Shown here: positions 1 through 64,000 of the stretch, in pieces
How positions within the stretch are numbered: the first letter of the stretch is position 1
Layout: the number at the start of each line of letters is the position of its first letter
DNA from: Ostreococcus lucimarinus
Lineage: Eukaryota
Assembly: GCA_000092065.1 (NCBI GenBank)
Contig: CP000584.1
DNA length: 64,000 bases
Strand: one strand, 5' to 3'
The notes under the pieces: generated by a model
What the model was told of the DNA's origin: nothing
The model's input: the letters and a program-made list of their open reading frames with translations, nothing else
Database searches by the model: none
Translations under genes and position numbers: made by a program

Positions 1-250
1 CGCGAAATCACATAGTGCGATCGCGCCCTTGCGTACGGTGAATCGCGCGAGTTTGCCCTTTTCGCGCGCGCGCGCCCGCCCCTATCCACCCCGATCGCCC
101 GCGCGCGCGCTCGGCGCGCGTCCGCGCCTCCCCACGCGGCACTCTTCGACGCACGCACGCGCCGAACGTCTAAACAAAAACTCGCACGCGTTCTTCTCGA
201 AGAACCGTCCTCGACCTCAGTCGCGCACGCACAAAACCTCTCCAAACACG

Positions 251-1533
251 ATGGCTTCCGCGCTCGGATTCGCGACCGCGGTGCGCGCGCGCCCCGTCGC
301 CGCGCAAAAGCGCGCGACGGCGCCGAAGGCGCGCAGCGCGCGCGTCGTCACGCAGGCGAAACGCGATGGTCCGGTTATCATCGGTTTGGCCGCGGACTCC
401 GGATGCGGCAAGTCGACGTTCATGCGACGCATGACGTCGCTGTTCGGCGGCAAGGCGACGCCGCCCGAGGGTGGGAACCCGGACTCGAACACGCTGATTT
501 CGGACACGACGACGGTGCTTTGCTTGGATGATTACCACTTGAACGACAGGCAAGGACGCAAGGATAGCGGTTTGACGGCGTTGAACCTCAAGGAGCAAAA
601 CTTTGGTGCGTTGCGATGGGAGTGATGCGAGGCGAAACGCGAGACGATCGCGTGTTATCCACAACGCGCGAGACGCGATCGGGACGCGATCGAGACGAAT
701 GACTGACGATGAACGCGCGTGAACGTTTACGCGATGACGCAGACTTGATGTACGAACAAGTTAAGGCGCTCAAGGAAGGCAAGTCCGTGGATAAGCCGAT
801 CTACAACCACGTCACCGGTGTCTTCGACCCGGCGGAGAAGATCGAGTCCCCGGAGGTTCTCATCCTCGAAGGTCTTCACCCGTTCGCGGACACCCGCGTG
901 CGCGACATGTTCGACTTCAAGATCTACTTGGACATCTCCGACGAAGTGAAGTTCGCGTGGAAGATCCAACGCGACATGGCGGAGCGTGGTCACTCCCTTG
1001 AGTCCATCAAGGCGTCCATCGAAGCGCGCAAGCCGGATTTCGACGCCTTCGTCGACCCGCAAAAGGAGTTCTCCGATGTCATCATCCAAGTGCTCCCGAC
1101 CCAGCTCATCCCGGATGACAACGAGGGTAAGATCTTGCGCGTGCGCATGATCATGAAGGAAGGCCTCGAAAACTTCGACGCTCCGTTCTTGTTCGACGAA
1201 GGTTCCACCATCTCTTGGATCCCGTGCGGCCGTAAGTTGACGTGCTCCTACCCGGGCATCAAGTTCTTCTACGGTCCGGACACCTTCTACGGCAAGGAAG
1301 TCACCGTGCTCGAAATGGACGGTCAATTCGACAAGCTCGAAGAGCTCATCTACGTCGAATCCCACTTGTCGAACACCTCCACGAAGTTCTACGGCGAGAT
1401 CACGCAACAAATGCTCAAGTACCAAAACGGCCCGGGCTCCAACAACGGTACCGGTTTCTTCCAGACCATCGTTGGCCTCAAGGTGCGTGAAGTGTACGAG
1501 CGCATCGCGGAGAAGGAGGTTGTCGTTAAGTAA
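251..1533 (+). CDS. PRK: Phosphoribulokinase, chloroplast precursor. Two exons: 251..605 and 743..1533.
   Basis: Exon 1 encodes a transit-peptide-like leader (MASALGFATAVRARPVAAQKRATAPKARSARVV) followed by the PRK P-loop VIIGLAADSGCGKSTF and LCLDDYHLNDRQGRK. Exon 2 continues with DLMYEQVKALKEGKSVDKPIYNHVTGVFDP... and ends IAEKEVVVK. The splice at G|GTGCGT...CAG|AC restores the conserved NFDLMYEQ junction in frame. Alignment is to known PRK sequences from memory. Confidence 0.9.
606..742 (+). other. Spliceosomal intron of PRK (137 bp). Donor GTGCGT, branch CTGAC 36 nt upstream of acceptor CAG.
   Basis: The exon 1 frame (29..625) and the exon 2 frame (709..1533) both carry PRK homology but in different frames. 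Only this GT..AG pair joins them into the conserved motif. Confidence 0.85.
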
Positions 1534-1711
1534 GCTTAGATTCAACTCCCGATTTAGGACGCCGACGCGTCGCTCGTTCTAGCACGAGCGACGAAGAAGC
1601 CTGCAATATTAACGCGAAGGAATTCTTCATCAAATCATTTTCGGCGCATCGCGTCTCCGCGCGCGTCGACTATTAGAAACTACAATCTACATCACCTCTC
1701 TCTCGCGCGCC

Positions 1712-2074
1712 TCACGCCCCGCCCTCGCCTCCTAAAAGATGCGACACGCGCGCCAGAACGGAATCCGCCTCGGGCCTGTACGGGTTCTCCTTGTCTGGAA
1801 TCTCCAACACGCTCGGGATCGCCCTCGCGTGCGCCTCGACGAGAAACCGTATCCTATCCGCCACGACCTGCGTGATGAGCACCACCGCGATGTCGTCCCT
1901 CTGCGTCGTGAACGCCTTGAACGCGTCCGCGATCTCGCTCTCCGTCGTGCGCTCGCCGACGATGAGGTAATTCGCGCGCTGTCTCTCGTCGATGTGTCCC
2001 ACGCCCGCGAGCAGAAAGCCGGTGACGGTGTCCTCGTCGCCGATGACGGCCATGAGCGAGCCCTCCTCGTTCAT
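1712..2074 (-). CDS. VHA-F: V-type proton ATPase subunit F (120 aa).
   Basis: MNEEGSLMAVIGDEDTVTGFLLAGVGHID...IAVVLITQVVADRIRFLVEAHARAIPSVLEIPDKENPYRPEADSVLARV matches the V-ATPase F family signature (IADEDTVxGFLLAGVG...ILEIPSK.HPYD). The first Met may be 2074 or 2053. Confidence 0.85.
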   Translation of the reverse strand: MNEEGSLMAVIGDEDTVTGFLLAGVGHIDERQRANYLIVGERTTESEIADAFKAFTTQRDDIAVVLITQVVADRIRFLVEAHARAIPSVLEIPDKENPYRPEADSVLARVSHLLGGEGGA

Positions 2075-2173
2075 CGCGCGCGCGCGAGTCGCGCGAGCCG
2101 AACGCGCCGAACGAACCGAATCGAATCGACGCCGCGCGCGCGAGTGGCGACACTTCGCGCCGCGACGCGTGTC

Positions 2174-3040
2174 ATGGCGTCCCGGCGCGACGGCGCGCGC
2201 GGCGACGACGCGTGCGCGACGTGCGGGAGGGGTCCGAGCAAGTACACGTGCCCGGGATGCGCGCGACGGTCGTGCGGATTGGAGTGCGTGCGAAGGCACA
2301 AAACGACGCACGCGTGCGATGGGAAGCGGAATCGCGCGGCGTTCGTGGACATTCGCGAGTTCGGAGACGCGGACGTCGTGCGGGATTATCGATTCTTGGA
2401 GGAGGTGGGGGCGGAGGGCGAGCGGGCGAAGCGGTGGCGGCCGACGTTCGGGGACGAGGACGTCGGCGGCGACGCGAATCGAAAAGGCGGACGCGGCGGC
2501 GGAGGACGCGGGAGAGGTAGGGGAAACGGCGCGATGAGTCAGGCGCAGCGAGCGATGGATGCGTTGAAAGCGAAATGCGCCGAGCGCGGGGTCGAGGTGC
2601 GATTCATGGCGAACGGCATGGCGCGGCGACGGTCGAACACGACGACGCATCATCGCAAGAGAGACGAGTTGTCGTGGAGGTTAGAGTGGGTGTTTCACAT
2701 CAATAGCGAGCGCATCGTGCGCATCGATGAAAAAGTAGAGGAAAGCAGCGCGCTGCGCGACGCGTACGCGGCGCACGTCAAGGAGATGACGTTGGCGGTG
2801 GAGAATAAAGCGTCGATGGCGCCGTTCAAGCTCGCCGAGCGCGACGGCGACGTCCGATTCGACGTCGTGATGGAGAAGTTCGACACCCCCGCCAACGCCA
2901 AGGTTTGGATCCCGATCGATTTACGCGATACCATCGCGAGCGCGTTGAGAGGCAAGACCGTCTTGGAGTTTCCAACGTTTCACGTCGTTCCCAGAACGTC
3001 CGCCGAGAAGGACGGCGAAGTCGTTGCATCAAAACAGTAA
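2174..3040 (+). CDS. Box C/D snoRNP assembly factor BCD1-like protein with an N-terminal zf-HIT zinc finger.
   Basis: CATCGRGPSKYTCPGCARRSCGLECVRRHKTTHAC is a HIT-type zinc finger followed by a conserved C-terminal domain. It is divergent from the V-ATPase F gene, with start codons only ~100 bp apart. Confidence 0.65.
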   Translation: MASRRDGARGDDACATCGRGPSKYTCPGCARRSCGLECVRRHKTTHACDGKRNRAAFVDIREFGDADVVRDYRFLEEVGAEGERAKRWRPTFGDEDVGGDANRKGGRGGGGRGRGRGNGAMSQAQRAMDALKAKCAERGVEVRFMANGMARRRSNTTTHHRKRDELSWRLEWVFHINSERIVRIDEKVEESSALRDAYAAHVKEMTLAVENKASMAPFKLAERDGDVRFDVVMEKFDTPANAKVWIPIDLRDTIASALRGKTVLEFPTFHVVPRTSAEKDGEVVASKQ

Positions 3041-3577
3041 AAACCTAGCGGTTCGCGTCGTTCGCGTCGTCCTCTCCCGTCGCGCGCCCTCGCGCGTCCT
3101 CCGTCCCTCCCTCTCCGCCCTCGTCGTCCTCGTCGCCGTCCTCCGCCGCGCCCGCGGGCGCCACGCACGGCCGCATCGCGGGGTCAATCGCCATCCGTCG
3201 CACGTCGCGCGCGCGCGCCACCCGCGCGCGATCCCACGCGAACGCGCGCGCGTGCGCGCCCGCGCGCGCGCGCGCCGCGTCGCCGCGTCTTTCGTCGTCG
3301 TCCGCGCCGTCGGTATTCGCCATCGGTAGGTATCCCACGCGCGTCGACGAATGAATCAATCAATCCATGCGCGCCAACCGACGCGGCCGGGGAGGATACG
3401 AGCCGTCGCGCCGGCGCGACGTCGCCTCGCATCGAGGCCACGGCGAGCGCCATGGCACTCATTCTCGTCGAGTTTTCTACATATTTAACATGATTTAGAA
3501 CCATGTGTACAGAAATCGCGAATGCGTTTTGTCCAGCCCGCGCGTCGCGCGCGAAACGCGCCGCCGACGGCGGCGAA

Positions 3578-3640
3578 CCGACGGACGACGGACGACGGAC
3601 GACGGACGACGGACGACGGACGACGGACGACGGACGCGAC
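3578..3640 (+). repeat. Heptanucleotide microsatellite (ACGGACG)x8 in the leader of the DEAD-box helicase gene.
   Basis: Perfect tandem copies at 3581..3636. In the upstream reading frame they translate as TDDGRR repeats. Confidence 0.9.
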
Positions 3641-3692
3641 GCGACGCACACTCCGACGCGACGTCGTCCGTCGACGCCAACCGACCGGCGGC

Positions 3693-5940
3693 ATGGGGAA
3701 GACCAAGGACGCCAAGGAGGACAAGAAGCGCGAGAAGCGCGAGAAGCGGGACAAGAAGGCGCTCGAGGCGGCGGCGACGACGACGACGAAGAAGAAGCGG
3801 AAGACGGTGCGAGCGGCGACGAGAGGCGACGACGACGAGAGACGCGGACGAAGGGAACGCGGACGAACGCGCGCGCGCGATCGCGTCGATGGGGGCGCGA
3901 AAGCGACGGGAGAGGGAGGGAAGACTGACGACGGACGCCGACGACGGGTCGCGCGCGCAGGAGGATTCGGATTCGCGGGAGACGACGGAGAAGAAGAAGA
4001 AGAGGAAGAAGTCGACGAGCGAGGCGAGGGAGGACGTCGAGGGTGAAGATGCGATCGAGGTGGGGACGCCCGAGCCCGAAGAGCCGAACCCGTTGGCGCT
4101 GGATAATTTCGCGCTGAGCGAGCCGGTGAAGGCGACGCTGCGGAAGAAGGGATTCGACGCGCTCTTCGCCATTCAAGCCGAGACGCTGGAGATCGCGCTG
4201 AGTGGTAAGGACGTGGTCGGACGCGCGCGCACGGGGTGTGGGAAGACGTTGGCGTTCGTTTTGCCGATCGTCGAGGAGATGGCGAAGATTTCGCCCATGC
4301 CGGCGAACGGGCGCCGCGTACAAGGTCGTCGGCCGATGTGCGTGGTGCTGGCGCCGACGCGCGAACTCGCGAAACAGGTGTTCGCCGACTTTGACTGGAT
4401 AGGAAACTCGTTCGGGTTTAAGTCCGTCTGTGTGTACGGTGGGACGCCGTATCGCGAGCAAGAGATGGGTTTGCGCGGCGGGTGCGACGTCGTCATCGGT
4501 ACTCCCGGACGCATGAAGGATCATTTGGAGCGCAAGACGTTGATGATGGACAAGCTCAAATTCAGGGTGCTCGATGAAGCCGACGAGATGTTGAACATGG
4601 GATTCGTGGACGACGTCGAGTTGATCTTGAAGAGCTCCGGAGACGTTCAGACACTGCTTTTCTCGGCCACCTTGCCCCCGTGGGTGAAGGACATCGCGAA
4701 ACGTTTCTTGAAGCCAGACTACGCCACGGTTGATCTGGTCGGCGACCAAAAGCAAAAGGCGAGCGGGGCCGTCCAGCACATGCTATTACCTTGTCAATGG
4801 AGCGATCGTGTCGACCTCGTCTGCGACGTCATTCGTTCCAAGGCCCCGGGCGGCGGACGCGTCATCGTGTTCTGCGATACCAAGCGCGACTGCGGCGAGC
4901 TCTGCGACAACTTGCAAAAGGAAATCCCGAAGGGTGCGAAGGCGCTTCACGGCGACGTCAGCCAAGGTCAGCGCGAAGTCGTCTTGGCTGGTTTTCGAGA
5001 AGATAAGTTCCAAGTCTTGGTCGCCACCGACGTGGCGGCGCGAGGTTTAGACATCACCGGCGTCGAGCTCGTGATTCAGTGCGAACCGCCGAAGGACGCC
5101 GAGACGTACATTCACCGCTCGGGTCGCACGGGACGCGCTGGGGCCACTGGCATTAGTGTCACGCTGTGCACGCCGCGTTCCGAATGGGCCGTACCGAACA
5201 TCGAACGAAAAGGCGGATTCAAGTTTGTTCGCATCGGACCGCCGCAACCGGCGGAGATGGCAAAGGCGGCGGGAAAAATTGCGGGAGAGCAAATCCGCAA
5301 GGTGCACAAGGGCGCCGCAAAGCTCTTCATGGACGTCGCCCGAGACTTACTCGAGGGCGAAGATAGCGATAGTGAGGAAGGTCGCGATCCGGTTGAGGTG
5401 CTCGCCATGGCGATCGCCAAGCTCGCCGGCCACGGCGAGCTGAGACAACGGTCGTTGTTGACTTCTCACTCGGGCCAGACGACGCTGTTGTTCACCGCGG
5501 GCGAGACGCAAATCAGAACGCCGACGTACGTGTGGAACTTCTTGCGTCAACGCATGGACGAAAACGATTTGCAGCTTCGTCGCTTAACATTGAGCGTGGA
5601 CAATATGGCTGCGGTCTTCGACGTGCCCTCTGAGCTCGCCGATAAGTTTTGCGCCTTGTCCGAACCCGCATCGAGCGGCAAGTCTGCCGTGTCCATCACC
5701 GCGTGTGAAGAATTACCAGAGCTGAGTCAGCGGCCGCAATCCGGCGGTGGTGGCGGAGGCTATGGCGGCGGTGGACGTGGCGGCGGTGGCGGTGGCGGCG
5801 GTCGTTTTGGTGGACGTGGCGGCAACTATGGCGGCGGCGGTCGCTCTCCGGGAGGAGGAAGGTTTGGCGGGCGAGGACGAGGGTCGCCGGGAGGTCGTTT
5901 CGGCGGTAGAGGCGGCGGAAGAGGTCGAGGACGCTATTAG
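3693..5940 (+). CDS. Nucleolar DEAD-box ATP-dependent RNA helicase (DDX21/Gu, plant RH7-like) with a GUCT domain and a C-terminal RGG/GAR tail. Predicted exons 3693..3806 and 3961..5940.
   Basis: The helicase core shows AIQAETLEIALSGKDVVGRARTGCGKTLAF, VLAPTRELAKQV, DEAD, SAT and HRSGRTGRAG motifs, then a GUCT-like region and GGGGGGYGGGGRGGGGGGGGRFGGRGG... ending RGRGRY. The lysine-rich N-terminus MGKTKDAKEDKKREKREKRDKK is in another frame and is joined by a predicted 154-nt intron. A conservative alternative start is the in-frame Met at 3889. Confidence 0.85.
3807..3960 (+). other. Predicted intron in the helicase 5' coding region: donor ACG|GTGCGA, branch CTGAC 33 nt before CAG|GAG.
   Basis: It uses the same donor, branch and acceptor pattern as the four supported introns. 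It joins ...TTKKKRKT to EDSDSRETTEKKKKRKK in frame. There is no transcript evidence. Confidence 0.5.
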
Positions 5941-5985
5941 ACGTGTTAGACGTGTTGTAATCCATTCGTTAATATCACACTTATT

Positions 5986-7801
5986 CTACTTCTTCGGCTT
6001 GGACGAGTAGAACTCATCCAGCTTCGTATCGTACGATTCCATGACGAGCTCGGATCGTACCTTGCGAGCGGAATCCGTGGCGACGCCTACGAGAATCAAC
6101 AAGGAAGTGCCCGCAAAACCGCGGAAAGTTTGCAAGCCGGTAATTTGCTCTACCGCACCCGGAGTCAAGGCGAGCGCTCCCAAGAATACGCTTCCTAAAA
6201 CCGACAAACGCTCCAAGACCCGAGTGATGTAATCGCGTGTCGCGGCGCCGGGACGAACGCCCGGGATGGAGGCGCCCTGGCGCTTGAGCTGATCTGCGAC
6301 ATCCTTCGGCTCGAGTTGGAGGAAGGTGTAAAAGTAATTGAAGAAGCAAATCATAGCGACGTTCACCGGGACGTAGCCGGCACCACCACCAGGGCTAAGG
6401 AACCGCGCCACGCCGAGCACGGCGCCGTTGTCCGTGAAGCGCGTGAGCGTCGCGGGCAACGCGAGCAAAGAAGAAGCAAAAATAATCGGCATCACCCCGG
6501 CGCTGTTCACTTTGAACGGCAGGTATGATGACTTAGCCAAACCACCAGCGTTGAATCGCGTGCTATAGTTCATCGGAATCTTACGTTCAGCCTCTTGAAC
6601 GTACACGATTCCCAACGTCGTGAGCGCGAAAGCGCCGAAAAACACCGCGAGCACAGACGAGTCACCTTTTTCTTGAGCCATTGACACCGTTTGACCCACG
6701 GAAGACGGCAAAGCACTGACGATGTTGGCAAAAATCAATAAAGACGTCCCGTTACCGAGTTTGATTTCGTTCAAAAGCTCGCCGATGTACATGAGAATCA
6801 TGGCGCCGGCGGTCAGCGCGCAGCTTTGTTCAAACAACCAAATCGGCGTGAAATCCTCGACGAAGGGGCGCACGTACAAGCACTGACCCACGGCTTGGAC
6901 GATGGCAAATCCAAGCGCGCCGTACCTACAAAATAAGAAACACAGTCTCTGTCAGTCTCCATTCATGGTCGAATAAAAAACGCGTGCTCGTGTCGCGTAG
7001 CTCAGTTTCCGTTATTCTTTTCAGGCCATCGACGCGTCGTAACGCGCCGAAGCTCAATCGAACGAGACCTAAAAGGTCACATCACCGCTTACGCGCATCG
7101 CATCGCATTTACTCGACCGACAACTACTCGACGCACCTTTGATACTGTTGAAATTTGCGCCGTCCCGCCTCGCCCTCTTCCTTTTGCAACTTTTTCAACT
7201 CTGGAAACACGCTCCCCAGCAACTGAAAGATGATGCTCGAGTTAATGTACGGCACGATCCCGAGCGAAAAAATCCCAAGCTTAGAGATGCTCCCTCCCGT
7301 GAGCGTATCGGCGTACGCCATCATCCCCCCTCCTCCCGCGAGCGACTCCGCGAACGCCGCCCTATCGACGCCGCTGATCGGAATGTACGTCCCCACTCGC
7401 GACAGCACCAACAGCGCGAAAATCGTCGCAATCTTCCCCGGCAACTTCCCACCAAAAAAATCTCCCATCTTCGCGTCGCCGCTCGGTCCTCCGCTTCGTC
7501 CGCTCGACATCGCGCGCGTCGCGCTCGGCTTGGTCCAGCCGAACGCCGGCGCGAAGACCCCGTCGTCGCCTCGCTCGACGTCCAGCAGCCCCAGCGGGTC
7601 GAACGTCCCGCTCGCCGGCGGTTGTTTCGCGTACGCGCGCTGTCGCACGTCGCGCGCGGCGTCGCGCGGTTTCGACAGCGTCGCAGCGCCGCATCGCGGT
7701 CGCGCGTGCGCGGTCGCCGCGCGGGACGACGTCGCGGTCGCGCGTCGCGCGTCGACCGCGGGCGCGCGCGGGGCGAGCGCGAGGGGTGCGCGCGCGAGCA
7801 T
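5986..7801 (-). CDS. Chloroplast preprotein translocase SecY (cpSecY), nuclear-encoded precursor. Exons 7137..7801 and 5986..6925.
   Basis: Exon 1 has an Ala/Arg-rich transit peptide followed by LPGKIATIFALLVLSRVGTYIPISGVDRAAF...GIVPYINSSIIFQLL...EGEAGRRKFQQYQR. Exon 2 continues YGALGFAIVQAVGQCLYVRPF...GGLAKSSYLPFKVNSAGVMPIIFASSLL... The AG|GTGCGT donor and TTTTGTAG acceptor reconstruct the conserved QQYxRY junction. Confidence 0.9.
6926..7136 (-). other. cpSecY intron (211 bp), AT-richer than the flanks. Donor GTGCGT, branch GACTGAC 25 nt from acceptor.
   Basis: This is the only join that merges the two SecY-homologous ORFs (7124..7801 and 5986..6891) in frame. Confidence 0.85.
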
Positions 7802-7983
7802 CGTCGTCGTCGTCGTTCGATGCGCCGTCGTCGAGCGGCGGCGCGCGAGGCGTGGAGTGGCGACCCGCGCGGGCGCGCGCGCGAGGGATAACCTGTGCAG
7901 ATTCGAGCGCGCGCGCGAGGCGCGAGAACGAAGGAATGAATGCGTGCAATCACACGAGCGGGAGTGGCGACTGACGGAGAGGG

Positions 7984-10900
7984 CTAAGGGAAATCATCGG
8001 CGTCGCACGATGCGTCGGCGTCGCGCGAAGGTGGACGGAACGAGGCGACCGCGCCGGAGAGGGCGTGATCGACGGCTTTGGTGAAACCTTTGGCGCCGGT
8101 GACGGCGGCGTAGGGAACCTTGCGAACGGCGCCGAGGAGCGCGGCAGACGACGTGACATCGCCGGTGGCGTAATCTCGGATGGGCTCGACGACGAGTGCG
8201 TCGGTGGCGCGACGTGCGCCGCGCCACGCGGTTTTACTGGCGAGGGAGAGCCCGTGAAAGACGTTCGTCGGCGAAGAGACATCTTCGATTTCGCGTTCGG
8301 CGTCCACTATCATTCCTTCGGCGGCGGCGAGAAGGGCAGCGGATTGACCCGCGGCGAAAGCGCCGAGTTCGATCGATGATAGTGACACCTCTTTAACGAA
8401 AGAAGCGACGCCGAGAGCGAACCCAGCGACAACACCGCCGCGTCTGTTGTTTCGATGAAACTCCAGAGGTTTGGACACCAGACCGGCGGCTCGACGGCCG
8501 ATGTTGGTCGCCGATTTGATTGGCTTCACACTTTGCACAAACTTGTGTGCTTGTGTGCGCGTAATGTCATCAAGCCATGCATTTACGGCAGTTTGCACAA
8601 CCGGGACTACACCAGCGATTCCGGTAAGCCGAAGCGGCTGGATGTCGAGAAGGACCCCGTCCCAAGGCACGAGATTCAGCGCCTCGAGCAAGTTTCCAGA
8701 CCGCAGCGAGTCAATGTCAACTTGACGACCGCAATAGTCCAAACGAAGCGAAAGCCGATCGATCTCAATCTTTTGAAAGTATATCGACTCTTCACGTGGC
8801 GGTGATGCGACATGAGAAGAGTCATCAGAGTCGTCGGCAAAGACATCGAGCGCGAGCTTCAAGACGCGTTGATCGAGCTTGACGTGAATCGGTATCGACG
8901 AGGCCTTGAACAGATACTCAACTTCGGAAGGTGTTTTCGCATCCGGACGAACAGCCATTATGTCCAACGAACACATATCGCTTCGATCGCCTCGTTCGCC
9001 CGAGAGAACGTCGTATTTCAATACGTTTGGCCACGTTGCGCCCGCGGTGACGTCTGTACAAACAGCGTCGCGCACCGCGCACGCGATGCGATGCGCGGTT
9101 TCGCCTTCGCGCTGTGGGAACGAGTCAACGCGCACGGTGTTCGTTTTCAGTGAAAGTTTGATTCCTGCAGATACACCGAGCGGATCGACCTCCACAGAAT
9201 CCGCGTGCCTCGGCAAACTTGTCGGCGATTCGGACCAGAATAGCCCCGGCAAGATGTGTACATCGAACGTTTCGCCATTCACATGAACCGTGCTTTGCGG
9301 CACGACGACATCCTTTGGAAGCGGAAGGTATCGAGTGTGCGCATGGTCGCCGACACGCGGTAAAGACGGCGGCATCGCCGGTAGACGTGCTTCGACGAAT
9401 TCACCCGCAAATCGACTACGACTCATAATGGAGGCGTTCACGCCGCCGGCGCGCGCTCGACTTGAACTATGCTTTCTCACCGCCGTGACACTCCCTGCCG
9501 CTAACAACACCGTTTTACGCTTCCGACGGACTCGTCGATTGCTGCGATAGAAGAAGTTCTCGATTATGTTCGGTCCAACTCGGGCGTTCGTGTCACGTCG
9601 CACTAACAGACTTCTGTGATGAGCCTCACTAGTTTCCGTACTTCCGCGCTTCTGGCCTTCGAGTCGCCTAGGAAACATCTCGTCGTGATCGCGAGTCGCG
9701 GCGGCTATTTCATGCTCAGTTACGCTCGACGAGTATCGTGCGTGCGAGATATCTCTGGCCTTCTTCACAGGACTCACGAAGACGTACTCGTTCTCGTCGC
9801 CGCTCGCCGGACTCGCTGGACGATCAGCGCCTTCAACTTCCGACATGAATAGCCGCTTTAACGCGCGCAAAATGTCTCTCTGAAGCGACACGACGCAAGA
9901 TCGAGTGCTGACGGTGGCGATCGCAGTCTTCGAGCTTGAAGAGGACGTAATCAACGAAATCGCCTTTGCATTCATCACCGGCGCAAACCGCGCGGCGCAA
10001 ATAGTAGAATTCGTGAATGGAAACGCCGGTAACGTGCGAATGCCGTCAGTTGCCTTGATTTCGGGAGGCACCATAAACGCACTGATCTCGTTGCAGTACA
10101 TTTCGACGCCAAAGCTGGTCGAAACCCCCGCATCATGCGAACATTCTACCCCTTTGGAAGAAATGCGCAAAAAATCATTCTGAATGAGCGCGAACGAGTC
10201 ATTCGACTTGTATATGAGCACCAACTCGAATAAACTCAAAGAGAAACACAGTGTGGAAGAATCGCACACATTTGTATCGGCATCGACGTCTCTTGCGGGA
10301 GCAAAAGTATTCAGGCGCCGTATAAGCGGCTCGCACTGCGTTAACGAGGCCGACATTCCGACGACGTTTACGTCTGCGCATGCTGGCTCGCCCTCCATGC
10401 GAGCAAACGCGAGCGATGATTTCGAAGCGCCTTGATCTGAACTACGACACTCGACAAAGACTGTTTCGACGTTATCAGTAGTAACCCGAGCCGAATCAAA
10501 CTGCGTCCATACGAAATCTGAACCGAGAACGCCAGCGATGTTTGTCGCCGCAAAAACACGCGCACGCCTCAATTCGCACTCGACAAGTACAGAGTCATCG
10601 TCGGTGGAAGTCGAACACGTTCCATCTGTCAGTGGGGCATCAAGCTGCATGCGAAGCGCGCCGACATCGATTCCAAACGCCAAGGGGGTCATGACGGAGT
10701 CGGGCGTCGCGACTCGCAGCGCCATAGGGTGATTGTCTGGAAGCTCGTACATTGACTGAATGATAGTGGAAACCGATTCCACCACATCGATGCTCAACCT
10801 AGTTTCGATAATTGGCACATTCAATTTAACGAACAGTGACGCGTCGTTCGCAAGTTGCTCCCGAAGACATGTATCTGTCTCATTCGCTTCACGCCTGTTC

Positions 10901-12279
10901 TTCACCTTGGCCAAACAACGTTCGGGAAGCGAACCGTCTAGACGATACGCTGGATCTTCGAGCCAGTACACTGTCGCCGTGATATTTTCACTTAAGGACG
11001 CCGCTGTCACGCACTCGACACCATTCAATGCAAGTTTGGCGTGACCCATTTGCATCGACACGCAGTCGTCACGCAAGACTACACCGCACCTGTCATCGGC
11101 GCCAACCGAAGAAAGATGCAAAACCAACTCATGGTCGTCGTCGAACCCGTAAATACATCGCGCGTCACTCCAGCTCACATCTAATCGATCCGACAATTCA
11201 ATTCTAATCGCCGTCATCGTCAGTTTGCACACCACGTCGTCGAACGGCGCATCCATAGAAAACTGTGGACATTGAACGGTGAAGACCGTCGTTGCACTCG
11301 AAGGCTCCGCGGAAGAATCGATACCCAATGATTCCGACAACTCCCGTATTGCTACCTCTGCGTCGTCGAAGAACTCTTCGTTCAGCTCCTCGTTTGAGTC
11401 TTCGTAAACGCTGTCACCCATGCTCTCGCCCATGGCGTCGTTCGCTTCCTCATACGCGCTTGCGTACATGGCGGCCGACCCACTCGATAGCACATCGTCG
11501 ATGAATGAACGTCGCGGTCTCGACGTCGATGGCCGTTTTAGGCGAGCAGAAGATGCATTGGAACCAAATGCGTTCACGAGATCGACGAAATTCTTCACCG
11601 CGTGCACTGTAGCCGTCGTTTCGATGGTCTCCAACTCGACGTCGACGCGACTGAAATCACTTGGTATCTCTGCGTGCCCGGAAACGTCGCGCACCACGAC
11701 CTCGGACACCGAACATTCAACGCCAGTTGCGATTCGTCGCACAGACATCCCCGAGAAACTCACCCCTTGCCCGTGCGTATACTCTGCCGATTCGAGTCGC
11801 ACGAGAAACTTGCCCGCGCCCGCTGCGTCTTGCACCACTACGTTTACCCCTCTCAATCGCGCCTTGAGCCCACGACAGAGCGCATTCAACGCTTGCCGCA
11901 TGATCGCCGACCCTTGCGCGCGCGCGCCATCCTCTCTCTCGAGCGCGTCAAACACCTCCGCTTCGCCGCTCCCCGCGCTCGGTCGCGTCGTCACCGTCAC
12001 GTCCTCGAGCTCCAACGAGCACGACTCCCTCCCGATCGCCTCCCACGGAATCCGCCCCGTGACCGCCCCCACGCGCACCGCCACCAACTCCATACCCGTT
12101 CGCGCCTCAAAGTCGCCCGTCCACGCCGTGACGACGTTCGCGTCGAGCTCGACGTCCTCGAGTCTCGCCTCGCCCGCGCTCGCGTCCACTCTCGCTCGCC
12201 CGCGTTCGCCCTCACCGCCGCCGTCGCGCACCAACCGCGCGATCGCGCGTGATATGAAGTACTCGCATATTTTCCGCAT
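7984..12279 (-). CDS. ATG2: Autophagy-related protein 2 (ATG2), a VPS13-like lipid-transfer protein of ~1431 aa with a Chorein_N N-terminus and an ATG2 C-terminal domain.
   Basis: The N-terminus MRKICEYFISRAIARLV...LEDVELDANVV...GRIPWEAIGRESCSLELEDVTVT resembles the chorein-N domain. The long C-terminal conserved block (...IEIDRLSLRLDYCG...) resembles the ATG2 C-terminal domain. It is a single 4.3-kb exon. The listed ORF extends upstream to 12822 only because the GC-rich leader lacks stops. Confidence 0.7.
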   Translation of the reverse strand: MRKICEYFISRAIARLVRDGGGEGERGRARVDASAGEARLEDVELDANVVTAWTGDFEARTGMELVAVRVGAVTGRIPWEAIGRESCSLELEDVTVTTRPSAGSGEAEVFDALEREDGARAQGSAIMRQALNALCRGLKARLRGVNVVVQDAAGAGKFLVRLESAEYTHGQGVSFSGMSVRRIATGVECSVSEVVVRDVSGHAEIPSDFSRVDVELETIETTATVHAVKNFVDLVNAFGSNASSARLKRPSTSRPRRSFIDDVLSSGSAAMYASAYEEANDAMGESMGDSVYEDSNEELNEEFFDDAEVAIRELSESLGIDSSAEPSSATTVFTVQCPQFSMDAPFDDVVCKLTMTAIRIELSDRLDVSWSDARCIYGFDDDHELVLHLSSVGADDRCGVVLRDDCVSMQMGHAKLALNGVECVTAASLSENITATVYWLEDPAYRLDGSLPERCLAKVKNRREANETDTCLREQLANDASLFVKLNVPIIETRLSIDVVESVSTIIQSMYELPDNHPMALRVATPDSVMTPLAFGIDVGALRMQLDAPLTDGTCSTSTDDDSVLVECELRRARVFAATNIAGVLGSDFVWTQFDSARVTTDNVETVFVECRSSDQGASKSSLAFARMEGEPACADVNVVGMSASLTQCEPLIRRLNTFAPARDVDADTNVCDSSTLCFSLSLFELVLIYKSNDSFALIQNDFLRISSKGVECSHDAGVSTSFGVEMYCNEISAFMVPPEIKATDGIRTLPAFPFTNSTICAARFAPVMNAKAISLITSSSSSKTAIATVSTRSCVVSLQRDILRALKRLFMSEVEGADRPASPASGDENEYVFVSPVKKARDISHARYSSSVTEHEIAAATRDHDEMFPRRLEGQKRGSTETSEAHHRSLLVRRDTNARVGPNIIENFFYRSNRRVRRKRKTVLLAAGSVTAVRKHSSSRARAGGVNASIMSRSRFAGEFVEARLPAMPPSLPRVGDHAHTRYLPLPKDVVVPQSTVHVNGETFDVHILPGLFWSESPTSLPRHADSVEVDPLGVSAGIKLSLKTNTVRVDSFPQREGETAHRIACAVRDAVCTDVTAGATWPNVLKYDVLSGERGDRSDMCSLDIMAVRPDAKTPSEVEYLFKASSIPIHVKLDQRVLKLALDVFADDSDDSSHVASPPREESIYFQKIEIDRLSLRLDYCGRQVDIDSLRSGNLLEALNLVPWDGVLLDIQPLRLTGIAGVVPVVQTAVNAWLDDITRTQAHKFVQSVKPIKSATNIGRRAAGLVSKPLEFHRNNRRGGVVAGFALGVASFVKEVSLSSIELGAFAAGQSAALLAAAEGMIVDAEREIEDVSSPTNVFHGLSLASKTAWRGARRATDALVVEPIRDYATGDVTSSAALLGAVRKVPYAAVTGAKGFTKAVDHALSGAVASFRPPSRDADASCDADDFP

Positions 12280-12552
12280 CCTCGCTCGCTCTCGCGCGCG
12301 CGCGTCCCCGCCGTCGCCGCGCCGACGAAATCCGAGGTGCCGAGTGACAGGTGCGTCGCGTTCGCGTCGCGCGTTTAAATTCTGCGCCTCGCCCGCGCGC
12401 GCGAGCTCGCGCGCGCGCCGCGAGCCTTCGCGCGCGACCGATCGACGCCTCGCGACGGCGTTCGCGCGCGCGCGCGCGTGTGGTGCCGCGGGTCGATGCG
12501 CGCTCGAATCGCACCGCACATCGCGACGCGTCGCTCGCGACCGATCGCGCGC

Positions 12553-12768
12553 ATGACGCGCACGGAGGTCACGCTCGCGGTCGACTTCGCGTGCGAAGGG
12601 TGCGCGGCGTCTGTGCGCAGGATCGCTGAGCGCATCGAGGGCGTGCGCGAGGTCGAGATCGACGTCGAGGCGAAGCGGTGCGTGGTGCGCGGGGACGCGT
12701 TGGACGCGGAGGACGTTCTCGCGCGCGTGCGCAAGTGTGGACGCGCGACGACGCTGCTGATGGAGTGA
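12553..12768 (+). CDS. Small heavy-metal-associated (HMA) domain protein, a putative copper chaperone (71 aa).
   Basis: MTRTEVTLAVDFACEGCAASVRRIAERIEGVREVEIDVEAKRCVVRG... has the HMA fold and a CxxC metal-binding motif. It is divergent from ATG2 with a 273-bp spacer. Confidence 0.55.
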   Translation: MTRTEVTLAVDFACEGCAASVRRIAERIEGVREVEIDVEAKRCVVRGDALDAEDVLARVRKCGRATTLLME

Positions 12769-12818
12769 CTTGCTCGTGTCCTGATGTTTTATTAGCGCGC
12801 GCGGGACGAATGGCACGA

Positions 12819-14234
12819 TCACGCGTCGTCGTCGTCGTCGCGCCGGCGGCCGCGGCGAACGGGCTTGGCGAACTTGGTCGCGACTTCGGGACCTTCGTCG
12901 TCGTCCTCGCCGTCGATGTCCCTGCCGTCGCAGACGTATAAAGCGACGAAAGTGCGACCGTAGCGCCGGTCGCGGACGCGGCGGAGACGCTTGCCGATGC
13001 TCGGGAGGATGTCACGCGCTTGGCCTTTGGCGTACTCGACGAGTAAAATGGTCGAGTCTTTGACCAGCGCCGACTCATCGAGCTGGAGGAGGAGCTCGGG
13101 ATACGATACTTTTTCGTACGGAGGGCAGAACGATATGAAATCGAACGCGCCGCCGACGCCTCGAGCGTTTTTGTGGTGCTGGTTCATGAAGGCTTGCACG
13201 CTTGCGGTGTGTGTCGTCGTTTGCTTGGTGAGACCGAGCGAATTCAGATTCTTGTTCGTGACGTTGTTCACCACCCAGGGGTCCATTTCGACGAAATGTG
13301 CCTCGACGACACCGCGCGATATCGACTCGATGCCGATCGCGCCAGTGCCGCAGAACATGTCCAACCATCTCGAGTCTGGCGGAAACTGCACGTTGCTTCG
13401 CGAACCGAGAAAGTTTAACATCATATCAAACGTCGCCCCACGCACCATGGACATCATCGGTCGCGTGTCTAAACCGCTCGGCGACAAAAGCTTTCTTCGT
13501 GCATACTTTCCAGCCACGATGGTCATGCGCTTGTGCGTTTTTCTCGTCGCCTCGTATTCCTTCTTCTTGTTAAACGTCGCCACCTCTTGTTTTTCCTCCT
13601 CGATTGCAAATAACAGATCCCTCGGTACCCCCATGCGCACCATGCGCTCGATGTCCTCCTTTTTCATCCCTTTATCATCCCTCTTTGCGTTTATCTCACT
13701 ACTTTCGCCCACCACGCGCTTCGGCTTCGCATCCGCCGCCGCGACGCCGCGCGGGTTCTTCTTCGGCGACTTTAACGACGTGTTCACCGCCTCCGAACTC
13801 CCACTCGCGCGATCGTTCTTCGTCGGCACGCGCACAAAGTCCATGACATATCCATTGCCACTGTCTTCGTCGTCGATGTTGAACAAATCTTCATTCGCCA
13901 CGCGCACGTTGGCGCCCTCCGGGACGAAGAACCAGTCGTCGTCCTCGTCGTCGTCCTCGTCGTCCCAGTCTTCATCGTCTTCGATCGCGATCGGGTCGTC
14001 GTCCTCCAAGTCTTCCTCGTTCCAAAACAATAAATCTTCCTCCGCGTCGGCCGCGCTGTCGTACTGTCCCTTGGCGCGCGTCGCGAGCGCGCGGCGCGGG
14101 AACGGAATCGACACGCGGTGGCGGCGGCGGCGGACGGGGACAGCGCGCGGTCGCGCGCACGACGTCGATGGCGGCGTCGCGACGCGAGAGCTCGACAGCA
14201 CGATTTGAGCGTGCGCGTGTGGCATCGCGCGCAT
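12819..14234 (-). CDS. RsmD-like (N6-adenine / m2G966 class) RNA methyltransferase with an organellar presequence and an acidic insert.
   Basis: RWLDMFCGTGAIGIESISRGVVEAHFVEMDPWVVNNV...FDFISFCPPYEKVSYPELL...TILLVEY shows the Cons_hypoth95/RsmD motifs (SAM-binding GxG and the PPY motif). The N-terminus is Arg/Ala-rich, followed by a poly-Asp/Glu stretch. Confidence 0.65.
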   Translation of the reverse strand: MRAMPHAHAQIVLSSSRVATPPSTSCARPRAVPVRRRRHRVSIPFPRRALATRAKGQYDSAADAEEDLLFWNEEDLEDDDPIAIEDDEDWDDEDDDEDDDWFFVPEGANVRVANEDLFNIDDEDSGNGYVMDFVRVPTKNDRASGSSEAVNTSLKSPKKNPRGVAAADAKPKRVVGESSEINAKRDDKGMKKEDIERMVRMGVPRDLLFAIEEEKQEVATFNKKKEYEATRKTHKRMTIVAGKYARRKLLSPSGLDTRPMMSMVRGATFDMMLNFLGSRSNVQFPPDSRWLDMFCGTGAIGIESISRGVVEAHFVEMDPWVVNNVTNKNLNSLGLTKQTTTHTASVQAFMNQHHKNARGVGGAFDFISFCPPYEKVSYPELLLQLDESALVKDSTILLVEYAKGQARDILPSIGKRLRRVRDRRYGRTFVALYVCDGRDIDGEDDDEGPEVATKFAKPVRRGRRRDDDDDA

Positions 14235-14317
14235 CGGGAGCGCGGTCGAGGACGCGCGGATGTGTGCGGAACTTCGGCGGGCTACGCTAGAAACTAGAAA
14301 CTACAAATAACGAGGTG

Positions 14318-16111
14318 TCAATTCGACGCGGTCCAGAACGTTTCCTCGTTTTCGGCGCCGTAACCGACGTAACGAGGTCGACGTTTACCCGCGGGAGTGA
14401 AGTGCTTGAGATAAAATGGAAGCCCGCCCTCGACTTCGACGACGTCGTCGAAGACTTCGGCGAGCGCGCGCAAGGCGTCCAAATGATACGCCTCGGAGGC
14501 TTCGGCGGCATGAAAGACGACGACTGGGGACGATTTGTCGGCGTATTTGCCATCAGCGTTGATGTTGTCTATCATCACGTCCACGGCTGGGTTGTCCACG
14601 GCGTCTGATAAGCCACCCGTGCGAATCGCCGCGGGCATGGACGTTGCTCCCTTGAGCGTCTCTCGATTGAAGTCTTTGACGGGACGAATGTCAAAGACAA
14701 CGGCGCCGCCTTCGATCAAGCGCTGCGCCTCGCCAATATTTTCGACGCGCCATGGCAGGGGCTCTTCATCTTCCTCTTCTACGATCATGACAGGTTCGGC
14801 GTTTTTGGCGTGTTCCTGCACCGCGATTCGCAACTTTGCCTTCGCGTCCTCTCGCATCTTTACCGCCTCGGCGTCGGGCTCTTTCAACAATTTATCACGT
14901 GCTTCATCGCGCGCGGCTTTCCTCGTAGCCGCGCGTCGAGCGGCGACGAGCTCTTCGGGCTCTTGCCAACGCATGTACTCTCGAGCGAGCTGAATATTAT
15001 TCACGTTTTCTTGCTCGCCAACGACGTTGCGTCCGCACGCCAACAGCCGCTCCAGCGTGATCGTCACGTCGCCTAATTTCAACCTCCGACGTTCATCTAA
15101 ACCGACGAGCGAGTCATTTAAACCATCTAAGCCGACGTTGAACACGAAATCACTGACGGCGTCATCATACACACGCGCGCGTAACGCGCCGAAGAAATCT
15201 AAAGGCTGATTCGGAAATGTCGCGACGAGCGTTTCGCAACACGCCGTCGTCAACCCGTCATCCTTCATCATAGCGTGTATCATCTCAACCAACTCTTGCG
15301 ACGTCGGCTCCCACATCCAAAGATCCATTCGACCGTCTCTCGTTAGAGGCGCATACAGTCGAGAAAAATCATTCCCCGTGACGATGATTGGCACGCGCGC
15401 GTTGGTAGATTTGGAGTCCGTCCTCCAAACCAGTCCCTCGCTCACGATCGTGGGATTGTCACAAATGTTCATCAACGTCCCGTGCGTGATTTGATTATTT
15501 ACAGTCCCCAGATCGTCCTTAAACTTACCGATCCCGGCGTCGATGTCGTTGATAATAAGACAACTCAACTTCCCCGTCTCTCTCATCGCTCGCGCGGCGG
15601 TCAGATACCTTCGCCGCAACATCGCCCCGGGCTCCCCCGCCGTCGAATCCTCCAACTCCCCCGCGCTCGTTACGATCGGCTGCAACCCCATTTTCTTACA
15701 CGCCAACTCCACGTTCATCGTTTTGCCGCAACCCTTGTGTCCCCAAATCCCCAAAATTAACGCCGGAGACGTCGCGCCGAGCGCCCCCTTATCCTTCAAC
15801 AAGTTCTTCACCACGTGCGTCGCCACGCGCTCGGCGAAGCGTTCCGGCACGTGAAACCCATCGAGCGCGGCGAACGTTCGAAACTCACGCTCGCGATGTT
15901 CGCCCGTCGCGACGTCCGCGTCGACGCCGAGAACGCTTCCTTTAAAGAGCTCTTCTTCGACACCGCTGCGTTGCGAGTAGATGAAATCTTGCCCGCCGAG
16001 CGCGTCCTCGCGCGCCGCGCGTCGCGTTCGACCGCGCGAGACGCGCCCCTGACGCGCCACGCGCGCACCGACGGGCGCGCGCGACGTCCGCGCGGGCCCG
16101 CGCGGCGCCAT
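14318..16111 (-). CDS. RCA: Rubisco activase (green-type AAA+) continuing in the same ORF into a charged coiled-coil linker and a C-terminal rhodanese-like domain.
   Basis: LILGIWGHKGCGKT...SAGELEDSTAGEPGAMLRRRY...CLIINDIDAG...VPIIVTGNDFSRLYAPLTRDGRMDLWMWEPT is near-identical in pattern to plant and algal RCA. The ORF then runs without a stop through a K/E/A-rich linker into AVVFDIRPVKDFNRETLKGATSMP...SSPVVVFHAAEASEAYHLDALRALAEVFDDVVEVEGGLPFY, a rhodanese-homology fold with Ala in place of the active-site Cys. Start is Met 16111 or 16231. Confidence 0.85.
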   Translation of the reverse strand: MAPRGPARTSRAPVGARVARQGRVSRGRTRRAAREDALGGQDFIYSQRSGVEEELFKGSVLGVDADVATGEHREREFRTFAALDGFHVPERFAERVATHVVKNLLKDKGALGATSPALILGIWGHKGCGKTMNVELACKKMGLQPIVTSAGELEDSTAGEPGAMLRRRYLTAARAMRETGKLSCLIINDIDAGIGKFKDDLGTVNNQITHGTLMNICDNPTIVSEGLVWRTDSKSTNARVPIIVTGNDFSRLYAPLTRDGRMDLWMWEPTSQELVEMIHAMMKDDGLTTACCETLVATFPNQPLDFFGALRARVYDDAVSDFVFNVGLDGLNDSLVGLDERRRLKLGDVTITLERLLACGRNVVGEQENVNNIQLAREYMRWQEPEELVAARRAATRKAARDEARDKLLKEPDAEAVKMREDAKAKLRIAVQEHAKNAEPVMIVEEEDEEPLPWRVENIGEAQRLIEGGAVVFDIRPVKDFNRETLKGATSMPAAIRTGGLSDAVDNPAVDVMIDNINADGKYADKSSPVVVFHAAEASEAYHLDALRALAEVFDDVVEVEGGLPFYLKHFTPAGKRRPRYVGYGAENEETFWTASN

Positions 16112-16423
16112 CGCGCGAAACACTGTCGCTTCGGGACAAAAGTGCGCGCGAGACGACGGGGACACGAGCCGCGGGCGTTCGCGCGCCGCACAACGCGACG
16201 ACGACGCGCGCGACGCGCGCGCGCGGCGCACACGGGTCGACGCGCGAACGGCACGAACGTTGGCGGCGCGCGAACGACGCGCGGGGCGAAGGCGACGCGA
16301 CGTGGGACGATTGATGCGCGACGGTTCGAGCCGTTACTGCCGACGCGCAAACAATCGTCGACGCGTGCTGACGAAAGGCGCGCGCGCGAAGGTGGAGGAG
16401 CGAACGAGGAGTGGATAGTGATC

Positions 16424-19400
16424 ATGGATGATAAGGTAGAACGGCGCGAGCGCACGGCGCGAGCGCTTCGCGAGGCGGAGTACGCGAAGGCGCAGCGAGG
16501 AAACTTTTTCGTGAGGAATCACGCGCGCGCCAAGCGGTATTGGTACGAGTTGAATCAAAACGATACCTCGTTGTACTTGTTCCCGCCCAGGAGTGGCGTG
16601 CGAAGGAACGCGCAACGATTGATTGCGTGGAAGTGGTTCGAGAGGGTGACGATCATGCTCATCGTGGCGAACTGCTTCACGCTCGCGTTGTACCGGCCGC
16701 TGGAGAAGCACGGACGAACGAATCAAAATTTAGAAGTCGCCGAAACGATCTTTACGGTGATGTTCACGTTGGAGTTTTTAGCGCGCGTGGTGGCGAATAA
16801 CTTTATATTCGGTCCGCCCGAATCGGACGTGTACTTGAGGGATGGATGGCGAGTTTTAGATTTCACCGTCGTCATCGGCGGTTGGGTCTCCGTCGGAGTT
16901 ATGGTCGCTGGTGGATCTGGAGGAGGTCTCACAGCTATTCGAGGTATTCGTGCACTGAGACCACTGCGATCGATTTCAGGGTTCCCTGGATTGCGCGTGT
17001 TCGTCTCGACGACATTTGCGTCGATGGGTATGGTTAGGGATGTCGTGTTTTTCCTCTTCGTCGTAATGATAGTCTTGGGTATCCTCGGCGTGCAGCGCTA
17101 CGCGGGTAAGCTGTCGAACAGATGCGCGTACGCAAGCACACTCGATCTCGTCATGGAACAAATCGAGTTTCCGTGCTCAAAATCTACCGGCGGTCGTTCT
17201 TGTGGACCCATGCAAGTGTGCATCGCTACTGCGTTGACGGGCATGGACGACGGTCATTCAACTTTCAACAACATCATGGGTGCGGGATTTATAATTTATA
17301 GAGTTTTGACATTGCGTGGGTGGACAGATTTGATGTATCAAGTCATAGACGCCACCGGTGATCGTGTTTTGGCGATAATTTACTTCATCATCATCGTCGC
17401 CGTCGGCGCAATTTTTGTTTCATCCTTTATGTTGGCGGCGGTGACGACAAAGTATCGACAGACGGCAATTTTAGACGAAAAAAGGGCGCTGGACGCCGAG
17501 ACGGAAGACAAATCGAAAGCGTTGAGCAATCCAAAAAGTAAGAGAGTGCTGGCGAGCAGGAGGGCGGGCCGATTTAGCTATGGAGAGCGCCTGGAGCGAA
17601 TGATGGAACGACCGTTGGCGTTCATGCGGCGGGAGTTCATCTACCAGCGTTGGCTGCAGATGTTTGTGAAGCACAAGTATTTCGAAAATGGTATAACTAG
17701 TGCGATTGTGGTAAATACAATCATACTGGCGGTGCACTTTCGTGGTATGGGGAGCGAGATGGAGACAGCTGTGAATAATCTGAATTACTTGCTTTTGTCA
17801 GTCTTCGTGTTCGAGTTGGTGATGAAAGTACTCGCATTCGGAATTTTAGGATATAGCAAGGATCGCTACAATTTGTTCGACGCGACTGTTGTCACTGCCG
17901 GTCTGATAGAGCTGGCATATCGTAACAGCAGCTTGGCCGTCGCACGCGCGTTCCGTCTGTTGCGAGTGATGCGCACGACTCGCCTCATCACAAGAAACAA
18001 GAACATGCGGCGTTTGATAGATACCACCATGGAGAGCTTCAGTGCTATTCTGAACTTTTGCGGTGTCCTATTCGTCTTTGTTTTCGTCTTCACGGTTTTA
18101 GGCATGCAGCTATTTGGTGGACGCGACGAGTTTTGGGATGCGCGGCCGAATTTCAACACCTTTGGGGATAGTTTTCTCTCTGTATTCGAGATTCTGACGG
18201 GATCGCATTGGTACAAGTTGATGCTCGTCGCCATGAGTGGCTCGTACGGCGCCCCTGCAGCCTTGTTTTTCATTTGCTGGTCCTTCATCGGTTCATTTGT
18301 GCTGTTGAATCTCATCGCGGCGATGCTCATTGACACATTTTCACGCACGATGCGAGCAAAGGAGCTCGAACTCGAGCGTTTGCGCGAGGAAAAGAAAGAG
18401 ACGGAACGCCGAGAGGCCGAGGCCAAACGTCAACGAGAAATCAATACTCTTCTCGAGGGAAACAATGATGATGAGATGGATAAGGTGGAAGTGCACCAGG
18501 AAGGCATAAGCACGGAGTTAACACGGTTGATGAAACCAAACGAGATTCGACGCCATCCGGATGCCAAGCGCATCGTGAATAGGATGAATACACGCAAACA
18601 GCGAGCATTTGCGAGAGAGGTGCAGCTGATAGAAAGGTGGCTGGAGATAATAGGTTTCACAGAAAATGATAGTGATGTTGACAGCGATAGTGAAGACAAC
18701 GCGGTGGATGCCAATGAACAGCTCGTCAAGGACCGAGCACTTTTAGTTGACGAGTTGGCGGTTGATGATGGCGTGCCAGAGAGCCAACTGACGACGCTCA
18801 TGCGAGAAAAGGCATCTAGAAAAGTATCCGCACTTGTCGCTACTGGTATCCCGATTCCCATGGATGATCGCCAGGTAAGGGCGGCCTATCGACGTTGGAG
18901 AATTGACGCGGCGGCGGAACAAGGCAGCGATAGCGACGAAGACATGAATATCCAGAACACAAACACACTACGGGATGAGTACGGCGGTACAGCGGACGGC
19001 ACGGCTGCCAGTGCAATGGAGGTCCGAAGACACTTGCAAGAACATGCGCTCGCTGAACTTCGACGCAGTCTGTTGGAGCGTAGCGGCGAGTCGGGTACTA
19101 AAGACGCGCTTCAATGGGCGTCGCAGGCGCCCACAATTGGCTTGGCGATGAAGAGCGCGGAGGCTCGGATGCGACCAGAAGAACAAACTGCGATCATCGC
19201 ACAACGTCGAGCGGAGGGCAACAAAAGTGGTCATCTCGGCAAATTCAAAGGAGACGGAATGAGCGCCGAAGGCGCTGCCGCAATCGCCGAGGCAAATTTG
19301 CTGAGCATGCGAATTCGCGAATCAGAGCGCTTGGAAGCTATAAAGAAGAAACGTGGCCAATCAGTCGACGAGGACGTGCCCGCGGCGTCCGACGACGTCG

Positions 19401-21838
19401 ACGCCAACGATGGACTAGCTCCATCACCTGTCAATCCGCCGACGGAGCGGAAGACGGCTTCTTGGCGCGCCAGGGTGAAATCTACGCAGCCTGGCGAAGA
19501 ACGCAAGTCGTTGTCGGAATCGCTGCGAGGTATGGCTGATAGACCAAGACCCGGTCCCGTGACAGAGTCTTTCAACGAAGATAACATATCTAGTGCGTCA
19601 CCGAGCAGAGATGGAGATACGATGTCAAATTCACACTCGGCACGAAGTCCCCGCAACTCGCGTTCACGCGGTTCGCAAACAACTGGAGATTCTGCGCACG
19701 CGTACAACACCCTCGTGCCCATCGTGGAGTATACGTCGATGCCACCCTTGCTGAACATAGACTACAGCCTCCCGAGGATATCCGAAGACGTACACGCCGG
19801 TAAAGCCAGGAAGGCGTTGGGATTACCCGTGCGTGACATCGTTGTTGATGAGACGAAAATTGACAAATCTTCAAAGAAGAACATCGCCGAAGAGGACTGG
19901 TTACGCAATGCCGGTGCGACAAAGGATGAGATTTGCATGATGTACCCGTCGTTGGGTTTCATCAAGCCGCGACGCCCGATGCGACGTTTGCTATTCATGC
20001 TTATCAAGCATCCCGCGTTTGAGGCGCTCATGCTCGTTCTCATCGTATTCTCGTGCATCCAGCTCGCGCTCGACGCGCCCACAGTGCATCCAGAAAGTGA
20101 TTTGGCCAGCGTTCTCAAAGCAGCGGACGTATCTTTCACGCTCATATTTTTGGGCGAGGCAATCATAAAAGTAATTGCGATGGGCTTCGTTATGCACCCA
20201 GGAGCATACCTTCGATCTCCTGCGAACTGCTTTGACTTTTTCATTGTCATCGTATCGCTCGCCGTCGAAACCATGAGCGCGTCAGCACTGAAGTCTATGC
20301 GCAGCTTCAGGTTATTTCGAGCTCTGCGTCCTTTGCGCCTGTTAAATCGAGTTAAGAGTATGCAAATCGTCGTTGCGACGCTGCTTCACGTCCTACCTGA
20401 TCTTGGGAGTGTGATGCTGTTGGGATTGTTTCAGTTTTTGATTTTCGCAATTCTGGGCTCGCAGTTATTTGCTGGTAAATTTGATTACTGCAACGACCCT
20501 ACGGTCTCTGGAATGCACGCGTGCGTCGGGACGTTCGTTGACGAGAAAGGTGCACACGTGACTCGCCGGTGGCTCAATCCGCCACTGAACTTCGATAACA
20601 CCCTGCTCGCTCTACTGAGTCTCTTCGTCATCGTCACACGTGACGGATGGCTTTCTGTAGCGTTTCAAGGCATGGACTCAACGGATACGGACTTGCAGCC
20701 ATCTTTAAACAACAGTGGCTGGACAGCTATTTATTTTTTGAGCTTTATTGTGATCCTCTCTTTCGTCTGGTTGAGTATGATCGTCGCCCTCGTGTGCGAG
20801 AGTTACAAGAAGGCTTGTGTGTTGAGCAACTCGACGCAGACGCTCAACGCCGAGCAGCAAGAGTGGGCGGAAGTTTTGCGTATGAAAAAACACGACGCCG
20901 AGCTCAAAATATTGGATGACGACACAACCGGGGCGCCACGGTTTTTCATTCGAAAATCGGCTTACTCCTTAGCCACGAACCCTCGATTTGAGGCTTTCAT
21001 CGTTGGCTGCATCATTGCCAACACTATCACCATGGCGTCGTATCACGACGGACAACCGAAAGCCTATGCCGAAATTCAACGAGCGGCGAATGTGTTTTTC
21101 TCTTGGATCTTCTTGTTAGAGCTCTCGTTGAAAATGGTCGCACTGTTCCCGAAACGTTACTTTTCAGAGCGCTGGAACGTGTTTGATTTCATCATCGTCG
21201 TGGCTAGTATTCCCGACCTCGCAGGTGTGGATTTCGCCGGTACCACGGTGCTCCGCGTCATCCGACTTGGACGCGCGCTACGTCTGTTTAAACAAGCGAA
21301 GGGTCTACGTACGGTTTTCAATACGCTATTGAGCTCCTTTGAAAGCGCGTTTAACGTCGTTTTCCTGATATTCATGTTGATGTTTGTGTACGCGGTGCTT
21401 GGCATGAATCTCTTCGGCGACTACGAAACCACGTATCCGAGTGGACGTGTGGAGAACTTTCGGAACTTTGGCGCATCGCTTATGGTTCTCTTGCGAGTCA
21501 TCACGCGTGATAATTGGAAGCGTATCATGTTCGACACGATGAAATGTGAATACAATGTGGACGGCGTCGCGGCGAATTGCAGTTACATCTTCGTCCCGGC
21601 GCTCTTCTTCACGAGCTTCATATTGTTGGGGGCGTACGTGTTGTTGAGCCTTATCATCGCCTCCATTTTGGACAAATTTACTGAAAACGCTGTGAACGAG
21701 GGCCTGCTTTCGACGGCGAATATATTCGTCACTGTCCGTCGAAAGTTGCTGCTTGACACGTTTTCCACCAAGCTCAAGATGAAGCTCGACTCGTTCAAAG
21801 TGAAGAAGCCCACGAGAGGGGCACGAAAGAAAAAGTAG
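16424..21838 (+). CDS. Four-domain voltage-gated cation channel (Cav/Nav/NALCN superfamily), 1804 aa, single exon.
   Basis: There are four repeats, each with S1-S6. The S4 segments carry R/K every third residue (IRGIRALRPLRSI; AFRLLRVMRTTRLITR; SFRLFRALRPLRLLNR; LRVIRLGRALRLFKQAK). Pore loops align with Cav (FNNIMGAGFIIYRVLTLRGWTDLMY; FEILTGSHWYKLM; FVIVTRDGWLSV; LRVITRDNWKRIM). Long cytosolic I-II and II-III linkers are present. Confidence 0.85.
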   Translation: MDDKVERRERTARALREAEYAKAQRGNFFVRNHARAKRYWYELNQNDTSLYLFPPRSGVRRNAQRLIAWKWFERVTIMLIVANCFTLALYRPLEKHGRTNQNLEVAETIFTVMFTLEFLARVVANNFIFGPPESDVYLRDGWRVLDFTVVIGGWVSVGVMVAGGSGGGLTAIRGIRALRPLRSISGFPGLRVFVSTTFASMGMVRDVVFFLFVVMIVLGILGVQRYAGKLSNRCAYASTLDLVMEQIEFPCSKSTGGRSCGPMQVCIATALTGMDDGHSTFNNIMGAGFIIYRVLTLRGWTDLMYQVIDATGDRVLAIIYFIIIVAVGAIFVSSFMLAAVTTKYRQTAILDEKRALDAETEDKSKALSNPKSKRVLASRRAGRFSYGERLERMMERPLAFMRREFIYQRWLQMFVKHKYFENGITSAIVVNTIILAVHFRGMGSEMETAVNNLNYLLLSVFVFELVMKVLAFGILGYSKDRYNLFDATVVTAGLIELAYRNSSLAVARAFRLLRVMRTTRLITRNKNMRRLIDTTMESFSAILNFCGVLFVFVFVFTVLGMQLFGGRDEFWDARPNFNTFGDSFLSVFEILTGSHWYKLMLVAMSGSYGAPAALFFICWSFIGSFVLLNLIAAMLIDTFSRTMRAKELELERLREEKKETERREAEAKRQREINTLLEGNNDDEMDKVEVHQEGISTELTRLMKPNEIRRHPDAKRIVNRMNTRKQRAFAREVQLIERWLEIIGFTENDSDVDSDSEDNAVDANEQLVKDRALLVDELAVDDGVPESQLTTLMREKASRKVSALVATGIPIPMDDRQVRAAYRRWRIDAAAEQGSDSDEDMNIQNTNTLRDEYGGTADGTAASAMEVRRHLQEHALAELRRSLLERSGESGTKDALQWASQAPTIGLAMKSAEARMRPEEQTAIIAQRRAEGNKSGHLGKFKGDGMSAEGAAAIAEANLLSMRIRESERLEAIKKKRGQSVDEDVPAASDDVDANDGLAPSPVNPPTERKTASWRARVKSTQPGEERKSLSESLRGMADRPRPGPVTESFNEDNISSASPSRDGDTMSNSHSARSPRNSRSRGSQTTGDSAHAYNTLVPIVEYTSMPPLLNIDYSLPRISEDVHAGKARKALGLPVRDIVVDETKIDKSSKKNIAEEDWLRNAGATKDEICMMYPSLGFIKPRRPMRRLLFMLIKHPAFEALMLVLIVFSCIQLALDAPTVHPESDLASVLKAADVSFTLIFLGEAIIKVIAMGFVMHPGAYLRSPANCFDFFIVIVSLAVETMSASALKSMRSFRLFRALRPLRLLNRVKSMQIVVATLLHVLPDLGSVMLLGLFQFLIFAILGSQLFAGKFDYCNDPTVSGMHACVGTFVDEKGAHVTRRWLNPPLNFDNTLLALLSLFVIVTRDGWLSVAFQGMDSTDTDLQPSLNNSGWTAIYFLSFIVILSFVWLSMIVALVCESYKKACVLSNSTQTLNAEQQEWAEVLRMKKHDAELKILDDDTTGAPRFFIRKSAYSLATNPRFEAFIVGCIIANTITMASYHDGQPKAYAEIQRAANVFFSWIFLLELSLKMVALFPKRYFSERWNVFDFIIVVASIPDLAGVDFAGTTVLRVIRLGRALRLFKQAKGLRTVFNTLLSSFESAFNVVFLIFMLMFVYAVLGMNLFGDYETTYPSGRVENFRNFGASLMVLLRVITRDNWKRIMFDTMKCEYNVDGVAANCSYIFVPALFFTSFILLGAYVLLSLIIASILDKFTENAVNEGLLSTANIFVTVRRKLLLDTFSTKLKMKLDSFKVKKPTRGARKKK

Positions 21839-22035
21839 GACTCGATGAAAGTGTCGAGTGTGTAAAGTAGCTCTATGAAATGGAAATGATTATAAATGGT
21901 CACTTAAGCATGATTTACAGCGGTCTGCGATGTGGTTACAGAGGCGGCAGTGAAGAATACAGGTGAGTCAATAGAAGTCAATCGACTTCAGCGCGCGTGC
22001 GTTTCTGATGAATGTTCGTAAATGGTACCAGTGGA

Positions 22036-23481
22036 TTATTTTTCAGTCTTTTCTTTCTGCTCGGATGTTTCATTCTCAGTCTTGATGGCTTTTATCTTTG
22101 CCGACGTTGTCGCCGTTACGGAAGTGTTTGCGGCGGGCGCCACCGAGCCAAAGCCGTATGGATTTTGCATCGCTCCTTGGAACTGTTGCATTTGAATGAA
22201 GTGCGCCGCCATCTGCTGGTTAAACATCTGTTGCTGAATCGCTTGGAAAACTGCCGGATTTGAATGATCTTGCTGATCTGTGAATTGCGCCCACGGATTC
22301 TGGAACAGCGATGAGTACTGCATCGCCGACATCACGTTTCCAGAGCCGGGCGCCCGAGCGGCCGGGGCGTACGTAGTCGTCGCCGCGGTGGCAGCTGTAG
22401 GATAAGAAGGCGTCGGATGCGATAAACAGTCTGTTTTAAGCGCAGCCTCAGAGATGGGCGTGGCTGGTGCGACGTGCGCGCCGCTCAGCGCAGGTTGTGG
22501 TAGGGACGCCGAATTCTGCATGCCGCCAAATGGGAACATGCTCTTGTTCCAAAACTGCATCCCCCAGCGCGAGGCGGCTGACATTATGGCTGCCGAAGCC
22601 GCCGCAGCGGCCGCAGCTTGAGCTTGGGCGTGCTTGTCGCTCGTCGACAACATACCCGCGTTCACGTATCCCGCGACGGTCGGGTCGATGCCCCACCCTG
22701 AGACGTTGTAGCCCATCGCGGCGGTGTCGCCTACGGGCGCTTGTTGCGACCCTTCCGCGCTCCCTTGCTCATCGGTGGGCGATCGGTCGCGCAGCGCGGT
22801 GTCTGAACCAGCGTTCGACCCGTTGGTGTTCCATCCCGAGGGCTGTCGTCCGCCGTAACCCGAGTTCATGCCTTCGCCTTGCTCGGCTTCGGTGGCGCTT
22901 CCGTCTGAGGAACCGTCGCGCTTGGTTCGCGCCGTCTTGCTCCGATTTCTGTTCGAGCCCTTCTCAGCGGGCGTCGCCGGCGTGCATCTCGCCCGCTTAC
23001 CGCCAACATGTTGATCATCGTTGCCCTGCGCAACCGCGAATCGCCCCCGTACATCCTTGAGCGAATTCTTCTTTCTCCGTCCCGCGCCCACGCGCACGTT
23101 GCGCAACGACCCGCCTTCGGTCCAATACCTGCAACACTTCTTACAGTAGAACCTCGGCTGCTTGATGTTGTAATTGTTATAGTAACAAAACTTCGTATCG
23201 TCGCTCTTACACCGCGGGCACGCCACCGCGTAATCCGGCTTCGGCAAAGGTTCGCGCTTCTTCTCGTCGCCGCCGACCTCCGTCTTCGCGCGCGCACGCT
23301 TCCCCGCGTTCGCCGCATCACCGTCCCCGCTCGCGCGCGCGTTCATCGTCGGCACCCCCGCATTTCGTTGCGACTGCAACCTCTGTTCTTTCGCCGCGTT
23401 CGCCTCCGCCGCTTGTCGCCGCACCTCGCGCGCCTTGGCGTTCGAAGTCGCCCGCGCCCGCGCGTTATCCGACGCGCGCAA
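22036..23481 (-). CDS. Dof-type zinc-finger transcription factor.
   Basis: [51 protein letters not shown] is a canonical Dof domain. The C-terminal half is Gln/Ala/Ser-rich and low-complexity, as expected for an activation region. Confidence 0.85.
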
Positions 23482-24020
23482 TTCCGACGCTGGAATCGCG
23501 GCGAATATCGCATCCTACGTCGTCGAAAAGCCCCGATCGCGCGCGCAGTTCCGTCAGTCATTTACGTTCGCACCATTTCGCGCCGTCATCGCTCGCATAG
23601 CTCGTCGCGGCTTCGCGCGTCGTCGCGACTTCGCGCGTCATCGCGACGTCGCATCGCTTCATCTCGCACCAATCCCGTCGCCGCGCGCGGTTCTGCCTTC
23701 GCGCGATCGTCACCGCCGTCGTCGCGCACGACCGCGACGGAAATCCCCTCGCTCGCCGCGCGCGCGGGGGGGGTCCGCATCGCGTCGCGTCGTCGTCTCG
23801 CGCGCGGCACGCGTCGCGTCGCGGTCGCCGCGGATTGATTGTCGTTCGCGGCGCCCGGTGCCGACGCGGGGGGGCGCTCGATGGCGAGTCACGACTCGAG
23901 CGCGACCCTCGACCGATCGCTTTTTCTCTTTCGGCGATTTTTTCAACCGACGACGTCGACGGGCGTTTGGAGCCGCGCGAAGTGGATAAGATTGAAGATT
24001 TTTATTTTCGCGTGGGCGCG

Positions 24021-27000
24021 CTAGGCGAAGGGGGACGACGCGGCGACGCGCGGACGCGGGGAACCGTCGGCGCGGGCGTCGGACGGTTTGAGCGACGACG
24101 CTTCGAGGCGCTCGATTTTCGATGCCGCGGATTTTAAACCGTCGAGCGCGGCGACGAGGGCGGATTCGTCGGCGTTGGCGGGGGACGACGTCAAGTCGTC
24201 GCACGACAACGCGTCGCACTGGTCTCGAAGACTGGCGGTGACGTCGAAACCGAGCGCGGCTTGGTCGACGGCGCGCGGGAAGACCGCGAGGAAGTCACAC
24301 GCGGCGCGCGCGGCTCGATAGAGGGCCACGGCGACGGCTTCGGAGTACGCATTGCCAGTCTTTCGCGTCGAGGCGTCGGCGATGGGCGAGCCGTGCGGCG
24401 CCGTACCGATGAGCGGCGACGTGGGTTCGCGCACGGAGTCACCTCTCGCGGTGGCTTGGAACCATGCCTGAGTGGCACGCGTCGCCGGTGGTTTTGCCGC
24501 CAACGTTTCATCGGCTCGCGTCTTTCGAGGACATCGCAAGCCCCCGACAACCTGAGGCGCGGCGAACCATCGAAGAAAGCTCACGCACGCCACGCGACAG
24601 CGCATCTGGCCTTCGGGCGAAGAAACTTGCCACTGCGCACCGAAAGTGGACGCGAGACGGCTGAAGAACAACGCCGTCACTTCGACTTCCTTGAGCGTCG
24701 CGAGTGTGATCTCTTTTGGCGCCAAAGCGGCGAGCATTCGAGCTTCCAACGCCGCGCAAAAGCGAACGAGATCAGCCCCGACGTCTACAGAGTGCACGGC
24801 GAGCGGCGATCCCGCGAGCATGGCGGTGACGCGCAGAGCGGAGCAATATATATCGTGATTTGTCGTGTTGTGACGTTCGGCCTTGTTTGACTCGACGCAC
24901 AAGATGGCGAGAAGACGGACGGTGTCCGACGCGAGTAAAATCTCCGCTCCTTGATCGCTCTTGGAAAGGCTCAGGCACGTGTTTAGAGCGGCGATGGTCA
25001 CACTGTCGACGTCGTCGTCGCCTGTCGCCGGCCGGAGCGCCGGCATTATCTTGTAGGTACTGAGCACTTGAAGCAGCGCCGACGTCGGAAGCAGGTCGCT
25101 GGCGATGTCTGCGAGCAACATGAGCGCCACGCTCGATGTCGTCGAAGCCTTAGCGTTATTCGTTCCAGAGTCCCCTGCAGCAGCTTGGCAAATGAGAGGT
25201 ATGAGAGGCAACGCGGACTGGCCAAGCTCATAACTCGGCTGCACTGTCTTAGCAGATTGCATTCCGGCGCGCCACGCTCGGATGGCGAACAGCATGGCGG
25301 TGAGCAATGGGTTCACGAGAGACGCCGCTTCTCGCGATGGCGATCCCGAAGCGCTTGTTCGAGGAGCCAAAACCGTCGACACAACCAATATCACGCGCTG
25401 CACCGGTTCGAAATCGTTCTCCGCTGGTGTCTGAGGTGACGCACTGGATACTGAAACGCTCCACAACTGTGTCACGACGGACAACAACGTGGCCATTTCA
25501 TTCGCCAACGGGCTGACGTAGGAAGGCATGCTCGCTGAATCCGTCACGATGATCTTCTGCAAACGCTCAGCGACGTTCAATACGAGATCTCTTCGACTAT
25601 CTCTCGAAAGCCCATCGAGGAGAGTTTTCGGCGCACCTGTCGTCGTTGAGGCAGGTTGCGTGAACACCCCGGCGTGCATCTTCGGCAACTCACCAAAGGC
25701 GGCAGCGGCGATGAAGGAGCTCAACGAACAGATAGCGGACGACTGCGCGTCTGTGATCGACGACAGTAGGCACGTCTCGGCGAGCTGAGCGCTCATCGCA
25801 CGCCCCATGTCTGCTAGGGCTCCTTCGGGTGCGCCCCACTGATCGTCCGCGTTCGAACCCACACATCCCGTAGCGACGCGAATCCAATAGGAGTCGTACA
25901 AATACGATTCACCGTACTCAGCAGTACCAGCGACGCTGAGAGGAGCCGGAGCGAACGCCACGGCCTCGACGTGCATATCGCGGGCCGCCTGCACGAGTCT
26001 ATGCACCGCATCGGCTGACATAATAGAGCTCGGGCTTTGTGTAGCCGCCTCTCGAGCGACGGCTTCTAGAATTGCGACATTCGACGCCCCAGACGCTCTC
26101 AAATCTTTCGCCGACGCGTGCGAGAGCAAAGCGTCTCTGATTTTTCCACACATCCACTGTAATGTCGCGTCTGCCATCAACGGCGAGCGCTTCGCACTCA
26201 TATCTTCGCGCTCAAGAACCGATATGCATTGCAGAACGAACGCTTGCGCGGCGAATTGCGTCTTTTGGCGCGACAAAGCGCAACTCTCGTGCGAGAGACA
26301 CGTATCAATCCATGAACTGATGCGTGAGTTCGCGCACCATTCTCGTACCTGCGCGTTAAACGTCGCGCTCGACGTCCCGTCGAGAGCATTCATAGACGAC
26401 TCCGCTTCGATGGCGAATAGCGAAAGCACAGAACTAGCCGCGCTCAAGCTATGCGCCACCGCCGGTGGAGTAACTTCCTTCTCCGGTTGATCCACGCACG
26501 TCGCCAGTCTTTTCCACAACTCGACGTCCTTGACCTTGAGTGTCTGAATAGACTCGATGAGAAGTGGCTGGCGGCGCCAGAGAGCATCGAGCATGCGCAA
26601 AAGTGCCGCCAGGCAACGGGGCGACTGCGAGCGTATCTTTGTGGTGTCCTCGAGGATGTCCCACACTAAAGCCAACGCTCCTTCAACAGTCTTTTTCGTC
26701 TTTGTCGGGAGCGGCGGCGTCGGTGGTGGTTGCGTCGTAGGCGTCGTAGGTGCGAGAGCATTTGTCGGCGTCGTAGGTGCGGCAAGTGCGCCGGAAGCAG
26801 TCGGAGCTGGTAATGAAGCGGGGCGCTCTTCTTCGGGCTCTTTTTCGGGCACGAGTAAGGTGGCGACCCATTCCGGCTGATTTGCGATACCTGCGCTGAG
26901 TAAATCTGCGATGTCACACACGGCGTCCAAATCAGCGTGCTTGAACATGTGCTGCATCGAGCTCAGAATCTCCGCTCGATCTTGTCTGTCTAGCGTTGCA

Positions 27001-29786
27001 GCCATGGGAACGGCGTTCGCCGCCGCGCACAAAGGCACGAGGGCCGGAAGTGCGAGTGGAAAACACGCCGCAGCGTACGGATATCCGGCATATGACGCGA
27101 TCGAGCTCGCAAAGGGAGCACCATTATTACTAGTTTCGATGAGCAGCATTCGCTCGAGTACACCACCGAAATTATCACCTGCGTGATAAACGATGAGTGG
27201 TATAGACCTGAGCACCGTCGCAATTGCTTCTTCGAGAGCCGTAACTTCCTCTGTTCGAGGCGCACCGCCTTCTTCATGCAACTTGCGTAGAGACGCTGCA
27301 TCGTACACGAGTGGTGCAAACGATCCAAAGCAAATCGCCTTGTCGTTGATCAAGTAGGACAGCACCTTGTCACGAAGTCTAATGGCAAAATCGCCGTGTC
27401 GGGGAGTGAAAATTTGATAGATGATGCGCTGCACCGCCGCGTGAACGATCCATTTTTCAGCTTTGTGCCTGTACCGCCACTGCACGTGACGGACAGCAAT
27501 TTCTTGCAGGACATGATCTACGAGGGCCTCGAGCTTATCGCCAAGCCCACCATGTTGGAGTAATGTCTCCACTAAACTAAGCACGGCCAACGTCAACGGA
27601 TATTCACCGAGGCGCGACTCGCTGTCGCGAATGGCGCGAATCAACCCGGGGACACCAGTGCCTGGAGTGCCCGACAGGAGCGGCGCCTCGAGTACCTCTG
27701 CAACGGTTCTAGTGGGCTCAGCCGCGGCGAGTGCAGATAATGCCTGTAACACGGTGGCGGTCGATTGAATGCTTTGCTCCGTATGAAGAGACTTGCTTCG
27801 CACGTGCAACGCCAACGAAAGACCTGTGAGGATGTCGGTCGGTGACCCTTTCGGCACGGACTCAGAAACGTCACATGATAACATTGGTCTCGCAAATGAT
27901 GGTGCGTGCGTCAAAACTTTGGACAAGAATAACGTCGTCGCGTCGAGTTCATCACTCTCGCTCGTCGTCAATTCTCTGCTCAACCCCGCACTCGCGAGCA
28001 GGGAAAGGCGAGTCAGACAAAGATGCAAGCCGTCAGCAGGTGCGGCCCAGACGATCAACGGTGTGGTTTGTGTGCCCATATCAATTGCCAAACCGGACAT
28101 GCCAGCTTCGATGAATCCGCCGGGAATGTAAGGACTTGTAAGCCGATGGATGGCGGTGACCGAACCGCTCGCGAAGCCCGACTCGACGTCCATCACAGCG
28201 TCCTCGCTTGGTTTCAAGCCTTGCTGCATGATGTCTGGAGAAGGCACCGGTAGAGCAACCGTCGGCAGTTGTGCGATGTATGCCAACGCGCACTCCGCCG
28301 CGCGATGGCCCTCGGAAAACGCCGCGAGTACTCTCAACAGTGGGGCGGAATCGTAAGGAAACCGCTCTCGACAGCCTTCCAAGAGCGCGAAGAGCGGAGC
28401 CTCTTGGCCGTCCTCTCTCGCACCACCCCAGAACTGCTCGCATAGCACTGGCTGATGTGCGAGAAGTTTTCGTAGAACGCTCAAAATCTGGTTCAGGTCG
28501 TGAGTGGGCAAGCGGTGAACGGGAAGCATGTCGTACGCGGCGAGAATGGTGGAGAACATATTCTTCAGCACGCTCTTGTGGAGCGTCACGGTGGCGTCTT
28601 CGCCTCGCAACTGTTCCGCATCGAGCAAGTGCGACAGCGCAGAGAGCCCGCATTCGTTCGCTTTCTGCGTCATGATTTCGATCGAAAATCCGCCCGGCAT
28701 GTACTCAGCATCCACCGGTAGCAACGTGAGAAACGTTGACCACGCGAGCAGCGTTGGTCCGTGCGCCGCGTCGCTCTGCCATTTTTCCATCATTTCAGTG
28801 ATGGACTTTAGCACAGTCGCTTCCAAAAAACCGTGCGCATTCAGGCTCTTCCCGGAAAATCGATCGACTAAGTTTTCTAAATCCATCGCCGCGATCAGGG
28901 TGACGTTGCACAGCGCGCGAATATCCTCCGTGAACGCGTTCACGTGCGCCTGGGGCGCGTGCGACTCGAGCTCAATCGCCGCCGCGGGCGCGCGCCTGAG
29001 CGCACCCTTCTCAAACATTCGAGCCAACTTCATGAACATTTCAGGTTTGCACTTCACGCGGTTGTAGTACAGCAAAAATAGAACCTCCAGCAGCGCCACC
29101 GTCTCTTCGAGCGTTTGCCCCGCCCACGCCGCGGCGTCCTCCGGACTCGCCCCCTCGGGCCCGCTCGCGCTCGCCCCGCTCATGTGCCGATCGAGCGCGC
29201 GCCACACGTTCTCCTCGAACCCAAGATCGAGCATCTTCGTCACCGCGCGCTCCCACGCGTCGCCATCCGCGCCGCTCGACGCGTCCCCGCTCGTTCTCGA
29301 GAGCAGCGCGTGCGCGCACTTGATGGTCCCGAGTCGCTCCCGAAAGTAAAACCGCATCACCTCTCGCACCACCTCCTCCGTCGCCTCGCTCGGTCGCGGC
29401 ATTTCGCTCTCATCCAGCGCGCGTCTGAGCAGGACGTACGTCTGCGTCTCGTCCAACCGCAATCGTCTCGCGCACTCCGTCGCCACCTTCGCCGTCGTCG
29501 CGCTCACCCTCAGCGTCTTCCCCCCGTACTCCACGCTCCCGCCGCGCAGCGCCTCCGCGCTCGCCGCGCGCGTCGGTCCGTACGTTTCGCACGCGCGCGC
29601 GACGTGTTCGAGCGCGTCCTCGAGCGTCGACGTCGTCGCGTCGTCGACGACGTCGCCGCGCTGAACGGTCTCATCCAGGGCGTAAAACAGCGCGCGCGCG
29701 TTCGGCAGCGTCGCCGTCGCCGTCGCCGTCGACGTCGGCGCGAGCGGCGCGGCGGCGAGCGCGCTCGGCGCCGGCGCGCTCGGCGC

Positions 29787-29818
<32 letters not shown>

Positions 29819-29837
29819 CGCCGAACGCGAACGACAT
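24021..29837 (-). CDS. Very large (~1938 aa) predicted alpha-solenoid protein of unassigned family. The N-terminus begins MSFAFGAPAPAPAP. A scaffold-nucleoporin-like (Nup188/Nup205-type) protein is possible.
   Basis: This is a continuous 5.8-kb ORF with non-repetitive, helix-rich composition throughout. I recognise no catalytic motifs. The first Met matching a sensible start is at 29837; the ORF upstream of it is Arg-rich and junk-like. Confidence 0.45.
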
Positions 29838-29945
29838 GTCGTTCGACGCGCGCGTCGAAGTGCCGCACTCGCGCGCGCGCGTCGGATCGCCGACGCGCGA
29901 ATTCGCGCGCCGATCGTCGAGCGCGCGCGTCCGCGCGACGTCGCG

Positions 29946-31076
29946 ATGCGGTGCGGGGAGACGACGGCGCGCGAAGCGACGTCGAGGGCTGGCGACGGCG
30001 CCGCCGGGACGCGCGGTGACGAAGACGGATTCGTGCGCGACGCGGGCGTCGGATGTCACATCGCGCTGGACGTCGCGCGCGCGAATCACTCGTCGTGGTT
30101 GCTCGGCGCGGAAGTCGTGGACCCGGACGAGTACTCGGACGACGCGGAGTTCCCGGACGTGGCGTTGGACGCGGATGGACGCGGGGACGCGCCGAGACTG
30201 AGCGCGACGAACGCGGACGGATCAGACGCGGTGAAGGTGGCGTACATCACGGTGTACGACGTGAAGTGTTATGGGAAAGGGAATAAATCGCTCGCGCAGG
30301 GCGTGACGATCGATAACGATGGACGACGGTCGACGGTGACGACGTTCGTGTGCCTGGTGCCGCCGCGCTCGATGGCGCACCTGTGCTTTTTGCGACTGGA
30401 GGGAAGGGACGTGCGGGACGTGCGAATCGACAGCGATTTTCGCGCGTGGTCGATGCATCCGAAACCTAATGACACGCACAGCCAATCGGTGGGGTTTCCT
30501 CTGCGAGGCGAGCGATTTTTGTGCACGCAGAATGAAGGGGGCGAATTGACGCACTTTTTCAGCGGGAATTTGCACGCGGTGGATTTCAGATGTCCCGAAG
30601 GCACGCCCGTGCTCGCGGTGGGCGATGGTGAAGTAATCGAAGTGTGCGACGAGAACACGCTCACTGGAATCGCGGTGTCGAATCTATTCAAATGGAATTC
30701 AATCGTGTTAAAGCTCGACGCTCGCTCGACGCCGGAGACGCCGCTGAGAAACGCGAGCGCTGAGTGCGCCACCACGACTGAGGCCGACGTCTCCACGTAC
30801 GACGTCAGAGGTGGTGATTTATTTGTCGAGTACGTGCATATTCGCGCCAAGAGCGCCAAGGTTAAGGTCGGCGACCGCGTGCAGCGTGGACAAGTCATAT
30901 GCGAGTCCGGCTCCGTGGGATTCAGCCCCGAGCCGCATTTGCACTTTACGGCGTTTCGCTCGGGCGACGACACCGCCGACACCGTGCGCGTCTTGTTCGA
31001 AGCGTGCGACACCGGTGCGACATATCTCCCGCGCGCGGGTTCGTATTACACCGATAGCGTAGGTAAGTGCGCGTAG
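29946..31076 (+). CDS. Peptidase M23 (LytM/lysostaphin-type) domain protein.
   Basis: GNLHAVDFRCPEGTPVLAVGDGEVIEV, followed ~100 aa later by GSVGFSPEPHLHFTAF, matches the M23 HxxxD...HxH metal-site layout (compare GGNHYGVDF...TGPHLHFQ). The first motif is one residue shorter than canonical. The 5' part of the listed ORF (29115..29945) overlaps the large gene on the other strand and is not coding. Confidence 0.55.
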   Translation: MRCGETTAREATSRAGDGAAGTRGDEDGFVRDAGVGCHIALDVARANHSSWLLGAEVVDPDEYSDDAEFPDVALDADGRGDAPRLSATNADGSDAVKVAYITVYDVKCYGKGNKSLAQGVTIDNDGRRSTVTTFVCLVPPRSMAHLCFLRLEGRDVRDVRIDSDFRAWSMHPKPNDTHSQSVGFPLRGERFLCTQNEGGELTHFFSGNLHAVDFRCPEGTPVLAVGDGEVIEVCDENTLTGIAVSNLFKWNSIVLKLDARSTPETPLRNASAECATTTEADVSTYDVRGGDLFVEYVHIRAKSAKVKVGDRVQRGQVICESGSVGFSPEPHLHFTAFRSGDDTADTVRVLFEACDTGATYLPRAGSYYTDSVGKCA

Positions 31077-31181
31077 GTAAGTGCGCGTAGTCCGCTGTAC
31101 ATTTTCATTCACTTTTTCATCGCCGCAACCGACGCTCGAACCGCGCGCGCGACGTCCCACACCGCGACGCGCGCGCCGACG

Positions 31182-32663
31182 ATGGGCAAGACGCAGAAGC
31201 GCGCGCGAAAGAAATCGTCGCAAGCGCCCGGCGTGCGCGACGGCAGCGCGATCGCGAAGCCGACGCACGCGACGGCGGACGCGACGACTGATGTTCAAGT
31301 CGCGGTGGCGGCGGCGGCGATGGCGGTGGACGACGCGCGCGACGACGGCGCGCGATCGAGAGACGTGAGCGAAGGGACTATTTTACGTGCCCTGCTCGCG
31401 CAGTCGTGCGTGGACGCGTGCAAGGCGCTGGATGCGGCTCTGGCGCGCGGCGTCGCGGTGCGGGCGGATACGTGCGCGAGAGTGCTGGCGTTGTGTCAGG
31501 CGCGAGAGAAGGCGAAACCGGCGCTGCGATTGCTGCAAAGAATGGAAGCGAACGGTATGGCGCCGTCGCGAGAGGCGATGCGGTGCGCGTTCTTCGCGTG
31601 CGCGAAGCGGGGAATGTTGCGCGAGGCGCTGGTGTTGATGTCGCGGCTCGACGGCGAAGGAAAGCGTTTCTTAGGGAAGGATGTCCTCGTGCGAGCGTGC
31701 GCGATGTGCCCAGGGGGCGTCGATGGGGATTTAGGTTTAGCATTATTGGAAAGCGCGCTGCGCGGTATCATGTGCGGGTCTTGGGAGCCGGGATCTACCG
31801 CGACGATTCGCGCGCAAATGCCGTTCGCGGTGCCGCGCACGAAGGACGACGACGACATTCCCGCGCCATTGGTGCGTCGCGATATTGAATACGCGCCGGG
31901 TAGCTTTAAAATGGTTTGCGATAACGATGGACGACGTCGGCCGGTGGATAGGTTGCCGCTTGAGCTGTACGCGCCCGCGCACCCGGGCGTAATCCCATTT
32001 GCGCCTTCAGGATTGACAGAGGCGGCGCGTTACGACGTGCCGCACGTTCCGGGGGCGTTCGTCGTGACGAATCTTCTCACGAAAAGCGAATGCTCAGCAA
32101 TCATAGCCGCCGGTCACGCGATTGGGCTTCGTACCGATCCCGGCGACGTCGACGGTGTCACGGGCGCGTCTCGTTTGCAATACTGCGAGTTCATGGTTTG
32201 GCCGCAAAATATTCAAGGTCTGTGGCGACGAATCGCAGACTTAATGCCTCCCGGTGCTGTGGGTATTAACGCGCGCTGGAGGTTCTTCCGTTACGGTCCT
32301 GGTACGATTTACCGCCGTCACGTGGATGGGTCCTGGCCCGAGGGCGCACTCAACGAGGAATGCGAATATGTCACCGACGTCTCCGATGGCAAAGTCCGCT
32401 CGAGGTTGACTTTTCTGATTTATCTCACCGAAGGCTTCAACGGTGGATCGACGACGTTTTACACCGCTACGCCGAGCGAGCCTGGAGTCTTGAGCGCGCG
32501 AGGTGTCGTGCCACAACTTGGCGCCGCGCTCTGCTTCCCGCACGGCGAAGCCGAGGAGTCGCCCGTGCACGAAGGCAGCGCCGTGACCGCGAGCTTGAAC
32601 GGAGGCGAAACGTTCAAGTACGTCATTCGCACAGATGTGCTGTTCAATGTGTCGGATATCTAG
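31182..32663 (+). CDS. 2OG-Fe(II) oxygenase (prolyl 4-hydroxylase-like) protein with an N-terminal helical-repeat (PPR/TPR-like) region.
   Basis: C-terminal YRRHVDGSW...SRLTFLIYLTEGFNGGSTTFY...ESPVHEGSAV gives the HxD...H iron triad in a P4Hc-like context. The N-terminal half has PPR-like helical pairs (ALRLLQRMEANGMAPSREAMRCAFFACAKRGMLREALVLM). Confidence 0.55.
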   Translation: MGKTQKRARKKSSQAPGVRDGSAIAKPTHATADATTDVQVAVAAAAMAVDDARDDGARSRDVSEGTILRALLAQSCVDACKALDAALARGVAVRADTCARVLALCQAREKAKPALRLLQRMEANGMAPSREAMRCAFFACAKRGMLREALVLMSRLDGEGKRFLGKDVLVRACAMCPGGVDGDLGLALLESALRGIMCGSWEPGSTATIRAQMPFAVPRTKDDDDIPAPLVRRDIEYAPGSFKMVCDNDGRRRPVDRLPLELYAPAHPGVIPFAPSGLTEAARYDVPHVPGAFVVTNLLTKSECSAIIAAGHAIGLRTDPGDVDGVTGASRLQYCEFMVWPQNIQGLWRRIADLMPPGAVGINARWRFFRYGPGTIYRRHVDGSWPEGALNEECEYVTDVSDGKVRSRLTFLIYLTEGFNGGSTTFYTATPSEPGVLSARGVVPQLGAALCFPHGEAEESPVHEGSAVTASLNGGETFKYVIRTDVLFNVSDI

Positions 32664-32738
32664 ACTAGCGGCTTCGCGATGAATTATAGTACAACAGAAG
32701 AATTGAATTGAACACGAACTAAAGATATGGCGAACGGG

Positions 32739-33611
32739 CTAAGAGAGGTACACGACGCCGCACCCTTCATCCAACGCGAGATGGAAAGCTTTCACGGTAA
32801 ACGCGCCCGCACGACGGTCGCACCCACTCACTTCGATCGCCACGGACGCGGGCGTCGGGTAGCCCAAGAATGTCGACGCGCTCGCCGCTCGAGCGTCTTC
32901 CGCGGCGAACTCGGTTACTCCAGTCGCCTTAAACTCGCCGCGCCGATTCAACGCCGCCGGCCCGAGCGTCTTCGCAATCTTCCTCGCCACGGCGTCCACA
33001 TCGTTCGCGCACAACACGACGCGAACCACAGAAGAACTCCCGCTCGCCCACGGCTTCCCCGTCTTGACGAACTTTGCCTCGAGCGCGCACGCGCTCGAGG
33101 ACACTGCGCAACCGGCGTACGCGTCGCCGCGACAATTTTCACCATTCGCCGCGCTCAGCGCGCCTCGCCGAATCGCCGCGTTCCGCGCTCTCGCGGGATT
33201 CTCGTTTCCGATCACCACCCCGCGCAGCGTGACCTCGTCGCCGTCGTCGCCTCGCCTCGCCGCGTCGCCGCGCTGAAACTCCACGACGAACCCGTTCGCG
33301 TCGCGCACCGTCGCGCTCGCCTCGTCCTCGCGCTCCACCGCGAGCCCATCACCGCTCGCCGCGATCAACGCGCGCGCGCCATCGATCGGGCGCGCGCCCG
33401 TCGGGCACGTCACGACGACGCGCGACACGCGCGAGGTCGTCGCCGTCGCCGTCGCGTCGCCGCCGACGCGCGAGTTCGCGAGCGCGCCGCCGAGCGCGAC
33501 GCCGACGAGCGCCGCGCGCCGCGTCGACGGCGGCGTCGAAAACGCGCGCGCGTCGCGCGCGAGGACGCGGTCGAGGACGCGCGCCGCCGTCGTCGGCATT
33601 TGACGACGCAT
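32739..33611 (-). CDS. Glyoxalase/VOC-superfamily-like protein with an organellar presequence (~290 aa).
   Basis: It is the only coherent frame in this region; the opposite strand is Arg-rich junk. VOC-like beta-alpha-beta-beta-beta segments are present (GFVVEFQRGD..., VVRVVLCANDVDAVARKIAKTLGPAALNRRGEFKATGVTEFAAEDARAASASTFLGYPTPASVAIEV). The N-terminus is Ala/Arg/Thr-rich. The family assignment is tentative. Confidence 0.45.
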   Translation of the reverse strand: MRRQMPTTAARVLDRVLARDARAFSTPPSTRRAALVGVALGGALANSRVGGDATATATTSRVSRVVVTCPTGARPIDGARALIAASGDGLAVEREDEASATVRDANGFVVEFQRGDAARRGDDGDEVTLRGVVIGNENPARARNAAIRRGALSAANGENCRGDAYAGCAVSSSACALEAKFVKTGKPWASGSSSVVRVVLCANDVDAVARKIAKTLGPAALNRRGEFKATGVTEFAAEDARAASASTFLGYPTPASVAIEVSGCDRRAGAFTVKAFHLALDEGCGVVYLS

Positions 33612-33620
33612 CGGCTTCGG

Positions 33621-35990
33621 ATGGATGTCGACGACGCGCGCGACGGCGGCGACGAGGACCGTTCCGACGACGACGATGACGCGCGCGAGGACGCGATCGA
33701 CGCGAGCGAAGGCTCGAGCGAGGACGACGAGGACGAGGACGACGACGAGGACGACGACGAGGACGACGATGATGTAGAATTGGATGATGCGCAATTGGAC
33801 ACGATAATGACGCTCGAACAAGAGCTCGAGAGCGACTCCTGGCGCGATTACGCGAAAGCGGGGAGATTGATTGATTTGTTGCGCGCGGCGAACCTGCGCG
33901 AGCGGTGCAGAACGGCGAGGGAACGATATAACGAAGCGTTCGCGATGGACGAGGCGCGCTGGTCGGCGTGGATTCAAGACGAATTGGCGAATAAGACGAC
34001 GGGGACGAAACGCGAACGGCACACGCGATGCGATGAGTTGTTCGCGAGGGCGATCGAAGAGTGTGGACGGACGAGCGTGCGGTTGCACATGGGAAGGTCG
34101 AGGAACGCGATGGAGCTGGAGGCGGATGAGAGCGACCGACGCGCGCTTTACGAGACGGCGACGGCGGGACCGGGGATGAACTTTAACGATGGGCATTTGA
34201 TTTGGCAGGCGTATCGAGCGTTTGAACTGTCGTGGGCGGCGTCGGAAACGCAGAAAGTGCGGGTGAAGGCGCTGTATTTGCGACAGTTGAAGATTCCACA
34301 AGCGCAGTCTCAGGCGACGCTCGAGGCGGCAAAGACGTGGGCCGCCGACGCGGGTCTTCATAACGCAGACGCCGCGTTCCACGAAGCGTACGCGGTTGGT
34401 AATGCTGCAAAAGTACTGCGCGAGCCTTACGAGGCGCGTCTGCTCGCCGTGACGAGTTCGCATGAAGGCGACGCGAAGCTGCTTCGAGCGTACGCAACCT
34501 ACATTGATTTTGAAATGGCGAGCGGATCTCCGGACAGAGTCGTTCACTTGTACGAACGCGCGCTTTCGTCGCTGCCGTATGTCGCAGAGCTCTGGCGAGA
34601 CTACGTGTTGTACGTGTGGTCGATATCGTTCAAATCAGCAGAAGCAGCTTCGCGCACTTTGATGCTTCGCGCCGTTCGCATGTGCCCGTCTAGCGTTCTG
34701 TGGAAGTCGGTGCTCGAGCTGGAGTCGTCGTACGACTTGTACACGCATGCGCTGAGAACGAAGTTCAGAGATCCGAACGACTACGGTGCGGTTCTTACAA
34801 AAGTTCTCACACAGTGCGTACGTTTGGACGATTGGGCAAAAGCGTCCGGGTGCGTGACTTTTGGTTTCGAGCAGATGGCCAAGGATTATTCGCCCAACAT
34901 CATGGCGGCGGCGGCGATCCATGTCTTGAAAGAACTAGTAGACTACGCGTTGATGAAAGATCACAAGACGACGGTCGCGTCATTCATAGACGCTGTTTTT
35001 GCGCAACTCGCGGAGCGGGCACCGTTCAAGACCGCCGCTGAATTTGTCATCCTTCGAACTGATACGTCGCGCCTTATAAAGAAGACGCAAAAGGAAGTAC
35101 TAGACCTGTACGATGTAGCGTTACAGCGAGGAACCGTGGAACCCGTCGGCCTGTCGAAGAAGACGGTAGATGAAGAGACCCGTCGATTGGCTGGAACGGC
35201 TATGCTACTGAAAGCAAAGGCGCGATATCTGTCGACATTTGCACCAAAAAAGTACGACGATTTCAACGAAAAGACCAACGCTATGGCCGCTGTGCGGCGG
35301 TACGAGTTAAAACTCGCGTGTGAGCGATTGGCTGCGAACGCGGCGGCGAAAGAGCGCATGAAAAGCGGTGGAAGCCGCCGCGAACGCGCCGCCGCGCGTC
35401 GCGCCGGAGCCGAACCCATTCCACGCAAACGAACTCGCGAAATTCCAGAGGGAGGCGACAAGACTGATATGAATCTTGCCGGAATGGATCATGACGCTCG
35501 TGTCAAGACGCTTTTCCCAACAAGAGACACGCAAACAGCCTTTGTCAAAAATTTGTCCTGGGACGTTACGGACGCCGAGCTCATGGAGTTCTTCACCGGC
35601 GCGGTGAGCTGTCGAATCGTCAAGGACAAAGCCACTGGTCGTTCGCGAGGAATCGCGTACGTTGACTTTGGAGAAGAAGCTGCTCTGAACGCTGCAATCA
35701 TGCGATCCGGTGAGGCGCTCAAGGGAAGACTGGTTGATATCGCGAAGAGTCGGCCTCCCGGTGACGACGGACCCGATGGTCGCGGTGGACGTGGCGGTGG
35801 ACGTGGCAGTCGTGGCGGTGGTCGTGGTGGCGGGCGCGCCGCACCGTCTGTGGCTTCTGGACGTGGTCGCGGAGGCTTGGGCCTTATGCCTCGCGCGATA
35901 ACGGTGACGCGTACGGACAACGGCGAAGGCGCACAAGCAAAAACTAACGCAGACTTCAGGGCAATGTTTGTGAAGGGATCATCGCAGTAG
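33621..35990 (+). CDS. SART3/Prp24-like U6 snRNP recycling factor (LSm-interacting protein) with HAT repeats, one RRM, an RGG tail and a C-terminal LSm-interaction motif.
   Basis: LSATDLY...EPYEARLLAVTSSHEGDAKLLRAYATYIDFEMASGSPDRVVHLYERALSSLPYVAELWRDYVLYV aligns with the SART3 HAT region (EAPRLAEYQAYIDFEMKIGDPARIQLIFERAL...). There is an RRM (AFVKNLSWDVTDAELMEFF...RGIAYVDFGEEAALNAAI), then GRGGRGGGRGSRGGGRGGGR, and a terminal NADFRAMFVKGSSQ comparable to SNADFAKLFLRK in human SART3. The acidic N-terminus is encoded by GAC/GAG trinucleotide repeats. Confidence 0.8.
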   Translation: MDVDDARDGGDEDRSDDDDDAREDAIDASEGSSEDDEDEDDDEDDDEDDDDVELDDAQLDTIMTLEQELESDSWRDYAKAGRLIDLLRAANLRERCRTARERYNEAFAMDEARWSAWIQDELANKTTGTKRERHTRCDELFARAIEECGRTSVRLHMGRSRNAMELEADESDRRALYETATAGPGMNFNDGHLIWQAYRAFELSWAASETQKVRVKALYLRQLKIPQAQSQATLEAAKTWAADAGLHNADAAFHEAYAVGNAAKVLREPYEARLLAVTSSHEGDAKLLRAYATYIDFEMASGSPDRVVHLYERALSSLPYVAELWRDYVLYVWSISFKSAEAASRTLMLRAVRMCPSSVLWKSVLELESSYDLYTHALRTKFRDPNDYGAVLTKVLTQCVRLDDWAKASGCVTFGFEQMAKDYSPNIMAAAAIHVLKELVDYALMKDHKTTVASFIDAVFAQLAERAPFKTAAEFVILRTDTSRLIKKTQKEVLDLYDVALQRGTVEPVGLSKKTVDEETRRLAGTAMLLKAKARYLSTFAPKKYDDFNEKTNAMAAVRRYELKLACERLAANAAAKERMKSGGSRRERAAARRAGAEPIPRKRTREIPEGGDKTDMNLAGMDHDARVKTLFPTRDTQTAFVKNLSWDVTDAELMEFFTGAVSCRIVKDKATGRSRGIAYVDFGEEAALNAAIMRSGEALKGRLVDIAKSRPPGDDGPDGRGGRGGGRGSRGGGRGGGRAAPSVASGRGRGGLGLMPRAITVTRTDNGEGAQAKTNADFRAMFVKGSSQ

Positions 35991-36255
35991 AGACGCTCGT
36001 AGTAGTGATGAAAAAAACGTTGTTGTATAACAAGATGAACCCGGATCGATGTTCACCATGCAGCCCCCGTCTTTCGAACAGTCTTGCATGAGAGCCTAGC
36101 CCTTGACCGAGGTGAGGCACTTACCGTTGGCAGACTTATAAAGTTGAACAAAGCTAACATCCACTGTGACCTGCTGTAATGTTACAAGCGTACAAGTATA
36201 ACGAGCTGAGTCGGATGGACTTTCAATAAGTAAAAATCGTGTTGGTACATGTATG

Positions 36256-36307
36256 GCGCGCGCGCTGGCTATACTAAAAGCAGCGCGCGCTGGCTATACT
36301 AAAAGCA
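36256..36307. repeat. Tandem duplication, about 2 x 25 bp (GCGCGCGCTGGCTATACTAAAAGCA), in the AT-richer tail-to-tail spacer between SART3 (+) and ProDH (-).
   Basis: Two adjacent, near-identical copies read directly from the sequence. They lie 19-70 bp beyond the ProDH stop codon. Confidence 0.8.
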
Positions 36308-36325
36308 AGCCCAGCACACATCGTG

Positions 36326-37201
36326 TCAAGACCAGTGCATTCGCTCAAGCAGCCGGCGATACAGGTACGGCGAGAGCTCGCTGAATCTACCAAAAGGCAC
36401 GTATTTTAGCACGTTTGCCTCCTGCTCCAAAAGCCGGTTCGTGGTTTCGTCGTCCATGCCGAGGAGCTGCGCGTAAAGCACGCGTCCTTTATTTTTATGC
36501 TCCAGCGCTTGATCAATGTTCGCGACGTTTCTAGTGGCCACGAGCGTCGTCACGTGGTCGTTGCCGCTTTGCAGGGCAATTTCCAAGCCGCGTTCGTAAG
36601 ACTTGTCCACCAACGCCTTATTCGGTAACAGCGCTCCTGTCTCTCGATCGAGTCGAAGGTACGCGCCGCGTACGAGCTTGGCACCGATCGTGAATCCGAG
36701 ATCCCTCGATCGCTCGATGTCTTCGCGCAACTCGTCCACGGCGTCGGCGCGGTACATTTGGTATGTCTTGAACACAGTCGGATACTCGCCCCCGTCGTTT
36801 TGCGAGGTGTTATATTCGCGCATCAAATCAAACGCTGTCCGAGAGTAAGCCGCATGTAATGCGTTCTCCTCCGCGTCGATACACACCGAAGTCTTCAACT
36901 GAGCCGCCCGCCTGGCGATGTTCCTCGCGTGTCTCTCCGCCGTGGCGTGGTTCTCCTCGCTCCCGAGCGCGCTGAGCTTCAGCGCGTGCATCGCGGAGGG
37001 AAACTCATTCATCCTTTCCGCGATCACGTGCGCCACGTGCGCCGATTCACGCGTCGGACGATGCTCTCGCGCGAAGTCGAGAATGGTGCCCACTCCAAGA
37101 CCTCGCAACCCCTCCACCAACGGTCTCAACTCGTGCGTCAGCGCCGCGAACCGCAGCGTCGGCCGCAACGCGCCGACGTTCCGCAAGAACGCCATCACCA
37201 C
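36326..37201 (-). CDS. Proline dehydrogenase (short, monofunctional PutA-type catalytic domain, 291 aa).
   Basis: VCIDAEENALHAAY...FKTYQMYRADAVDELREDIERSRDLGFTIGAKLVRGAYLRLDRE...VATRNVANIDQA...YAQLLGMDDETTNRLLEQEANVLKYVPFGRFSELSPYLYRRLLE carries the ProDH signature blocks (TYQxYL, KLVRGAY, ATHN, FxQLxGM, KYxPxG...YLxRR). Confidence 0.8.
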   Translation of the reverse strand: MVMAFLRNVGALRPTLRFAALTHELRPLVEGLRGLGVGTILDFAREHRPTRESAHVAHVIAERMNEFPSAMHALKLSALGSEENHATAERHARNIARRAAQLKTSVCIDAEENALHAAYSRTAFDLMREYNTSQNDGGEYPTVFKTYQMYRADAVDELREDIERSRDLGFTIGAKLVRGAYLRLDRETGALLPNKALVDKSYERGLEIALQSGNDHVTTLVATRNVANIDQALEHKNKGRVLYAQLLGMDDETTNRLLEQEANVLKYVPFGRFSELSPYLYRRLLERMHWS

Positions 37202-37631
37202 CGCTCACGCGCGCGCGCGCGCCCTCAAATCGCGCGCACGCGCGCCGCGCTCGACCAAAACGCGTCGTTCGCAAAACGCGTCGTTTCGCAATTCCAACAG
37301 TCGCGCGCGTTCGAGCCCACCGGCGCGCGCGCGTCGCTCTCTCTCTCGCGCGCTCTCGCCGACGCTCGCGCGCGTTCGTTCGCGCGTTCGTTCGTTCGCG
37401 CGCGCGATCCGTTCGCGCCGCGCTCGATCGCCGTCGCGCGTCGGTGTGCCGCCGCGTCCCGCGTCGACGCGTTTTGGCCGCGCGACGGTTCGCGACGCGT
37501 TTTGGTTCGTGAGACCTAAACCGTCACACGGACCGCGCACGATTTTTTCGCGACCGTTCGGCGTCGTCGTCAGTCGGCGACGCCGGCGTCGCGCGCGCGG
37601 CGGGCGACGCGCGCGCGACGACGCGACGCGG

Positions 37632-40568
37632 ATGGCGACGCCGCCGTGCGCGTCGTGTCGACTCGTGGAGATGGGCGGACTCGTGGACGCGACGCGACCG
37701 CCGAACGCGAACGCGATGATTTCGGATGACGACGCGGACGACGCGCGGTCGACGCGCGGGACGGCGGCGAGCGCGAGCGCGAGGGCGCGGGCGACGGCGG
37801 CGATCGATGACGACGGGCGCGAGGAGGGCGCGCGCGCGGTGAAGGCGTCGAGGGGACGGCGCGGGTGGTGGTGGACGTCGAGACGGTTCGGGACGGATAT
37901 CGCGGGCGGCGGCGAGCCGAGCGCGAGCGCGGTGGTGGACATCGTGCCTAGAGACGACGGGGGGGAGACGCGGTCGCGGATCGCGCGAGAGATCGAGACG
38001 TCGCTGACGCAGTACGTGGAAGACGCGCGAACGATGGAGATGGGGTGGGAGAAGAAGTCGCGGAGGAGGACGACGACGTCGAAAACGGTGCGGGAGCTGT
38101 GCGCCGAGGCGAGCGCGAGGACGAAACGGGTGCGAGCGACGACGATTAGAGGCGCGAAAGTGACACACATGGTGTTGAATGCGTACGCGAGGCGCGCGTT
38201 CCGTTTGGGTGCGGCCGTGGTGGTGGAGTTGACGAAGGAGGATTCAAGACGGAACGCTACGGAGGCGGCGACGAGGGGGGCGTCGTTGGCGAGAAACGCT
38301 CTTCGCGGAGTACACGTGCAGTTTCCACCTCTCGTGGGGGTGACCGTAGAAGCCCACCATGTGATTTCTGTGCTCTCGCGCATCGCGCGCGTGGTGGGTA
38401 GACCTTTTGGTGTTCTCAAGCCCAAACGACGTCGCTCGTTCGCGCGTCGAACGCCTGCGCAAGCCGACGTCGAAATCATCGGAGACGCGGATGTGGAAAT
38501 CGCGTCAGCGTCAGAGACTCCGATTCGCATGCAAGAGTTGATGCACCTTTTCGACGGCGCGAACGGCATTCGGCCAGACGAGTTCACGGAGCTTTTGTCG
38601 CCTCAGTCGATCGCGACGAATGTCGACGGCGAAGATGTGTTGCGCGTCTTTGCACCCGATTCAACGCTTCTGACGCCACAGACGGTGGACATATCGCCCG
38701 TCGCCGCGATAGACTTCTCACACGAGATGTCGTACATCAGTGACGGCGGCGGTAGGAATGATAATGTCTCACCGCAGCCGCAAAGCCGTAGCAAATCTGC
38801 GCACGACATCGCGATGTCTCCAGATCCGGAGGCAAAAGCGTTCGTTCGACGCATCGAGGACGATTTAGAACGCCTCGCGAGCGATTCTGAGGAAGGCGCG
38901 AGTTTGAGAATACTCAGCGTGGACGATGTGCGGTTCGGTTCTCGAGTGCTGCGCGAGTGGTTTCTCGCGTGTCGCAACAACGCTTGGGCAATGAACGACG
39001 TGGATAATCGAGCGCGAGAAATGACAGAAAGCCTTGCGCACGCGGTGCTTTCGCCGAAAGTAAAACTCGCTAGACGCGTTTTTGCGCTCGATAGTGAATC
39101 TGACGAGTTCGAAGAGCTCTTGGAGGAAGCTCTCACGCAGTCGTTCGCCGATTTATCCGACGAAATTGGCGAACAGCCGCCCGAGTTCGCGGCGTCTGTT
39201 GCCGCAGCAGGCAGCGAAGATGTCGCCGTGGCGTCCGAGTTGAAACCGAATGATGTCATTCAGAACGAATCTAATATATTGGACGACGCAGACGTCACGG
39301 GTGTCGCATTAGATCAAGAGCCAGTCGTAATTACGAAAGACATCGTCGAGGTGTATGAAGCGCCCGCCGTAGAAGTTGTCGTCGCGGACGAGCGATACGC
39401 CGATCAGATCCGTCGGCTCAGCGAAGAAGTGGAACGCATGAAGACTGAACAGGCTTCGATGGTGAAGATGACCGAACAACGAGACGCGGAGTTGCGGCAA
39501 TCGCTTGAACTTGAACGCGCCCAGCTGCTGGTTGAGGCGAAGAAGATTGATCCGCCGACACAGTCGTTGCAAGTACAAGAACTAGCTCAGCTAAAGGAAG
39601 AGTTAGAGCGTGTCAAGGCCGAGCAGATAGCACTGAAGGATAGATCCGAGCGCAGAGAGCGCGAGCTGAAAAAGACTTTCGCTATCGAGCGCGCCAAGTT
39701 GGAGGGAAGTCTAAGGGAGTCTTTCGCGGCGGAGCGAATAGAGCTCGAAGAAGAGTTAGCCAAGTCCATTTCTTTAGAACGAGGTGGGTTAGAGGAACAA
39801 GTGCACAAAGGTGATGAGTACCTTGATAGTGAGATCCAGCGTTTACACGAAGATCTGAATCAGATGAGGTCCGACCAGGAAAAAGTACTCATGATTGCCG
39901 CTGCACGCGAAAGTGAGCCAAGCAACGTGACAACGCCCGGTTCTCCTCTCTTTGCGCTCGACGCCGAGGCCGATGTTTCTATGGAATGGGATTTATATCA
40001 GCTTAAAGAAGAGCTCGACCGCGTCAAAACTGAGCAGTTGACAGCGTTGACGCTGACAGAAAGTCGTGAGGACGAGTTGAGAAAGTCACTCGCGTTGGAT
40101 AAGAAATCGGTTGAGGATGCCATACGACGCGAGGTGCTGCGCGCCACTGGTCAAATTGAGATGCAAAGTGTGAATGCTAGTCACCACTTTGAGCACAAGG
40201 CTACGCACCTCACACGATTGCTCAACGATGCCGAAACGCTCATGAAGTCGACCGAGGATAGGCTCAAGCTTCGTGAGCGCGAGTTGTTGAGTAATGCGGA
40301 AGGAATGATGACTCAAGCCGAAAATCGTCTCAGGCGCCGAGAGCAAGAGCTGCTAGCGCTCGCATCAACACCTCCAAGCGTGTCGCCGTTCAGAGCAGTC
40401 GACCCTTCGACACCTGCTGCGAACGCAACGGTCAGCGTCTCAGCGCTGGAACGAGCTCGCGCACGGCGACGTTTGCTTCACGAAGTCACCGACACTTTCA
40501 GCTTGAACGAAATAGTCACTCAGGCGCGCCAGTTGGCTTCCGACCTCGAGTATAGGCTCCAACGATGA
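37632..40568 (+). CDS. Long coiled-coil protein (~978 aa), function unknown.
   Basis: The C-terminal ~450 aa are heptad-rich E/K/R/L sequence (EEVERMKTEQASMVKMTEQRDAELRQSLELERAQLLVEAKK...). The start is assigned to the first Met (MATPPCASCRLVEMGG) downstream of the divergent ProDH gene. Upstream in-frame sequence is antisense to ProDH. Confidence 0.45.
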   Translation: MATPPCASCRLVEMGGLVDATRPPNANAMISDDDADDARSTRGTAASASARARATAAIDDDGREEGARAVKASRGRRGWWWTSRRFGTDIAGGGEPSASAVVDIVPRDDGGETRSRIAREIETSLTQYVEDARTMEMGWEKKSRRRTTTSKTVRELCAEASARTKRVRATTIRGAKVTHMVLNAYARRAFRLGAAVVVELTKEDSRRNATEAATRGASLARNALRGVHVQFPPLVGVTVEAHHVISVLSRIARVVGRPFGVLKPKRRRSFARRTPAQADVEIIGDADVEIASASETPIRMQELMHLFDGANGIRPDEFTELLSPQSIATNVDGEDVLRVFAPDSTLLTPQTVDISPVAAIDFSHEMSYISDGGGRNDNVSPQPQSRSKSAHDIAMSPDPEAKAFVRRIEDDLERLASDSEEGASLRILSVDDVRFGSRVLREWFLACRNNAWAMNDVDNRAREMTESLAHAVLSPKVKLARRVFALDSESDEFEELLEEALTQSFADLSDEIGEQPPEFAASVAAAGSEDVAVASELKPNDVIQNESNILDDADVTGVALDQEPVVITKDIVEVYEAPAVEVVVADERYADQIRRLSEEVERMKTEQASMVKMTEQRDAELRQSLELERAQLLVEAKKIDPPTQSLQVQELAQLKEELERVKAEQIALKDRSERRERELKKTFAIERAKLEGSLRESFAAERIELEEELAKSISLERGGLEEQVHKGDEYLDSEIQRLHEDLNQMRSDQEKVLMIAAARESEPSNVTTPGSPLFALDAEADVSMEWDLYQLKEELDRVKTEQLTALTLTESREDELRKSLALDKKSVEDAIRREVLRATGQIEMQSVNASHHFEHKATHLTRLLNDAETLMKSTEDRLKLRERELLSNAEGMMTQAENRLRRREQELLALASTPPSVSPFRAVDPSTPAANATVSVSALERARARRRLLHEVTDTFSLNEIVTQARQLASDLEYRLQR

Positions 40569-40625
40569 GCATCAAGTAGTATTCATTAAATCAATCTTTG
40601 CTACCGCTACGTTTAACCAATCGAC

Positions 40626-42749
40626 TTAAGTCGACGGGCAAAGTGCTTCTACCAAATCGCCGATTCGCACAGAGTATTCAGTCTCCTTTTCTTGTTCGTC
40701 AGCGGCTTCGTCACGGAACTTTTGTTCGATTATGAAATCTTTCCATTTCGTGCCGCGGTAACCAGCCCGCTTCATGAAAGCGGCCTTAGTTATTGTCTCG
40801 CCTTCGGGCATGCGAATACTGGACTCGCCCTTTTCATTCATGAAAAACTCGCCCAACAACTCTTTGCATTTCACCGCGAAGTTGATCGAAGCGGGTCGCT
40901 TGATCGTAATTTTTACCTTTGCCGTGCCTTTCTTTGATTCGCCTTTGACTGCGGCGACTTGAATTGTGTCTTCAGCGGGTTCTGTGGTCTGTTTCGCCGC
41001 ACTCGCCACAACATCCTTTCCTGGCGTGCTCTGTTTGGACGAGTCGCCGCCGGACGACTGGGCGGCAACATTTATGCTAGAGAGTATGCGACTCAACCCA
41101 CCTGGCGCTCGAATGACTTTTTCCAACACCTTGTCGTTCGCGGTCGTCATGTCGCGCGGCGTCAACGCTTTACTACTCGTCGCAGTCACGCGTTCAGCCG
41201 TCTTCTGCGACGAACTCGAAGAGCTACTGCTTGACGAACTCGAAGAGCTACTACTCGACGATGAGTCCGATGAGTCGCTGCTGCTAGAAGAGCTAGAAGA
41301 GTTACTACTCGACGATGAGCTACCGCTCGAACGAGACTTAATCGCTCCTGTGTTCGATTCCACGTTTTTTGGTTGCGTCGCTTCGTCTGCTTTCGCGCTG
41401 TCCTTCTCGTTGTTGGCATCCTTTTCGGGGAGTGAAGTTAGATCAGCCTTGCCGCTCAGCGACGCTTCGTCGTCCTCTTTCGCGCTCGCCGCTGTTCCGT
41501 CTTCGGCATCTTGCCACATCGGCATTTCACCATCGTACCCGAGTTCGCCCAGTATCGCTTGCGTAAGCATTCTTTCGACGACGCCAAACCTTTGAGATGA
41601 GTGTCTTGGAATTTGTTTCGTAAATCCGTCAACCAGGCAAGTCGGCACGCGTTTATGTTGTGCGTAACCGGATCGGTACAGGCGGGCGATAAGAAGCGCG
41701 ACCGCGAGAAAGTCGCCGACTTCCCTATTTACGGCAGGGGTCATTTTTGCAATCTTTTCGCCCAGTTCATTGAAAATCAGGGTGCCGGTTTCGTACTGCA
41801 CGATGGCGATTTGCTGCGTCACGGCATTCGTCGTTCTCACCAGAGTGTCGAAGGTATCCATATTCAAACGTTCCAGTGCGTTTATGAAAGCTTTACTTAC
41901 GAGCAACGTCTTTACGAAGACGCTATACTGCACACCAGGATTTTTATCGAGCAATGCCTTGACTTCGTCGTACGTCGTTGACGTACTACGCTTGACCGAG
42001 GCCGCTCCCGGCGCCGGAGCTATTTCTTCCACCATCTCCCAAGGACTAGCCTCTGGAACTTCTTCCACGCGCTTGCGTTTCGCCGGTTGCGTCTCAGTTT
42101 TGTCAGCACTCGCGTCTCTATCCCGTTTGTCTCCGGCTTTAGTGTCTTTCGTTGTAACCTTTTCGACGTCCTGGCGTAGCGCAGGCGTCTCACGCTTCGC
42201 GAAAGCCTTCGGCGTCTCTACCGGCGCCAATGCCACGGGCATCGGTGTCGTCGCAAACGCCGTCGTATTCAAGTTCATCGGCGTACCCGCGCTCGCAAGC
42301 GGTGAGATCGCAGGACTAAACGGCGAGTTCACCAACAGCACGCTCACGTTTACCTTTCTGTTTCTCTCCTCCAAAGCCTCCGGCGTGCACATCGCGCGAT
42401 ACGCCGCGATCCCTTCATCCACCCCGCGCTCGGGTTCCACTTGCGCAAACAACGAATCGAACGCATCGTATTTCATCGATTCATCGTCCAAGTCGATCCA
42501 CTTCTTCACGCCGCTAAAGATTCTCAGCGCGTGCAAGTCGCCGACGACGGCTGAGCCGAACCTCGCGCCGTACTTCTCATCGTGCTTGCGTCGAATAGCT
42601 TCCCTCGCCGCTTTCACCCCTGCCTTGACGTCGATGCTCACCGTGAACGACGTCCCGACGCACGTCTCCACGTCGACGCGTCGCACGTCGCTCTCGCGCG
42701 GCATCTTCGCGTGCCGATGCCGCCGCCGCCGACCCGTGTCGAGATTCAA
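40626..42749 (-). CDS. Hypothetical protein (~700 aa) with a conserved-looking central globular region, a long Ser-rich tract and a basic C-terminal domain.
   Basis: It is a continuous ORF with non-junk composition. The tract [42 protein letters not shown] is encoded by imperfect 36-bp nucleotide repeats near 41190..41340. I recognise no domain with confidence. Confidence 0.4.
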   Translation of the reverse strand: [707 protein letters not shown]

Positions 42750-42977
42750 CCGCGCGGCGCGGCGCGACGCGCGCCGTGCGCCGCTTCGCGACCGCGTCCC
42801 GTGGCGTCGCGCACGTTTATCGTTCTGCGCACCGTCGCGTGGAGCCCGTCGCGCGCGTCGCGAACTGTCATCGCGTTCGCGTCGCGGCGGGCGCCCGCCG
42901 CGCGCGGACGCCTCGAGCGCGCGTCCGCGACGTCCAACGCGCTAAACGGCATCTATTGCACTCGCTAACGGGCTAAG

Positions 42978-43589
42978 CTATTCGGGCGTTTTCGGGGGAT
43001 ACAACGACGGTAAAAGCAGAATCGGGATGAAGGCGGAGACGATGAAGTAAGGCGCGGCGCGAAGGGCGACTCGCGGCGCCCACGAGCGCCAGTCGCCGCG
43101 CAAGCGCAGCGGACGTTTGATTTCAGCGTGACTCGCCCCGCGCTCGCACGCGATCGCGTCGTCGGCGCACACGGCGTCGATGAACGCGCGTTCGTCTTCG
43201 TGCGCGCGCGCCTCGAACGCCGCGCGCACGACCTCGACGTGTTTCCTCGCGAGGCGTCGGCACGCGAGCGACGCATCCGCGTCGACGACGCCGCGCGGGC
43301 CCGCGGGCACGCTCGACTCCGCGTAATGCGCCTCTCCGAACACCGAATACAATTTATCGTACTTGCGCAAGTTTTCTCCCGCGCACGCCCGCGCGAGGGC
43401 GTCGTCCGCGTTCGTCGCGCGCGTCCGCGCGAAGAACGCGACGTCGCGCGCCACCAAGGCGCACGCCGCGCACGAGACGGACGACGCTTTCGCGCTCGGC
43501 CGCGCGTCGTCCACGGGCGCGAACGCGTGGATGGCGACGCCGATCGCGCACGCGAACCACGCGACGGCGAGCGCGAGGCGCGGAAACAT
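42978..43589 (-). CDS. Small hypothetical secreted or membrane protein with a signal peptide, a Cys-containing domain and a C-terminal transmembrane helix.
   Basis: MFPRLALAVAWFACAIGVAIHAFAP is signal-peptide-like. There are eight Cys in the mature part and a C-terminal hydrophobic APYFIVSAFIPILLLPSLY. It could instead be a downstream exon of the adjacent membrane-protein gene. Confidence 0.3.
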   Translation of the reverse strand: MFPRLALAVAWFACAIGVAIHAFAPVDDARPSAKASSVSCAACALVARDVAFFARTRATNADDALARACAGENLRKYDKLYSVFGEAHYAESSVPAGPRGVVDADASLACRRLARKHVEVVRAAFEARAHEDERAFIDAVCADDAIACERGASHAEIKRPLRLRGDWRSWAPRVALRAAPYFIVSAFIPILLLPSLYPPKTPE

Positions 43590-43742
43590 CGCGCGCGCGT
43601 CTGAGGGCGCGCGGCGGCGGGAGGACGGTTGGCGCGCGAGAGCCTCGAGGACGTCTTCGGGAGACGGCGCGCGGGACGGCGCTGCGCGCGCGTCGTGCGC
43701 GACTATCACAAACCCTAAACCCAAACTATTGTATTCTGAATG

Positions 43743-44648
43743 CTACGACGACGACGACACGCCGAGGGCGCGACACACCTTGAGCGGCGCGTTGACGAAA
43801 TTCCTACCCGTCGTCGCGTTCAACACGATGGTGTACACCATGTGGAGAATCAGTGTGTAGCTGAACGAGTTGACGAGGATGAAAAATAACGCCGTGGCCC
43901 ACACCCAGCCGATCGTCGGCGCGAACGTCGCCCCCACGTTCGCCGCGAATTGATCGAGCAGAGAGTACATCTGCGTGACGAGCAACTTCATCACGTTTTC
44001 GCGATACAGGAGCGACGAAATCGAGAGCGAGGCTAAAATCCCGAACGTTCGCGTCAGCGCGCTCGCTGGCACGGTGACCCACCAGCTCGAACCCGACGAC
44101 CAGAGCGAACTCAGCACGTACGCCAAGACGCCGTGCAGAAAGAAATAATTCAACGCTCGCAGCGGCCCGCTGATCATCAACAACAACAGCGAGGCGACGA
44201 CGAGTGTTCGCATCGCCGCCGCGCGCCCCGACCTCGCGCACGCGATCACCACGGGCAGTGGAAATAACGCTCCGAAATACGCATCAAAGCGAAACAGTGA
44301 AGATATGTGGAACGCCAACCCAGTCATCGCCGCGAGCATCGCGGCTTCGACGAGCACGCGCGGCGGCAAGCCCGGCGCCGCCGCGCTCGCGCCGTCTCCG
44401 ACCGCCCTCGTCGCGTTCGTCCCGCTTCCTCGCGCGCGCACCGCGCGCGCGCGCGCCTTCTCGCACAGCGTCGCGCGCGCCCTCGTCGCGTCGCGTCCTC
44501 GCGCGCGCGTCTCCACGCGCGCGCGCGTCTCCGCGCGCGCGCGCGGCGACGCGTGCGCGCGCACCGCGCCGCGCGTCGACCGCACCGCGCGTCCCGAGGT
44601 CGACGCCGACGTCGAGACGACCGTCCCGCAGCGCGCGAGCGCCTCCAT
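43743..44648 (-). CDS. Polytopic membrane protein with an organellar presequence, possibly DUF2232-like.
   Basis: The N-terminus is Arg/Ala/Thr-rich, followed by about six hydrophobic helices (MLAAMTGLAFHISSLFRF..., LVVASLLLLMISGPLRALNYFFLHGVLAYVL..., IGWVWATALFFILVNSFSYTLILHMVYTIV). The family assignment is a guess. Confidence 0.4.
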   Translation of the reverse strand: MEALARCGTVVSTSASTSGRAVRSTRGAVRAHASPRARAETRARVETRARGRDATRARATLCEKARARAVRARGSGTNATRAVGDGASAAAPGLPPRVLVEAAMLAAMTGLAFHISSLFRFDAYFGALFPLPVVIACARSGRAAAMRTLVVASLLLLMISGPLRALNYFFLHGVLAYVLSSLWSSGSSWWVTVPASALTRTFGILASLSISSLLYRENVMKLLVTQMYSLLDQFAANVGATFAPTIGWVWATALFFILVNSFSYTLILHMVYTIVLNATTGRNFVNAPLKVCRALGVSSSS

Positions 44649-44801
44649 CGCGCGCGTCGTCGTCTGCGCGCGCGCGAGGACGCGCGCGACGACGCCGCGA
44701 CGCGCGTGATCCGTGTTTATAGCGAGTCTCGATACTTGGACATCGCCGACGGCGCGCCTCGGTCCGTCTCTTTGCGACGCGTCAGTCGATTAATAGCACA
44801 G

Positions 44802-45713
44802 ATGAGGTGCGGGCGCGAGCGAAATGTCGTGGGAATATTTACGCGTCGTCGTCGTCGCGCGCGTGCGGCGTGAAGCGTCGCGCGCGTCGTGCGGAGGGGC
44901 GACGATGCGCCGCGCGCGCGAAACCCTACTCGATCGCTCGAGACCGACGAAGCCGACGTCGCGCGCGCGATGCGACGACCCGCGGCCGCGCGCGCGGCGC
45001 TCGATCGATGCGCGCGATGATTGTTCACCGACTGACGACGAATGCACGCTCGTTCACGCGCGCGCAGCAAGCTCAACACCGATACCCTCAAGGAAGGCGT
45101 CACGTTCCTCTTGGAAAAGTCCAAGGAGAAGCCGCGCAAGTTCGTGGAGACGATTGAACTTCAAATTGGTTTGAAGAACTATGATCCGCAAAAGGACAAG
45201 CGTTTCAACGGCACCGTCTCGTTGCCGGTGATTCCGCGCCCGAAGCTCAAGATGTGCATCTTGGGCGACGCCAAGCACTGCGAAGAGGCGACCGGGAACG
45301 GCATCGACTCGATGGACGTCGAGGCGTTGAAGAAGCTCAACAAGAACAAGAAGCTCATCAAGAAGCTCGCGAAGAAGTACCAACACTTCTTGGCGTCGGA
45401 GTCTGTGATTAAGCAAATTCCTCGTCTCCTTGGTCCGGGTTTGAACAAGGCCGGTAAGTTCCCGACGCTCGCCACTCACAACGAGCCGCTCGAGAACAAG
45501 ATCAACGACGTCAAGTCCCAAGTCAAGTTCCAGCTTAAGAAGGTTCTTTGCTTGGCTGTCGCCGTCGGTCACGTCGAAATGACGGAGAAGGAGTTGTTTA
45601 TCAACATCCAAATGTCCGTCAACTTCTTGGTCTCTTTGTTGAAGAAGAACTGGCAAAACGTCAAGTCTTTGTACATCAAGACCACGATGGGCCCGCCCTT
45701 CCGCTTGTTCTAA
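44802..45713 (+). CDS. RPL10A: 60S ribosomal protein L10a (uL1). Exon 1 is ATGAG at 44802..44806 and exon 2 is 45068..45713.
   Basis: Exon 2 translates to [71 protein letters not shown]...[36 protein letters not shown], near-identical to eukaryotic RPL10A. The initiator ATG plus AG of the Ser codon sit 261 bp upstream, followed by the GTGCGG donor. The acceptor is CGCGCAG|C. Confidence 0.9.
44807..45067 (+). other. RPL10A intron placed immediately after the start codon (261 bp). Donor GTGCGG, branch ACTGAC 31 nt before acceptor CAG.
   Basis: This join recreates the universally conserved MSKL N-terminus. A start-proximal intron is typical for ribosomal-protein genes in compact algal genomes. 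Confidence 0.8.
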
Positions 45714-46018
45714 GCGACCACTTCCGATGAAGCATCATCCCTGAAGTCGCGCGTTTACGCGCGACTTTAGCGTACACCAAGTCACCGCAGCCACACTTGA
45801 GCCCCACTGGGACCATGCCCAGTGAAACGGCGTAGCTACGGGAGTCGTTGGTAGCTGCTTAACCGCAGCGACGCTTGCTTTGTCTGTTTTAATCAAACTT
45901 CGTCTGGCAACTTGCCAGTCGTTGTGACGACGCGAAGAGACTAAAATACTACATAAACAACGTTGTTATGAAACACCAATCTCGTAATGACACACTCTAC
46001 TTACTACGCTAGACGAAG

Positions 46019-47146
46019 CTAAAATCCTGGGATGCCCAATTCGTGCGCGAAGCCGCCCTTGATGGCGGCGGCGACGACGACGAGCACGCCCGAGTTCCAC
46101 ATCGAGTGAATTAACATCGGGGTGAGTAAATTGCGAGTTCGCGCATAGCTAAAGCCTAAAACCATCCCCAAGACGACGAGTTCGACGAAATCTCGCGGCG
46201 CGAAGTGCGCGAGCCCGAACAAAACGCTGCTAAAGAGCACTGCGCCGGGCGTCGGCAACCACTTCGTGAGCGACGCGAGGATGAAGCCTCGAAAGACGAC
46301 CTCTTCGAGCAACGGCGCCAACACGCTCGTCACCGTCAACACAGCGAGAAGAGTGCCGTTGTTATCGCTTGAAATCAATGGCAGCACGCCATCAATCGTG
46401 CCCACTTGCTCAGACGCCTTCTCGATCGCTTGTTGACCCCCCTGCGCCTTCTCCGCCACGTCGAGCACAAATCCCGTCGCCGCGAGCGCTAAAAACGTCG
46501 TCCCATATCCGATCAATCCGTACTTGGCCCATCCCCGCTCGCGTTCGAACGGATCGCTAAAATCAAACTTAAACCAGTCCTTGGACTCATCTTTTACCAC
46601 ATCCATGTGCGGGGACACGAGCGCGTACACCAAGCTCAAACTCACCACCGTCTCCGCGCACTGCACCGCGAGCAAGTACTCGGCTTGCGCGTTCGCGTCC
46701 ATCTTCGCCGGATCCACCCCCAACTGCGCCATCGCGAGCGGAAACGCGATCGCCGCGACACCGATGAACGACACACCCCACGCCACGATCCCGAGCGCCA
46801 CCGTTCCGCCGCCCCACGGCACGTCCCAGCGTTCGCGATAGTCGTCGAGCGTCGACGTCGCCTTTCCCGCGCCTCGCGTCGACGACACCACCCGCGCGCG
46901 CGCGCGCGCCGCCTCGAGCGACGACCGCGACGGCGCGGCGTCGACCGCGACGACCGCGCGCTCCGTCTTCGTCTCCGCGCGTTCATCCTCGTCATCGCGC
47001 GCGCGCAGCACCACGACGCATCGACGCAACGTCGTCGTCGCTTTATCCACCGCTCGCGCGCGACGCGTCGCGCGCGCGCGCGGCGCGACGCGCGCGACGC
47101 CGACGCGCGCGACGTTCGTCATCGTCGACGCTCGCACGAGCGACAT
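46019..47146 (-). CDS. CPBP-family (CAAX protease / Abi) intramembrane metalloprotease with an organellar presequence.
   Basis: The motifs EEVVFRG (EExxxR), FGLAHF (FxxxH) and HSMWN (HxxxN) occur in successive transmembrane helices. Confidence 0.75.
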   Translation of the reverse strand: MSLVRASTMTNVARVGVARVAPRARATRRARAVDKATTTLRRCVVVLRARDDEDERAETKTERAVVAVDAAPSRSSLEAARARARVVSSTRGAGKATSTLDDYRERWDVPWGGGTVALGIVAWGVSFIGVAAIAFPLAMAQLGVDPAKMDANAQAEYLLAVQCAETVVSLSLVYALVSPHMDVVKDESKDWFKFDFSDPFERERGWAKYGLIGYGTTFLALAATGFVLDVAEKAQGGQQAIEKASEQVGTIDGVLPLISSDNNGTLLAVLTVTSVLAPLLEEVVFRGFILASLTKWLPTPGAVLFSSVLFGLAHFAPRDFVELVVLGMVLGFSYARTRNLLTPMLIHSMWNSGVLVVVAAAIKGGFAHELGIPGF

Positions 47147-47175
47147 CGTCGTCCACGCGCCGTCGTCGGCGCGGA

Positions 47176-47649
47176 GTGTCGCGGCAGATGACGACGCACG
47201 TCATCATGCGTTGCGCCCCGTCATCGCTCGCGCGCGTCGCCTCGAACGCCGCGGCGTCGTCGAGCGATGGACGCGCGCGCGCGCGTCGCGCGTCGCGCGT
47301 CGCGCACCGCCTCGCCCCCGCGCGCGCGCTGGACGGCGTCGACCCGTACGAGACGACGCAGCTCGTGAGCGTCGCCGGCACCGTCGCCGCGCTCGGCCTC
47401 ACCGCGCTCGCGCTCGGCGCCAAGGGCGAGCCCAAACCGTGCGCCGCGTGTTCCACGACCGGCGGCGAGCCGTGCGCGTTCTGCGACGCGTCGGGGCGCC
47501 GGTCGACGCCGGTGAAGATCACGCAGCGGGACAGAAACGACGACGGCGTCCTCGGGCTGACGCGTAGGAATCCGTACGAGTGCACGGCGTGCAAGGGAGC
47601 GGGGATGATTCTGTGTCGCGCGTGTAGAGGGTCGGGATACGTCGATTGA
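47176..47649 (+). CDS. DnaJ-type zinc-finger protein (BSD2/LQY1/PSA2-like) with four CxxCx(G)xG repeats and a presequence.
   Basis: PCAACSTTGGEPCAFCDASG and YECTACKGAGMILCRACRGSGYVD give 4 x CxxC spaced as in the DnaJ cysteine-rich domain, in a ~150-aa protein with a transit-peptide-like N-terminus. Its start is only 30 bp from the divergent CPBP start. Confidence 0.6.
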   Translation: MSRQMTTHVIMRCAPSSLARVASNAAASSSDGRARARRASRVAHRLAPARALDGVDPYETTQLVSVAGTVAALGLTALALGAKGEPKPCAACSTTGGEPCAFCDASGRRSTPVKITQRDRNDDGVLGLTRRNPYECTACKGAGMILCRACRGSGYVD

Positions 47650-47761
47650 GCGCGCTTAGCGACCGTAGGAACGCCGCGCGCGGCGTCATTGTTATTCAAC
47701 GCGTTCGTCCGCGACTGATTATTCTCCGCGAGCGCCCGAGCGCGACACATCGAGTCGCGTC

Positions 47762-49183
47762 ATGCGCTGGGTGGCGTGCAGAGCCGCGTCGGGCGACGCC
47801 CCGCCGAGTCCTCGGTTCGGGCACACCGCCACCGCGTGCGCGGGCGGGCGTTACGTCGTCGTTTTCGGCGGTCTCGATCGCGCCTCTGCGAGCGCGACCA
47901 AGGGCGCGCTGAACGACGTCGTCGTTCTGGACGTCGCGCAGGACGCGTGGTTCAGGCCGCGCGCGGCGAACGTCGACGCACCGCCGCCGCGCGCGTTTCA
48001 CTGCGCGTGCGCGACCGGCGATGGGCGATGCGTCGTCGTGACGTGCGGGCGGGACGGACGCGCGCAGCACGGCGACGCGTGGCGGTTGGACTGCGAGACG
48101 TGGACGTGGACGCGGTTGACGCGCGCGGAGACGACGCCGAGGGATTTCGCGAGCGTGGCGGCGGTCATGGGTGAGGATTCCATAGTCATGTTCGGCGGAT
48201 TCGATGGTAAAGGATGGATCGGGGAGGCGGAGACGCTGACGAGGGCGAGCGAGAGCGACGCCTCGTGGACGCCGACGGAGGCGAAGCCGGCGCGGTTGGA
48301 GGCGATCGAGGCGGTGACGTCGCACATCGCGGGTGGGAGTGGGCGAGCGACGCCGGAGCCGAGGAGTGGGAGCGCGATGGTGGCTCACGGGCCGAATTTG
48401 TTGATCTACGGCGGGCAAGGGGCGAACGGGAGCGCGTTCAACGATACGTGGTGCCTGAGGCGCGAGAGCGACGGAGGCTGGCGATGGGTTCGGCTCGTCT
48501 TGCGCGGATCGCCGCCTACGTCGAGGGCGGGTCATGGGATGTCGATGATATCCGCGGGCGGAATCGCGGCGCCGAATGTCGTCGTTACGGGAGGCGTCGG
48601 CGACGACGGATGGCTCGTCAAGGAGAGAACTTATTTTGACGACGCGTATTTTTTAGATGGAGACAACGCCAAATGGCAAAAGCTAACGTTTAGTGGCGAA
48701 GGCAACGGGCCGAGCTCACGCGCGTACCACACGCTGACGCAGGTGAGCCTGCACAAGTGCTTGTGCTTTGGTGGATTCAACGGCGCAAACGCGTGCAACG
48801 ACGCGTGGTGGCTCGTCGCGGACGATATGGAATACGCCGACATCACTGCCGAGGCCAGAGCGTCGCCTCGAGCGCTCGTCGATGCACTTCGCGCGAAAAT
48901 CGATGAGAATCGATGCCACGCGAAGATCGACGTCTTTGACGGCAATGACGCGGCGTTCCGCCACCATATCGCGTCTTGCGATGCAGACGACGTGCGCTTG
49001 GGCGACGTCCCCAAATTGATGTGCGAGTACGTCGCCGCCACGGCGAACTTAGGTTTACCCGACGAGCATCGTCGGGAGGACGGACAGGGTAGGTTTCGTC
49101 ACTGTGATCCACAGACAATGAAGCTGCGCGACGTCAGTGACGCGCTCACGGAATTACAAGGCGCTTACGTCGCCAACGCGTAG
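47762..49183 (+). CDS. Kelch-repeat (beta-propeller) protein.
   Basis: There are repeated blades with PxxRxGH...VVFGG/IYGG...W motifs (SPRFGHTATACAGGRYVVVFGG; AFHCACATGDGRCVVV; SGSAMVAHGPNLLIYGG; RAGHGMSMI; RAYHTLTQVSLHKCLCFGG). Confidence 0.7.
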   Translation: MRWVACRAASGDAPPSPRFGHTATACAGGRYVVVFGGLDRASASATKGALNDVVVLDVAQDAWFRPRAANVDAPPPRAFHCACATGDGRCVVVTCGRDGRAQHGDAWRLDCETWTWTRLTRAETTPRDFASVAAVMGEDSIVMFGGFDGKGWIGEAETLTRASESDASWTPTEAKPARLEAIEAVTSHIAGGSGRATPEPRSGSAMVAHGPNLLIYGGQGANGSAFNDTWCLRRESDGGWRWVRLVLRGSPPTSRAGHGMSMISAGGIAAPNVVVTGGVGDDGWLVKERTYFDDAYFLDGDNAKWQKLTFSGEGNGPSSRAYHTLTQVSLHKCLCFGGFNGANACNDAWWLVADDMEYADITAEARASPRALVDALRAKIDENRCHAKIDVFDGNDAAFRHHIASCDADDVRLGDVPKLMCEYVAATANLGLPDEHRREDGQGRFRHCDPQTMKLRDVSDALTELQGAYVANA

Positions 49184-49256
49184 CGATCCGATCTCGGTGT
49201 AAGACGACGTCGACATGTGACTATATGAGGGCCAACGAGGTTGCAACGGCACACCC

Positions 49257-51719
49257 GTGCGCTCGTTAAACGCGTTCAATCAACGAAAACGCATGGACGT
49301 CTACATCAATAACTGGGGGCTCGCTCGCGACGCTGACGCCGTCGAGGATGTCGAGCGCACCTCAAGCGTCACAGAAGACGAGCGCGCCTCCCACGAGCGC
49401 GAGCCAATCCCCCGTGCGTTTACCGCGCGAACGAACACGCTCCTCACCGTCGATAGCGATGCGTTCGACGAGCGTGATCATCGCGGGCAACGATATTGCG
49501 CGTGGAAAACCGTGCGCGTGCTGCCGAATAAGGAAAACTTTCTCGAACAGCAATCCATGCGCGATTTATTGGCGCTCGGAGGCGCGACGGATGCGATCGT
49601 GCGCGAAGACGGATCGTCAAACGCGCCGAGCAAATCGATTGATTTCTTGGTGATGATGAATTTGGAGTGCGGGTTTCGACCAGTGGACGTCGTGCGTGCG
49701 ATGTTAGACGAGGCGGCTCGGCGAGGACGACTGATGGACGAAAACATCGCCGCTGTATTGGCGCCGGTGGATAGCGAAGACGCGGGGCGCGCGTTTCGTC
49801 AAGCCTTTTACACAAAACATGATGGCGTGAAGTCAGTCGTCGTACCCTACGAGTCTCGAACGATCTCAAGACGTACTGTGCTAGTGGCACGATTGGGACG
49901 CGCCATGGTGGACTTTGATGAATCGTATGATTCCGTCGAGGATTCCATCGACGATGGCGCGCCGAGCTTCATCATAATCGTGTTTGCGAGCGAGGGCGAG
50001 ACACCGACAAAAAACGTGTACGCGACATCACATACATTAGCTTCATTGATGGGAAGCGCGTTCGTCAAACGTGCACTCGATTGCGACGACGAGACAGAGT
50101 TTCGGCGCGCCGTCCTCGATTATGTGCGCGATAGCATCACCCCGACGGTCGCGTTTGATTGCGACCTTTCGAAGATTCGTCTCCCGTCTCGAATGACCCC
50201 TGGGCAAGGGATTATATCTGACATCAAAAGACGATGGCCTTCGTACGCCGCGGATTGGCTCGACGCATTTCGTGATAAATCGACTATGGTAAGATGCGCT
50301 AGTACGACGATCTGGATCGCAACGACAACCTTCATCCCGGCGCTTGCTCTTGGGCTTTCGATGCAATCCCAGAGCTCGCGGAGGATGACTCACGTTGACT
50401 TTCTACTTTCTGAGGCGTTGTCAAACGTTGCTTGGACCTTAATAGGCGGGCAAAGTTTGTTGATTTTGCGCGTCACGGGACCAACGAAGACGTTTCTAAC
50501 GATTTTGACGTATTGGGCAGACGCGCTACCCGTGGACTTTGTCAGATTTTCTAGTCTCGTCAACATCTACGCGGGTATCATGGTGATGCTGTTCGCTACG
50601 TTCAATGGCGCCGAGCTCGCGTTGGCGATAAATCGGTTTACGTCGGAAAACTTGGCCCTCTTCATTTCGGTGACGTTTGTGTTTGCGGGCTTCGACGCGA
50701 TGGCGACGATGAAAGCAAAGATTGGCGACGACGACGCCAAGTTCCTCAAATATTTCATCCTCCACCTCGGGACGGTTATATTGGCGTTCAAAATTTTAGA
50801 ATTCAGAAAATCGGCGAGCGTTCGCAAGACGGTGCGACTGATCGTCGCCGACTTTGCTCCACTCATGGCTGTCACCGCAATTACGGGGCTCTCTTACGCC
50901 TTTCCAAACGTTGCAGTGGATCGCGTGAACGCGGCGGCGGAGCACTTGCCACGTTGGCCTACCGCGGTAGATTTAGCTTTGAGCGCGCAGCACTGCGCGC
51001 TTGCCCTTGTACCCGCGTTGATGTTTGCCGTGCAGATCATTCTGGAAACGAATATTTGCGCCATGCTCGTCGCGAGACCGGAGAATAAGCTTCGTAAAGG
51101 CACGGCGTTCAACTGGGACATGTTCCTTATCGGTGGTTTCACGGTTGCGACCGCGTGTTTCGGACTGCCTCCTAGTGTCCCGGCTCTGCCACACTCGCAC
51201 CTACACGCGAAGCTGCTCGGTAACTCAGTCGAGAGCAAGCGACACGGGATCATTCGCTCTCGCGTGCACGGCGCAACGGAAACGCGAGTGACGAACTTTG
51301 CCGCACACGTTATCACGTTCATAGTCGTCGTGTGTTTTCGCTCAACGTTCGGACACATACCAATCGCTTCGCTTTCTGGTTTTCTCGTGTATATGGGCTT
51401 GGCGAGCCTCGGCTCGAATCAACTTGTCCGTCGACTGCCCGGCGGGTTTGGAAGCATTGTTCCCACAAAGTTTCTACGACGCGTGCCCAAACGCATCATT
51501 TACGCGTACACTGCAGTTCAGTTACTCGTCTTCGGTGCCATCTTCGCTTGTCGGATGTCAGCTTCGCGCGCTCCCGCCTTCGCGGCGACGTATCCCGCGA
51601 TTTTAGCCTTGAGCGTGCCGTTTTCGTTCATCGCGCTCCCGAGGATGCTGGGATCGTATTTTGCGCACGTGTTAACGACGTCAGCGGAAGAAGAGAATAT
51701 CGTTGGATTGTTTTATTGA
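49257..51719 (+). CDS. SLC4-family anion exchanger / boron transporter-like protein (HCO3_cotransp membrane domain with an N-terminal cytoplasmic domain).
   Basis: DIKRRWPSYAADWLDAF...TTFIPALALGLSMQ...LIGGQSLLILRVTGPT parallels the BOR1/AE1 membrane-domain start (GIKxDxKRRLPxYxSDW...GGQPLLILGV). It has about 12 predicted helices and a ~330-aa N-terminal soluble domain. Confidence 0.8.
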   Translation: MRSLNAFNQRKRMDVYINNWGLARDADAVEDVERTSSVTEDERASHEREPIPRAFTARTNTLLTVDSDAFDERDHRGQRYCAWKTVRVLPNKENFLEQQSMRDLLALGGATDAIVREDGSSNAPSKSIDFLVMMNLECGFRPVDVVRAMLDEAARRGRLMDENIAAVLAPVDSEDAGRAFRQAFYTKHDGVKSVVVPYESRTISRRTVLVARLGRAMVDFDESYDSVEDSIDDGAPSFIIIVFASEGETPTKNVYATSHTLASLMGSAFVKRALDCDDETEFRRAVLDYVRDSITPTVAFDCDLSKIRLPSRMTPGQGIISDIKRRWPSYAADWLDAFRDKSTMVRCASTTIWIATTTFIPALALGLSMQSQSSRRMTHVDFLLSEALSNVAWTLIGGQSLLILRVTGPTKTFLTILTYWADALPVDFVRFSSLVNIYAGIMVMLFATFNGAELALAINRFTSENLALFISVTFVFAGFDAMATMKAKIGDDDAKFLKYFILHLGTVILAFKILEFRKSASVRKTVRLIVADFAPLMAVTAITGLSYAFPNVAVDRVNAAAEHLPRWPTAVDLALSAQHCALALVPALMFAVQIILETNICAMLVARPENKLRKGTAFNWDMFLIGGFTVATACFGLPPSVPALPHSHLHAKLLGNSVESKRHGIIRSRVHGATETRVTNFAAHVITFIVVVCFRSTFGHIPIASLSGFLVYMGLASLGSNQLVRRLPGGFGSIVPTKFLRRVPKRIIYAYTAVQLLVFGAIFACRMSASRAPAFAATYPAILALSVPFSFIALPRMLGSYFAHVLTTSAEEENIVGLFY

Positions 51720-52321
51720 TCATGTAATGCTACCACTCGCTAGTACTTCACCTGCACCTGCGTTGAAAGTACGCGTCAGTACGAGTTCAATCGAATCCCC
51801 GCACAAAAAAAATGGCGTCGACGGATGATTTTCGTTTGCTGCAGACAAATGCCTCTTTTATCGATCATGTGCTGTCGAAACAGCGCTTGCAGTCGCGAAG
51901 ACCGCGAGGTCGCAAGCTGTCAGATTCGTCATCTAATATTTTCGTCATCATCGCAAACATCATCCGTCCGTACGCGTTCAAAACAAAAACAAATGTCGCT
52001 TCGCCGCCGCAAAGACGTCGTCGTGACGACCCCGCCTCGCGCGTCGTCGAAGAATATCAATGTCCCTACTCACCCAAGGTGCGCAATCAGGTGAAGAATA
52101 TTGACACTCTGACACTGTGAGAGGTTTCGCGATCGCGTCCGTCGCGGGCAGAAAATCTTCTCGTCGGCGTGCGTTCAGAATCGATACCGTTCTTCAATGA
52201 CGCGCTCAGAAGCAGAACTGGCGTGTTTGCAGGTATTTATCATCGCGACGCAGCGTCGACGTCCCGCGCGCGTCGCGTCCCGCGCGCGCCTTCGTTCGCA
52301 TCGCGTCGCGTCGCATCACCC

Positions 52322-52361
52322 GCACGCACCGCACCGCACCGCACCGCACCGCACCGCACCC
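52322..52361 (+). repeat. (CACCG)n pentanucleotide microsatellite, about 7 copies, upstream of the lipoyl synthase gene.
   Basis: Read directly: cgcacgcaccgcaccgcaccgcaccgcaccgcacccc. Confidence 0.85.
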
Positions 52362-52609
52362 CGCGCGCGCCGTCGTCGCGTCGCGCGTCGCCTCGCCGGC
52401 GGCGGCATCGTCGACCGCGCGTTCGCGCCCTCGACGCCGCCGCGCGCGCGCGCGCGCGACGCGCGCACCGATTCACCGCGCGCGCGTCGCGCGTCGCGCG
52501 TCGCGTCGTCGCGCGCGCTCGAATCGGCGCGTCGTCGCGCGCGCGCGCGCGCGTCGGCGTCTGACGTCAAACCCTCGCGCGCGACGACGCGGCGCGCGCG
52601 ACGGCGGCG

Positions 52610-53815
52610 ATGCGCGCGCGCGAATCGCCGCCGACGACGACGGCGACGGCGCGTCTCGCGCGACGACGCGACGCGCGCGCGCGGAGACGCGCGCGCGCGA
52701 CGACGCGGGCGTCGAACGATGACGAGACGGAGCGCGCGCGGTTGGAGCGAGGCGACGCGTTCGGCGAGCTCGTCGCGCTCGCGGCGTCGAACGGGGTCGT
52801 CGTCGAGCGCAGAGTGGACGCGCGGACGGTCGCGGCGGCGATGTGCGGACCGACGGCGACGACGGTGGCGAACGCGGGGACGGGCGGGGAAACCATCAAG
52901 GGGCTGCCGCCCGGGTTGAAGAAACCGCCGTGGTTGCGACAGCGCGCGCCGAGCGGCGAACGGTTTGATTATCTCAGTGAATCGCTCACGGGGTTGAAAT
53001 TGAACACGGTGTGCGAGGAGGCGATGTGTCCGAACGTCGGGGAGTGCTGGAATGGGGACACGGGGACGGCGACGGTGATGTTGCTCGGGGATACGTGCAC
53101 GCGCGGGTGCCGATTTTGCGCGGTGAACACGTCGCAGACGCCGCCGCCGCCGGATGAGAATGAGCCGGAGAACACCGCGCACGCGATCGCGGAGTGGGGT
53201 GTGGGGTATATCGTGCTCACGAGCGTCGATAGGGATGATATTCCGGACGGAGGGAGCGAACACTTTGCGCGCACGGTTCGCACGTTGAAGACGATTAAGA
53301 GTTCGGTGCTCGTCGAGGCGCTGACGCCGGATTTCCAAGGTGATATGAACGCGGTGGCACACTTAGCGCGATCGGGATTGGACGTTTTCGCGCACAATGT
53401 AGAGACGGTGGAGCGATTGCAGAAGCGCGTCCGCGATCCGCGCGCGAATTACGAACAATCGCTCGCGGTTTTGCGTCACGCCAAGGCGTCCAAGGAAGGC
53501 TTGGTGACGAAGACGTCCATCATGCTCGGTTTGGGTGAAGAAGACGAGGAGATCAAGCAGTGTATGCGCGCGTGCAAAGAGGCTGGCGTTGATATTTTCA
53601 CTCTGGGACAGTACCTCCAACCGACGCCGCAGCACCTGCCCGTGAAGGAGTTTGTGACGCCGGAAAAGTTTGACTTTTGGAAGGCGTACGGGGAAGAGGT
53701 GATCGGTTTTAGATACGTCGCCTCGGGCCCGCTCGTGCGAAGCTCGTACAAGGCGGGCGAATTTTTCATAGAGAGCATGCTTCGCAAAGACGCTCTCGAT
53801 CGCGGCGAAACGTAA
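52610..53815 (+). CDS. LIP1: Lipoyl synthase (radical-SAM LipA/LIAS) with an organellar presequence.
   Basis: [12 protein letters not shown]...[15 protein letters not shown] (the auxiliary cluster CxxxxCxxxxxC) and [10 protein letters not shown] (the radical-SAM CxxxCxxC) are present. Downstream lipoyl-synthase blocks follow ([18 protein letters not shown]...PDF.GD...[13 protein letters not shown]...[10 protein letters not shown]...[10 protein letters not shown]) to the conserved C-terminus. Confidence 0.9.
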
Positions 53816-53865
53816 GCTCGAATAGGCGTTGTATTTCATTAAATTCATTTCGATACGCGCCGCGT

Positions 53866-54405
53866 TTAGTCGCTCTCCGAATCCTCGTCCGAGTCGCTCG
53901 AGTCCGAATCCTCATCACCACCACCGCCCGCCTTCTTCCCCGCCCCCGGCGCGTATCGATCGACCCCTCCGTCCGCCTCCAGTCTCGCCAAGCGCTGCTG
54001 CTCCCGTCGCTCGCGCACCAATCGCAACTTTTCCATCTCCGCCGCGAGTTCCTTTTTACTCTTTTGCGCCAAAATCTCATCCGCCGACGGTTCCTCGGGT
54101 TTCGGCTTTTCCCGCGGCGCCGTCATCGCTCGCAGATCCGCGTCATCGTCGTCGTCATCGCTCTCGTCCTCGTCCGAGCTGTTCGGCGGCAGCGATCCGG
54201 GCGCGGGTCGACGCGGCGCCTCGTCCTCCTCGCTCGTCTCGTCCTCGTCGTCGTCGTCGTCGCTCTCGTCGCTCTCGTCGCCGTCCGTCGCGTCCTCGCC
54301 GCGCTTGATGCGACGCCACTCCCTCTCCTTCGCCTCGCGCTCCTCTTGGCTCTGGCGATTGCCGCGTCCGCGTCCGCCGCGGCTCGGTTTATATCCGCGT
54401 CCCAT
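53866..54405 (-). CDS. PDAP1/HASPP28-like casein-kinase-substrate phosphoprotein (PP28 family), 179 aa.
   Basis: MGRGYKPSRGGRGRGNRQSQEEREAKEREWRR is followed by acidic Ser/Asp/Glu clusters, a central helical K/E/R segment (ADEILAQKSKKELAAEMEKLRLVRERREQQRLARLE) and a terminal SDSSDSDEDSESD. The layout and composition match PP28. The listed ORF extends upstream to 54942 through junk. Confidence 0.65.
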   Translation of the reverse strand: MGRGYKPSRGGRGRGNRQSQEEREAKEREWRRIKRGEDATDGDESDESDDDDDEDETSEEDEAPRRPAPGSLPPNSSDEDESDDDDDDADLRAMTAPREKPKPEEPSADEILAQKSKKELAAEMEKLRLVRERREQQRLARLEADGGVDRYAPGAGKKAGGGGDEDSDSSDSDEDSESD

Positions 54406-54583
54406 TCGCGACGACGGTCGAGCGCGCGCGATTGTGGCGCCGCACACGCGCGCGCGGCGCGCGGCGCGGTCGCGCGTCGGCGCCGGCGCGTCGACGCGAA
54501 CGCGCGCGATGGCGTCGCCGACGCGGGCGACGCGCGCGACCGCGACGCGCGCGCGAGGGGCGACGCCGACGGCGCCGACGCCG

Positions 54584-56404
54584 ATGCGCGTCGTCGCGAT
54601 CGTCGTCGTCGCGACCGCGCGAGGCGCGATGGCGGCGAAAGCGCCGGTGGCGTACCCGCGGGCGCTGCGCGGATCGTTCAGGGGCGAGTGGTGGCTGGAC
54701 GGCGCGAGCGCGAGCGCGGCGACGACGCTCACGCGGGACGGTTGGCGACGGGGGACGTGCGCGCTGACGCTGCGGACGACGTTCGACGCCGATGCGCGCG
54801 TGCACGGCGTCGTCGCGGACGCGACGTTTCGCGAGAGCGAGTACATAGGAAAGGGAGACGCGCACGTGCCGCTGGAGGGGGTGTACGCGGAGACGACGGG
54901 GGGGCTGTACGCGCACGGCGCGGCGAAGACGACGAAGGACATGTTGAGCGCGAGAAACGCCAGCGATCGGGGGACGTGGCGGGAGATGAGCGCGTACAGA
55001 GCGAGCGTGCGGGCGGTGGCGAATGATATTTTAGAGGGAATGGTGGGAGGCTCAGAAACGGCGGAGGGACGGAACCCCGCGCTCGGGGCGCGGGATTCGT
55101 ACCGTCGCGATTCGGGAGTGGCGCGCGCGGGGAAAAGCGCGAGGGCGATGTTCGTCGGTGCGCACGACGCGGGGGTGTACCCGATGGTGTGTCAGTTTAA
55201 GTTACACGCGTACGTCACGCCGGGGTCGTATTCGCTAGCGGATACAACGCAAAAGAGAGACGCGACAGCGTTCGACGACGTCGACGTATTGGAGGCGCAG
55301 GTGGAAGACATGCGACCACTCGAGTTCGCGGACATGGCCGAGAAGACGTCCCTCGTTGGGAAATTCGTCAGCGAAAACTGTGGGTTGACCGTGCACGTCG
55401 CGTTAGAAAGTCAAAAGCTCGAGCATTGGTACAGGCAAGCTCGATTGTACTCGTACGCCATGATCGCCGCGGCGTTGGCACAAGGATACGTCTTGGGGAA
55501 ACAGATCGAGGTCGGAAGCACGCAGGCGGCGATGATGCGAATGTCGCTCGCTTCGATCGGCATGCGTTCGGTGGTTGACTCGTACCTTTGCCTCGCCCAT
55601 CTCACGGGTGGCATCCTCGTGGACGATTTATTCATGCCGCTGGCGCTCGTGGCGCTGTGCTACTTCGTGCTGTTTAGTATACTCGAGATGCGCCTGCTCA
55701 TCGCCGCGTGGCGCGCGCGCACGCCCGATATTACCAACTGGATAGAACTTCGAGTGAACCTCGGTGCGGTGTACTCGAGATTTTACGCCGGATTCATCTC
55801 GGGTCTCTTTGCGATGTATTGGCTCTCCGATCGATTCATCATCTTCTTGTTGCTCGCGAACTCGTATTGGGTTCCTCAAATCGTACGCAACGCCTACCAC
55901 AACCACCGACAAGCGTTGAAGCCTTGGTACGTTGTGACGACGTCGTTCATGCGTTTATCGGCGCCGCTGTACGTGCTCGGGTGTCCGTCCAACTTTCTGA
56001 AGATACGTCCGAACTACTTTCACTGCGCGGTGATGGTCGCGTGGACGACGGCGCAGACGGCGATGTTGCTCGCGCAGTATTACATCAATCCTAGATACGG
56101 ATTCCCCATCGGCATTTTCCCCGAAGTGTACGACTATCATAGGAAAGTATCCGAAGAAGTCCTCGCGCAGTGCGGCGTCGTCGATGAAGACGAAGACGAC
56201 GAGGCGCGCGAACGAGACGTCGAAATGGGCGACGTCGCCGCCGGTCCCGACTGCGTGATTTGCATGAATCCAGTCAAGTTCCGCGCCGTGCACGATCGCA
56301 TGGTGACACCGTGTAACCATTTTTTCCACACAAAGTGCTTGATGCGGTGGATGGACATCAAGCAGGAGTGTCCGACGTGCCGCGGCGCGTTGCCGCCGAT
56401 GTAA
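54584..56404 (+). CDS. Transmembrane RING-H2 E3 ubiquitin ligase of the TUL1/DSC1/FLY1 type.
   Basis: A signal peptide (MRVVAIVVVATARGAMA) and a large lumenal domain are followed by about seven transmembrane helices and a C-terminal RING-H2 (CVICMNPVKFRAVHDRMVTPCNHFFHTKCLMRWMDIKQECPTCR). Confidence 0.75.
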   Translation: MRVVAIVVVATARGAMAAKAPVAYPRALRGSFRGEWWLDGASASAATTLTRDGWRRGTCALTLRTTFDADARVHGVVADATFRESEYIGKGDAHVPLEGVYAETTGGLYAHGAAKTTKDMLSARNASDRGTWREMSAYRASVRAVANDILEGMVGGSETAEGRNPALGARDSYRRDSGVARAGKSARAMFVGAHDAGVYPMVCQFKLHAYVTPGSYSLADTTQKRDATAFDDVDVLEAQVEDMRPLEFADMAEKTSLVGKFVSENCGLTVHVALESQKLEHWYRQARLYSYAMIAAALAQGYVLGKQIEVGSTQAAMMRMSLASIGMRSVVDSYLCLAHLTGGILVDDLFMPLALVALCYFVLFSILEMRLLIAAWRARTPDITNWIELRVNLGAVYSRFYAGFISGLFAMYWLSDRFIIFLLLANSYWVPQIVRNAYHNHRQALKPWYVVTTSFMRLSAPLYVLGCPSNFLKIRPNYFHCAVMVAWTTAQTAMLLAQYYINPRYGFPIGIFPEVYDYHRKVSEEVLAQCGVVDEDEDDEARERDVEMGDVAAGPDCVICMNPVKFRAVHDRMVTPCNHFFHTKCLMRWMDIKQECPTCRGALPPM

Positions 56405-57153
56405 AGGCGCGTCCGACGTCGTTCGCCCTTGTAATCCTAGCCTCTAGTCCTTAGCGAACCACCGCACAGCGACGCGCGCGCGCGACGCACCCGCGTCGCC
56501 GAAACCAACGCGACCGATGACGTCGTTCATCGGCGCCGTCGCGCTCTTCGCGCTCGGCTGCGCCATAGCCGCCGCGCTGCCCCGTCCTCTCGAGGAGGAC
56601 AAACGAACGTGGTCGAGAAAAAGCAAACGTCCCAAGAGTCCGAGTCGCGTCGGCCGCCGCCGCTGAGCGCGCGCCGGTCGAACGGTTCGACGACGCGCGC
56701 GCGAACGCCACCCCGCGCGCGAATCGCGCGCGCGTTCGAACGCGCACCGGAACGACGTCTCGCGTCTTCGCGCCCGCGCGTCACGCGCCGCCGCCGCCGC
56801 CGTCCGCGCCCTCGTCCTCCTCCGCGCACTCGTACGCGCACCCCTCGCGCCCGCGCGGGCGCGACTCCGCGTCCGCCCCGTTCGCGTCCACGACCGGCGT
56901 CCACTTGCGAAACGTCGTCTTCGTCTTCTCCGTCTGTCCCTCGCGCGTCTCGCCCTCGACCCACCTGTCGTCGCCCGATCGTCGCCGTCAGTCCTCGCGT
57001 CGCGCCGTCGCGCGCGCGTCGCGTCGCGCACCTCATCTCCCACGCCTTGACGCGTCCCTCGCGCGCGGCGACGACGTCGCGCGCGTTCCGCGCCTCGAGT
57101 CGCGAGCCGCGCGTGCTCATCTGTGCCGACGCCGCGTCGCGGCACTCGGCGGC

Positions 57154-57428
57154 ATGCGCGCGACGTCGTCGGCGCGCGCGTCGACGTCGACGTCGACGCG
57201 CGCGCGGGCGCGGGCGCGCGCGCCGCGCGGGCGCGCGCGCCGCGCGAGCGTCGCGAGGGACGACGCGTGCGGACGCGAACCGTTGCCGTGGCGCGACGGC
57301 GGCGACGAGACGCGCGACGGCGTGCGACTGGGGCACGCGTCGGCGTTCATCGGGTGGGAGGTGTACCTGGACGATGATCCGGAGACGCTCGTCGGGGTCG
57401 TGGCGGACGTGGCGGCGATGTCGGCGGC

Positions 57429-57466
<38 letters not shown>

Positions 57467-58944
57467 GCGGACGCGAAGACGAAGGCGAGGAAGCGATCGC
57501 GGGCGGACGCGACGCGAAGACGATGACGACGATGACGAAAACGATCGATGGAGATGATTTGAGCGAGGACGAACGGGTGTTTTTGTCGCGGTTGAACGTG
57601 TCGTTGTCCATCGAGGAGGCGTTTGATTCGGACGACGCGTTTGATTCGGACGACGCGTTTTTGCTCCTCGTCGAGGGATTGCACGCGACGTCGCTCGGTG
57701 AGCGACCGCTTCATTACGTTCCGTTCGTGCCGACGATGTTTCCTCGATGGATTCCGAACGCGCAGGCGTTGTTTCTCGATCCGCCCGCGGGGTTGCTGGA
57801 TCTGGCGTTGCGCGAAGTGCAACTCAACGAACTTCGCAACGATTTGTTGCCTTTTTGTCGTACGCTCGGTGCGGATGTGTATGGGATGCCCCAGCGTCTT
57901 TCGTTGATCAAACAAGACCAAAGGCAGCTCGTGAAGCGCGTCGAGGCGCTCGGAGATTGGCGCGAAGTCGCGTTGGAATTGGATTTGAAACCAGACGCCG
58001 CGCCGTGGTATTATTGGGACAACATAGATAATTTAGAAGATGCGTTGTTGAAGCTCGTGGACGCGTTTTGGTTCGAAGAAACGGACGGTGACGACGTGTT
58101 TTGGTATAACGACATCAGCGGTGCGCTGAGAGTGACACCCCCGACCGATGGCGACGGAGGCGGTTTAGACGTGCCGGTGATGCCGACCATGGGCAACTTG
58201 ATGGAGGCGAGACGCTGGGATTTGCACCACGCCGTCGTACTTCACGGAGGATACCGCGCGGTGGCGAAAGAGCTCGGATGGACACACGCGCGACGAATTG
58301 AAAACAGGCACTTGCTTTCCTTCGATGCGCTACGCGAGGAGATTCTTGAGCTCGTCGAAGACGAGTCGCTCGTCGAACTCGGCGTTCGTCCCGGACAGCT
58401 TCCGTGCGCGTCGCAACTCGAAGAGGTTGATCGAGAGGATTTGGTGAAATTCATCAAGATCCACGGCGGATTTTCCGCCGTTGCAAGGCGTTTAAAGCTC
58501 GAGCCTAGCAAAAGTGCTCGAGTGAAGTATCCCACGGTGACCGCTGCGGCGAAGGCGTTAAGAGCATTCGCCGTTGAGCACGACATCACGACGACGATGA
58601 GTCCTCGCTTGACTAAACGAGTCGTCGTCTTCGTGCCTTCCGATACCGAGCTCCGCGAGCACGGACGAAACGATTTGCGGTACGCCCTGCGACAATATTC
58701 CCCACACGTCATAGCCGAGGTTGGTAAGATGAGCTTGCGACAGTCGCGAATGTCGTACGTCGAGGCGAGAGCAGAGCTGCGAAAATGGAAGTTTGAAGTC
58801 GGCAAGCGCTCGGTATTCTTGAATTGGTGCAAAGCTGGGAACAAGCCGTGGAATATGCCAGCAGTTCCTCAAACTTACTACGCTAAAAGTGGCGATTGGG
58901 TGTCGTGGGAAGACTTCATGGGCCGCGGCGAATCGGAACGTTGA
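57154..58944 (+). CDS. Hypothetical protein (~596 aa) with an acidic GAG/GAC-repeat-encoded tract and repeated modules carrying an HGG[YF]xAVA(K/R)xLG(W) motif.
   Basis: Two clear modules are LMEARRWDLHHAVVLHGGYRAVAKELGWTHARRIENRHLLSFDALREEI and LEEVDREDLVKFIKIHGGFSAVARRLKLEPSK. A third, degenerate one is RNDLRYALRQYSPHVIAEVGKMSL. The C-terminus is YYAKSGDWVSWEDFMGRG. The start is ambiguous between 56905 and 57154. Sequence upstream of 57154 is GC-junk-like. Confidence 0.4.
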
Positions 58945-59063
58945 TGAAAGTAAGAGAAATGTTACACTCTCTAGCCGCGGTAGCCGCGTGTACAAACAAA
59001 CTCAAATTCATAGTAGGTAATACGTTCAACACAGCGCCACAGCGCCTTTAGATGGCGCGACGA

Positions 59064-59960
59064 TTAGAGCTCGTCCTTCGGGGCTTCGGCGGCGCGTTGG
59101 ACGGAGCGCAAGAGGCCAATCTTCGGGGAGACGGCCGCGACGACTTCGTCCTTCTTCGTCTTACCCGCTTCGTATTGCGATTGGAGATCCTTCAAGAGCG
59201 CCTCCAAATCGTCACCGGCTTGCTTCATTTCCGCATCCAACGCGTCGATTTCAGCCGCGAGCGCATCCGGAGTCAACGCTTGCTTTTCCTTGATCAACTT
59301 GGTTTGCTCTTCGTTGCACAAGTCGATGTTTTCGGCGCCGCACGACGGGCCGAGGTTCTCGCTCGCCCACGTTTGGAGCGCCTCAAAGTCGCGGCCGCCT
59401 TGGTACGCGTCACCAGTCGCCGACGTGGCACCGGTGAAGTACTTGAGCGTCGGGTAACCTTGCACGCCGTACTTTTGGCAGAGGGATTCCTGCTTGGTGC
59501 AGTCGACGTCGCCGATGACGACGCCTTCGTTATCGGCGAAAGCCTCACCAAGTTGCTTCCACGCCGGCGCAAGCGCCTTGCAGTGACCACACCTGCGATA
59601 TCTCGAAACATCATCACCCGTCAGTCACCTAGAGTCACTCTCACGCCGCATCAACCGCGCATCGCGTCGCGACCGCCTCGATCGCGACAAGATGCGAGAT
59701 CGCGAGATCGAGATTGGTGTTGGTGGGCAATCGTCCGACGCAGCGACGAATCCGCCCCCCGTCGCGCGTTCGCCGCGCGCGGCGCGAAGCGAGCGATGTA
59801 TCGTCACCTACCAGGGAGCGTAGAACTTGATGAAAGCGCCTTTTCCGCCACCGACTTGGGAATCAAAGTTTTCGGTAGTGAGATCCATGGCGATCGCGTT
59901 CGCGCGACCCGCGAGCGCGAACGCGGCGACGGCGGCGAGGGAGAGCTTGACAGACGGCAT
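59064..59960 (-). CDS. ER-resident thioredoxin-domain protein (PDI family) with a signal peptide, a CGHC active site and a C-terminal KDEL. Exons 59812..59960 and 59064..59592.
   Basis: Exon 1 is MPSVKLSLAAVAAFALAGRANAIAMDLTTENFDSQVGGGKGAFIKFYAPW. Exon 2 is CGHCKALAPAWKQLGEAFADNEGVVIGDVDCTKQESLCQKYGVQGYPTLKYF...KDEL. The TG|GTAGGT donor and CAG|G acceptor complete the Trp codon of the FYAPWCGHC thioredoxin motif. Confidence 0.8.
59593..59811 (-). other. Intron of the thioredoxin/PDI gene (219 bp). Donor GTAGGT, branch GACTGAC 29 nt before acceptor CAG.
   Basis: It is required to join the signal-peptide exon to the CGHC exon in frame. Confidence 0.8.
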
Positions 59961-60210
59961 CGTGTGTTTCGTTCTTGTAGATTTGAGCGTGCGCGTGCGT
60001 CGACGAGATCGGCGCGTGCGTGAGTGACGCGCGTGCCAACGCGAGCGTGACGACATCGTGTCGACACGACGACTCGTATGGGGTTCAGTCTCGCGAGTCG
60101 CGTCGTCGCGTTCGCGAAACGCTCGAGCGAAGCGTTACGACCTACGAACGCATCGAGCGTTACAGTGAGAGCTATATGGAATCGTTCTACGTGCTAGGGC
60201 GTTCGTGACG

Positions 60211-60741
60211 TCACTTTCGCGCGCCGGCGCCTTTTTTCTTCGCGCCCTTCGCGCCCGGCGGCGGCTTCGGTTTCGGATTCGCAGTCGCCGTCGGCTTTGG
60301 TTTCGCCGGCGCCGGCGCCGGCGCCGGTTCTTTCGCCGCGGATGTCGACGTCGATTCTTCAACGGGTGTCTTCGCCTTCGCCGTCGGTTTCTTCGCCTTC
60401 GCCGTCGGTTTCTTCTTCTTCTTCTTCGTCTCCGCGCTCAACCCGTCGAGGTACGCGAGCTGAATCGTTTGATAACTCTTTGAGAACTTACTCGCCTTCT
60501 CCGGTTTCACGAACGTGCTCACCTTGCGCTTCCCATCGCTCGCGCGCACGAGCACGCCGTATTCGCTTCCCGGCGCGCGTATCTCCTCCAGCGTCGGATC
60601 CGGTCGCTTCGTGCCTTTCGGTCGAGGTTTGTTCGTCGGCTTGGTGATCTTCATCACGCACGACACCGACCCTTTCGCGCGCGTGCGCTCGTACAGTTTG
60701 GTGAGTTCGGTGAGAAACGCATCGTTTTCCAACAGCACCAT
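60211..60741 (-). CDS. SRP14: Signal recognition particle 14 kDa protein (SRP14) with a Lys/Ala/Pro-rich C-terminal tail.
   Basis: MVLLENDAFLTELTKLYERTRAKGSVSCVMK...GVLVRASDGKRKVSTFV parallels SRP14 (MVLLESEQFLTELTRLFQKCRSSGSVFITLK...LLRATDGKRKISTVV). The tail is a KKKKKKPTAKAKKPTAKAK basic repeat. The listed ORF continues upstream through junk. Confidence 0.85.
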   Translation of the reverse strand: MVLLENDAFLTELTKLYERTRAKGSVSCVMKITKPTNKPRPKGTKRPDPTLEEIRAPGSEYGVLVRASDGKRKVSTFVKPEKASKFSKSYQTIQLAYLDGLSAETKKKKKKPTAKAKKPTAKAKTPVEESTSTSAAKEPAPAPAPAKPKPTATANPKPKPPPGAKGAKKKGAGARK

Positions 60742-60897
60742 GGTCCTCGGTCCGTCGCGCGCGCGCGCTCGGGATCGATCGGTCGGTCGATCGATCGAAT
60801 CCGCGCCTCGGAGTGACGTTCGATTTCGAATCGCGCGTCGAATCTCGTCCGCACTCGACGACGCGCGACCGCTTCGCGCGCGGTCGTCCACCGCTCG

Positions 60898-63800
60898 ATG
60901 CCGGACGCCGACGCCGGCGACGCCGCGCGTCCGGGCACGCCCGACACCGAGTATCCGTCGAAGAAAGTCGATGAAGCGCGCATGAAGGCGGACGCGCTCG
61001 AGCGCGAACATCTCGCGGTGACGATGCAGCGCAGGCACGACGCGCTGCGGGAAGAGCTCAAGAGCGCGCGGGAAGCGCTGGAGAAAACGACGCAAGAGAA
61101 CGCGCGCGTCGTTCGGGACGCGGAAGCGGCGCGAGAGGCGCTGGAAGCGGCGAAAAAGAGCGAACGCGCGCGACGAGAGGAGTGCGAACGCGCGACGCGG
61201 GAACGCGACGAAGCGCGAAACGCGAAACGGGAGTTGCTCGACGCGAATGATCGCAAGGATCGAGAGCGAGAGTCGATGAAGGCGTCGATGGATGGGTACG
61301 TGCGTGCGCTGGAGGCGGCGACGGAGGGGAAGAACAAGGCTGAGGCGGCGGCGCGCAAGGCGACGGCGGACTCGAGCGGGGCGACGGCGGCGACGGCAAA
61401 GCTCGAGAGCGAGGTGCGCGCGTTGAAGGAACATAACGCGTGGTTGACGCAAGAGCTAGAGGCTAAGTCACAGGCTATTCTGACGTCGACCAAGACGTCC
61501 TCAGCGGAGACGTTGCGGTTAGCGCAAGAATTGGAGAGGGAACGAAACGTCTCCGACGCTCGACGAAAAGAGTCGACCGCTTTGAAGGAACAGAATGCGG
61601 AGGCGGAAGCTAAGCTTTCTACGATTGAAGCCGAGCTTAGGCAATTGCGTGCCGATATGGCACGCGCAGAGGCGAATTTCGAGAAGGAACTCATCACTGC
61701 GCAACGCATCTCGGAAGTGTCCAAGGAACTCGTGACGGAGCGCGACGGGCGCATCAAAGAACTCGAAGCGTCTTTGAGCTCCACCGAGGCACTTCTCGAC
61801 GCAAAAAAGGTTGAGTTCGATGTTGCTCTTGCCGAGGCAAAGCACGCGCAGGCACGCGCCGAAACGGACATGGACAATATGAAGAAGCAAGCGAGCGAAT
61901 CCGTCGTCTCCGCGCGCGAATCGCGGCGCTCGCCCCACGCCGAACAGCTTATGCACCTGTCACCCGCCGCGGGGTCTGTCGCACTTCAACGCGATGGCCT
62001 GTCGGCGACGGATTTGTACACCAAGTACGTCGAGGCGGAAGATGCACTGCGCGTCGAGCGCACCGAGCGCGCCATCTTGCAAGAGCACTTGGACGCGATT
62101 ATGTTTGATCTCGAGAAGAAGGCTCCGCTCCTCACCGAGCAGCAAGAGGAGTACCAGCGTGCGTTGAAATCGCATCAAGTGCTGCAATCGAAGCTACAGG
62201 AGTCTGAAAACGCGCGCTACGCGATTCAGGTTGAACTCAACGCGGCGAACATGAACAAGCGAGATCACGAGCGCTTGCTCAATGGTTTTAAAGCGCAAAG
62301 CGCCGATTTGGCGCGACAAGTCGCGCTCTTGCTGAATGAAGTGAATGAGCTCAAGGGGTGCCCGCCGGTGCCCATTCCTGCCGCCGGCAATCGCGGTGGA
62401 GACGCACAGGCGGTGATTACGTCCAGGCTGGTTGATTTTACAGACATTCAATCTTTACAAGCGAAGAATCAAGAGATGCTCTTCGTCATTCGCGAGTTGT
62501 CCGAGGCGCAAGAAGCCAAATCTACTGATGCGCGCGAGGAATACGAGCAAAAACTGCGCGAACTCAAAGAACAGACGAGTCGTCAGTTGGAGGAGCTGTC
62601 GAGCAAGCGCGTGCAACAAGAAAACATGGTTCAAGCTATCGTGCGTCAACGCGACATGTACAAGACCATGTACGCCGCCGCGACGGGCGGCGGCAACGGC
62701 GACGGCGCCGACGCAAACGATCTCGACAGTCGAAACTCTGAACTCGTCGCCATTGGTAGCGGTAGTGGCGTCGCTATGATGGAAACGAACAACGAGCTCG
62801 TCGCGCTGAACAAGGAACTATCGCACGATTTGGAAAAGCTCAAGCGCGAGAGCGCGGATCGCATCAAGGAGTTGCAGCAGCAAGTGGATAACCATCGAGA
62901 AGCCGCCGCCACAGCGCGAGGGGAGGCCAACGCTGCGAAGGCATCGGCTGAATTCGAACGACAACGATACGAGCGACTGAGCGAACAGTTCAGTGCGTCG
63001 CGGCGTGAAGTTGAGACGTTGACGGAGAGAAGTTCGGCGTTATCTCGTGAGAATGCTTCAAACGCCTCGACGTTGCGCACGCAAGCCGCGAGCTTGGACG
63101 CTTCGGAAGAACGCGCGCGCAACGCACAGACGCTGGTATCCAAGCTTGAAAGCGAAAATGCTTTACTCATCATCGAGCAAACGCGTTTGACCGATATCGT
63201 GAACGCAGCGGAAGAAATCAAGACCAAGCTGGAAGCATCACGCGATTCGGCACTCGCACTTTCAACGACTCGGGAGGAAGAACATCAGCGAGAGTACGCT
63301 CGGCTGACGGACGAAGTCGCTCGGTTGCAACAAGATTACTCGCGCGTGCGATCGGAGCTCGATATCGAACGCGGACGCGCTCGACAGCAGTTAGCGGCGC
63401 ACGCGGCGGCGAGTTCTGACTTTGCACAGCGCGCCAAGGCGGACGTGGACGCCAGCGCAACGCTGAAAGAGCAAACTGCGGAGGCAGAGAAGCGGGCAGA
63501 TATCGCTGAAGCGAAACTCGAGATGATGCAAGCCACGCTCGAAAAGACTGAGGATAAACTGCGACTGGCATCTCGCATGACGGGAACGAGCGAGGCCAAC
63601 GTGCTTGGTTCGGGCGCCGCCGGCGCCCTCACCGCGGCGCGAGAGCAAGAGTTACTTCAAGCCGCGCTGAAAGCGGGCGAAGCTGCCGATGAAGCCAAGG
63701 CTGCAGCAGAAGCTGAAAAGTTACACACGGCACAGTTTAAGAATCTTGCGCAGCAAAGTGACGCCGCACTCAAGGATATGACGAAGGCTTTCGAGAAACA

Positions 63801-64000
63801 CAAGGCGCAGAGCGCAAAGGAGGCGAGCGCACTCAAGTCAGAGTGCGCCAAGCTCAAGGCGCAAGTGGCTGATGCGGCGAAAGCGGTTGACGCCAAGCTC
63901 GCCAAGTCCGTCAAGGAAGCTGAAGATAAGGTTGCGCAATACTCAAAGTTAGAGTCCGAGATGAAAAGCGTTCGCGCCGAACTCGAACGCGCCAAGGGCG
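60898..64000 (+). CDS. Nuclear-basket protein TPR/NUA/Mlp-like, giant coiled-coil. The 5' part continues beyond the window end.
   Basis: [68 protein letters not shown] aligns with the human TPR block [82 protein letters not shown] aligns with [21 protein letters not shown]. The frame stays open to position 64000. The start is Met 60898 or 60982. It is divergent from SRP14. Confidence 0.8.
   Translation, partial: [1034 protein letters not shown]

What the first reader, a model, noticed from the sequence alone, without database searches (positions are those of the whole stretch)
14318..16111. Rubisco activase ORF continues into a catalytically dead rhodanese-like domain
The green-type RCA AAA+ module (Walker A GHKGCGKT, ...TGNDFSRLYAPLTRDGRMD...) runs without a stop codon through a ~70-aa K/E/A-rich probable coiled-coil into a ~120-aa rhodanese-homology fold at ~14318..14755 (VVFDIRPVKDFNRETLKGATSMP...SSPVVVFHAAEASEAYHLDALRALAEV...VEGGLPFY). 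The position that should hold the catalytic Cys in the CRxGxR loop is Ala (FHAAEAS). To my knowledge canonical plant and Chlamydomonas RCAs end shortly after the AAA+ C-domain. An appended inactive rhodanese or phosphatase-like sensor domain would be an unusual architecture. It might couple activase function to redox, sulfur or phosphate status, or anchor it.
Basis: partly seen in the sequence, partly recalled or inferred. Interest (0 to 1): 0.6.

Follow-up and report, generated by a model that had tools for sequence, protein, structure and literature searches.

The report
Activase-like ATPase fused to dead rhodanese
This picoalgal (Ostreococcus-type) gene is not the cell's main Rubisco activase but an uncharacterised sister ATPase carrying a cysteine-free rhodanese domain and a highly conserved tail, a fusion conserved across early-branching green algae.

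Summary
Window 14318..16111 (-) is one uninterrupted 597-codon ORF. It encodes an RCA-type AAA+ module, a 72-aa helical linker, a rhodanese domain (Pfam above cut-off, confident model, rhodanese-only fold matches) and a 22-aa tail. There is no cysteine after C359.

The interpretation needs correcting.
- This is not the canonical Rubisco activase. Its O. tauri orthologue is ostta04g02820. The gene treated as activase there is ostta04g02510, which is very abundant.
- An Ostreococcus-like environmental contig with ostta04g02510's gene neighbours carries a canonical, rhodanese-free RCA.
- In a bootstrapped tree the window protein falls outside the canonical clade (99%). It sits in an "RCA-like" superclade with ~430-aa plant and chlorophyte paralogues.
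- It lacks the N-domain Trp, and the essential pore-loop Tyr is Gly202.
- The fusion is not a local oddity. It occurs in Ostreococcus, Bathycoccus, Cymbomonas, Pycnococcus, Prasinoderma, a Micractinium and a Micromonas-like lineage, in several paralogous forms.

The disordered tail (…RPRYVGYG..NEETFWTASN) is the most conserved segment of the protein. The nearest stand-alone rhodanese family includes Chlamydomonas STR18, a pyrenoid-matrix protein.

Most likely the C-terminus is a non-catalytic docking module that directs the ATPase to a partner. That partner is unproven.

The parts
14318..16111 (-). Complete CDS (597 aa plus stop) of an RCA-like AAA+ / rhodanese fusion protein; orthologue of O. 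tauri ostta04g02820
   Evidence: ORF and translation. Identical protein called as one gene in the metagenome collection, listed in 581 index blocks (24 contigs read), same neighbours in the 3 loci shown. O. tauri orthologue P0007 has the same neighbours.
15908..16111 (-). N-terminal 68 aa: Arg/Ala-rich presequence (probable chloroplast transit peptide, inferred) and a disordered start of the N-domain (…LGGQDFIYSQRSG…)
   Evidence: pLDDT below 50 for residues 1-68. The composition is read from the sequence. No Trp occurs before W123.
15782..15907 (-). Structured part of the N-domain leading into the AAA+ core (aa 69-110)
   Evidence: Helix 90-107 at high pLDDT. Aligns to Arabidopsis RCA from residue 75.
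15302..15781 (-). AAA+ alpha/beta subdomain (aa 111-270). Contains Walker A, Walker B LIINDIDAG (185-193), sensor-1 VTGNDFS (244-250) and Arg fingers TRDGRMD (257-263).
   Evidence: PF00004 hit. Catalytic columns are invariant across 49 homologues. 253 bits to Arabidopsis RCA 4w5w.
15719..15742 (-). Walker A P-loop GHKGCGKT (aa 124-131)
   Evidence: K126, G127, G129 and K130 are invariant.
15506..15508 (-). Gly202, at the position of the essential pore-loop-2 tyrosine of true activases (NtRca Tyr188, NosRca Tyr116)
   Evidence: Alignments to 4w5w, 3t15 and 6z1d. Role of the Tyr: Flecken et al. preprint.
14972..15301 (-). RCA-specific alpha-helical AAA+ lid subdomain (aa 271-380), including sensor-2 GALRARVYD (308-316)
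   Evidence: PF21228, E 5.9e-24..
14756..14971 (-). 72-aa charged linker (aa 381-452), predicted as two long helices followed by an acidic stretch
   Evidence: 67% K/E/A/R/D. Helices 385-408 and 414-437. Least conserved segment, 0.26.
14387..14755 (-). Cysteine-free rhodanese homology domain (aa 453-575), STR18-type
   Evidence: PF00581 above cut-off. PDB profile hits. Model pLDDT 86.5. Foldseek matches. hhalign to Chlamydomonas Cre16.g663150: probability 99%, E 2e-18.
14507..14512 (-). His534-Ala535, the position of the catalytic Cys of active rhodaneses
   Evidence: HMM alignment to 1tq1. Alignment of 30 homologues, none with a Cys at the loop position (His534/Ala535). No Cys after C359.
14321..14386 (-). 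C-terminal 22-aa tail KRRPRYVGYGAENEETFWTASN: mostly disordered (pLDDT <50 for its last 15-17 residues) but the most conserved segment, so a candidate short linear docking motif
   Evidence: pLDDT below 50 in both models. Conservation is 0.81, against 0.69 for the AAA core. The …[FW]-T-A-S-N end recurs in distant fusions and in sequences with no detectable RCA match, some possibly fragments.

Best explanation
SHOWN. The locus is a real, intron-less, single gene. It encodes a paralogue of Rubisco activase from the 'RCA-like' lineage, not the canonical activase. A complete AAA+ module with every ATPase motif intact is joined by a two-helix linker to a cysteine-free rhodanese domain. The protein ends in a strongly conserved, disordered 22-residue peptide.

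INFERRED. The protein forms an RCA-type hexameric ATPase in the chloroplast. The rhodanese domain and tail do no chemistry. They act as a docking or adaptor module, one per subunit and so six per ring, that brings the ATPase to a specific partner or place. The likeliest partner is Rubisco or a Rubisco-associated complex. The logic matches the SSUL domain on the C-terminus of cyanobacterial Rca. Because the N-domain Trp and the pore-loop-2 Tyr are missing, the remodelling reaction probably differs from canonical Rubisco reactivation.
For: Single gene: the ORF is continuous. The identical protein is listed in 581 index blocks of the metagenome collection; it is called as one gene with the same neighbours in the 3 loci shown. 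Collinear orthologues exist in O. tauri (74% identity), Bathycoccus and a Micromonas-like lineage. The O. tauri orthologue ostta04g02820 is listed among rhythmically transcribed genes.

Paralogue, not canonical RCA:
- By gene order the O. tauri orthologue is ostta04g02820, whereas the published 'RuBisCO activase' is ostta04g02510.
- Locus L060 (GC 58%) carries a 373-aa canonical RCA without rhodanese. It lies between a Na/sulfate symporter and an unassigned ORF on one side (where O. tauri has a PsbP-like gene) and Snf7 and NIF genes on the other. That is the ostta04g02490-02530 order.
- In the NJ tree the canonical clade has 99% bootstrap support and the RCA-like superclade containing the window protein has 74%.
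- The window protein scores 253 bits to Arabidopsis RCA but about 305-330 bits to ~430-aa plant and chlorophyte RCA-like proteins.

ATPase-competent: the Walker A and B, sensor and Arg-finger columns are invariant.

Non-catalytic C-terminus: none of 30 homologues has a Cys at the loop position (His534/Ala535), and the loop is acidic or Gly-rich and variable. The window protein has no Cys after C359.

Docking motif: the tail is disordered yet is the most conserved segment.

Link to Rubisco: the closest stand-alone rhodanese family includes Chlamydomonas Cre16.g663150 (STR18), with hhalign probability 99%. STR18 is a pyrenoid-matrix protein (PMC10473226). It shares the post-domain motif T-x-[SG]-G-[KR]-R-R-P-x-x-G with the window protein.

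Precedent: the SSUL domain on NosRca binds Rubisco independently of ATPase activity.
Against: No partner has been identified and nothing shows binding to Rubisco.

STR18 carries WR-type motifs in its own C-terminal extension. Those motifs could by themselves explain its pyrenoid location, so the rhodanese fold itself may not contact Rubisco.

Ostreococcus and Bathycoccus are not known to have pyrenoids (my own knowledge), so condensate targeting cannot be the general role.

The O. tauri orthologue does not appear in the stored part of the protein-abundance table, whereas canonical RCA is among the most abundant proteins. That points to a low-copy factor.

The function of the whole RCA-like lineage is unknown, land-plant members included.

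The monomer model gives no sign that the tail docks onto the protein itself, but it cannot test binding between subunits or to other proteins.
Confidence: 0.45

Rival explanations
1. Sensor model. The dead rhodanese domain senses redox, sulfur, phosphate or another small ligand and tunes the ATPase allosterically. This would be analogous to the redox-active C-terminal extension of the plant RCA alpha-isoform.
For: Rhodanese and Cdc25 loops are classical anion-binding sites (established knowledge). RCA family members are known to be regulated through C-terminal extensions. The linker is modelled as ordered helices and could transmit a signal.
Against: There is no Cys in the last 238 residues, so thiol redox or persulfide chemistry is impossible. 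The loop equivalent is HAAEASE in Ostreococcus, DDNGNE in Bathycoccus and DGGGDGS in the Micromonas-like form. It is acidic, lacks Arg or Lys, and varies in length, which is the opposite of a conserved anion pocket. The strongest constraint lies in the disordered tail, not in the loop.
Confidence: 0.15
2. This is the organism's bona fide Rubisco activase with an extra domain, and it performs ordinary Rubisco reactivation.
For: UniRef names orthologues 'Ribulose bisphosphate carboxylase/oxygenase activase'. The AAA+ core and the RCA-specific lid are intact. Reviews use Mamiellophyceae 'RCA' entries without comment on domains.
Against: A separate canonical RCA exists in Ostreococcus-type genomes. 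The O. tauri gene treated as RCA, ostta04g02510, is abundant. The window protein falls outside the canonical clade. It lacks the N-domain Trp that CrRca needs for function (PMC13172511). The essential pore-loop-2 Tyr188 is Gly.
Confidence: 0.12
3. Auto-regulation model. The conserved C-terminal peptide is an intramolecular or inter-subunit plug that occupies the ring pore or a nucleotide-site pocket of the protein's own hexamer. The rhodanese domain serves mainly as a spacer.
For: The tail is extremely conserved but disordered in the monomer. It ends in an aromatic, small-residue carboxy-terminus, the kind of feature AAA+ rings often recognise (general knowledge, not tested here).
Against: The same …WTASN end occurs in sequences with no detectable RCA match, some of them possibly fragments (P0165, P0174, P0184). 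That argues for an external receptor. Tail confidence does not rise in the full-length model.
Confidence: 0.1
4. Active sulfurtransferase or phosphatase domain fused to an ATPase.
For: JGI pipelines label relatives 'rhodanese-related sulfurtransferase'.
Against: There is no cysteine anywhere in the domain, and none at the loop position (His534/Ala535) in any aligned homologue.
Confidence: 0.01

Closest known systems
Canonical green-type Rubisco activase (Arabidopsis 4w5w, tobacco 3t15; O. tauri ostta04g02510-type)
   Same: It has the same AAA+ core and RCA-specific helical lid (253 bits, alignment over residues 75-381). All ATPase motifs are shared, and so is the end of the AAA+ module (…EQENV..QLA).
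   Different: It falls in a separate clade. It has no N-domain Trp. Pore-loop-2 Tyr188 is Gly202. It adds 216 C-terminal residues (linker, rhodanese, tail). It sits at a different locus from the canonical gene in Ostreococcus.
~430-aa 'RCA-like' paralogues of land plants and core chlorophytes (e.g. Gossypium P0106, Sorghum P0114, Chlorella P0089). I believe these correspond to Arabidopsis At1g73110 and Chlamydomonas RCA2, but that is from memory and was not tested.
   Same: They share the superclade and signature motifs: TVNNQI.xGTLMN, …VSxGxxWR, and an N-domain G.D(F/Y)(I/L)Y…LF.G..LG.D.D. They score higher to the window protein than canonical RCA does. Their function is also unknown; At1g73110 appears only in omics lists.
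   Different: They stop right after the AAA+ module, with no linker, rhodanese domain or tail.
Cyanobacterial Rca with a C-terminal SSUL domain (Nostoc NosRca, 6z1d/6z1f)
   Same: It has an RCA-family AAA+ core, a flexible linker and one extra C-terminal domain per subunit. In Nostoc that domain is a Rubisco-docking module dispensable for ATPase and activase activity. This is the functional analogy proposed here.
   Different: The appended fold is unrelated (SSUL versus rhodanese). The SSUL domain has a redox disulfide, whereas this domain has no Cys. Rubisco binding is demonstrated for SSUL and only hypothesised here.
Chlamydomonas STR18 (Cre16.g663150) family of plastid rhodanese proteins; O. 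tauri stand-alone copy P0401
   Same: It is the closest stand-alone single-domain relative found here for the window's rhodanese domain (hhalign 99%, E 2e-18). It shares the post-domain motif (F/Y)T(T/P).G(K/R)RRP..G. Its catalytic Cys is not conserved across the family. STR18 sits in the Rubisco matrix of the pyrenoid.
   Different: It is a stand-alone ~220-300-aa protein with no ATPase. After the shared motif it continues …WVSTG.EALKSGLN… rather than YVGYG..NEETFWTASN.
Other non-catalytic rhodanese domains used as interaction modules (USP8, MAPK-phosphatase N-domains; plant TROL and CAS, from memory)
   Same: They have a rhodanese fold lacking the catalytic Cys and are used for protein-protein contacts. 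USP8 (2gwf) and DUSP16 (2vsw) appear among the fold matches.
   Different: Only fold-level similarity was seen (10-20% identity). The partners are unrelated.

Membership tests
Canonical green-type Rubisco activase | AAA+ core with the RCA-specific helical lid (PF21228) and intact Walker A/B, sensor 1/2 and Arg fingers | tested here: met
Canonical green-type Rubisco activase | N-terminal domain with the conserved Trp (CrRca Trp-9) required for Rubisco activation | tested here: not met
   No Trp occurs before W123. The requirement is documented in PMC13172511. The canonical Ostreococcus-type protein in L060 has …SRWKGMDEDISDDQQDITRG.
Canonical green-type Rubisco activase | Pore-loop-2 aromatic residue (NtRca Tyr188, NosRca Tyr116), essential in plant Rca | tested here: not met
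   Gly202 aligns to it. Its role is stated in the Flecken et al. preprint.
Canonical green-type Rubisco activase | Phylogenetic placement inside the canonical clade and orthology to the gene treated as RCA in the genus | tested here: not met
   The canonical clade (99% bootstrap) excludes it. Its orthologue is ostta04g02820, not ostta04g02510.
Canonical green-type Rubisco activase | ATP-dependent release of inhibitory sugar phosphates from Rubisco | not testable with these tools
   Needs a biochemical assay.
RCA-like paralogue lineage of Viridiplantae | Groups with the ~430-aa plant and chlorophyte RCA-like proteins to the exclusion of canonical RCA, and shares their motifs | tested here: met
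   Superclade support is moderate, 74% bootstrap in an NJ tree. Motifs. Higher bit scores.
Rhodanese homology domain (PF00581) | HMM match above the curated cut-off and an alpha/beta rhodanese fold | tested here: met
   24.0 and 27.5 bits against a cut-off of 22.2. PDB profile hits. Model pLDDT 86.5 and rhodanese-only fold matches.
Catalytic rhodanese / Cdc25 (sulfurtransferase or phosphatase) | Nucleophilic Cys at the start of the active-site loop | tested here: not met
   His534/Ala535 occupy the position. The domain has no Cys, and no aligned homologue has one at the loop position.
STR18-type plastid rhodanese subfamily | Closest profile similarity plus the shared post-domain motif T-x-[SG]-G-[KR]-R-R-P-x-x-G | tested here: met
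   hhalign probability 99%, E 2e-18, with the motif aligned. Family sequences.
STR18-type plastid rhodanese subfamily | Location in the Rubisco matrix | not testable with these tools
   Known only for Chlamydomonas STR18 (PMC10473226).
Cyanobacterial Rca-SSUL | C-terminal Rubisco small-subunit-like domain | tested here: not met
   The C-terminal domain is a rhodanese, not an SSUL.
Redox-regulated RCA alpha-isoform | C-terminal extension with a regulatory Cys pair | tested here: not met
   No Cys after C359.

The most novel reading that the evidence does not exclude
Green algae and plants inherited two ancient activase lineages. The second, 'RCA-like' lineage originally carried a non-catalytic STR18-type rhodanese domain and a C-terminal docking peptide that tether the ATPase ring to Rubisco or a Rubisco-bound partner. 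This would be an independent eukaryotic counterpart of the cyanobacterial Rca-SSUL solution. The module was later lost in land plants and most core chlorophytes, and split off as stand-alone STR18-like proteins that still work alongside Rubisco.
Probability: 0.2. Interest if true: 0.7.

Novelty: new variant of a known kind. Interest (0 to 1): 0.5.

Why it matters
Rubisco activase is a main target for improving photosynthesis, yet the second RCA-like lineage, which is also present in crops, has no known function.

The prasinophyte proteins add two built-in clues to that lineage. One is a fused domain whose closest free-standing relatives include a pyrenoid-matrix protein. The other is a C-terminal peptide under stronger constraint than the ATPase core. 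Both can be used directly as baits to find the partner.

The result also corrects an annotation trap. Databases name these proteins 'Rubisco activase, chloroplastic', so expression studies or phylogenies in Mamiellophyceae can pick the wrong gene. Ostreococcus has at least three RCA-family lineages: the canonical one, type A and type B.

O. tauri is genetically tractable, so the hypotheses can be tested.

Tried and rejected
1. Is it the sole RCA of the organism? I first assumed ostta04g02510 (the published 'RuBisCO activase') was the orthologue. The gene order in the paper's supplement and in locus L001 showed the orthologue is ostta04g02820.
2. A word-indexed homologue search with the C-terminal 160 aa returned only fragments of the same fusions. 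The exhaustive profile search was needed to reach stand-alone relatives.
3. Four full-text literature searches found no paper describing the fusion: RCA plus rhodanese; Rca/rhodanese/AAA+; RCA plus Ostreococcus; RCA plus Micromonas. At1g73110 appears only in omics lists.
4. Whether the RCC809 'Rubisco activase Od04g02820' is this gene or the canonical one could not be resolved from the stored supplement.
5. The afdb50 fold library was unavailable.
6. The full-length monomer model did not raise the confidence of the tail, so it gives no evidence for intramolecular docking.
7. The Chlamydomonas Rubisco-binding motif [D/N]W[R/K]xx[LIVA] does not fit the tail (FWTASN), so I rejected that reading.
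8. No second RCA-like or rhodanese ORF, and no other …WTASN* ORF, exists in the 64-kb window.
9. A first bootstrap run with Biopython's distance calculator timed out. I repeated it with my own Kimura distances.
Full report
**1. What is in the sequence**

Window 14318..16111 on the minus strand is an uninterrupted reading frame of 597 codons plus a stop. The frame is open upstream to a GTG at 16231, but the first ATG is at 16111.

Pfam places three domains on the product:
- AAA (PF00004), aa 122-264, E 1.5e-13.
- The RCA-specific helical lid (PF21228), aa 273-367, E 5.9e-24.
- Rhodanese (PF00581), aa 461-564. It scores 24.0 bits in the full protein and 27.5 bits for the C-terminus alone, against a curated cut-off of 22.2.

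Three further results support the rhodanese assignment. A profile of 24 homologous C-termini hits solved rhodaneses, including Arabidopsis 1tq1 at E 2.6e-6 across the whole domain. An AlphaFold model of the last 159 residues has mean pLDDT 86.5. All of its best PDB fold matches are rhodanese domains, at probability 1.00 and rmsd 2.3-3.4 Å.

The region between the AAA+ module and the rhodanese domain (aa 381-452) is 67% K/E/A/R/D. It is modelled as two long helices.

The protein has no cysteine after C359.

**2. It is one real gene**

The identical 597-aa protein is listed in 581 index blocks of the metagenome/assembly collection; 24 contigs were read and 3 loci returned. In those three it is called as a single gene and has the same neighbours:
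- a four-domain voltage-gated channel, transcribed divergently;
- an RsmD-type methyltransferase;
- a small HMA protein;
- ATG2.

The O. tauri reference genome has the same arrangement on chromosome 4. Its orthologue, P0007, is 594 aa and 74% identical. Collinear orthologues with the full C-terminus occur in Bathycoccus and in a Micromonas-like lineage at 40-48% identity. The O. tauri gene is listed among rhythmically expressed transcripts. The window probably comes from an environmental Ostreococcus species, with GC around 58% and 74% protein identity to O. tauri.

**3. It is not the canonical Rubisco activase**

Four lines of evidence agree.

(a) Gene order. The supplement of PMC12216367 lists ostta04g02790 ATG2, 02800 HMA, 02810 RsmD methyltransferase, 02820 'P-loop NTPase' and 02830 voltage-dependent channel. 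That is exactly the neighbourhood of P0007 and of the window gene. The gene that paper shows as 'RuBisCO Activase' is ostta04g02510. It lies between a PsbP-like gene and a Snf7 gene, and its protein intensity is about 2^24.8. ostta04g02820 is absent from the stored part of the same protein table.

(b) A canonical gene exists elsewhere. A scan of metagenome contigs with canonical RCA sequences returned intron-less hits on large contigs with Bathycoccus-like (48%), Ostreococcus-like (58%) and Micromonas-like (67-69%) GC content. Locus L060 (GC 58%) encodes a 373-aa canonical RCA. It has the motifs …SRWKGMDEDISDDQQDITRG…, GGKGQGKTFQ and NVQLPGQY, and no rhodanese domain. On one side lie an unassigned ORF (at the position of O. 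tauri's PsbP-like gene) and a Na/sulfate symporter, and on the other Snf7 and a NIF phosphatase. This is the ostta04g02490-02530 order.

(c) Phylogeny. In a neighbour-joining tree of AAA+ cores with 200 bootstraps, canonical RCAs form a 99% clade. That clade contains Arabidopsis, tobacco and the environmental Mamiellophyceae-type sequences. The window protein lies in a separate superclade with 74% support. It scores 253 bits to Arabidopsis RCA but 305-330 bits to ~430-aa plant and chlorophyte proteins with distinct motifs. From memory, I believe these are the At1g73110 / Chlamydomonas RCA2 type. That equation was not tested here.

(d) Functional signatures. There is no Trp before W123, whereas the N-domain Trp is required for CrRca function and pyrenoid partitioning (PMC13172511). 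The pore-loop-2 tyrosine, essential in plant Rca (NtRca Tyr188, NosRca Tyr116), is Gly202 here.

The ATPase motifs themselves are all intact.

**4. The fusion is widespread and ancient**

Rhodanese-bearing members of the RCA-like superclade are found in O. tauri, O. lucimarinus, Bathycoccus, Cymbomonas, Pycnococcus, Prasinoderma, a Micractinium species and many uncultured marine lineages. Mamiellophyceae carry at least three forms:
- type A, the window type, ~600-720 aa with one rhodanese domain and the …WTASN end;
- type B, ~930-1030 aa with two rhodanese domains and in some cases a WW domain; the clusters include O. lucimarinus XP_001420873 and Bathycoccus proteins;
- type C, ~650-760 aa.

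Rhodanese-bearing and rhodanese-free members are interleaved in the tree. An early fusion followed by losses in land plants and most core chlorophytes is plausible. The deep nodes are weakly supported, so this is not proven.

No homologue has a Cys at the loop position (His534/Ala535). The loop is acidic or Gly-rich and varies in sequence and length: HAAEASE, DDNGNE, DGGGDGS. This argues against a conserved ligand pocket.

**5. The most constrained element is the tail**

I compared conservation among 20 type-A orthologues that are about 44-73% identical to the window protein overall. The figure is the mean fraction of sequences identical to the window residue:

| Segment | Conservation |
|---|---|
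| C-terminal 22 residues | 0.81 |
| AAA+ alpha/beta subdomain | 0.69 |
| Rhodanese domain | 0.46 |
| AAA+ helical lid | 0.44 |
| Linker | 0.26 |

Yet most of the tail is disordered: pLDDT is below 50 over its last 15-17 residues (581/583-597), both in the isolated domain and in the full-length model. The core pattern is (F/Y)TP.G..RPRYVGYG..NEET.(W/F)T(A/G/S)SN-COOH. The aromatic-W-T-A-S-N carboxy-terminus recurs in distant fusions. It also recurs in sequences with no detectable RCA match, some of them short and possibly fragments of fusions (P0165, P0174, P0184). This is how a short linear docking motif recognised by an external receptor behaves.

**6. Relatives of the rhodanese domain**

An exhaustive profile search found two groups beyond the fusions. 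One is bacterial multi-rhodanese proteins. The other is a family of ~220-300-aa green-algal proteins. The latter share the post-domain motif …(F/Y)T(T/P).G(K/R)RRP..G….

That family includes Chlamydomonas Cre16.g663150. It matches the window's domain profile with hhalign probability 99% and E 2e-18, with the motif aligned. Cre16.g663150 is STR18, one of the few proteins confirmed in the pyrenoid matrix, and its function is unknown (PMC10473226). O. tauri has its own stand-alone copy, P0401. The Cys is not conserved in this family either.

STR18 carries WR-type motifs in its own C-terminal extension. Those could account for its location, so the link to Rubisco is suggestive and not direct.

**7. 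Mechanism**

Shown:
- a paralogous AAA+ module whose ATPase motifs are all intact;
- a non-catalytic rhodanese fold;
- a hyper-conserved, disordered C-terminal peptide;
- a separate canonical RCA in the same genus.

Inferred, with confidence about 0.45: the protein forms an RCA-type ring in the chloroplast. The rhodanese domain and tail serve as an adaptor that docks the ring onto a partner, most plausibly Rubisco or a Rubisco-associated complex. This parallels the SSUL domain of cyanobacterial Rca, which binds Rubisco independently of the ATPase. The altered N-domain and pore loop suggest a remodelling reaction different from classical activation.

Rivals:
- small-molecule or redox sensor (0.15), disfavoured by the Cys-free, variable, acidic loop;
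- ordinary activase with an extra domain (0.12), disfavoured by section 3;
- self-plugging tail (0.10);
- active sulfurtransferase (0.01), refuted by the absence of any Cys.

**8. Novelty and verdict**

The architecture is visible in public domain pre-computations, and pipelines name these proteins either 'rhodanese-related sulfurtransferase' or 'Rubisco activase'. Four full-text searches found no paper that describes or studies the fusion. Reviews use Mamiellophyceae 'RCA' entries without comment.

I rate it a new variant of a known kind. It is real and conserved, and it is moderately interesting because it offers a handle on the function-less RCA-like lineage. It also exposes an annotation trap.

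Noticed in passing
window 16418..21838 (+), with spacer 16112..16417: A four-domain voltage-gated cation channel gene (1806 aa, repeated Ion_trans hits) is transcribed divergently from the RCA-like gene. The spacer between them is only 306 bp, in a ~73% GC patch. The mechanical ORF list extends the channel frame back to 15815, overlapping the RCA-like CDS, which is an ORF-calling artefact.
   Followed up: partly
window 12822..14234 (-): An RsmD-type methyltransferase (Cons_hypoth95, 470 aa) lies 83 bp downstream of the RCA-like stop codon. It has a long, very acidic (D/E-rich) N-terminal extension. The gene order is conserved in O. tauri (ostta04g02810).
   Followed up: partly
window ~12556..12771 (+) and below ~12397 (-): A small HMA (heavy-metal-associated) protein and the start of a ~1431-aa ATG2 gene, placed by synteny with identical metagenome contigs. 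Window 12000-13000 reaches about 69-72% GC.
   Followed up: no
L060:4824-5945 (+), contig Ga0255778_10000091: This is the canonical, rhodanese-free RCA of an Ostreococcus-like genome. Snf7 and NIF genes lie on one side. A 279-aa ORF with no Pfam hit (where O. tauri has a PsbP-like gene) and a Na/sulfate symporter lie on the other. The ORF as listed starts at MSRWKG…, so the transit peptide must be encoded upstream, from another start codon or a small upstream exon.
   Followed up: partly
Proteins P0065 and P0058 clusters (O. lucimarinus XP_001420873; Bathycoccus CAL62862xx): Mamiellophyceae have a further RCA-like paralogue of ~930-1030 aa with two tandem rhodanese domains and, in some cases, a WW domain. 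There is also a third form of ~650-760 aa ending …GTICVGSE…. These are a family expansion with no described function.
   Followed up: partly
Protein P0398 (Chlamydomonas Cre16.g663150, STR18), residues ~230-305: The C-terminal extension of STR18 contains several S-W-R motifs (SSWRRP, ASWREAL, and a C-terminal …YSAWR). They resemble the Chlamydomonas Rubisco-binding motif and could explain its pyrenoid-matrix location.
   Followed up: no
window aa 128 (Walker A, GHKGCGKT), about window 15728..15730: A cysteine sits inside the P-loop (GxKGCGK[ST]) in most rhodanese-bearing RCA-like proteins. Canonical RCA and plant RCA-like proteins have Gln there (GGKGQGK). This is a possible redox-sensitive site in the nucleotide pocket.
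   Followed up: no

Follow-up and report, generated by a model that had tools for sequence, protein, structure and literature searches.

An Invariant Arg/Ser/Asp/Asp Selectivity-Filter Ring in a Green-Algal Family of Four-Domain Voltage-Gated Channels

The window, a 64,000-nucleotide stretch of Ostreococcus lucimarinus DNA (contig CP000584.1), carries on its plus strand an open reading frame (15815..21838) whose first ATG lies at 16424 and whose stop codon occupies 21836-21838. The neighboring genes in the window are Dof, a Rubisco-activase-like gene, ATG2, and SecY. Pfam model PF00520 (Ion_trans) identified four tandem 6TM stretches in the single polypeptide (E = 2e-194), and a domain-HMM search placed four envelopes within the 1804-residue channel, as follows.

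16424..21838, + strand: coding sequence of the four-domain channel, intronless, 1804 aa plus stop (ORF reading, Pfam)
16604..17467, + strand: domain I (S1-S6), residues 61-348 (domain-HMM envelope, Pfam Ion_trans)
17648..18355, + strand: domain II (S1-S6), residues 409-644 (domain-HMM envelope, Pfam Ion_trans)
18356..19981, + strand: II-III cytoplasmic linker, long and charged, ~540 aa, poorly conserved (mean identity 0.29)
19982..20821, + strand: domain III (S1-S6), residues 1187-1466 (domain-HMM envelope, Pfam Ion_trans)
20954..21694, + strand: domain IV (S1-S6), residues 1511-1757 (domain-HMM envelope, Pfam Ion_trans)
21695..21835, + strand: short C-terminal tail, 47 aa (Pfam)

Searched with phmmer against chains of solved structures, the protein best matched Cav3.1-3.3 (E = 1e-167), with weaker similarity to Nav (1e-123) and NALCN (1e-58); together with the four Ion_trans domains, this bears out its initial annotation as a four-domain channel of the voltage-gated type. 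Foldseek matched a model of the DI-DII part to Cav2.2, Cav1.2, NavPaS, Cav3.3, and Nav1.7 with a probability of 1.00 and TMq of 0.63-0.71, scores that cannot separate Cav from Nav templates. Some positions of the II-III linker are invariant despite its poor overall conservation. The III-IV linker spans only 44 residues (1467-1510) between domain-HMM envelopes, and direct reading of it (YKKACVLSNSTQ...GAPRFFIRKSAYSL) revealed no IFM/MFM motif. No EF-hand, GPHH, or IQ module was found in the 47-residue tail, the only Pfam matches being Ion_trans and PKD_channel, while PF16905 is present in other algal or protist EEEE four-domain channels that we recovered (P0016-P0018). The 4-0-2-2 pattern of extracellular turret cysteines common to 4x6TM channels (PMC4436565, PMC6259924) is present (C234, C251, C260, and C266; none; C1356 and C1367; C1708 and C1719). 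The conserved Asn of S6, read directly from the phmmer alignment, is replaced by Ser in three of the four domains.

All four S4 voltage sensors are intact, as had been claimed, with 4, 6, 7, and 5 Lys or Arg residues in domains I to IV. Direct reading also located in each domain the S2 Glu followed by Lys/Arg and the S3 Asp.

16940..16969, + strand: S4 of domain I, RGIRALRPLR, four Arg, one at every third position (matches the S4 string of the O. tauri ortholog, Pozdnyakov Table S2)
17945..17995, + strand: S4 of domain II, six Arg (sequence reading)
20291..20350, + strand: S4 of domain III, seven Lys/Arg (sequence reading)
21254..21292, + strand: S4 of domain IV, five Lys/Arg (sequence reading)

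The register of the selectivity filter was fixed by the phmmer alignments, which are gap-free around all four filters and carry top posterior marks (E354 below follows the numbering of chain 6kzo_A).

17264..17353, + strand: domain I P-loop comprising P1 helix, filter, and P2 helix (alignments, AlphaFold2 model)
17315..17317, + strand: domain I filter residue R298, codon CGT, in TLRGW (aligned to Cav3.1 E354; invariant in the 16-sequence R-clade)
18203..18205, + strand: domain II filter residue S594, codon TCG, in TGSHW (aligned to the Cav3.1 domain II Glu)
20642..20644, + strand: domain III filter residue D1407, codon GAC, in TRDGW (aligned to the Cav3.1 domain III Asp)
21509..21511, + strand: domain IV filter residue D1696, codon GAT, in TRDNW (aligned to Cav3.1 Asp and Cav1.2 Glu)

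In domain I, vltlRgwtdlmy pairs with vitlEgwvdimy of Cav3.1; the corresponding Cav3.1 pairings are iltgShwyklm with iltqEdwnkvl in domain II, ivtrDgwlsva with laskDgwvdim in domain III, and vitrDnwkrim with vstgDnwngim in domain IV, the last also pairing with catgEawqdim of Cav1.2. In an alignment of the four domains with one another, R298, S594, D1407, and D1696 occupy a single column, and T-x-[filter]-x-W recurs in all four, placing a ring of Trp at HFS+2. An AlphaFold2 model of DI-DII (mean pLDDT 80.8) positions R298 and S594 in a 3-4-residue coil between P1 and P2, with the P2 helix beginning at the Trp. A shifted P-loop register is excluded by the ungapped alignment from P1 to the Trp against Cav3.1 and Cav1.2, the one-column alignment of the domains, and the agreeing AlphaFold secondary structure. 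The four codons and residues are exactly those given in the initial annotation, and the resulting R/S/D/D ring corresponds, as stated there, to none of EEEE, DEKA, or EEKE.

The residues around the ring are also unusual. At domain II HFS+1, where an Asp has been described as a “calcium beacon” (PMC10120453), the query carries His, and the Arg preceding D1407 corresponds to the Lys/Arg of Cav3 (S[KR]DGW). The outer pore of the query is basic (R298, K598, R1406, R1695, K1699, and R1700), with a net charge of +3 over positions -2 to +6 of the four domains. In Ostreococcus the pore mouth carries a net +1 to +3, versus -4 to -8 in every Cav and Nav surveyed, but only part of Ostreococcus has a net-positive mouth, and in Micromonas-type orthologs, which have the same ring, the mouth is net negative. 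The domain II P1 helix contains an invariant Glu at position -5, and an Asp lies adjacent in domain IV.

The ring itself is not new. Fux et al. 2018 (PMC6259924) give RSDD and RADD as pore motifs for prasinophyte 4x6TM channels, with reference to Verret et al. 2010, and Pozdnyakov et al. 2018 (PMC5824947) analyzed the O. tauri ortholog CEF97603.1 and noted arginine-containing filters in Micromonas and Ostreococcus. The R/S/D/D ring has accordingly been known since 2010, and the novelty that the initial annotation implied does not hold. Our literature search for functional data on RSDD/RADD channels found none. What we add is the invariance of the ring, despite synonymous changes in its codons, among syntenic orthologs that are as little as ~33% identical, the E/Q/R series at the domain I residue across the wider clade, the recognition that the ring is the DEKA pattern rotated by two domains, the unusually basic Ostreococcus pore mouth, and the presence in O. 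tauri of an EEEE paralog as well.

Every ortholog recovered keeps the ring (59 with R/S/D/D and 9 with R/A/D/D in one search, and more in another), so its occurrence is not due to chance; the proposed check of conservation in related picoalgae thus came out positive across Ostreococcus, Micromonas-type sequences, and a third group. The Arg and both Asp are invariant in 16 of 16 R-clade sequences, down to ~33% identity, while the domain II residue is Ser in 14 of these, Ala in O. tauri, and Asp in P0226. Lys occupies the domain I Arg position in none of >80 sequences. Each 30-residue P-loop has 5-8 invariant positions, which include the filter residue, and the filter codons vary synonymously (Arg CGT/CGC/CGG/AGA, Ser TCG/TCA/TCT/AGC, Asp GAC/GAT), a variation that was taken in place of dN/dS as the measure of selection, because synonymous sites are saturated at 60-65% protein identity. 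Conservation in the P-loops and S6 equals that of the voltage sensors. These comparisons show purifying selection on the pore and the sensors, the pattern expected of a working channel. Altered ion selectivity, one of the suggestions of the initial annotation, is a reasonable inference from the filter residues, whereas its other suggestion, an even more divergent function, gains no positive support.

The query is 62% identical across 99% of its length to the O. tauri cluster holding CEF97603.1, and belongs to the same family and the same locus as the prasinophyte RSDD/RADD channels (O. tauri CEF97603.1 / XP_022838780.1 / OUS49469.1; Micromonas XP_002504950.1). The S4 strings of the O. tauri protein are near-identical to those of the query and its ring differs only by the Ala in domain II (R/A/D/D); the two represent different Ostreococcus lineages with different pore-mouth residues, and there is no difference in kind. 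At domain II HFS+1, O. tauri has Ser and other orthologs have Glu or Asp, among them the Micromonas-type orthologs (TGSDW). Only P0410 and P0411 are identified as Micromonas-type, from GC content (57% for L007, 64% for L006) and from their carrying the S4 strings of Micromonas XP_002504950.1. The order Rubisco-activase-like gene, channel, Dof is shared with the O. tauri locus, and synteny is also conserved with that of O. mediterraneus. The neighboring genes and the O. tauri and O. mediterraneus orthologs bear out the picoalgal source assumed in the initial annotation. A viral or bacterial origin of the window is excluded by its nuclear green-algal neighbors and by this synteny. The O. mediterraneus ortholog is represented by complete MMETSP transcripts, marine metagenomes yielded proteins 100% identical to the window channel (P0001/P0121), and many independent contigs encode the same or a near-identical protein (253 cluster members). 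O. tauri also encodes an E/E/E/E four-domain paralog, P0268 containing the S4 strings of CEF98340.1.

In a neighbor-joining tree of 957 columns (rather than a maximum-likelihood or Bayesian tree), the R-ring orthologs form a clade with a bootstrap of 99-100, and the query falls in a green-algal clade with a bootstrap of 96-99, while deeper nodes are unsupported (≤28%). This tree contains no supported link to animal Cav3 and no grouping with Nav. As far as sequences can tell, the family is specific to green algae and is clade WSC XXIX of Pozdnyakov et al. 2018 (PMC5824947). Membership in Cav3, which the NCBI name of one O. tauri copy (“T type, alpha 1G subunit”) would indicate, was rejected on the filter (R/S/D/D versus EEDD) and the placement in the tree. 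Green-algal sister channels carry E/S/D/D, Q/S/D/D, or Q/A/D/D (e.g., [Myrmecia] bisecta KAK9829920.1). They fall with the query in the clade of 96% bootstrap and likewise have Ser or Ala in domain II, Asp in both of the last two domains, and Glu at position -5 in the P1 helix of domain II, but in domain I they carry Glu or Gln where the query has Arg. This series suggests that the domain I charge was lost stepwise and then reversed, from E to Q to R.

Like animal Cav3 (EEDD), the query combines four domains with charged S4 helices and the 4-0-2-2 cysteines; the filter residue is Asp in both domain III and domain IV, with a basic residue preceding the former, and neither channel has an EF-hand/IQ tail. 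Unlike Cav3, the query has Arg and Ser for the domain I and II carboxylates, a short I-II linker, and no beacon Asp. With Nav1 (DEKA), cnidarian Nav2.5 (DKEA), and NALCN (EEKE/EKEE) it shares a single basic ring residue and a net charge near -1, and the DEKA ring has the same cyclic succession of acid, acid, base, and small residue, offset by two domains. In contrast to Nav, the query's base is an Arg in domain I, Ser and Asp stand in domains II and III with no Lys in either, and both the IFM motif and the outer acidic ring are absent. NALCN and fungal Cch1 combine a charge-poor S4 with an EEKE/EKEE-type ring, whereas the query's S4 helices are fully charged. The only experimentally studied four-domain pore with one Arg, two carboxylates, and one small residue is Nav1.4 K1237R (DERA), which differs in being engineered, in having its Arg in domain III, and in its Nav scaffold and Nav outer acidic ring.

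We propose, with a probability of about 0.5 and largely by analogy to Nav1.4 mutants, that the protein is a functional voltage-gated channel that excludes Ca2+, conducts monovalent cations, and depolarizes the cell alongside an EEEE paralog. Because its voltage sensors are canonical, the pore should open upon depolarization. With the domain I carboxylate changed to Arg and that of domain II to Ser, the ring presents two Asp and one guanidinium (net -1), in which a high-affinity four-carboxylate Ca2+ site cannot form; in Cav pores, the EEEE locus is described as the only site that binds Ca2+ with high affinity (PMC2233694). The fixed positive charge should keep Ca2+ out and let monovalent cations pass: Nav1.4 DERA conducts, excludes Ca2+, and has a PK/PNa of 0.9 (Favre et al., as summarized by Lipkind and Fozzard 2008, PMC2391246). 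Discrimination between Na+ and K+ would probably be small because the base is Arg rather than Lys. The missing beacon Asp also counts toward Ca2+ exclusion. In seawater, such a pore would carry an inward Na+ current and depolarize the cell without a Ca2+ load, presumably leaving Ca2+ entry to the EEEE paralog.

Several observations weigh against this proposal. The Nav1.4 precedent concerns another pore scaffold with the base in domain III, and the P-loops of the four domains are not interchangeable. The Arg might have its side chain outside the permeation path; if drawn aside by the domain II Glu at -5 or the domain IV Asp, it could leave a Ca2+-permeable S/D/D site. Micromonas-type orthologs, moreover, keep an acid at the beacon position. 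As for conductance, the mouth charge of +1 to +3 in Ostreococcus could mean that very few cations pass.

The same ring can be read in other ways. Were the channel truly Na+-selective and convergent on Nav, the ring could work as in Nav, where a carboxylate and a tethered cation next to it admit Na+ and not K+ or Ca2+. In its favor, R(I)-S(II)-D(III)-D(IV) gives base, small, acid, acid, just as K(III)-A(IV)-D(I)-E(II) does in DEKA, with the same net charge of -1 by direct reading, and O. tauri fills the small position with Ala itself. The critical Nav1.4 carboxylate lies in the domain before the base, as AEKA keeps wild-type selectivity (PMC2391246), and here that place is held by the invariant D(IV); Na+-selective voltage-gated channels are, in addition, reported from marine protists (bioRxiv 10.1101/2020.04.29.068528, PMC9114117). 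We nonetheless consider Na+ selectivity unlikely: DERA, the only direct Arg-for-Lys test, lost Na+/K+ selectivity, moving the base to another domain (DKEA) cut selectivity ~fourfold (PMC2391246), the Nav outer acidic ring is missing, and the family lies outside Nav in the neighbor-joining tree. That the ring is an independent copy of the animal Na+ filter turned by two domains, which would make these the first Ca2+-excluding, Na+-carrying four-domain channels of the green lineage, is a speculative and rather doubtful claim. It is likewise unlikely that the protein is a Ca2+-permeable, T-type-like channel whose Arg is salt-bridged off the pore axis, with Ca2+ passing through a weak-field D/D(+S) site. 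Similarity to Cav3, the near-identical domain III and IV P-loops (TRDGW versus S[KR]DGW, TRDNW versus TGDNW), the NCBI name, and the Asp at domain II HFS+1 of Micromonas-type orthologs all point that way, but two carboxylates and a fixed positive charge cannot make a high-affinity site of the EEEE/EEDD kind (as judged from PMC2391246 and PMC2233694), the tree offers no supported tie to animal Cav3, and the query lacks the beacon. Because the Arg is invariant within the clade and is never Lys, Gln, or Glu, the charge itself is arguably what has been selected.

A (nearly) closed central pore, with the guanidinium seated between the two Asp like a bound guanidinium toxin, would suit the net-positive Ostreococcus mouth, the Ser at three of four S6 Asn positions, and the very long II-III linker with its invariant positions, the protein then serving as a voltage sensor that signals through this linker or conducting by another route. 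We regard closure as distinctly unlikely, and these alternative outputs equally so, since DERA conducts (PMC2391246), P-loop and S6 are as conserved as the sensors, which is expected if conduction is selected, and Micromonas-type orthologs combine the same ring with a net-negative mouth. Nor is any partner protein known. The crowd of basic residues in the outer pore could further be taken to mean that charge selectivity has switched and that the pore passes anions (or protons), a most improbable outcome given that the invariant ring, with its two Asp, is itself net -1 and that the positive mouth is absent from same-ring orthologs. The voltage-gated cation channel superfamily is not known to include an anion-selective member. 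Finally, a decaying gene or an assembly or annotation artifact, for which nothing speaks beyond the unusual residues, is refuted by the uninterrupted 5.4-kb ORF, the 253 cluster members on independent contigs, the conserved synteny, the synonymous changes at filter codons, and the transcripts.

It was a positive charge in the filter of four-domain channels that allowed animals fast, Na+-based excitability. Had green picoalgae arrived independently at a filter of this kind, this would shed light on the evolution of ion selectivity and on whether Lys can ever be replaced by Arg. Should the convergent-Na+ reading hold, depolarization by the RSDD channel would be split from Ca2+ signaling by the EEEE paralog, much as between animal Nav and Cav, and the steps from Glu through Gln to Arg in domain I would be preserved among the sister channels. 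The motif having been catalogued since 2010, the value of the R/S/D/D ring lies in experiment rather than in the sequence observation. By our own uncomputed estimate, in a cell of ~1 µm a single open channel could swing both the membrane potential and the Ca2+ load.

The channel gene forms one unbroken reading frame of 1804 codons plus stop. The ORF finder begins at a GTG (15815) upstream of the first ATG (16424), and this ATG is the start in identical 1804-aa proteins of marine metagenomes. The gene and its immediate surroundings comprise the following features.

14318-16231, minus strand: Rubisco-activase-like AAA gene, followed by the channel and Dof genes
16424-21838, plus strand: channel gene, between the Rubisco-activase-like AAA and Dof genes
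17264-17353, 18152-18241, 20591-20680 and 21458-21547, plus strand: P-loops of domains I-IV
about 17400-17440 (IS6), 20780-20800 (IIIS6) and 21640-21660 (IVS6): Ser-for-Asn sites, by direct reading
18356-19981: II-III linker, ~540 aa, acidic and Ser-rich, with the charged opening stretch KELELERLREEKKETERREAEAKRQRE
22036-23481, minus strand: Dof zinc-finger gene, after the channel

Pfam assigns the protein four Ion_trans stretches (E 2e-194) and otherwise only the related PKD_channel model; the same search found no EF-hand, GPHH or IQ module in the 47-residue C-terminal tail. The S4 segments of domains I-IV carry 4, 6, 7 and 5 basic residues, and direct reading places the S2 Glu, the next Lys/Arg and the S3 Asp in every domain. 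The turret cysteines follow the 4-0-2-2 pattern reported as a shared trait of 4x6TM channels (PMC4436565, PMC6259924), and all four of domain I are unchanged throughout 31 aligned sequences of varied four-domain channels. The conserved S6 Asn of Cav and Nav channels persists only in domain II; the other three domains have Ser there (direct reading). The gene also lies in a GC trough at 16000-22000 (CDS 51.7% GC versus 60% for the window; 49.5% in the 20-22 kb bin), and orthologous channel CDSs dip similarly relative to their own loci.

The initial annotation had read Arg, Ser, Asp and Asp at the four filter positions, and the codons are as it gave them: CGT (R298), TCG (S594), GAC (D1407) and GAT (D1696), in the contexts TLRGW, TGSHW, TRDGW and TRDNW. 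When the protein was compared by phmmer with chains of solved structures, the top matches were Cav3.1, Cav3.2 and Cav3.3 (E about 1e-167), followed by Cav1/Cav2 (1e-146 to 1e-139), Nav (1e-123 and weaker) and NALCN (1e-58), and the alignments near each filter were gap-free with top posterior marks. In domain I (vltlRgwtdlmy against vitlEgwvdimy of Cav3.1), R298 pairs with Glu 354 of chain 6kzo_A, the Cav3.1 domain I filter glutamate. The remaining domains align as iltgShwyklm with iltqEdwnkvl, ivtrDgwlsva with laskDgwvdim, and vitrDnwkrim with vstgDnwngim (catgEawqdim in Cav1.2). An inter-domain alignment of orthologs likewise places all four filter residues in one column. We modeled domains I and II with AlphaFold2 (31-row alignment, mean pLDDT 80.8, pTM 0.72). 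Helices at 235-246 and 251-262 flank a coil at 247-250 containing R298 (model residue 249), and helices at 531-543 and 547-556 flank a coil at 544-546 containing S594 (model residue 545); these boundaries put both residues in the short P1-P2 coil, with the Trp opening P2. In Foldseek, the model matched Cav2.2, Cav1.2, NavPaS, Cav3.3 and Nav1.7 equally well (TMq 0.63-0.71). The gap-free alignments, the single column and the coil position establish that the original register is right, and the solved chains and the model rule out a shifted P-loop, the objection raised with it. The observation stands in its codons, register, four-domain architecture and S4 charges.

A protein identical to the query occurs on a Tara Oceans contig beside SecY, ATG2, a methyltransferase-like gene, a Rubisco-activase-like AAA protein and a Dof zinc-finger gene, and the window carries the same neighbors, of which Dof and Rubisco activase indicate a green-lineage origin. 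Fifteen close relatives share 58-65% identity over full length; one cluster includes O. tauri CEF97603.1, XP_022838780.1 and OUS49469.1, and another O. mediterraneus MMETSP transcripts. The Rubisco-activase-like/channel/Dof order is found in all five Ostreococcus-type loci, four of them besides the Tara Oceans contig. Relatives and gene order together assign the window to the nuclear genome of an Ostreococcus lineage distinct from both O. tauri and O. mediterraneus. The Micromonas-type locus and that of homolog P0244 both have ribosomal S8e, WD40 and RING genes upstream, and one or other of them also has each of Dof, ATG2, HMA and the methyltransferase-like (Cons_hypoth95) gene, all present at the Ostreococcus locus; the three channel genes are positional orthologs. 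The Ostreococcus gene is intronless, whereas many members of three homolog clusters (P0405, P0407, P0408) are 700-1000 aa fragments from very large contigs, some as long as 1.08 Mb, which suggests that introns or faulty gene calls divide the gene in those genomes.

Ostreococcus-type sequences have R/S/D/D throughout except for the O. tauri cluster (R/A/D/D). Codons differ synonymously between loci for Arg (CGT, CGC, CGG, AGA), Ser (TCG, TCA, TCT, AGC) and Asp (GAC, GAT). An exhaustive HMMER search with domains I and II (1.84 billion representatives) and a second homolog search recovered distant same-ring relatives at 33-38% identity, so that the ring is conserved well beyond Ostreococcus, as the initial annotation had proposed to check. 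These include P0410 and P0411 (TMRGW, TGSDW, TMDKW, TGDGW; 64% GC locus), three of whose S4 strings are identical to Micromonas XP_002504950.1 in Table S2 of Pozdnyakov et al. 2018, the P0244/P0405-P0409 group (TKRGW, TASQW, TxDRW, SGDDW) and P0412; the distant relative P0226 has R/D/D/D. In the set of 16 orthologs with the domain I Arg, R, D and D are invariant, among only 5-8 such positions per 30-residue P-loop, and Lys never replaces the Arg among recovered sequences. The II-III linker has a mean identity of only 0.29 across this set, yet 22 invariant positions. These results show a four-domain channel that is conserved and expressed, whose sensors are canonical and whose R/S/D/D ring is invariant. 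Fux et al. 2018 (PMC6259924) list the pore type with reference to Verret et al., and Pozdnyakov et al. 2018 (PMC5824947) include CEF97603.1 as ‘Ostret2’, whose S4 strings match the query's; our literature search found no functional study of these channels. The ring is a known, catalogued pore type and the window copy an ordinary ortholog.

In a neighbor-joining tree (957 concatenated domain columns, 100 bootstraps), the Arg-bearing sequences group together at 99% support, and this group is nested in a 96% clade whose other members differ at domain I: E/S/D/D in [Myrmecia] bisecta (KAK9829920.1), and Q/S/D/D, Q/A/D/D, Q/N/D/- and S/S/D/A elsewhere. Single-nucleotide steps connect Glu, Gln and Arg (GAG, CAG, CGG), and we infer that the domain I residue probably evolved in that order. 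Deeper nodes, including any tie to animal Cav3, lack support (28% or less); “T-type” therefore denotes similarity to Cav3 rather than orthology. Five residues before the domain II filter residue, the P1 helix has E588 (18185-18187) and reads VFEILT, in contrast to the VFQILT of Cav channels with its Gln. The Arg clade keeps this Glu, as do three of five sister sequences, and it could partner the domain I Arg.

The altered selectivity originally suggested is a reasonable reading of these residues. The EEEE locus is the sole high-affinity Ca2+ site in Cav pores (PMC2233694); with two carboxylates and a cation, the ring could not form such a site. In Nav1.4, a ring that contains Lys or Arg ‘prevents Ca2+ ... 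permeation completely’, as summarized by Lipkind and Fozzard 2008, who also give the Lys-to-Arg mutant DERA as conducting, with PK/PNa = 0.9. Neutralizing the Asp that follows the domain II filter residue, where the query has His, changes Cav3 into a Na+ channel (PMC10120453). By analogy with these results, the most likely phenotype is a voltage-gated channel for monovalent cations that excludes Ca2+ and discriminates weakly among the ions it passes (probability about 0.5). In seawater, inward Na+ through it would depolarize the cell, and Ca2+ entry could be left to an E/E/E/E paralog, represented in O. tauri by P0268, which has the S4 strings of CEF98340.1.

The ring could instead be a convergent Na+-selective filter. 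Around the pore it reads base, small, acid, acid, as DEKA does when read from two domains further on, from K(III) through A(IV) and D(I) to E(II), and both rings have a net charge of -1. The invariant D(IV) corresponds to the key carboxylate, in the domain before the base, by which Nav1.4 AEKA retains selectivity (Lipkind and Fozzard 2008). The PK/PNa of DERA speaks against this filter, and we consider Na+ selectivity unlikely. The mouth (net charge at positions -2 to +6 around the filter residue, summed over four P-loops) is +3 in the query, -1 to +3 in Ostreococcus sequences, -2 in Micromonas-type sequences and -4 to -8 in every surveyed Cav or Nav. So basic a mouth could leave the pore occluded or with a very low conductance for cations; an anion-selective pore is argued against, because same-ring orthologs vary in mouth charge and the ring is the conserved determinant. 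Two further features, like the mouth charge, fit less neatly: Micromonas-type orthologs have Asp after the domain II filter residue, and Ser replaces Asn in three of the query's four S6 segments. The domain IV +4 Arg is near-invariant in the Arg clade.

Further ORFs lie downstream in the window.

24021-30089, minus strand: 2022-aa ORF, no Pfam match at E 1e-5
36918-40568, plus strand: long ORF, 1216 aa, no Pfam family at E 1e-5
40626-42749, minus strand: long ORF, 707 aa, no Pfam family at E 1e-5
49257-51719, plus strand: HCO3- transporter family gene (PF00955, E 3e-77)
56905-58944, plus strand: long ORF, 679 aa, no Pfam family at E 1e-5

The 2022-aa ORF occupies the same place, downstream of Dof, as a 1900-1990 aa gene in other Ostreococcus-type loci. 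Some of the other three long ORFs may be artefacts, either of frame or of high-GC antisense sequence. The HCO3- transporter family gene, unrelated to the channel, could be relevant to carbon uptake.

Follow-up and report, generated by a model that had tools for sequence, protein, structure and literature searches.

An Ig-like/M23 protein family of eukaryotes with a near-invariant, non-canonical active site, represented in Ostreococcus lucimarinus

Background

What does a homologue of bacterial M23 (LytM/lysostaphin-type) peptidases do in the nuclear genome of Ostreococcus lucimarinus? A gene for such a protein lies in the stretch of contig CP000584.1 (assembly GCA_000092065.1; 64,000 nucleotides) analysed here, which we call the window. 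An earlier note on this stretch had proposed a part in murein remodelling at the plastid envelope or during plastid division, or else horizontal acquisition. The reading that we favour, with somewhat better than even confidence, is that the gene encodes a member of a constrained, eukaryote-specific family that joins an Ig-like domain to an M23 domain, and that the protein is a predicted intracellular zinc endopeptidase with a substrate other than peptidoglycan.

The M23 domain call itself was already public: in UniProt the entry is called 'M23ase beta-sheet core domain-containing protein'. In the searchable literature we found no account of the family, of the way it is built, of the HxxD site or of its distribution, all of which are to that extent new; the same literature reports no biochemistry or localisation for any member.

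A constrained nuclear gene with a truncated public model

The reading frame runs unbroken over 376 codons (Table 1). The identical gene is called on an 80-kb metagenomic contig from JGI (Ga0228649_1000008), where it has a divergent gene for a 1938-aa protein on one side, a 2OG-Fe(II) oxygenase gene on the other and a Dof zinc-finger gene close by. The spacer towards the divergent gene is presumably a bidirectional promoter region; because it measures only 108 bp and the ATG further upstream, at 29836, stands in another frame, there is no space for an in-frame 5' exon. The 90% cluster of the protein includes the O. lucimarinus RefSeq entry XP_001417265.1, a truncated model of 207 aa that starts at the internal Met170, so that the entire N-terminal domain is missing from it.

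The locus is an integrated, constrained algal nuclear gene and no contaminant, as the earlier note had expected from its surroundings. Its flanking genes, which encode a Dof factor and an RRM/HAT protein, are eukaryotic; O. tauri shows the same arrangement in synteny, with an orthologue that is 71% identical; and the GC content of the gene is in line with that of the surrounding DNA. Three Mamiellales orthologues give dN/dS values of 0.21-0.24 (Nei-Gojobori) at dS values of 1.3-1.8, which are close to saturation; these ratios indicate purifying selection on the gene.

Table 1. Coordinates of the gene, its domains and its conserved sites in the window
Feature	Residues	Position	Strand	Basis or remarks
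Intergenic spacer, 108 bp, to divergent 1938-aa gene (24021-29837, minus)		29838..29945	.	Gene calls
Full single-exon CDS, 376 aa + stop	1-376	29946..31076	+	ORF calls, full-length homologues
N-terminal tail	1-24	29946..30017	+	Disordered (pLDDT <50), net acidic, unconserved
Ig-like beta-sandwich, family-specific	~28-185	30027..30500	+	Conserved motifs
Asn89, N-terminal domain	89	30210..30212	+	N in 303/304 members; invariant in 115 sequences
M23/LytM catalytic-type domain	~186-376	30501..31073	+	
Signature 'LCTQxxGGxLTH'	192-203	30519..30554	+	C193 303/304, Q195 304/304, H203 304/304
First metal motif, HxxD (H210-A-V-D213)	210-213	30573..30584	+	Alignment to lysostaphin
Variable low-confidence loop in M23 domain	~256-290	30711..30815	+	pLDDT 57-60
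His298 in 'EYVHI'	298	30837..30839	+	Aligns to His of lysostaphin 'YMHL'; 304/304
HxH (H331-L-H333) in 'GFSPEPHLHF'	331-333	30936..30944	+	Aligns to lysostaphin 'PHLHF'

An Ig-like domain joined to an M23 domain

The assignment to the M23/LytM group made in the earlier note is borne out by Pfam: with the Peptidase_M23 model (PF01551) the protein reaches 54.8 bits, where the cut-off lies at 28.7 (E=1.1e-14). A variable loop of ~35 residues, whose length and sequence differ from member to member, interrupts the domain and divides this match into two stretches. Among proteins of solved structure, lysostaphin and LytM are the nearest in sequence, at E=2.7e-8 with the single sequence and 6e-15 with the family profile. 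An AlphaFold2 model built from 115 homologues (pLDDT 88.2, pTM 0.86) contains the LytM-type beta-sheet core fold.

The N-terminal half forms an Ig-like beta-sandwich of ~150 aa with the conserved motifs AGxGC[HY]I, PDVAxD, LSxxN, TTFIVLxPP and SDV..W..HP.P.D.H. Rigid packing of the sandwich on the catalytic domain is suggested by the high pTM obtained for the whole chain. Used alone as query in a word-indexed search (319 candidates scored), the N-terminal domain returned one match, P0121, a result that is uninformative on how widely the domain is distributed.

A near-invariant active site with a shortened first motif

LytM and lysostaphin hold zinc by the His and Asp of an HxxxD motif and the second His of an HxH motif, and catalysis involves the first His of HxH together with a third His located between the two motifs. 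Conservation of the corresponding positions was counted in 304 near-full-length family members. The HLH second motif read in the earlier note (PEPHLHFTAF, residues 328-337) is present and aligns to that of lysostaphin, with H331 kept in 303/304 members and H333 in 304/304. His298, the counterpart of LytM H260 and lysostaphin H328, is as strictly kept.

The first motif (GNLHAVDF, residues 207-214) is, as the same note had observed, one residue short. When it is aligned to GMHYGVDF of lysostaphin, the two Asp fall in the same column and the His stands one position nearer to them, giving HxxD in place of HxxxD; the canonical motif is thus absent from the Ostreococcus protein. D213 is kept in 304/304 members, and H210 in only 269, being replaced by Tyr in 17, Phe in 13 and Asp in two. 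Four of the five LytM-type active-site positions are therefore essentially invariant, from which we infer that the active site is under selection. Together, the shortened motif and the absence of H210 from 35/304 members imply that metal binding may differ from that of canonical M23 enzymes, or may be lost in some members. The invariant H203 of the 'LCTQ' signature may substitute for H210 as a metal ligand. From this pattern of residue conservation the protein is predicted to be, probably, an active intracellular zinc peptidase.

Asn89 of the Ig-like domain is nearly as well conserved (Table 1). We speculate that it contacts the active site, in a manner that would recall how an Asn occludes the zinc of latent LytM.

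The family occurs in many eukaryotes, including plastid-free lineages

When 1.84 billion representative sequences were searched exhaustively with a HMMER profile, the family stood out as 288 clusters (50% identity) at E<=1e-30, as against 26,886 generic M23 matches at E<=1e-3. Most of the best 150 matches listed cover profile positions ~30-355, and homologues span ~91% of the Ostreococcus protein, well beyond the M23 domain, with full-length identities of 45-99%. The protein from Ostreococcus matches the family over its full length and shows the N-terminal sandwich together with the 'LCTQ..LTH', HxxD and 'GF[SC]PxPHLH' motifs. It is 45-75% identical to diatom and Mamiellales members and 35-43% identical to the rest; the diatom members (Cylindrotheca, Nitzschia, Pseudo-nitzschia, Synedropsis and a Bacillariaceae MAG) align with it end to end at 45-55% identity.

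Other members with source names come from brown algae (Ectocarpus, Discosporangium), a pelagophyte (Chrysophaeum), a raphidophyte (Chattonella), the chromerid Chromera velia, dinoflagellates (Polarella, Durusdinium), the colpodellid Colpodella angusta, the rhizarian Paulinella micropora, the amoebozoan Arcella intermedia and the choanoflagellates Salpingoeca helianthica and S. punica. A further entry, MMETSP0959 'Aurant...', is probably the thraustochytrid Aurantiochytrium, though its header taxid does not agree with that name. The same two-domain protein is thus found in organisms that have no plastid, namely the two Salpingoeca, Arcella and probably a thraustochytrid, and the family is consequently not tied to photosynthesis.

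No family match carries a bacterial name, in a database in which about a quarter of the proteins carry source names. Scans with three short signature peptide motifs, two of them over bacterial and archaeal genomes (one each from 185,579 species) and followed by tblastn, yielded no confirmed relative, and neither did the same approach in the IMG/VR viral sequences. Introns are present in the orthologues of Polarella, Chrysophaeum and Cylindrotheca, and family loci in other eukaryotes have eukaryotic neighbour genes. As far as these data reach, the family is apparently eukaryote-specific, all of its source-named members being eukaryotic.

Peptidoglycan and the known M23 systems

Some prasinophytes (Micromonas pusilla, CCMP2099) retain the full peptidoglycan pathway, and the three sequenced Ostreococcus genomes and Bathycoccus have only DDL and MURE of it; Ostreococcus lacks MurA-D/F, MraY, MurG and PBP (van Baren et al. 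2016, PMC4815162). The co-occurrence with peptidoglycan genes to which the earlier note had looked for support is therefore not found in the published gene content of Ostreococcus, and plastid-free choanoflagellates and Arcella carry the family as well. Carriers of this kind imply that the substrate is probably not the wall of a chloroplast.

The murein hydrolase known from cyanobacterial and chloroplast division is DipM, a LysM + LytM protein studied in Cyanophora and Physcomitrella and reported missing from green algae (PMC4015805). DipM has N-terminal LysM repeats that bind peptidoglycan, a plastid-targeting sequence and a cyanobacterial origin, and it tracks the peptidoglycan pathway; none of these features is seen in the Ostreococcus protein. 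It contains no LysM domain detectable with Pfam at E<=1, and it scores 18.1 bits with the NCBIfam DipM model NF050804 (cut-off 900) and 13.5 bits with NF041208 (cut-off 740). Its scores with the NCBIfam models of MepM, ShyA and EnvC are likewise far below the cut-offs, and no murein-binding module (LysM, SH3b or PG_binding) appeared in any Pfam scan of family members.

LytM and lysostaphin are glycyl-glycine endopeptidases of Staphylococcus (MEROPS M23B). Apart from its HxxD motif, the Ostreococcus protein differs from them in having no recognisable signal peptide and no SH3b or other wall-binding domain, in its 35-residue insertion in the catalytic domain and in its Ig-like N-terminal domain. 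It is, moreover, eukaryotic and probably intracellular, and its host offers no murein substrate. An M23 match in a prasinophyte genome is accordingly not evidence for plastid peptidoglycan, and the label 'MepM/NlpD' that JGI pipelines give to some family members ('murein DD-endopeptidase MepM/NlpD') is misleading for these eukaryotic metagenome proteins.

N-termini and fused domains

Presequences of 203 members were analysed with a simple hydrophobicity and charge script anchored on 'GC[HY]I', and by eye. The script counts a polybasic presequence in 159/203 members and a Met-Gly start in 86/203; a hydrophobic N-terminus (12-mer >2.0, Kyte-Doolittle) occurs in only three. Each of these three has a conserved MGK/MGR start just downstream. 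The hydrophobic N-termini of P0105, P0106 and P0159, which lie upstream of such a start, were rejected as targeting signals and are probably over-extended ORF calls. A candidate plastid signal in P0161, which ends in a diatom-like 'ASAFAP', was set aside likewise as an extension upstream of a conserved MGR start, seen in 1/203 members.

Before its first conserved residue the Ostreococcus protein has ~25 acidic, disordered residues, and its orthologue P0010 has seven; such Mamiellales tails, 7-25 residues long, are acidic and conserved neither in length nor in sequence. Diatom members carry a polybasic MGK/MGR tail instead. Diatom plastid proteins require an ER signal peptide, and by script and by eye the diatom members of the family have none.

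Two members, P0261 and P0313, are fused to a BTHB domain, which is the dsRNA-binding module of the nuclear protein FKBP25 (PMC5714180). P0279 has a CCCH-like finger at its N-terminus, and an RNP-type zinc finger, a P-loop kinase and a 2OG oxygenase are sporadic fusions found in one member each. The N-termini and fusions are indirect pointers to a location of the family in the cytosol or nucleus, weakest in the case of the Ostreococcus protein, and the combination of polybasic tails with dsRNA-binding and zinc-finger fusions is a hint that members in other lineages may act in the nucleus or in ribonucleoproteins. As the Ostreococcus protein lacks both the polybasic tail and any fusion, this hint does not apply directly to it.

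A proposed function and its alternatives

In the mechanism that we propose, D213, H333 and either H210 or the invariant H203 as the first His would bind the metal, and H298 and H331 would serve to activate the water. The enzyme would act inside the cell, in the cytosol or the nucleus, on a substrate other than peptidoglycan; by analogy with lysostaphin, the likeliest target would be a glycine-rich or otherwise flexible peptide segment. The Ig-like sandwich, if rigidly packed as modelled, might recognise the substrate, or regulate or gate the active site. The Ostreococcus copy falls into a subfamily that it has specifically in common with diatoms. An intracellular family that keeps its active site would mean that a 'cell-wall' peptidase fold has been put to an unstudied intracellular use.

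A bolder version of this proposal, which we consider possible and yet doubtful, makes the family an ancient, pan-eukaryotic group of intracellular zinc peptidases in which the M23 fold of bacterial cell-wall hydrolases was combined with a new Ig-like domain and a re-wired HxxD site, possibly with H203 as a ligand, acting on an endogenous substrate and moving between green algae and diatoms. The polybasic tails and the BTHB and zinc-finger fusions hint at the kind of substrate, which might for instance be glycine-rich or disordered stretches of nuclear or RNP proteins. The tubulin deglycylase activity that a Gly-Gly peptidase acting on polyglycine side chains might have was considered and rejected: Ostreococcus and pennate diatoms are not known to have cilia, and the gene is present in both.

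That the M23 domain might be a non-catalytic module with a binding or regulatory role, as in EnvC, NlpD, SpoIIQ and LECT2, seems unlikely to us. EnvC, NlpD and SpoIIQ have degenerate LytM domains that have lost metal and catalytic residues and serve as amidase activators or scaffolds, whereas the family of the Ostreococcus protein keeps these residues essentially invariant; the retention of D213, H298, H331 and H333 across several supergroups is what one would expect of a working site. Vertebrate LECT2, a small secreted cytokine confined to animals, has no peptidase activity and no Ig-like N-domain, and it is 14% identical to the Ostreococcus protein over aligned residues. We attach a lower probability to an antibacterial murein hydrolase that would reach the outside or the phagosomes by a non-classical route and be directed at prey, at symbionts or at bacteria of the phycosphere. 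Bacteriolysis is typical of M23 enzymes, and many carriers of the family (choanoflagellates, Arcella, dinoflagellates, Paulinella) are phagotrophic or associated with bacteria; yet Ostreococcus and diatoms, which are not phagotrophic, have it too, about 200 members show no signal peptide, Pfam scans found no murein-binding module, and polybasic N-termini and RNA-binding fusions are unlike those of a secreted lysin.

The plastid role envisaged in the earlier note, in which the protein would be imported to the chloroplast envelope and cut residual peptidoglycan at plastid division in the manner of DipM, is very improbable. An M23 fold with its catalytic residues kept, the full pathway of some prasinophytes, the DDL and MURE genes of Ostreococcus and the 'ASAFAP' extension of P0161 would all agree with it. 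The pathway that would supply the substrate is nevertheless missing from Ostreococcus beyond those two genes, plastid-free choanoflagellates and Arcella carry the family, and no transit or signal peptide was seen by script or by eye in the protein or in ~200 relatives; the lack of LysM, the DipM scores and the reported absence of DipM from green algae point the same way, and the P0161 extension, placed as it is before a conserved start, is probably an over-extended ORF call. Recent gain from bacteria, the other origin that had been suggested, or a bacterial contaminant contig is scarcely credible. M23 domains are overwhelmingly bacterial, as the generic matches illustrate, and the 'MepM/NlpD' labels point in that direction; against this stand the eukaryotic flanking genes, the synteny with O. 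tauri and the matching GC content, the failure of pattern scans to find the family motifs at any bacterial, archaeal or viral locus, and named relatives that are all eukaryotic and in several cases contain introns.

The intracellular, non-peptidoglycan reading that we prefer concerns a newly defined family that extends over most eukaryotic supergroups, is abundant in marine phytoplankton and combines a near-invariant active site with a non-canonical first motif. Since O. tauri and several diatoms are genetically tractable, its function is directly testable.

Neighbouring genes and relationship to diatom homologues

A 2OG-Fe(II) oxygenase gene adjoins the family gene in three Mamiellales loci, and in a Durusdinium gene model a 2OG-FeII_Oxy_3 domain is fused to the family member. 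A functional link to the adjacent oxygenase was considered and rejected: these oxygenases share just 25% identity with each other (E=6e-6), and the loci of seven other lineages have no such neighbour.

Twenty-two named sequences were placed in a neighbour-joining tree (Kimura distances over 307 columns, 200 bootstraps). It groups six diatoms with three Mamiellales at 100% bootstrap support and leaves all other stramenopiles outside this clade; the deeper nodes of this small tree lack resolution. The Nitzschia protein shows 54-55% identity to the two from Ostreococcus and 51% to the metagenomic Mamiellales orthologue P0010, as against 33-39% to those of brown algae, Chrysophaeum, Chattonella and the probable thraustochytrid. 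This grouping suggests either that the gene passed between diatoms and a green alga of prasinophyte type or that these two groups alone have preserved an old paralogue, and it offers a clean single-gene case for the debate on green-algal genes in diatoms.

Gene model and 3' end

The RefSeq model of the M23 gene in O. lucimarinus (XP_001417265.1, 207 aa) comprises only the part from Met170 to the stop codon, and the conserved N-terminal beta-sandwich is missing from it; all homologues support the 376-aa ORF. The stop codon lies within a tandem repeat made of 2.3 copies of a 14-bp unit, GTAGGTAAGTGCGC, which includes GGTAAGT, a sequence similar to 5' splice sites. The C-terminus of the protein (..VGKCA), however, agrees with that of its O. 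tauri counterpart (..VGECS). Thus, an intron at this site is not indicated.

N-terminal domain and extensions

In the N-terminal Ig-like domain, Asn89 is present in 303 of 304 family members, a level of conservation on a par with that of the catalytic residues. In latent LytM the active site is occluded by an Asn and, by analogy, Asn89 may contact the active site. P0121, a protein of 163 aa encoded on an ENA contig of 267 kb, matches just the N-terminal domain, with 68% identity; it results from a split gene model or else is a copy of the sandwich domain standing by itself.

Four metagenomic family members (P0161, P0105, P0106 and P0159) carry a hydrophobic N-terminal extension ahead of the conserved MGK/MGR start. 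These extensions are probably ORF over-extensions; alternatively, they may reflect an alternative start leading to dual targeting. The last residues of the P0161 extension are 'ASAFAP', a diatom plastid-signal motif.

Flanking genes

The M23 gene is followed on the same strand, after a gap of 105 bp, by a gene encoding a 2OG-Fe(II) oxygenase, an adjacency shared by O. tauri and a third Mamiellales contig, while the oxygenase neighbor is absent beside the family gene in seven other lineages. A 980-aa gene model of Durusdinium trenchii joins a 2OG-FeII_Oxy_3 domain to an M23 family member; its oxygenase has only 25% identity to the one next to the M23 gene. The divergent neighbor of the M23 gene has no Pfam matches on record and contains an (AP)n stretch near its N-terminus, encoded by a GCGGGC repeat. 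It occupies the same place in O. tauri (1911 aa) and the third Mamiellales contig (1975 aa).

Coordinates of the M23 gene region and of loci grouped with the oxygenase gene
Feature	Location	Strand	Product	Pfam
Divergent neighbor	window 24021-29837	-	1938 aa
GCGGGC repeat	window ~29795-29825
M23 gene	window 29946-31076	+	376 aa
Asn89 codon	window 30210-30212
XP_001417265.1	window 30453-31076
14-bp tandem repeat	window 31059-31090
2OG-Fe(II) oxygenase	window 31182-32663	+	493 aa	PF13640, 28.6 bits
Oxygenase group, L002	7189-8682
Oxygenase group, L005	10343-11725
Oxygenase group, protein P0305

Relationships and database labels

The diatom and Mamiellales copies form one clade with 100% bootstrap support, with other stramenopiles outside, which suggests either gene transfer between green algae and diatoms or differential loss of paralogues. 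The Nitzschia copy shares 54-55% identity with the two Ostreococcus proteins versus 33-39% with other stramenopiles.

Automatic names attached to family members ('murein DD-endopeptidase MepM/NlpD', 'biotin carboxyl carrier protein' and 'prolyl 4-hydroxylase 4') are untrustworthy. The MMETSP0959 header bears the organism label 'Aurant...' but taxid 87120, which is that of a Rhizopogon fungus; the taxid of Aurantiochytrium limacinum is 87102.
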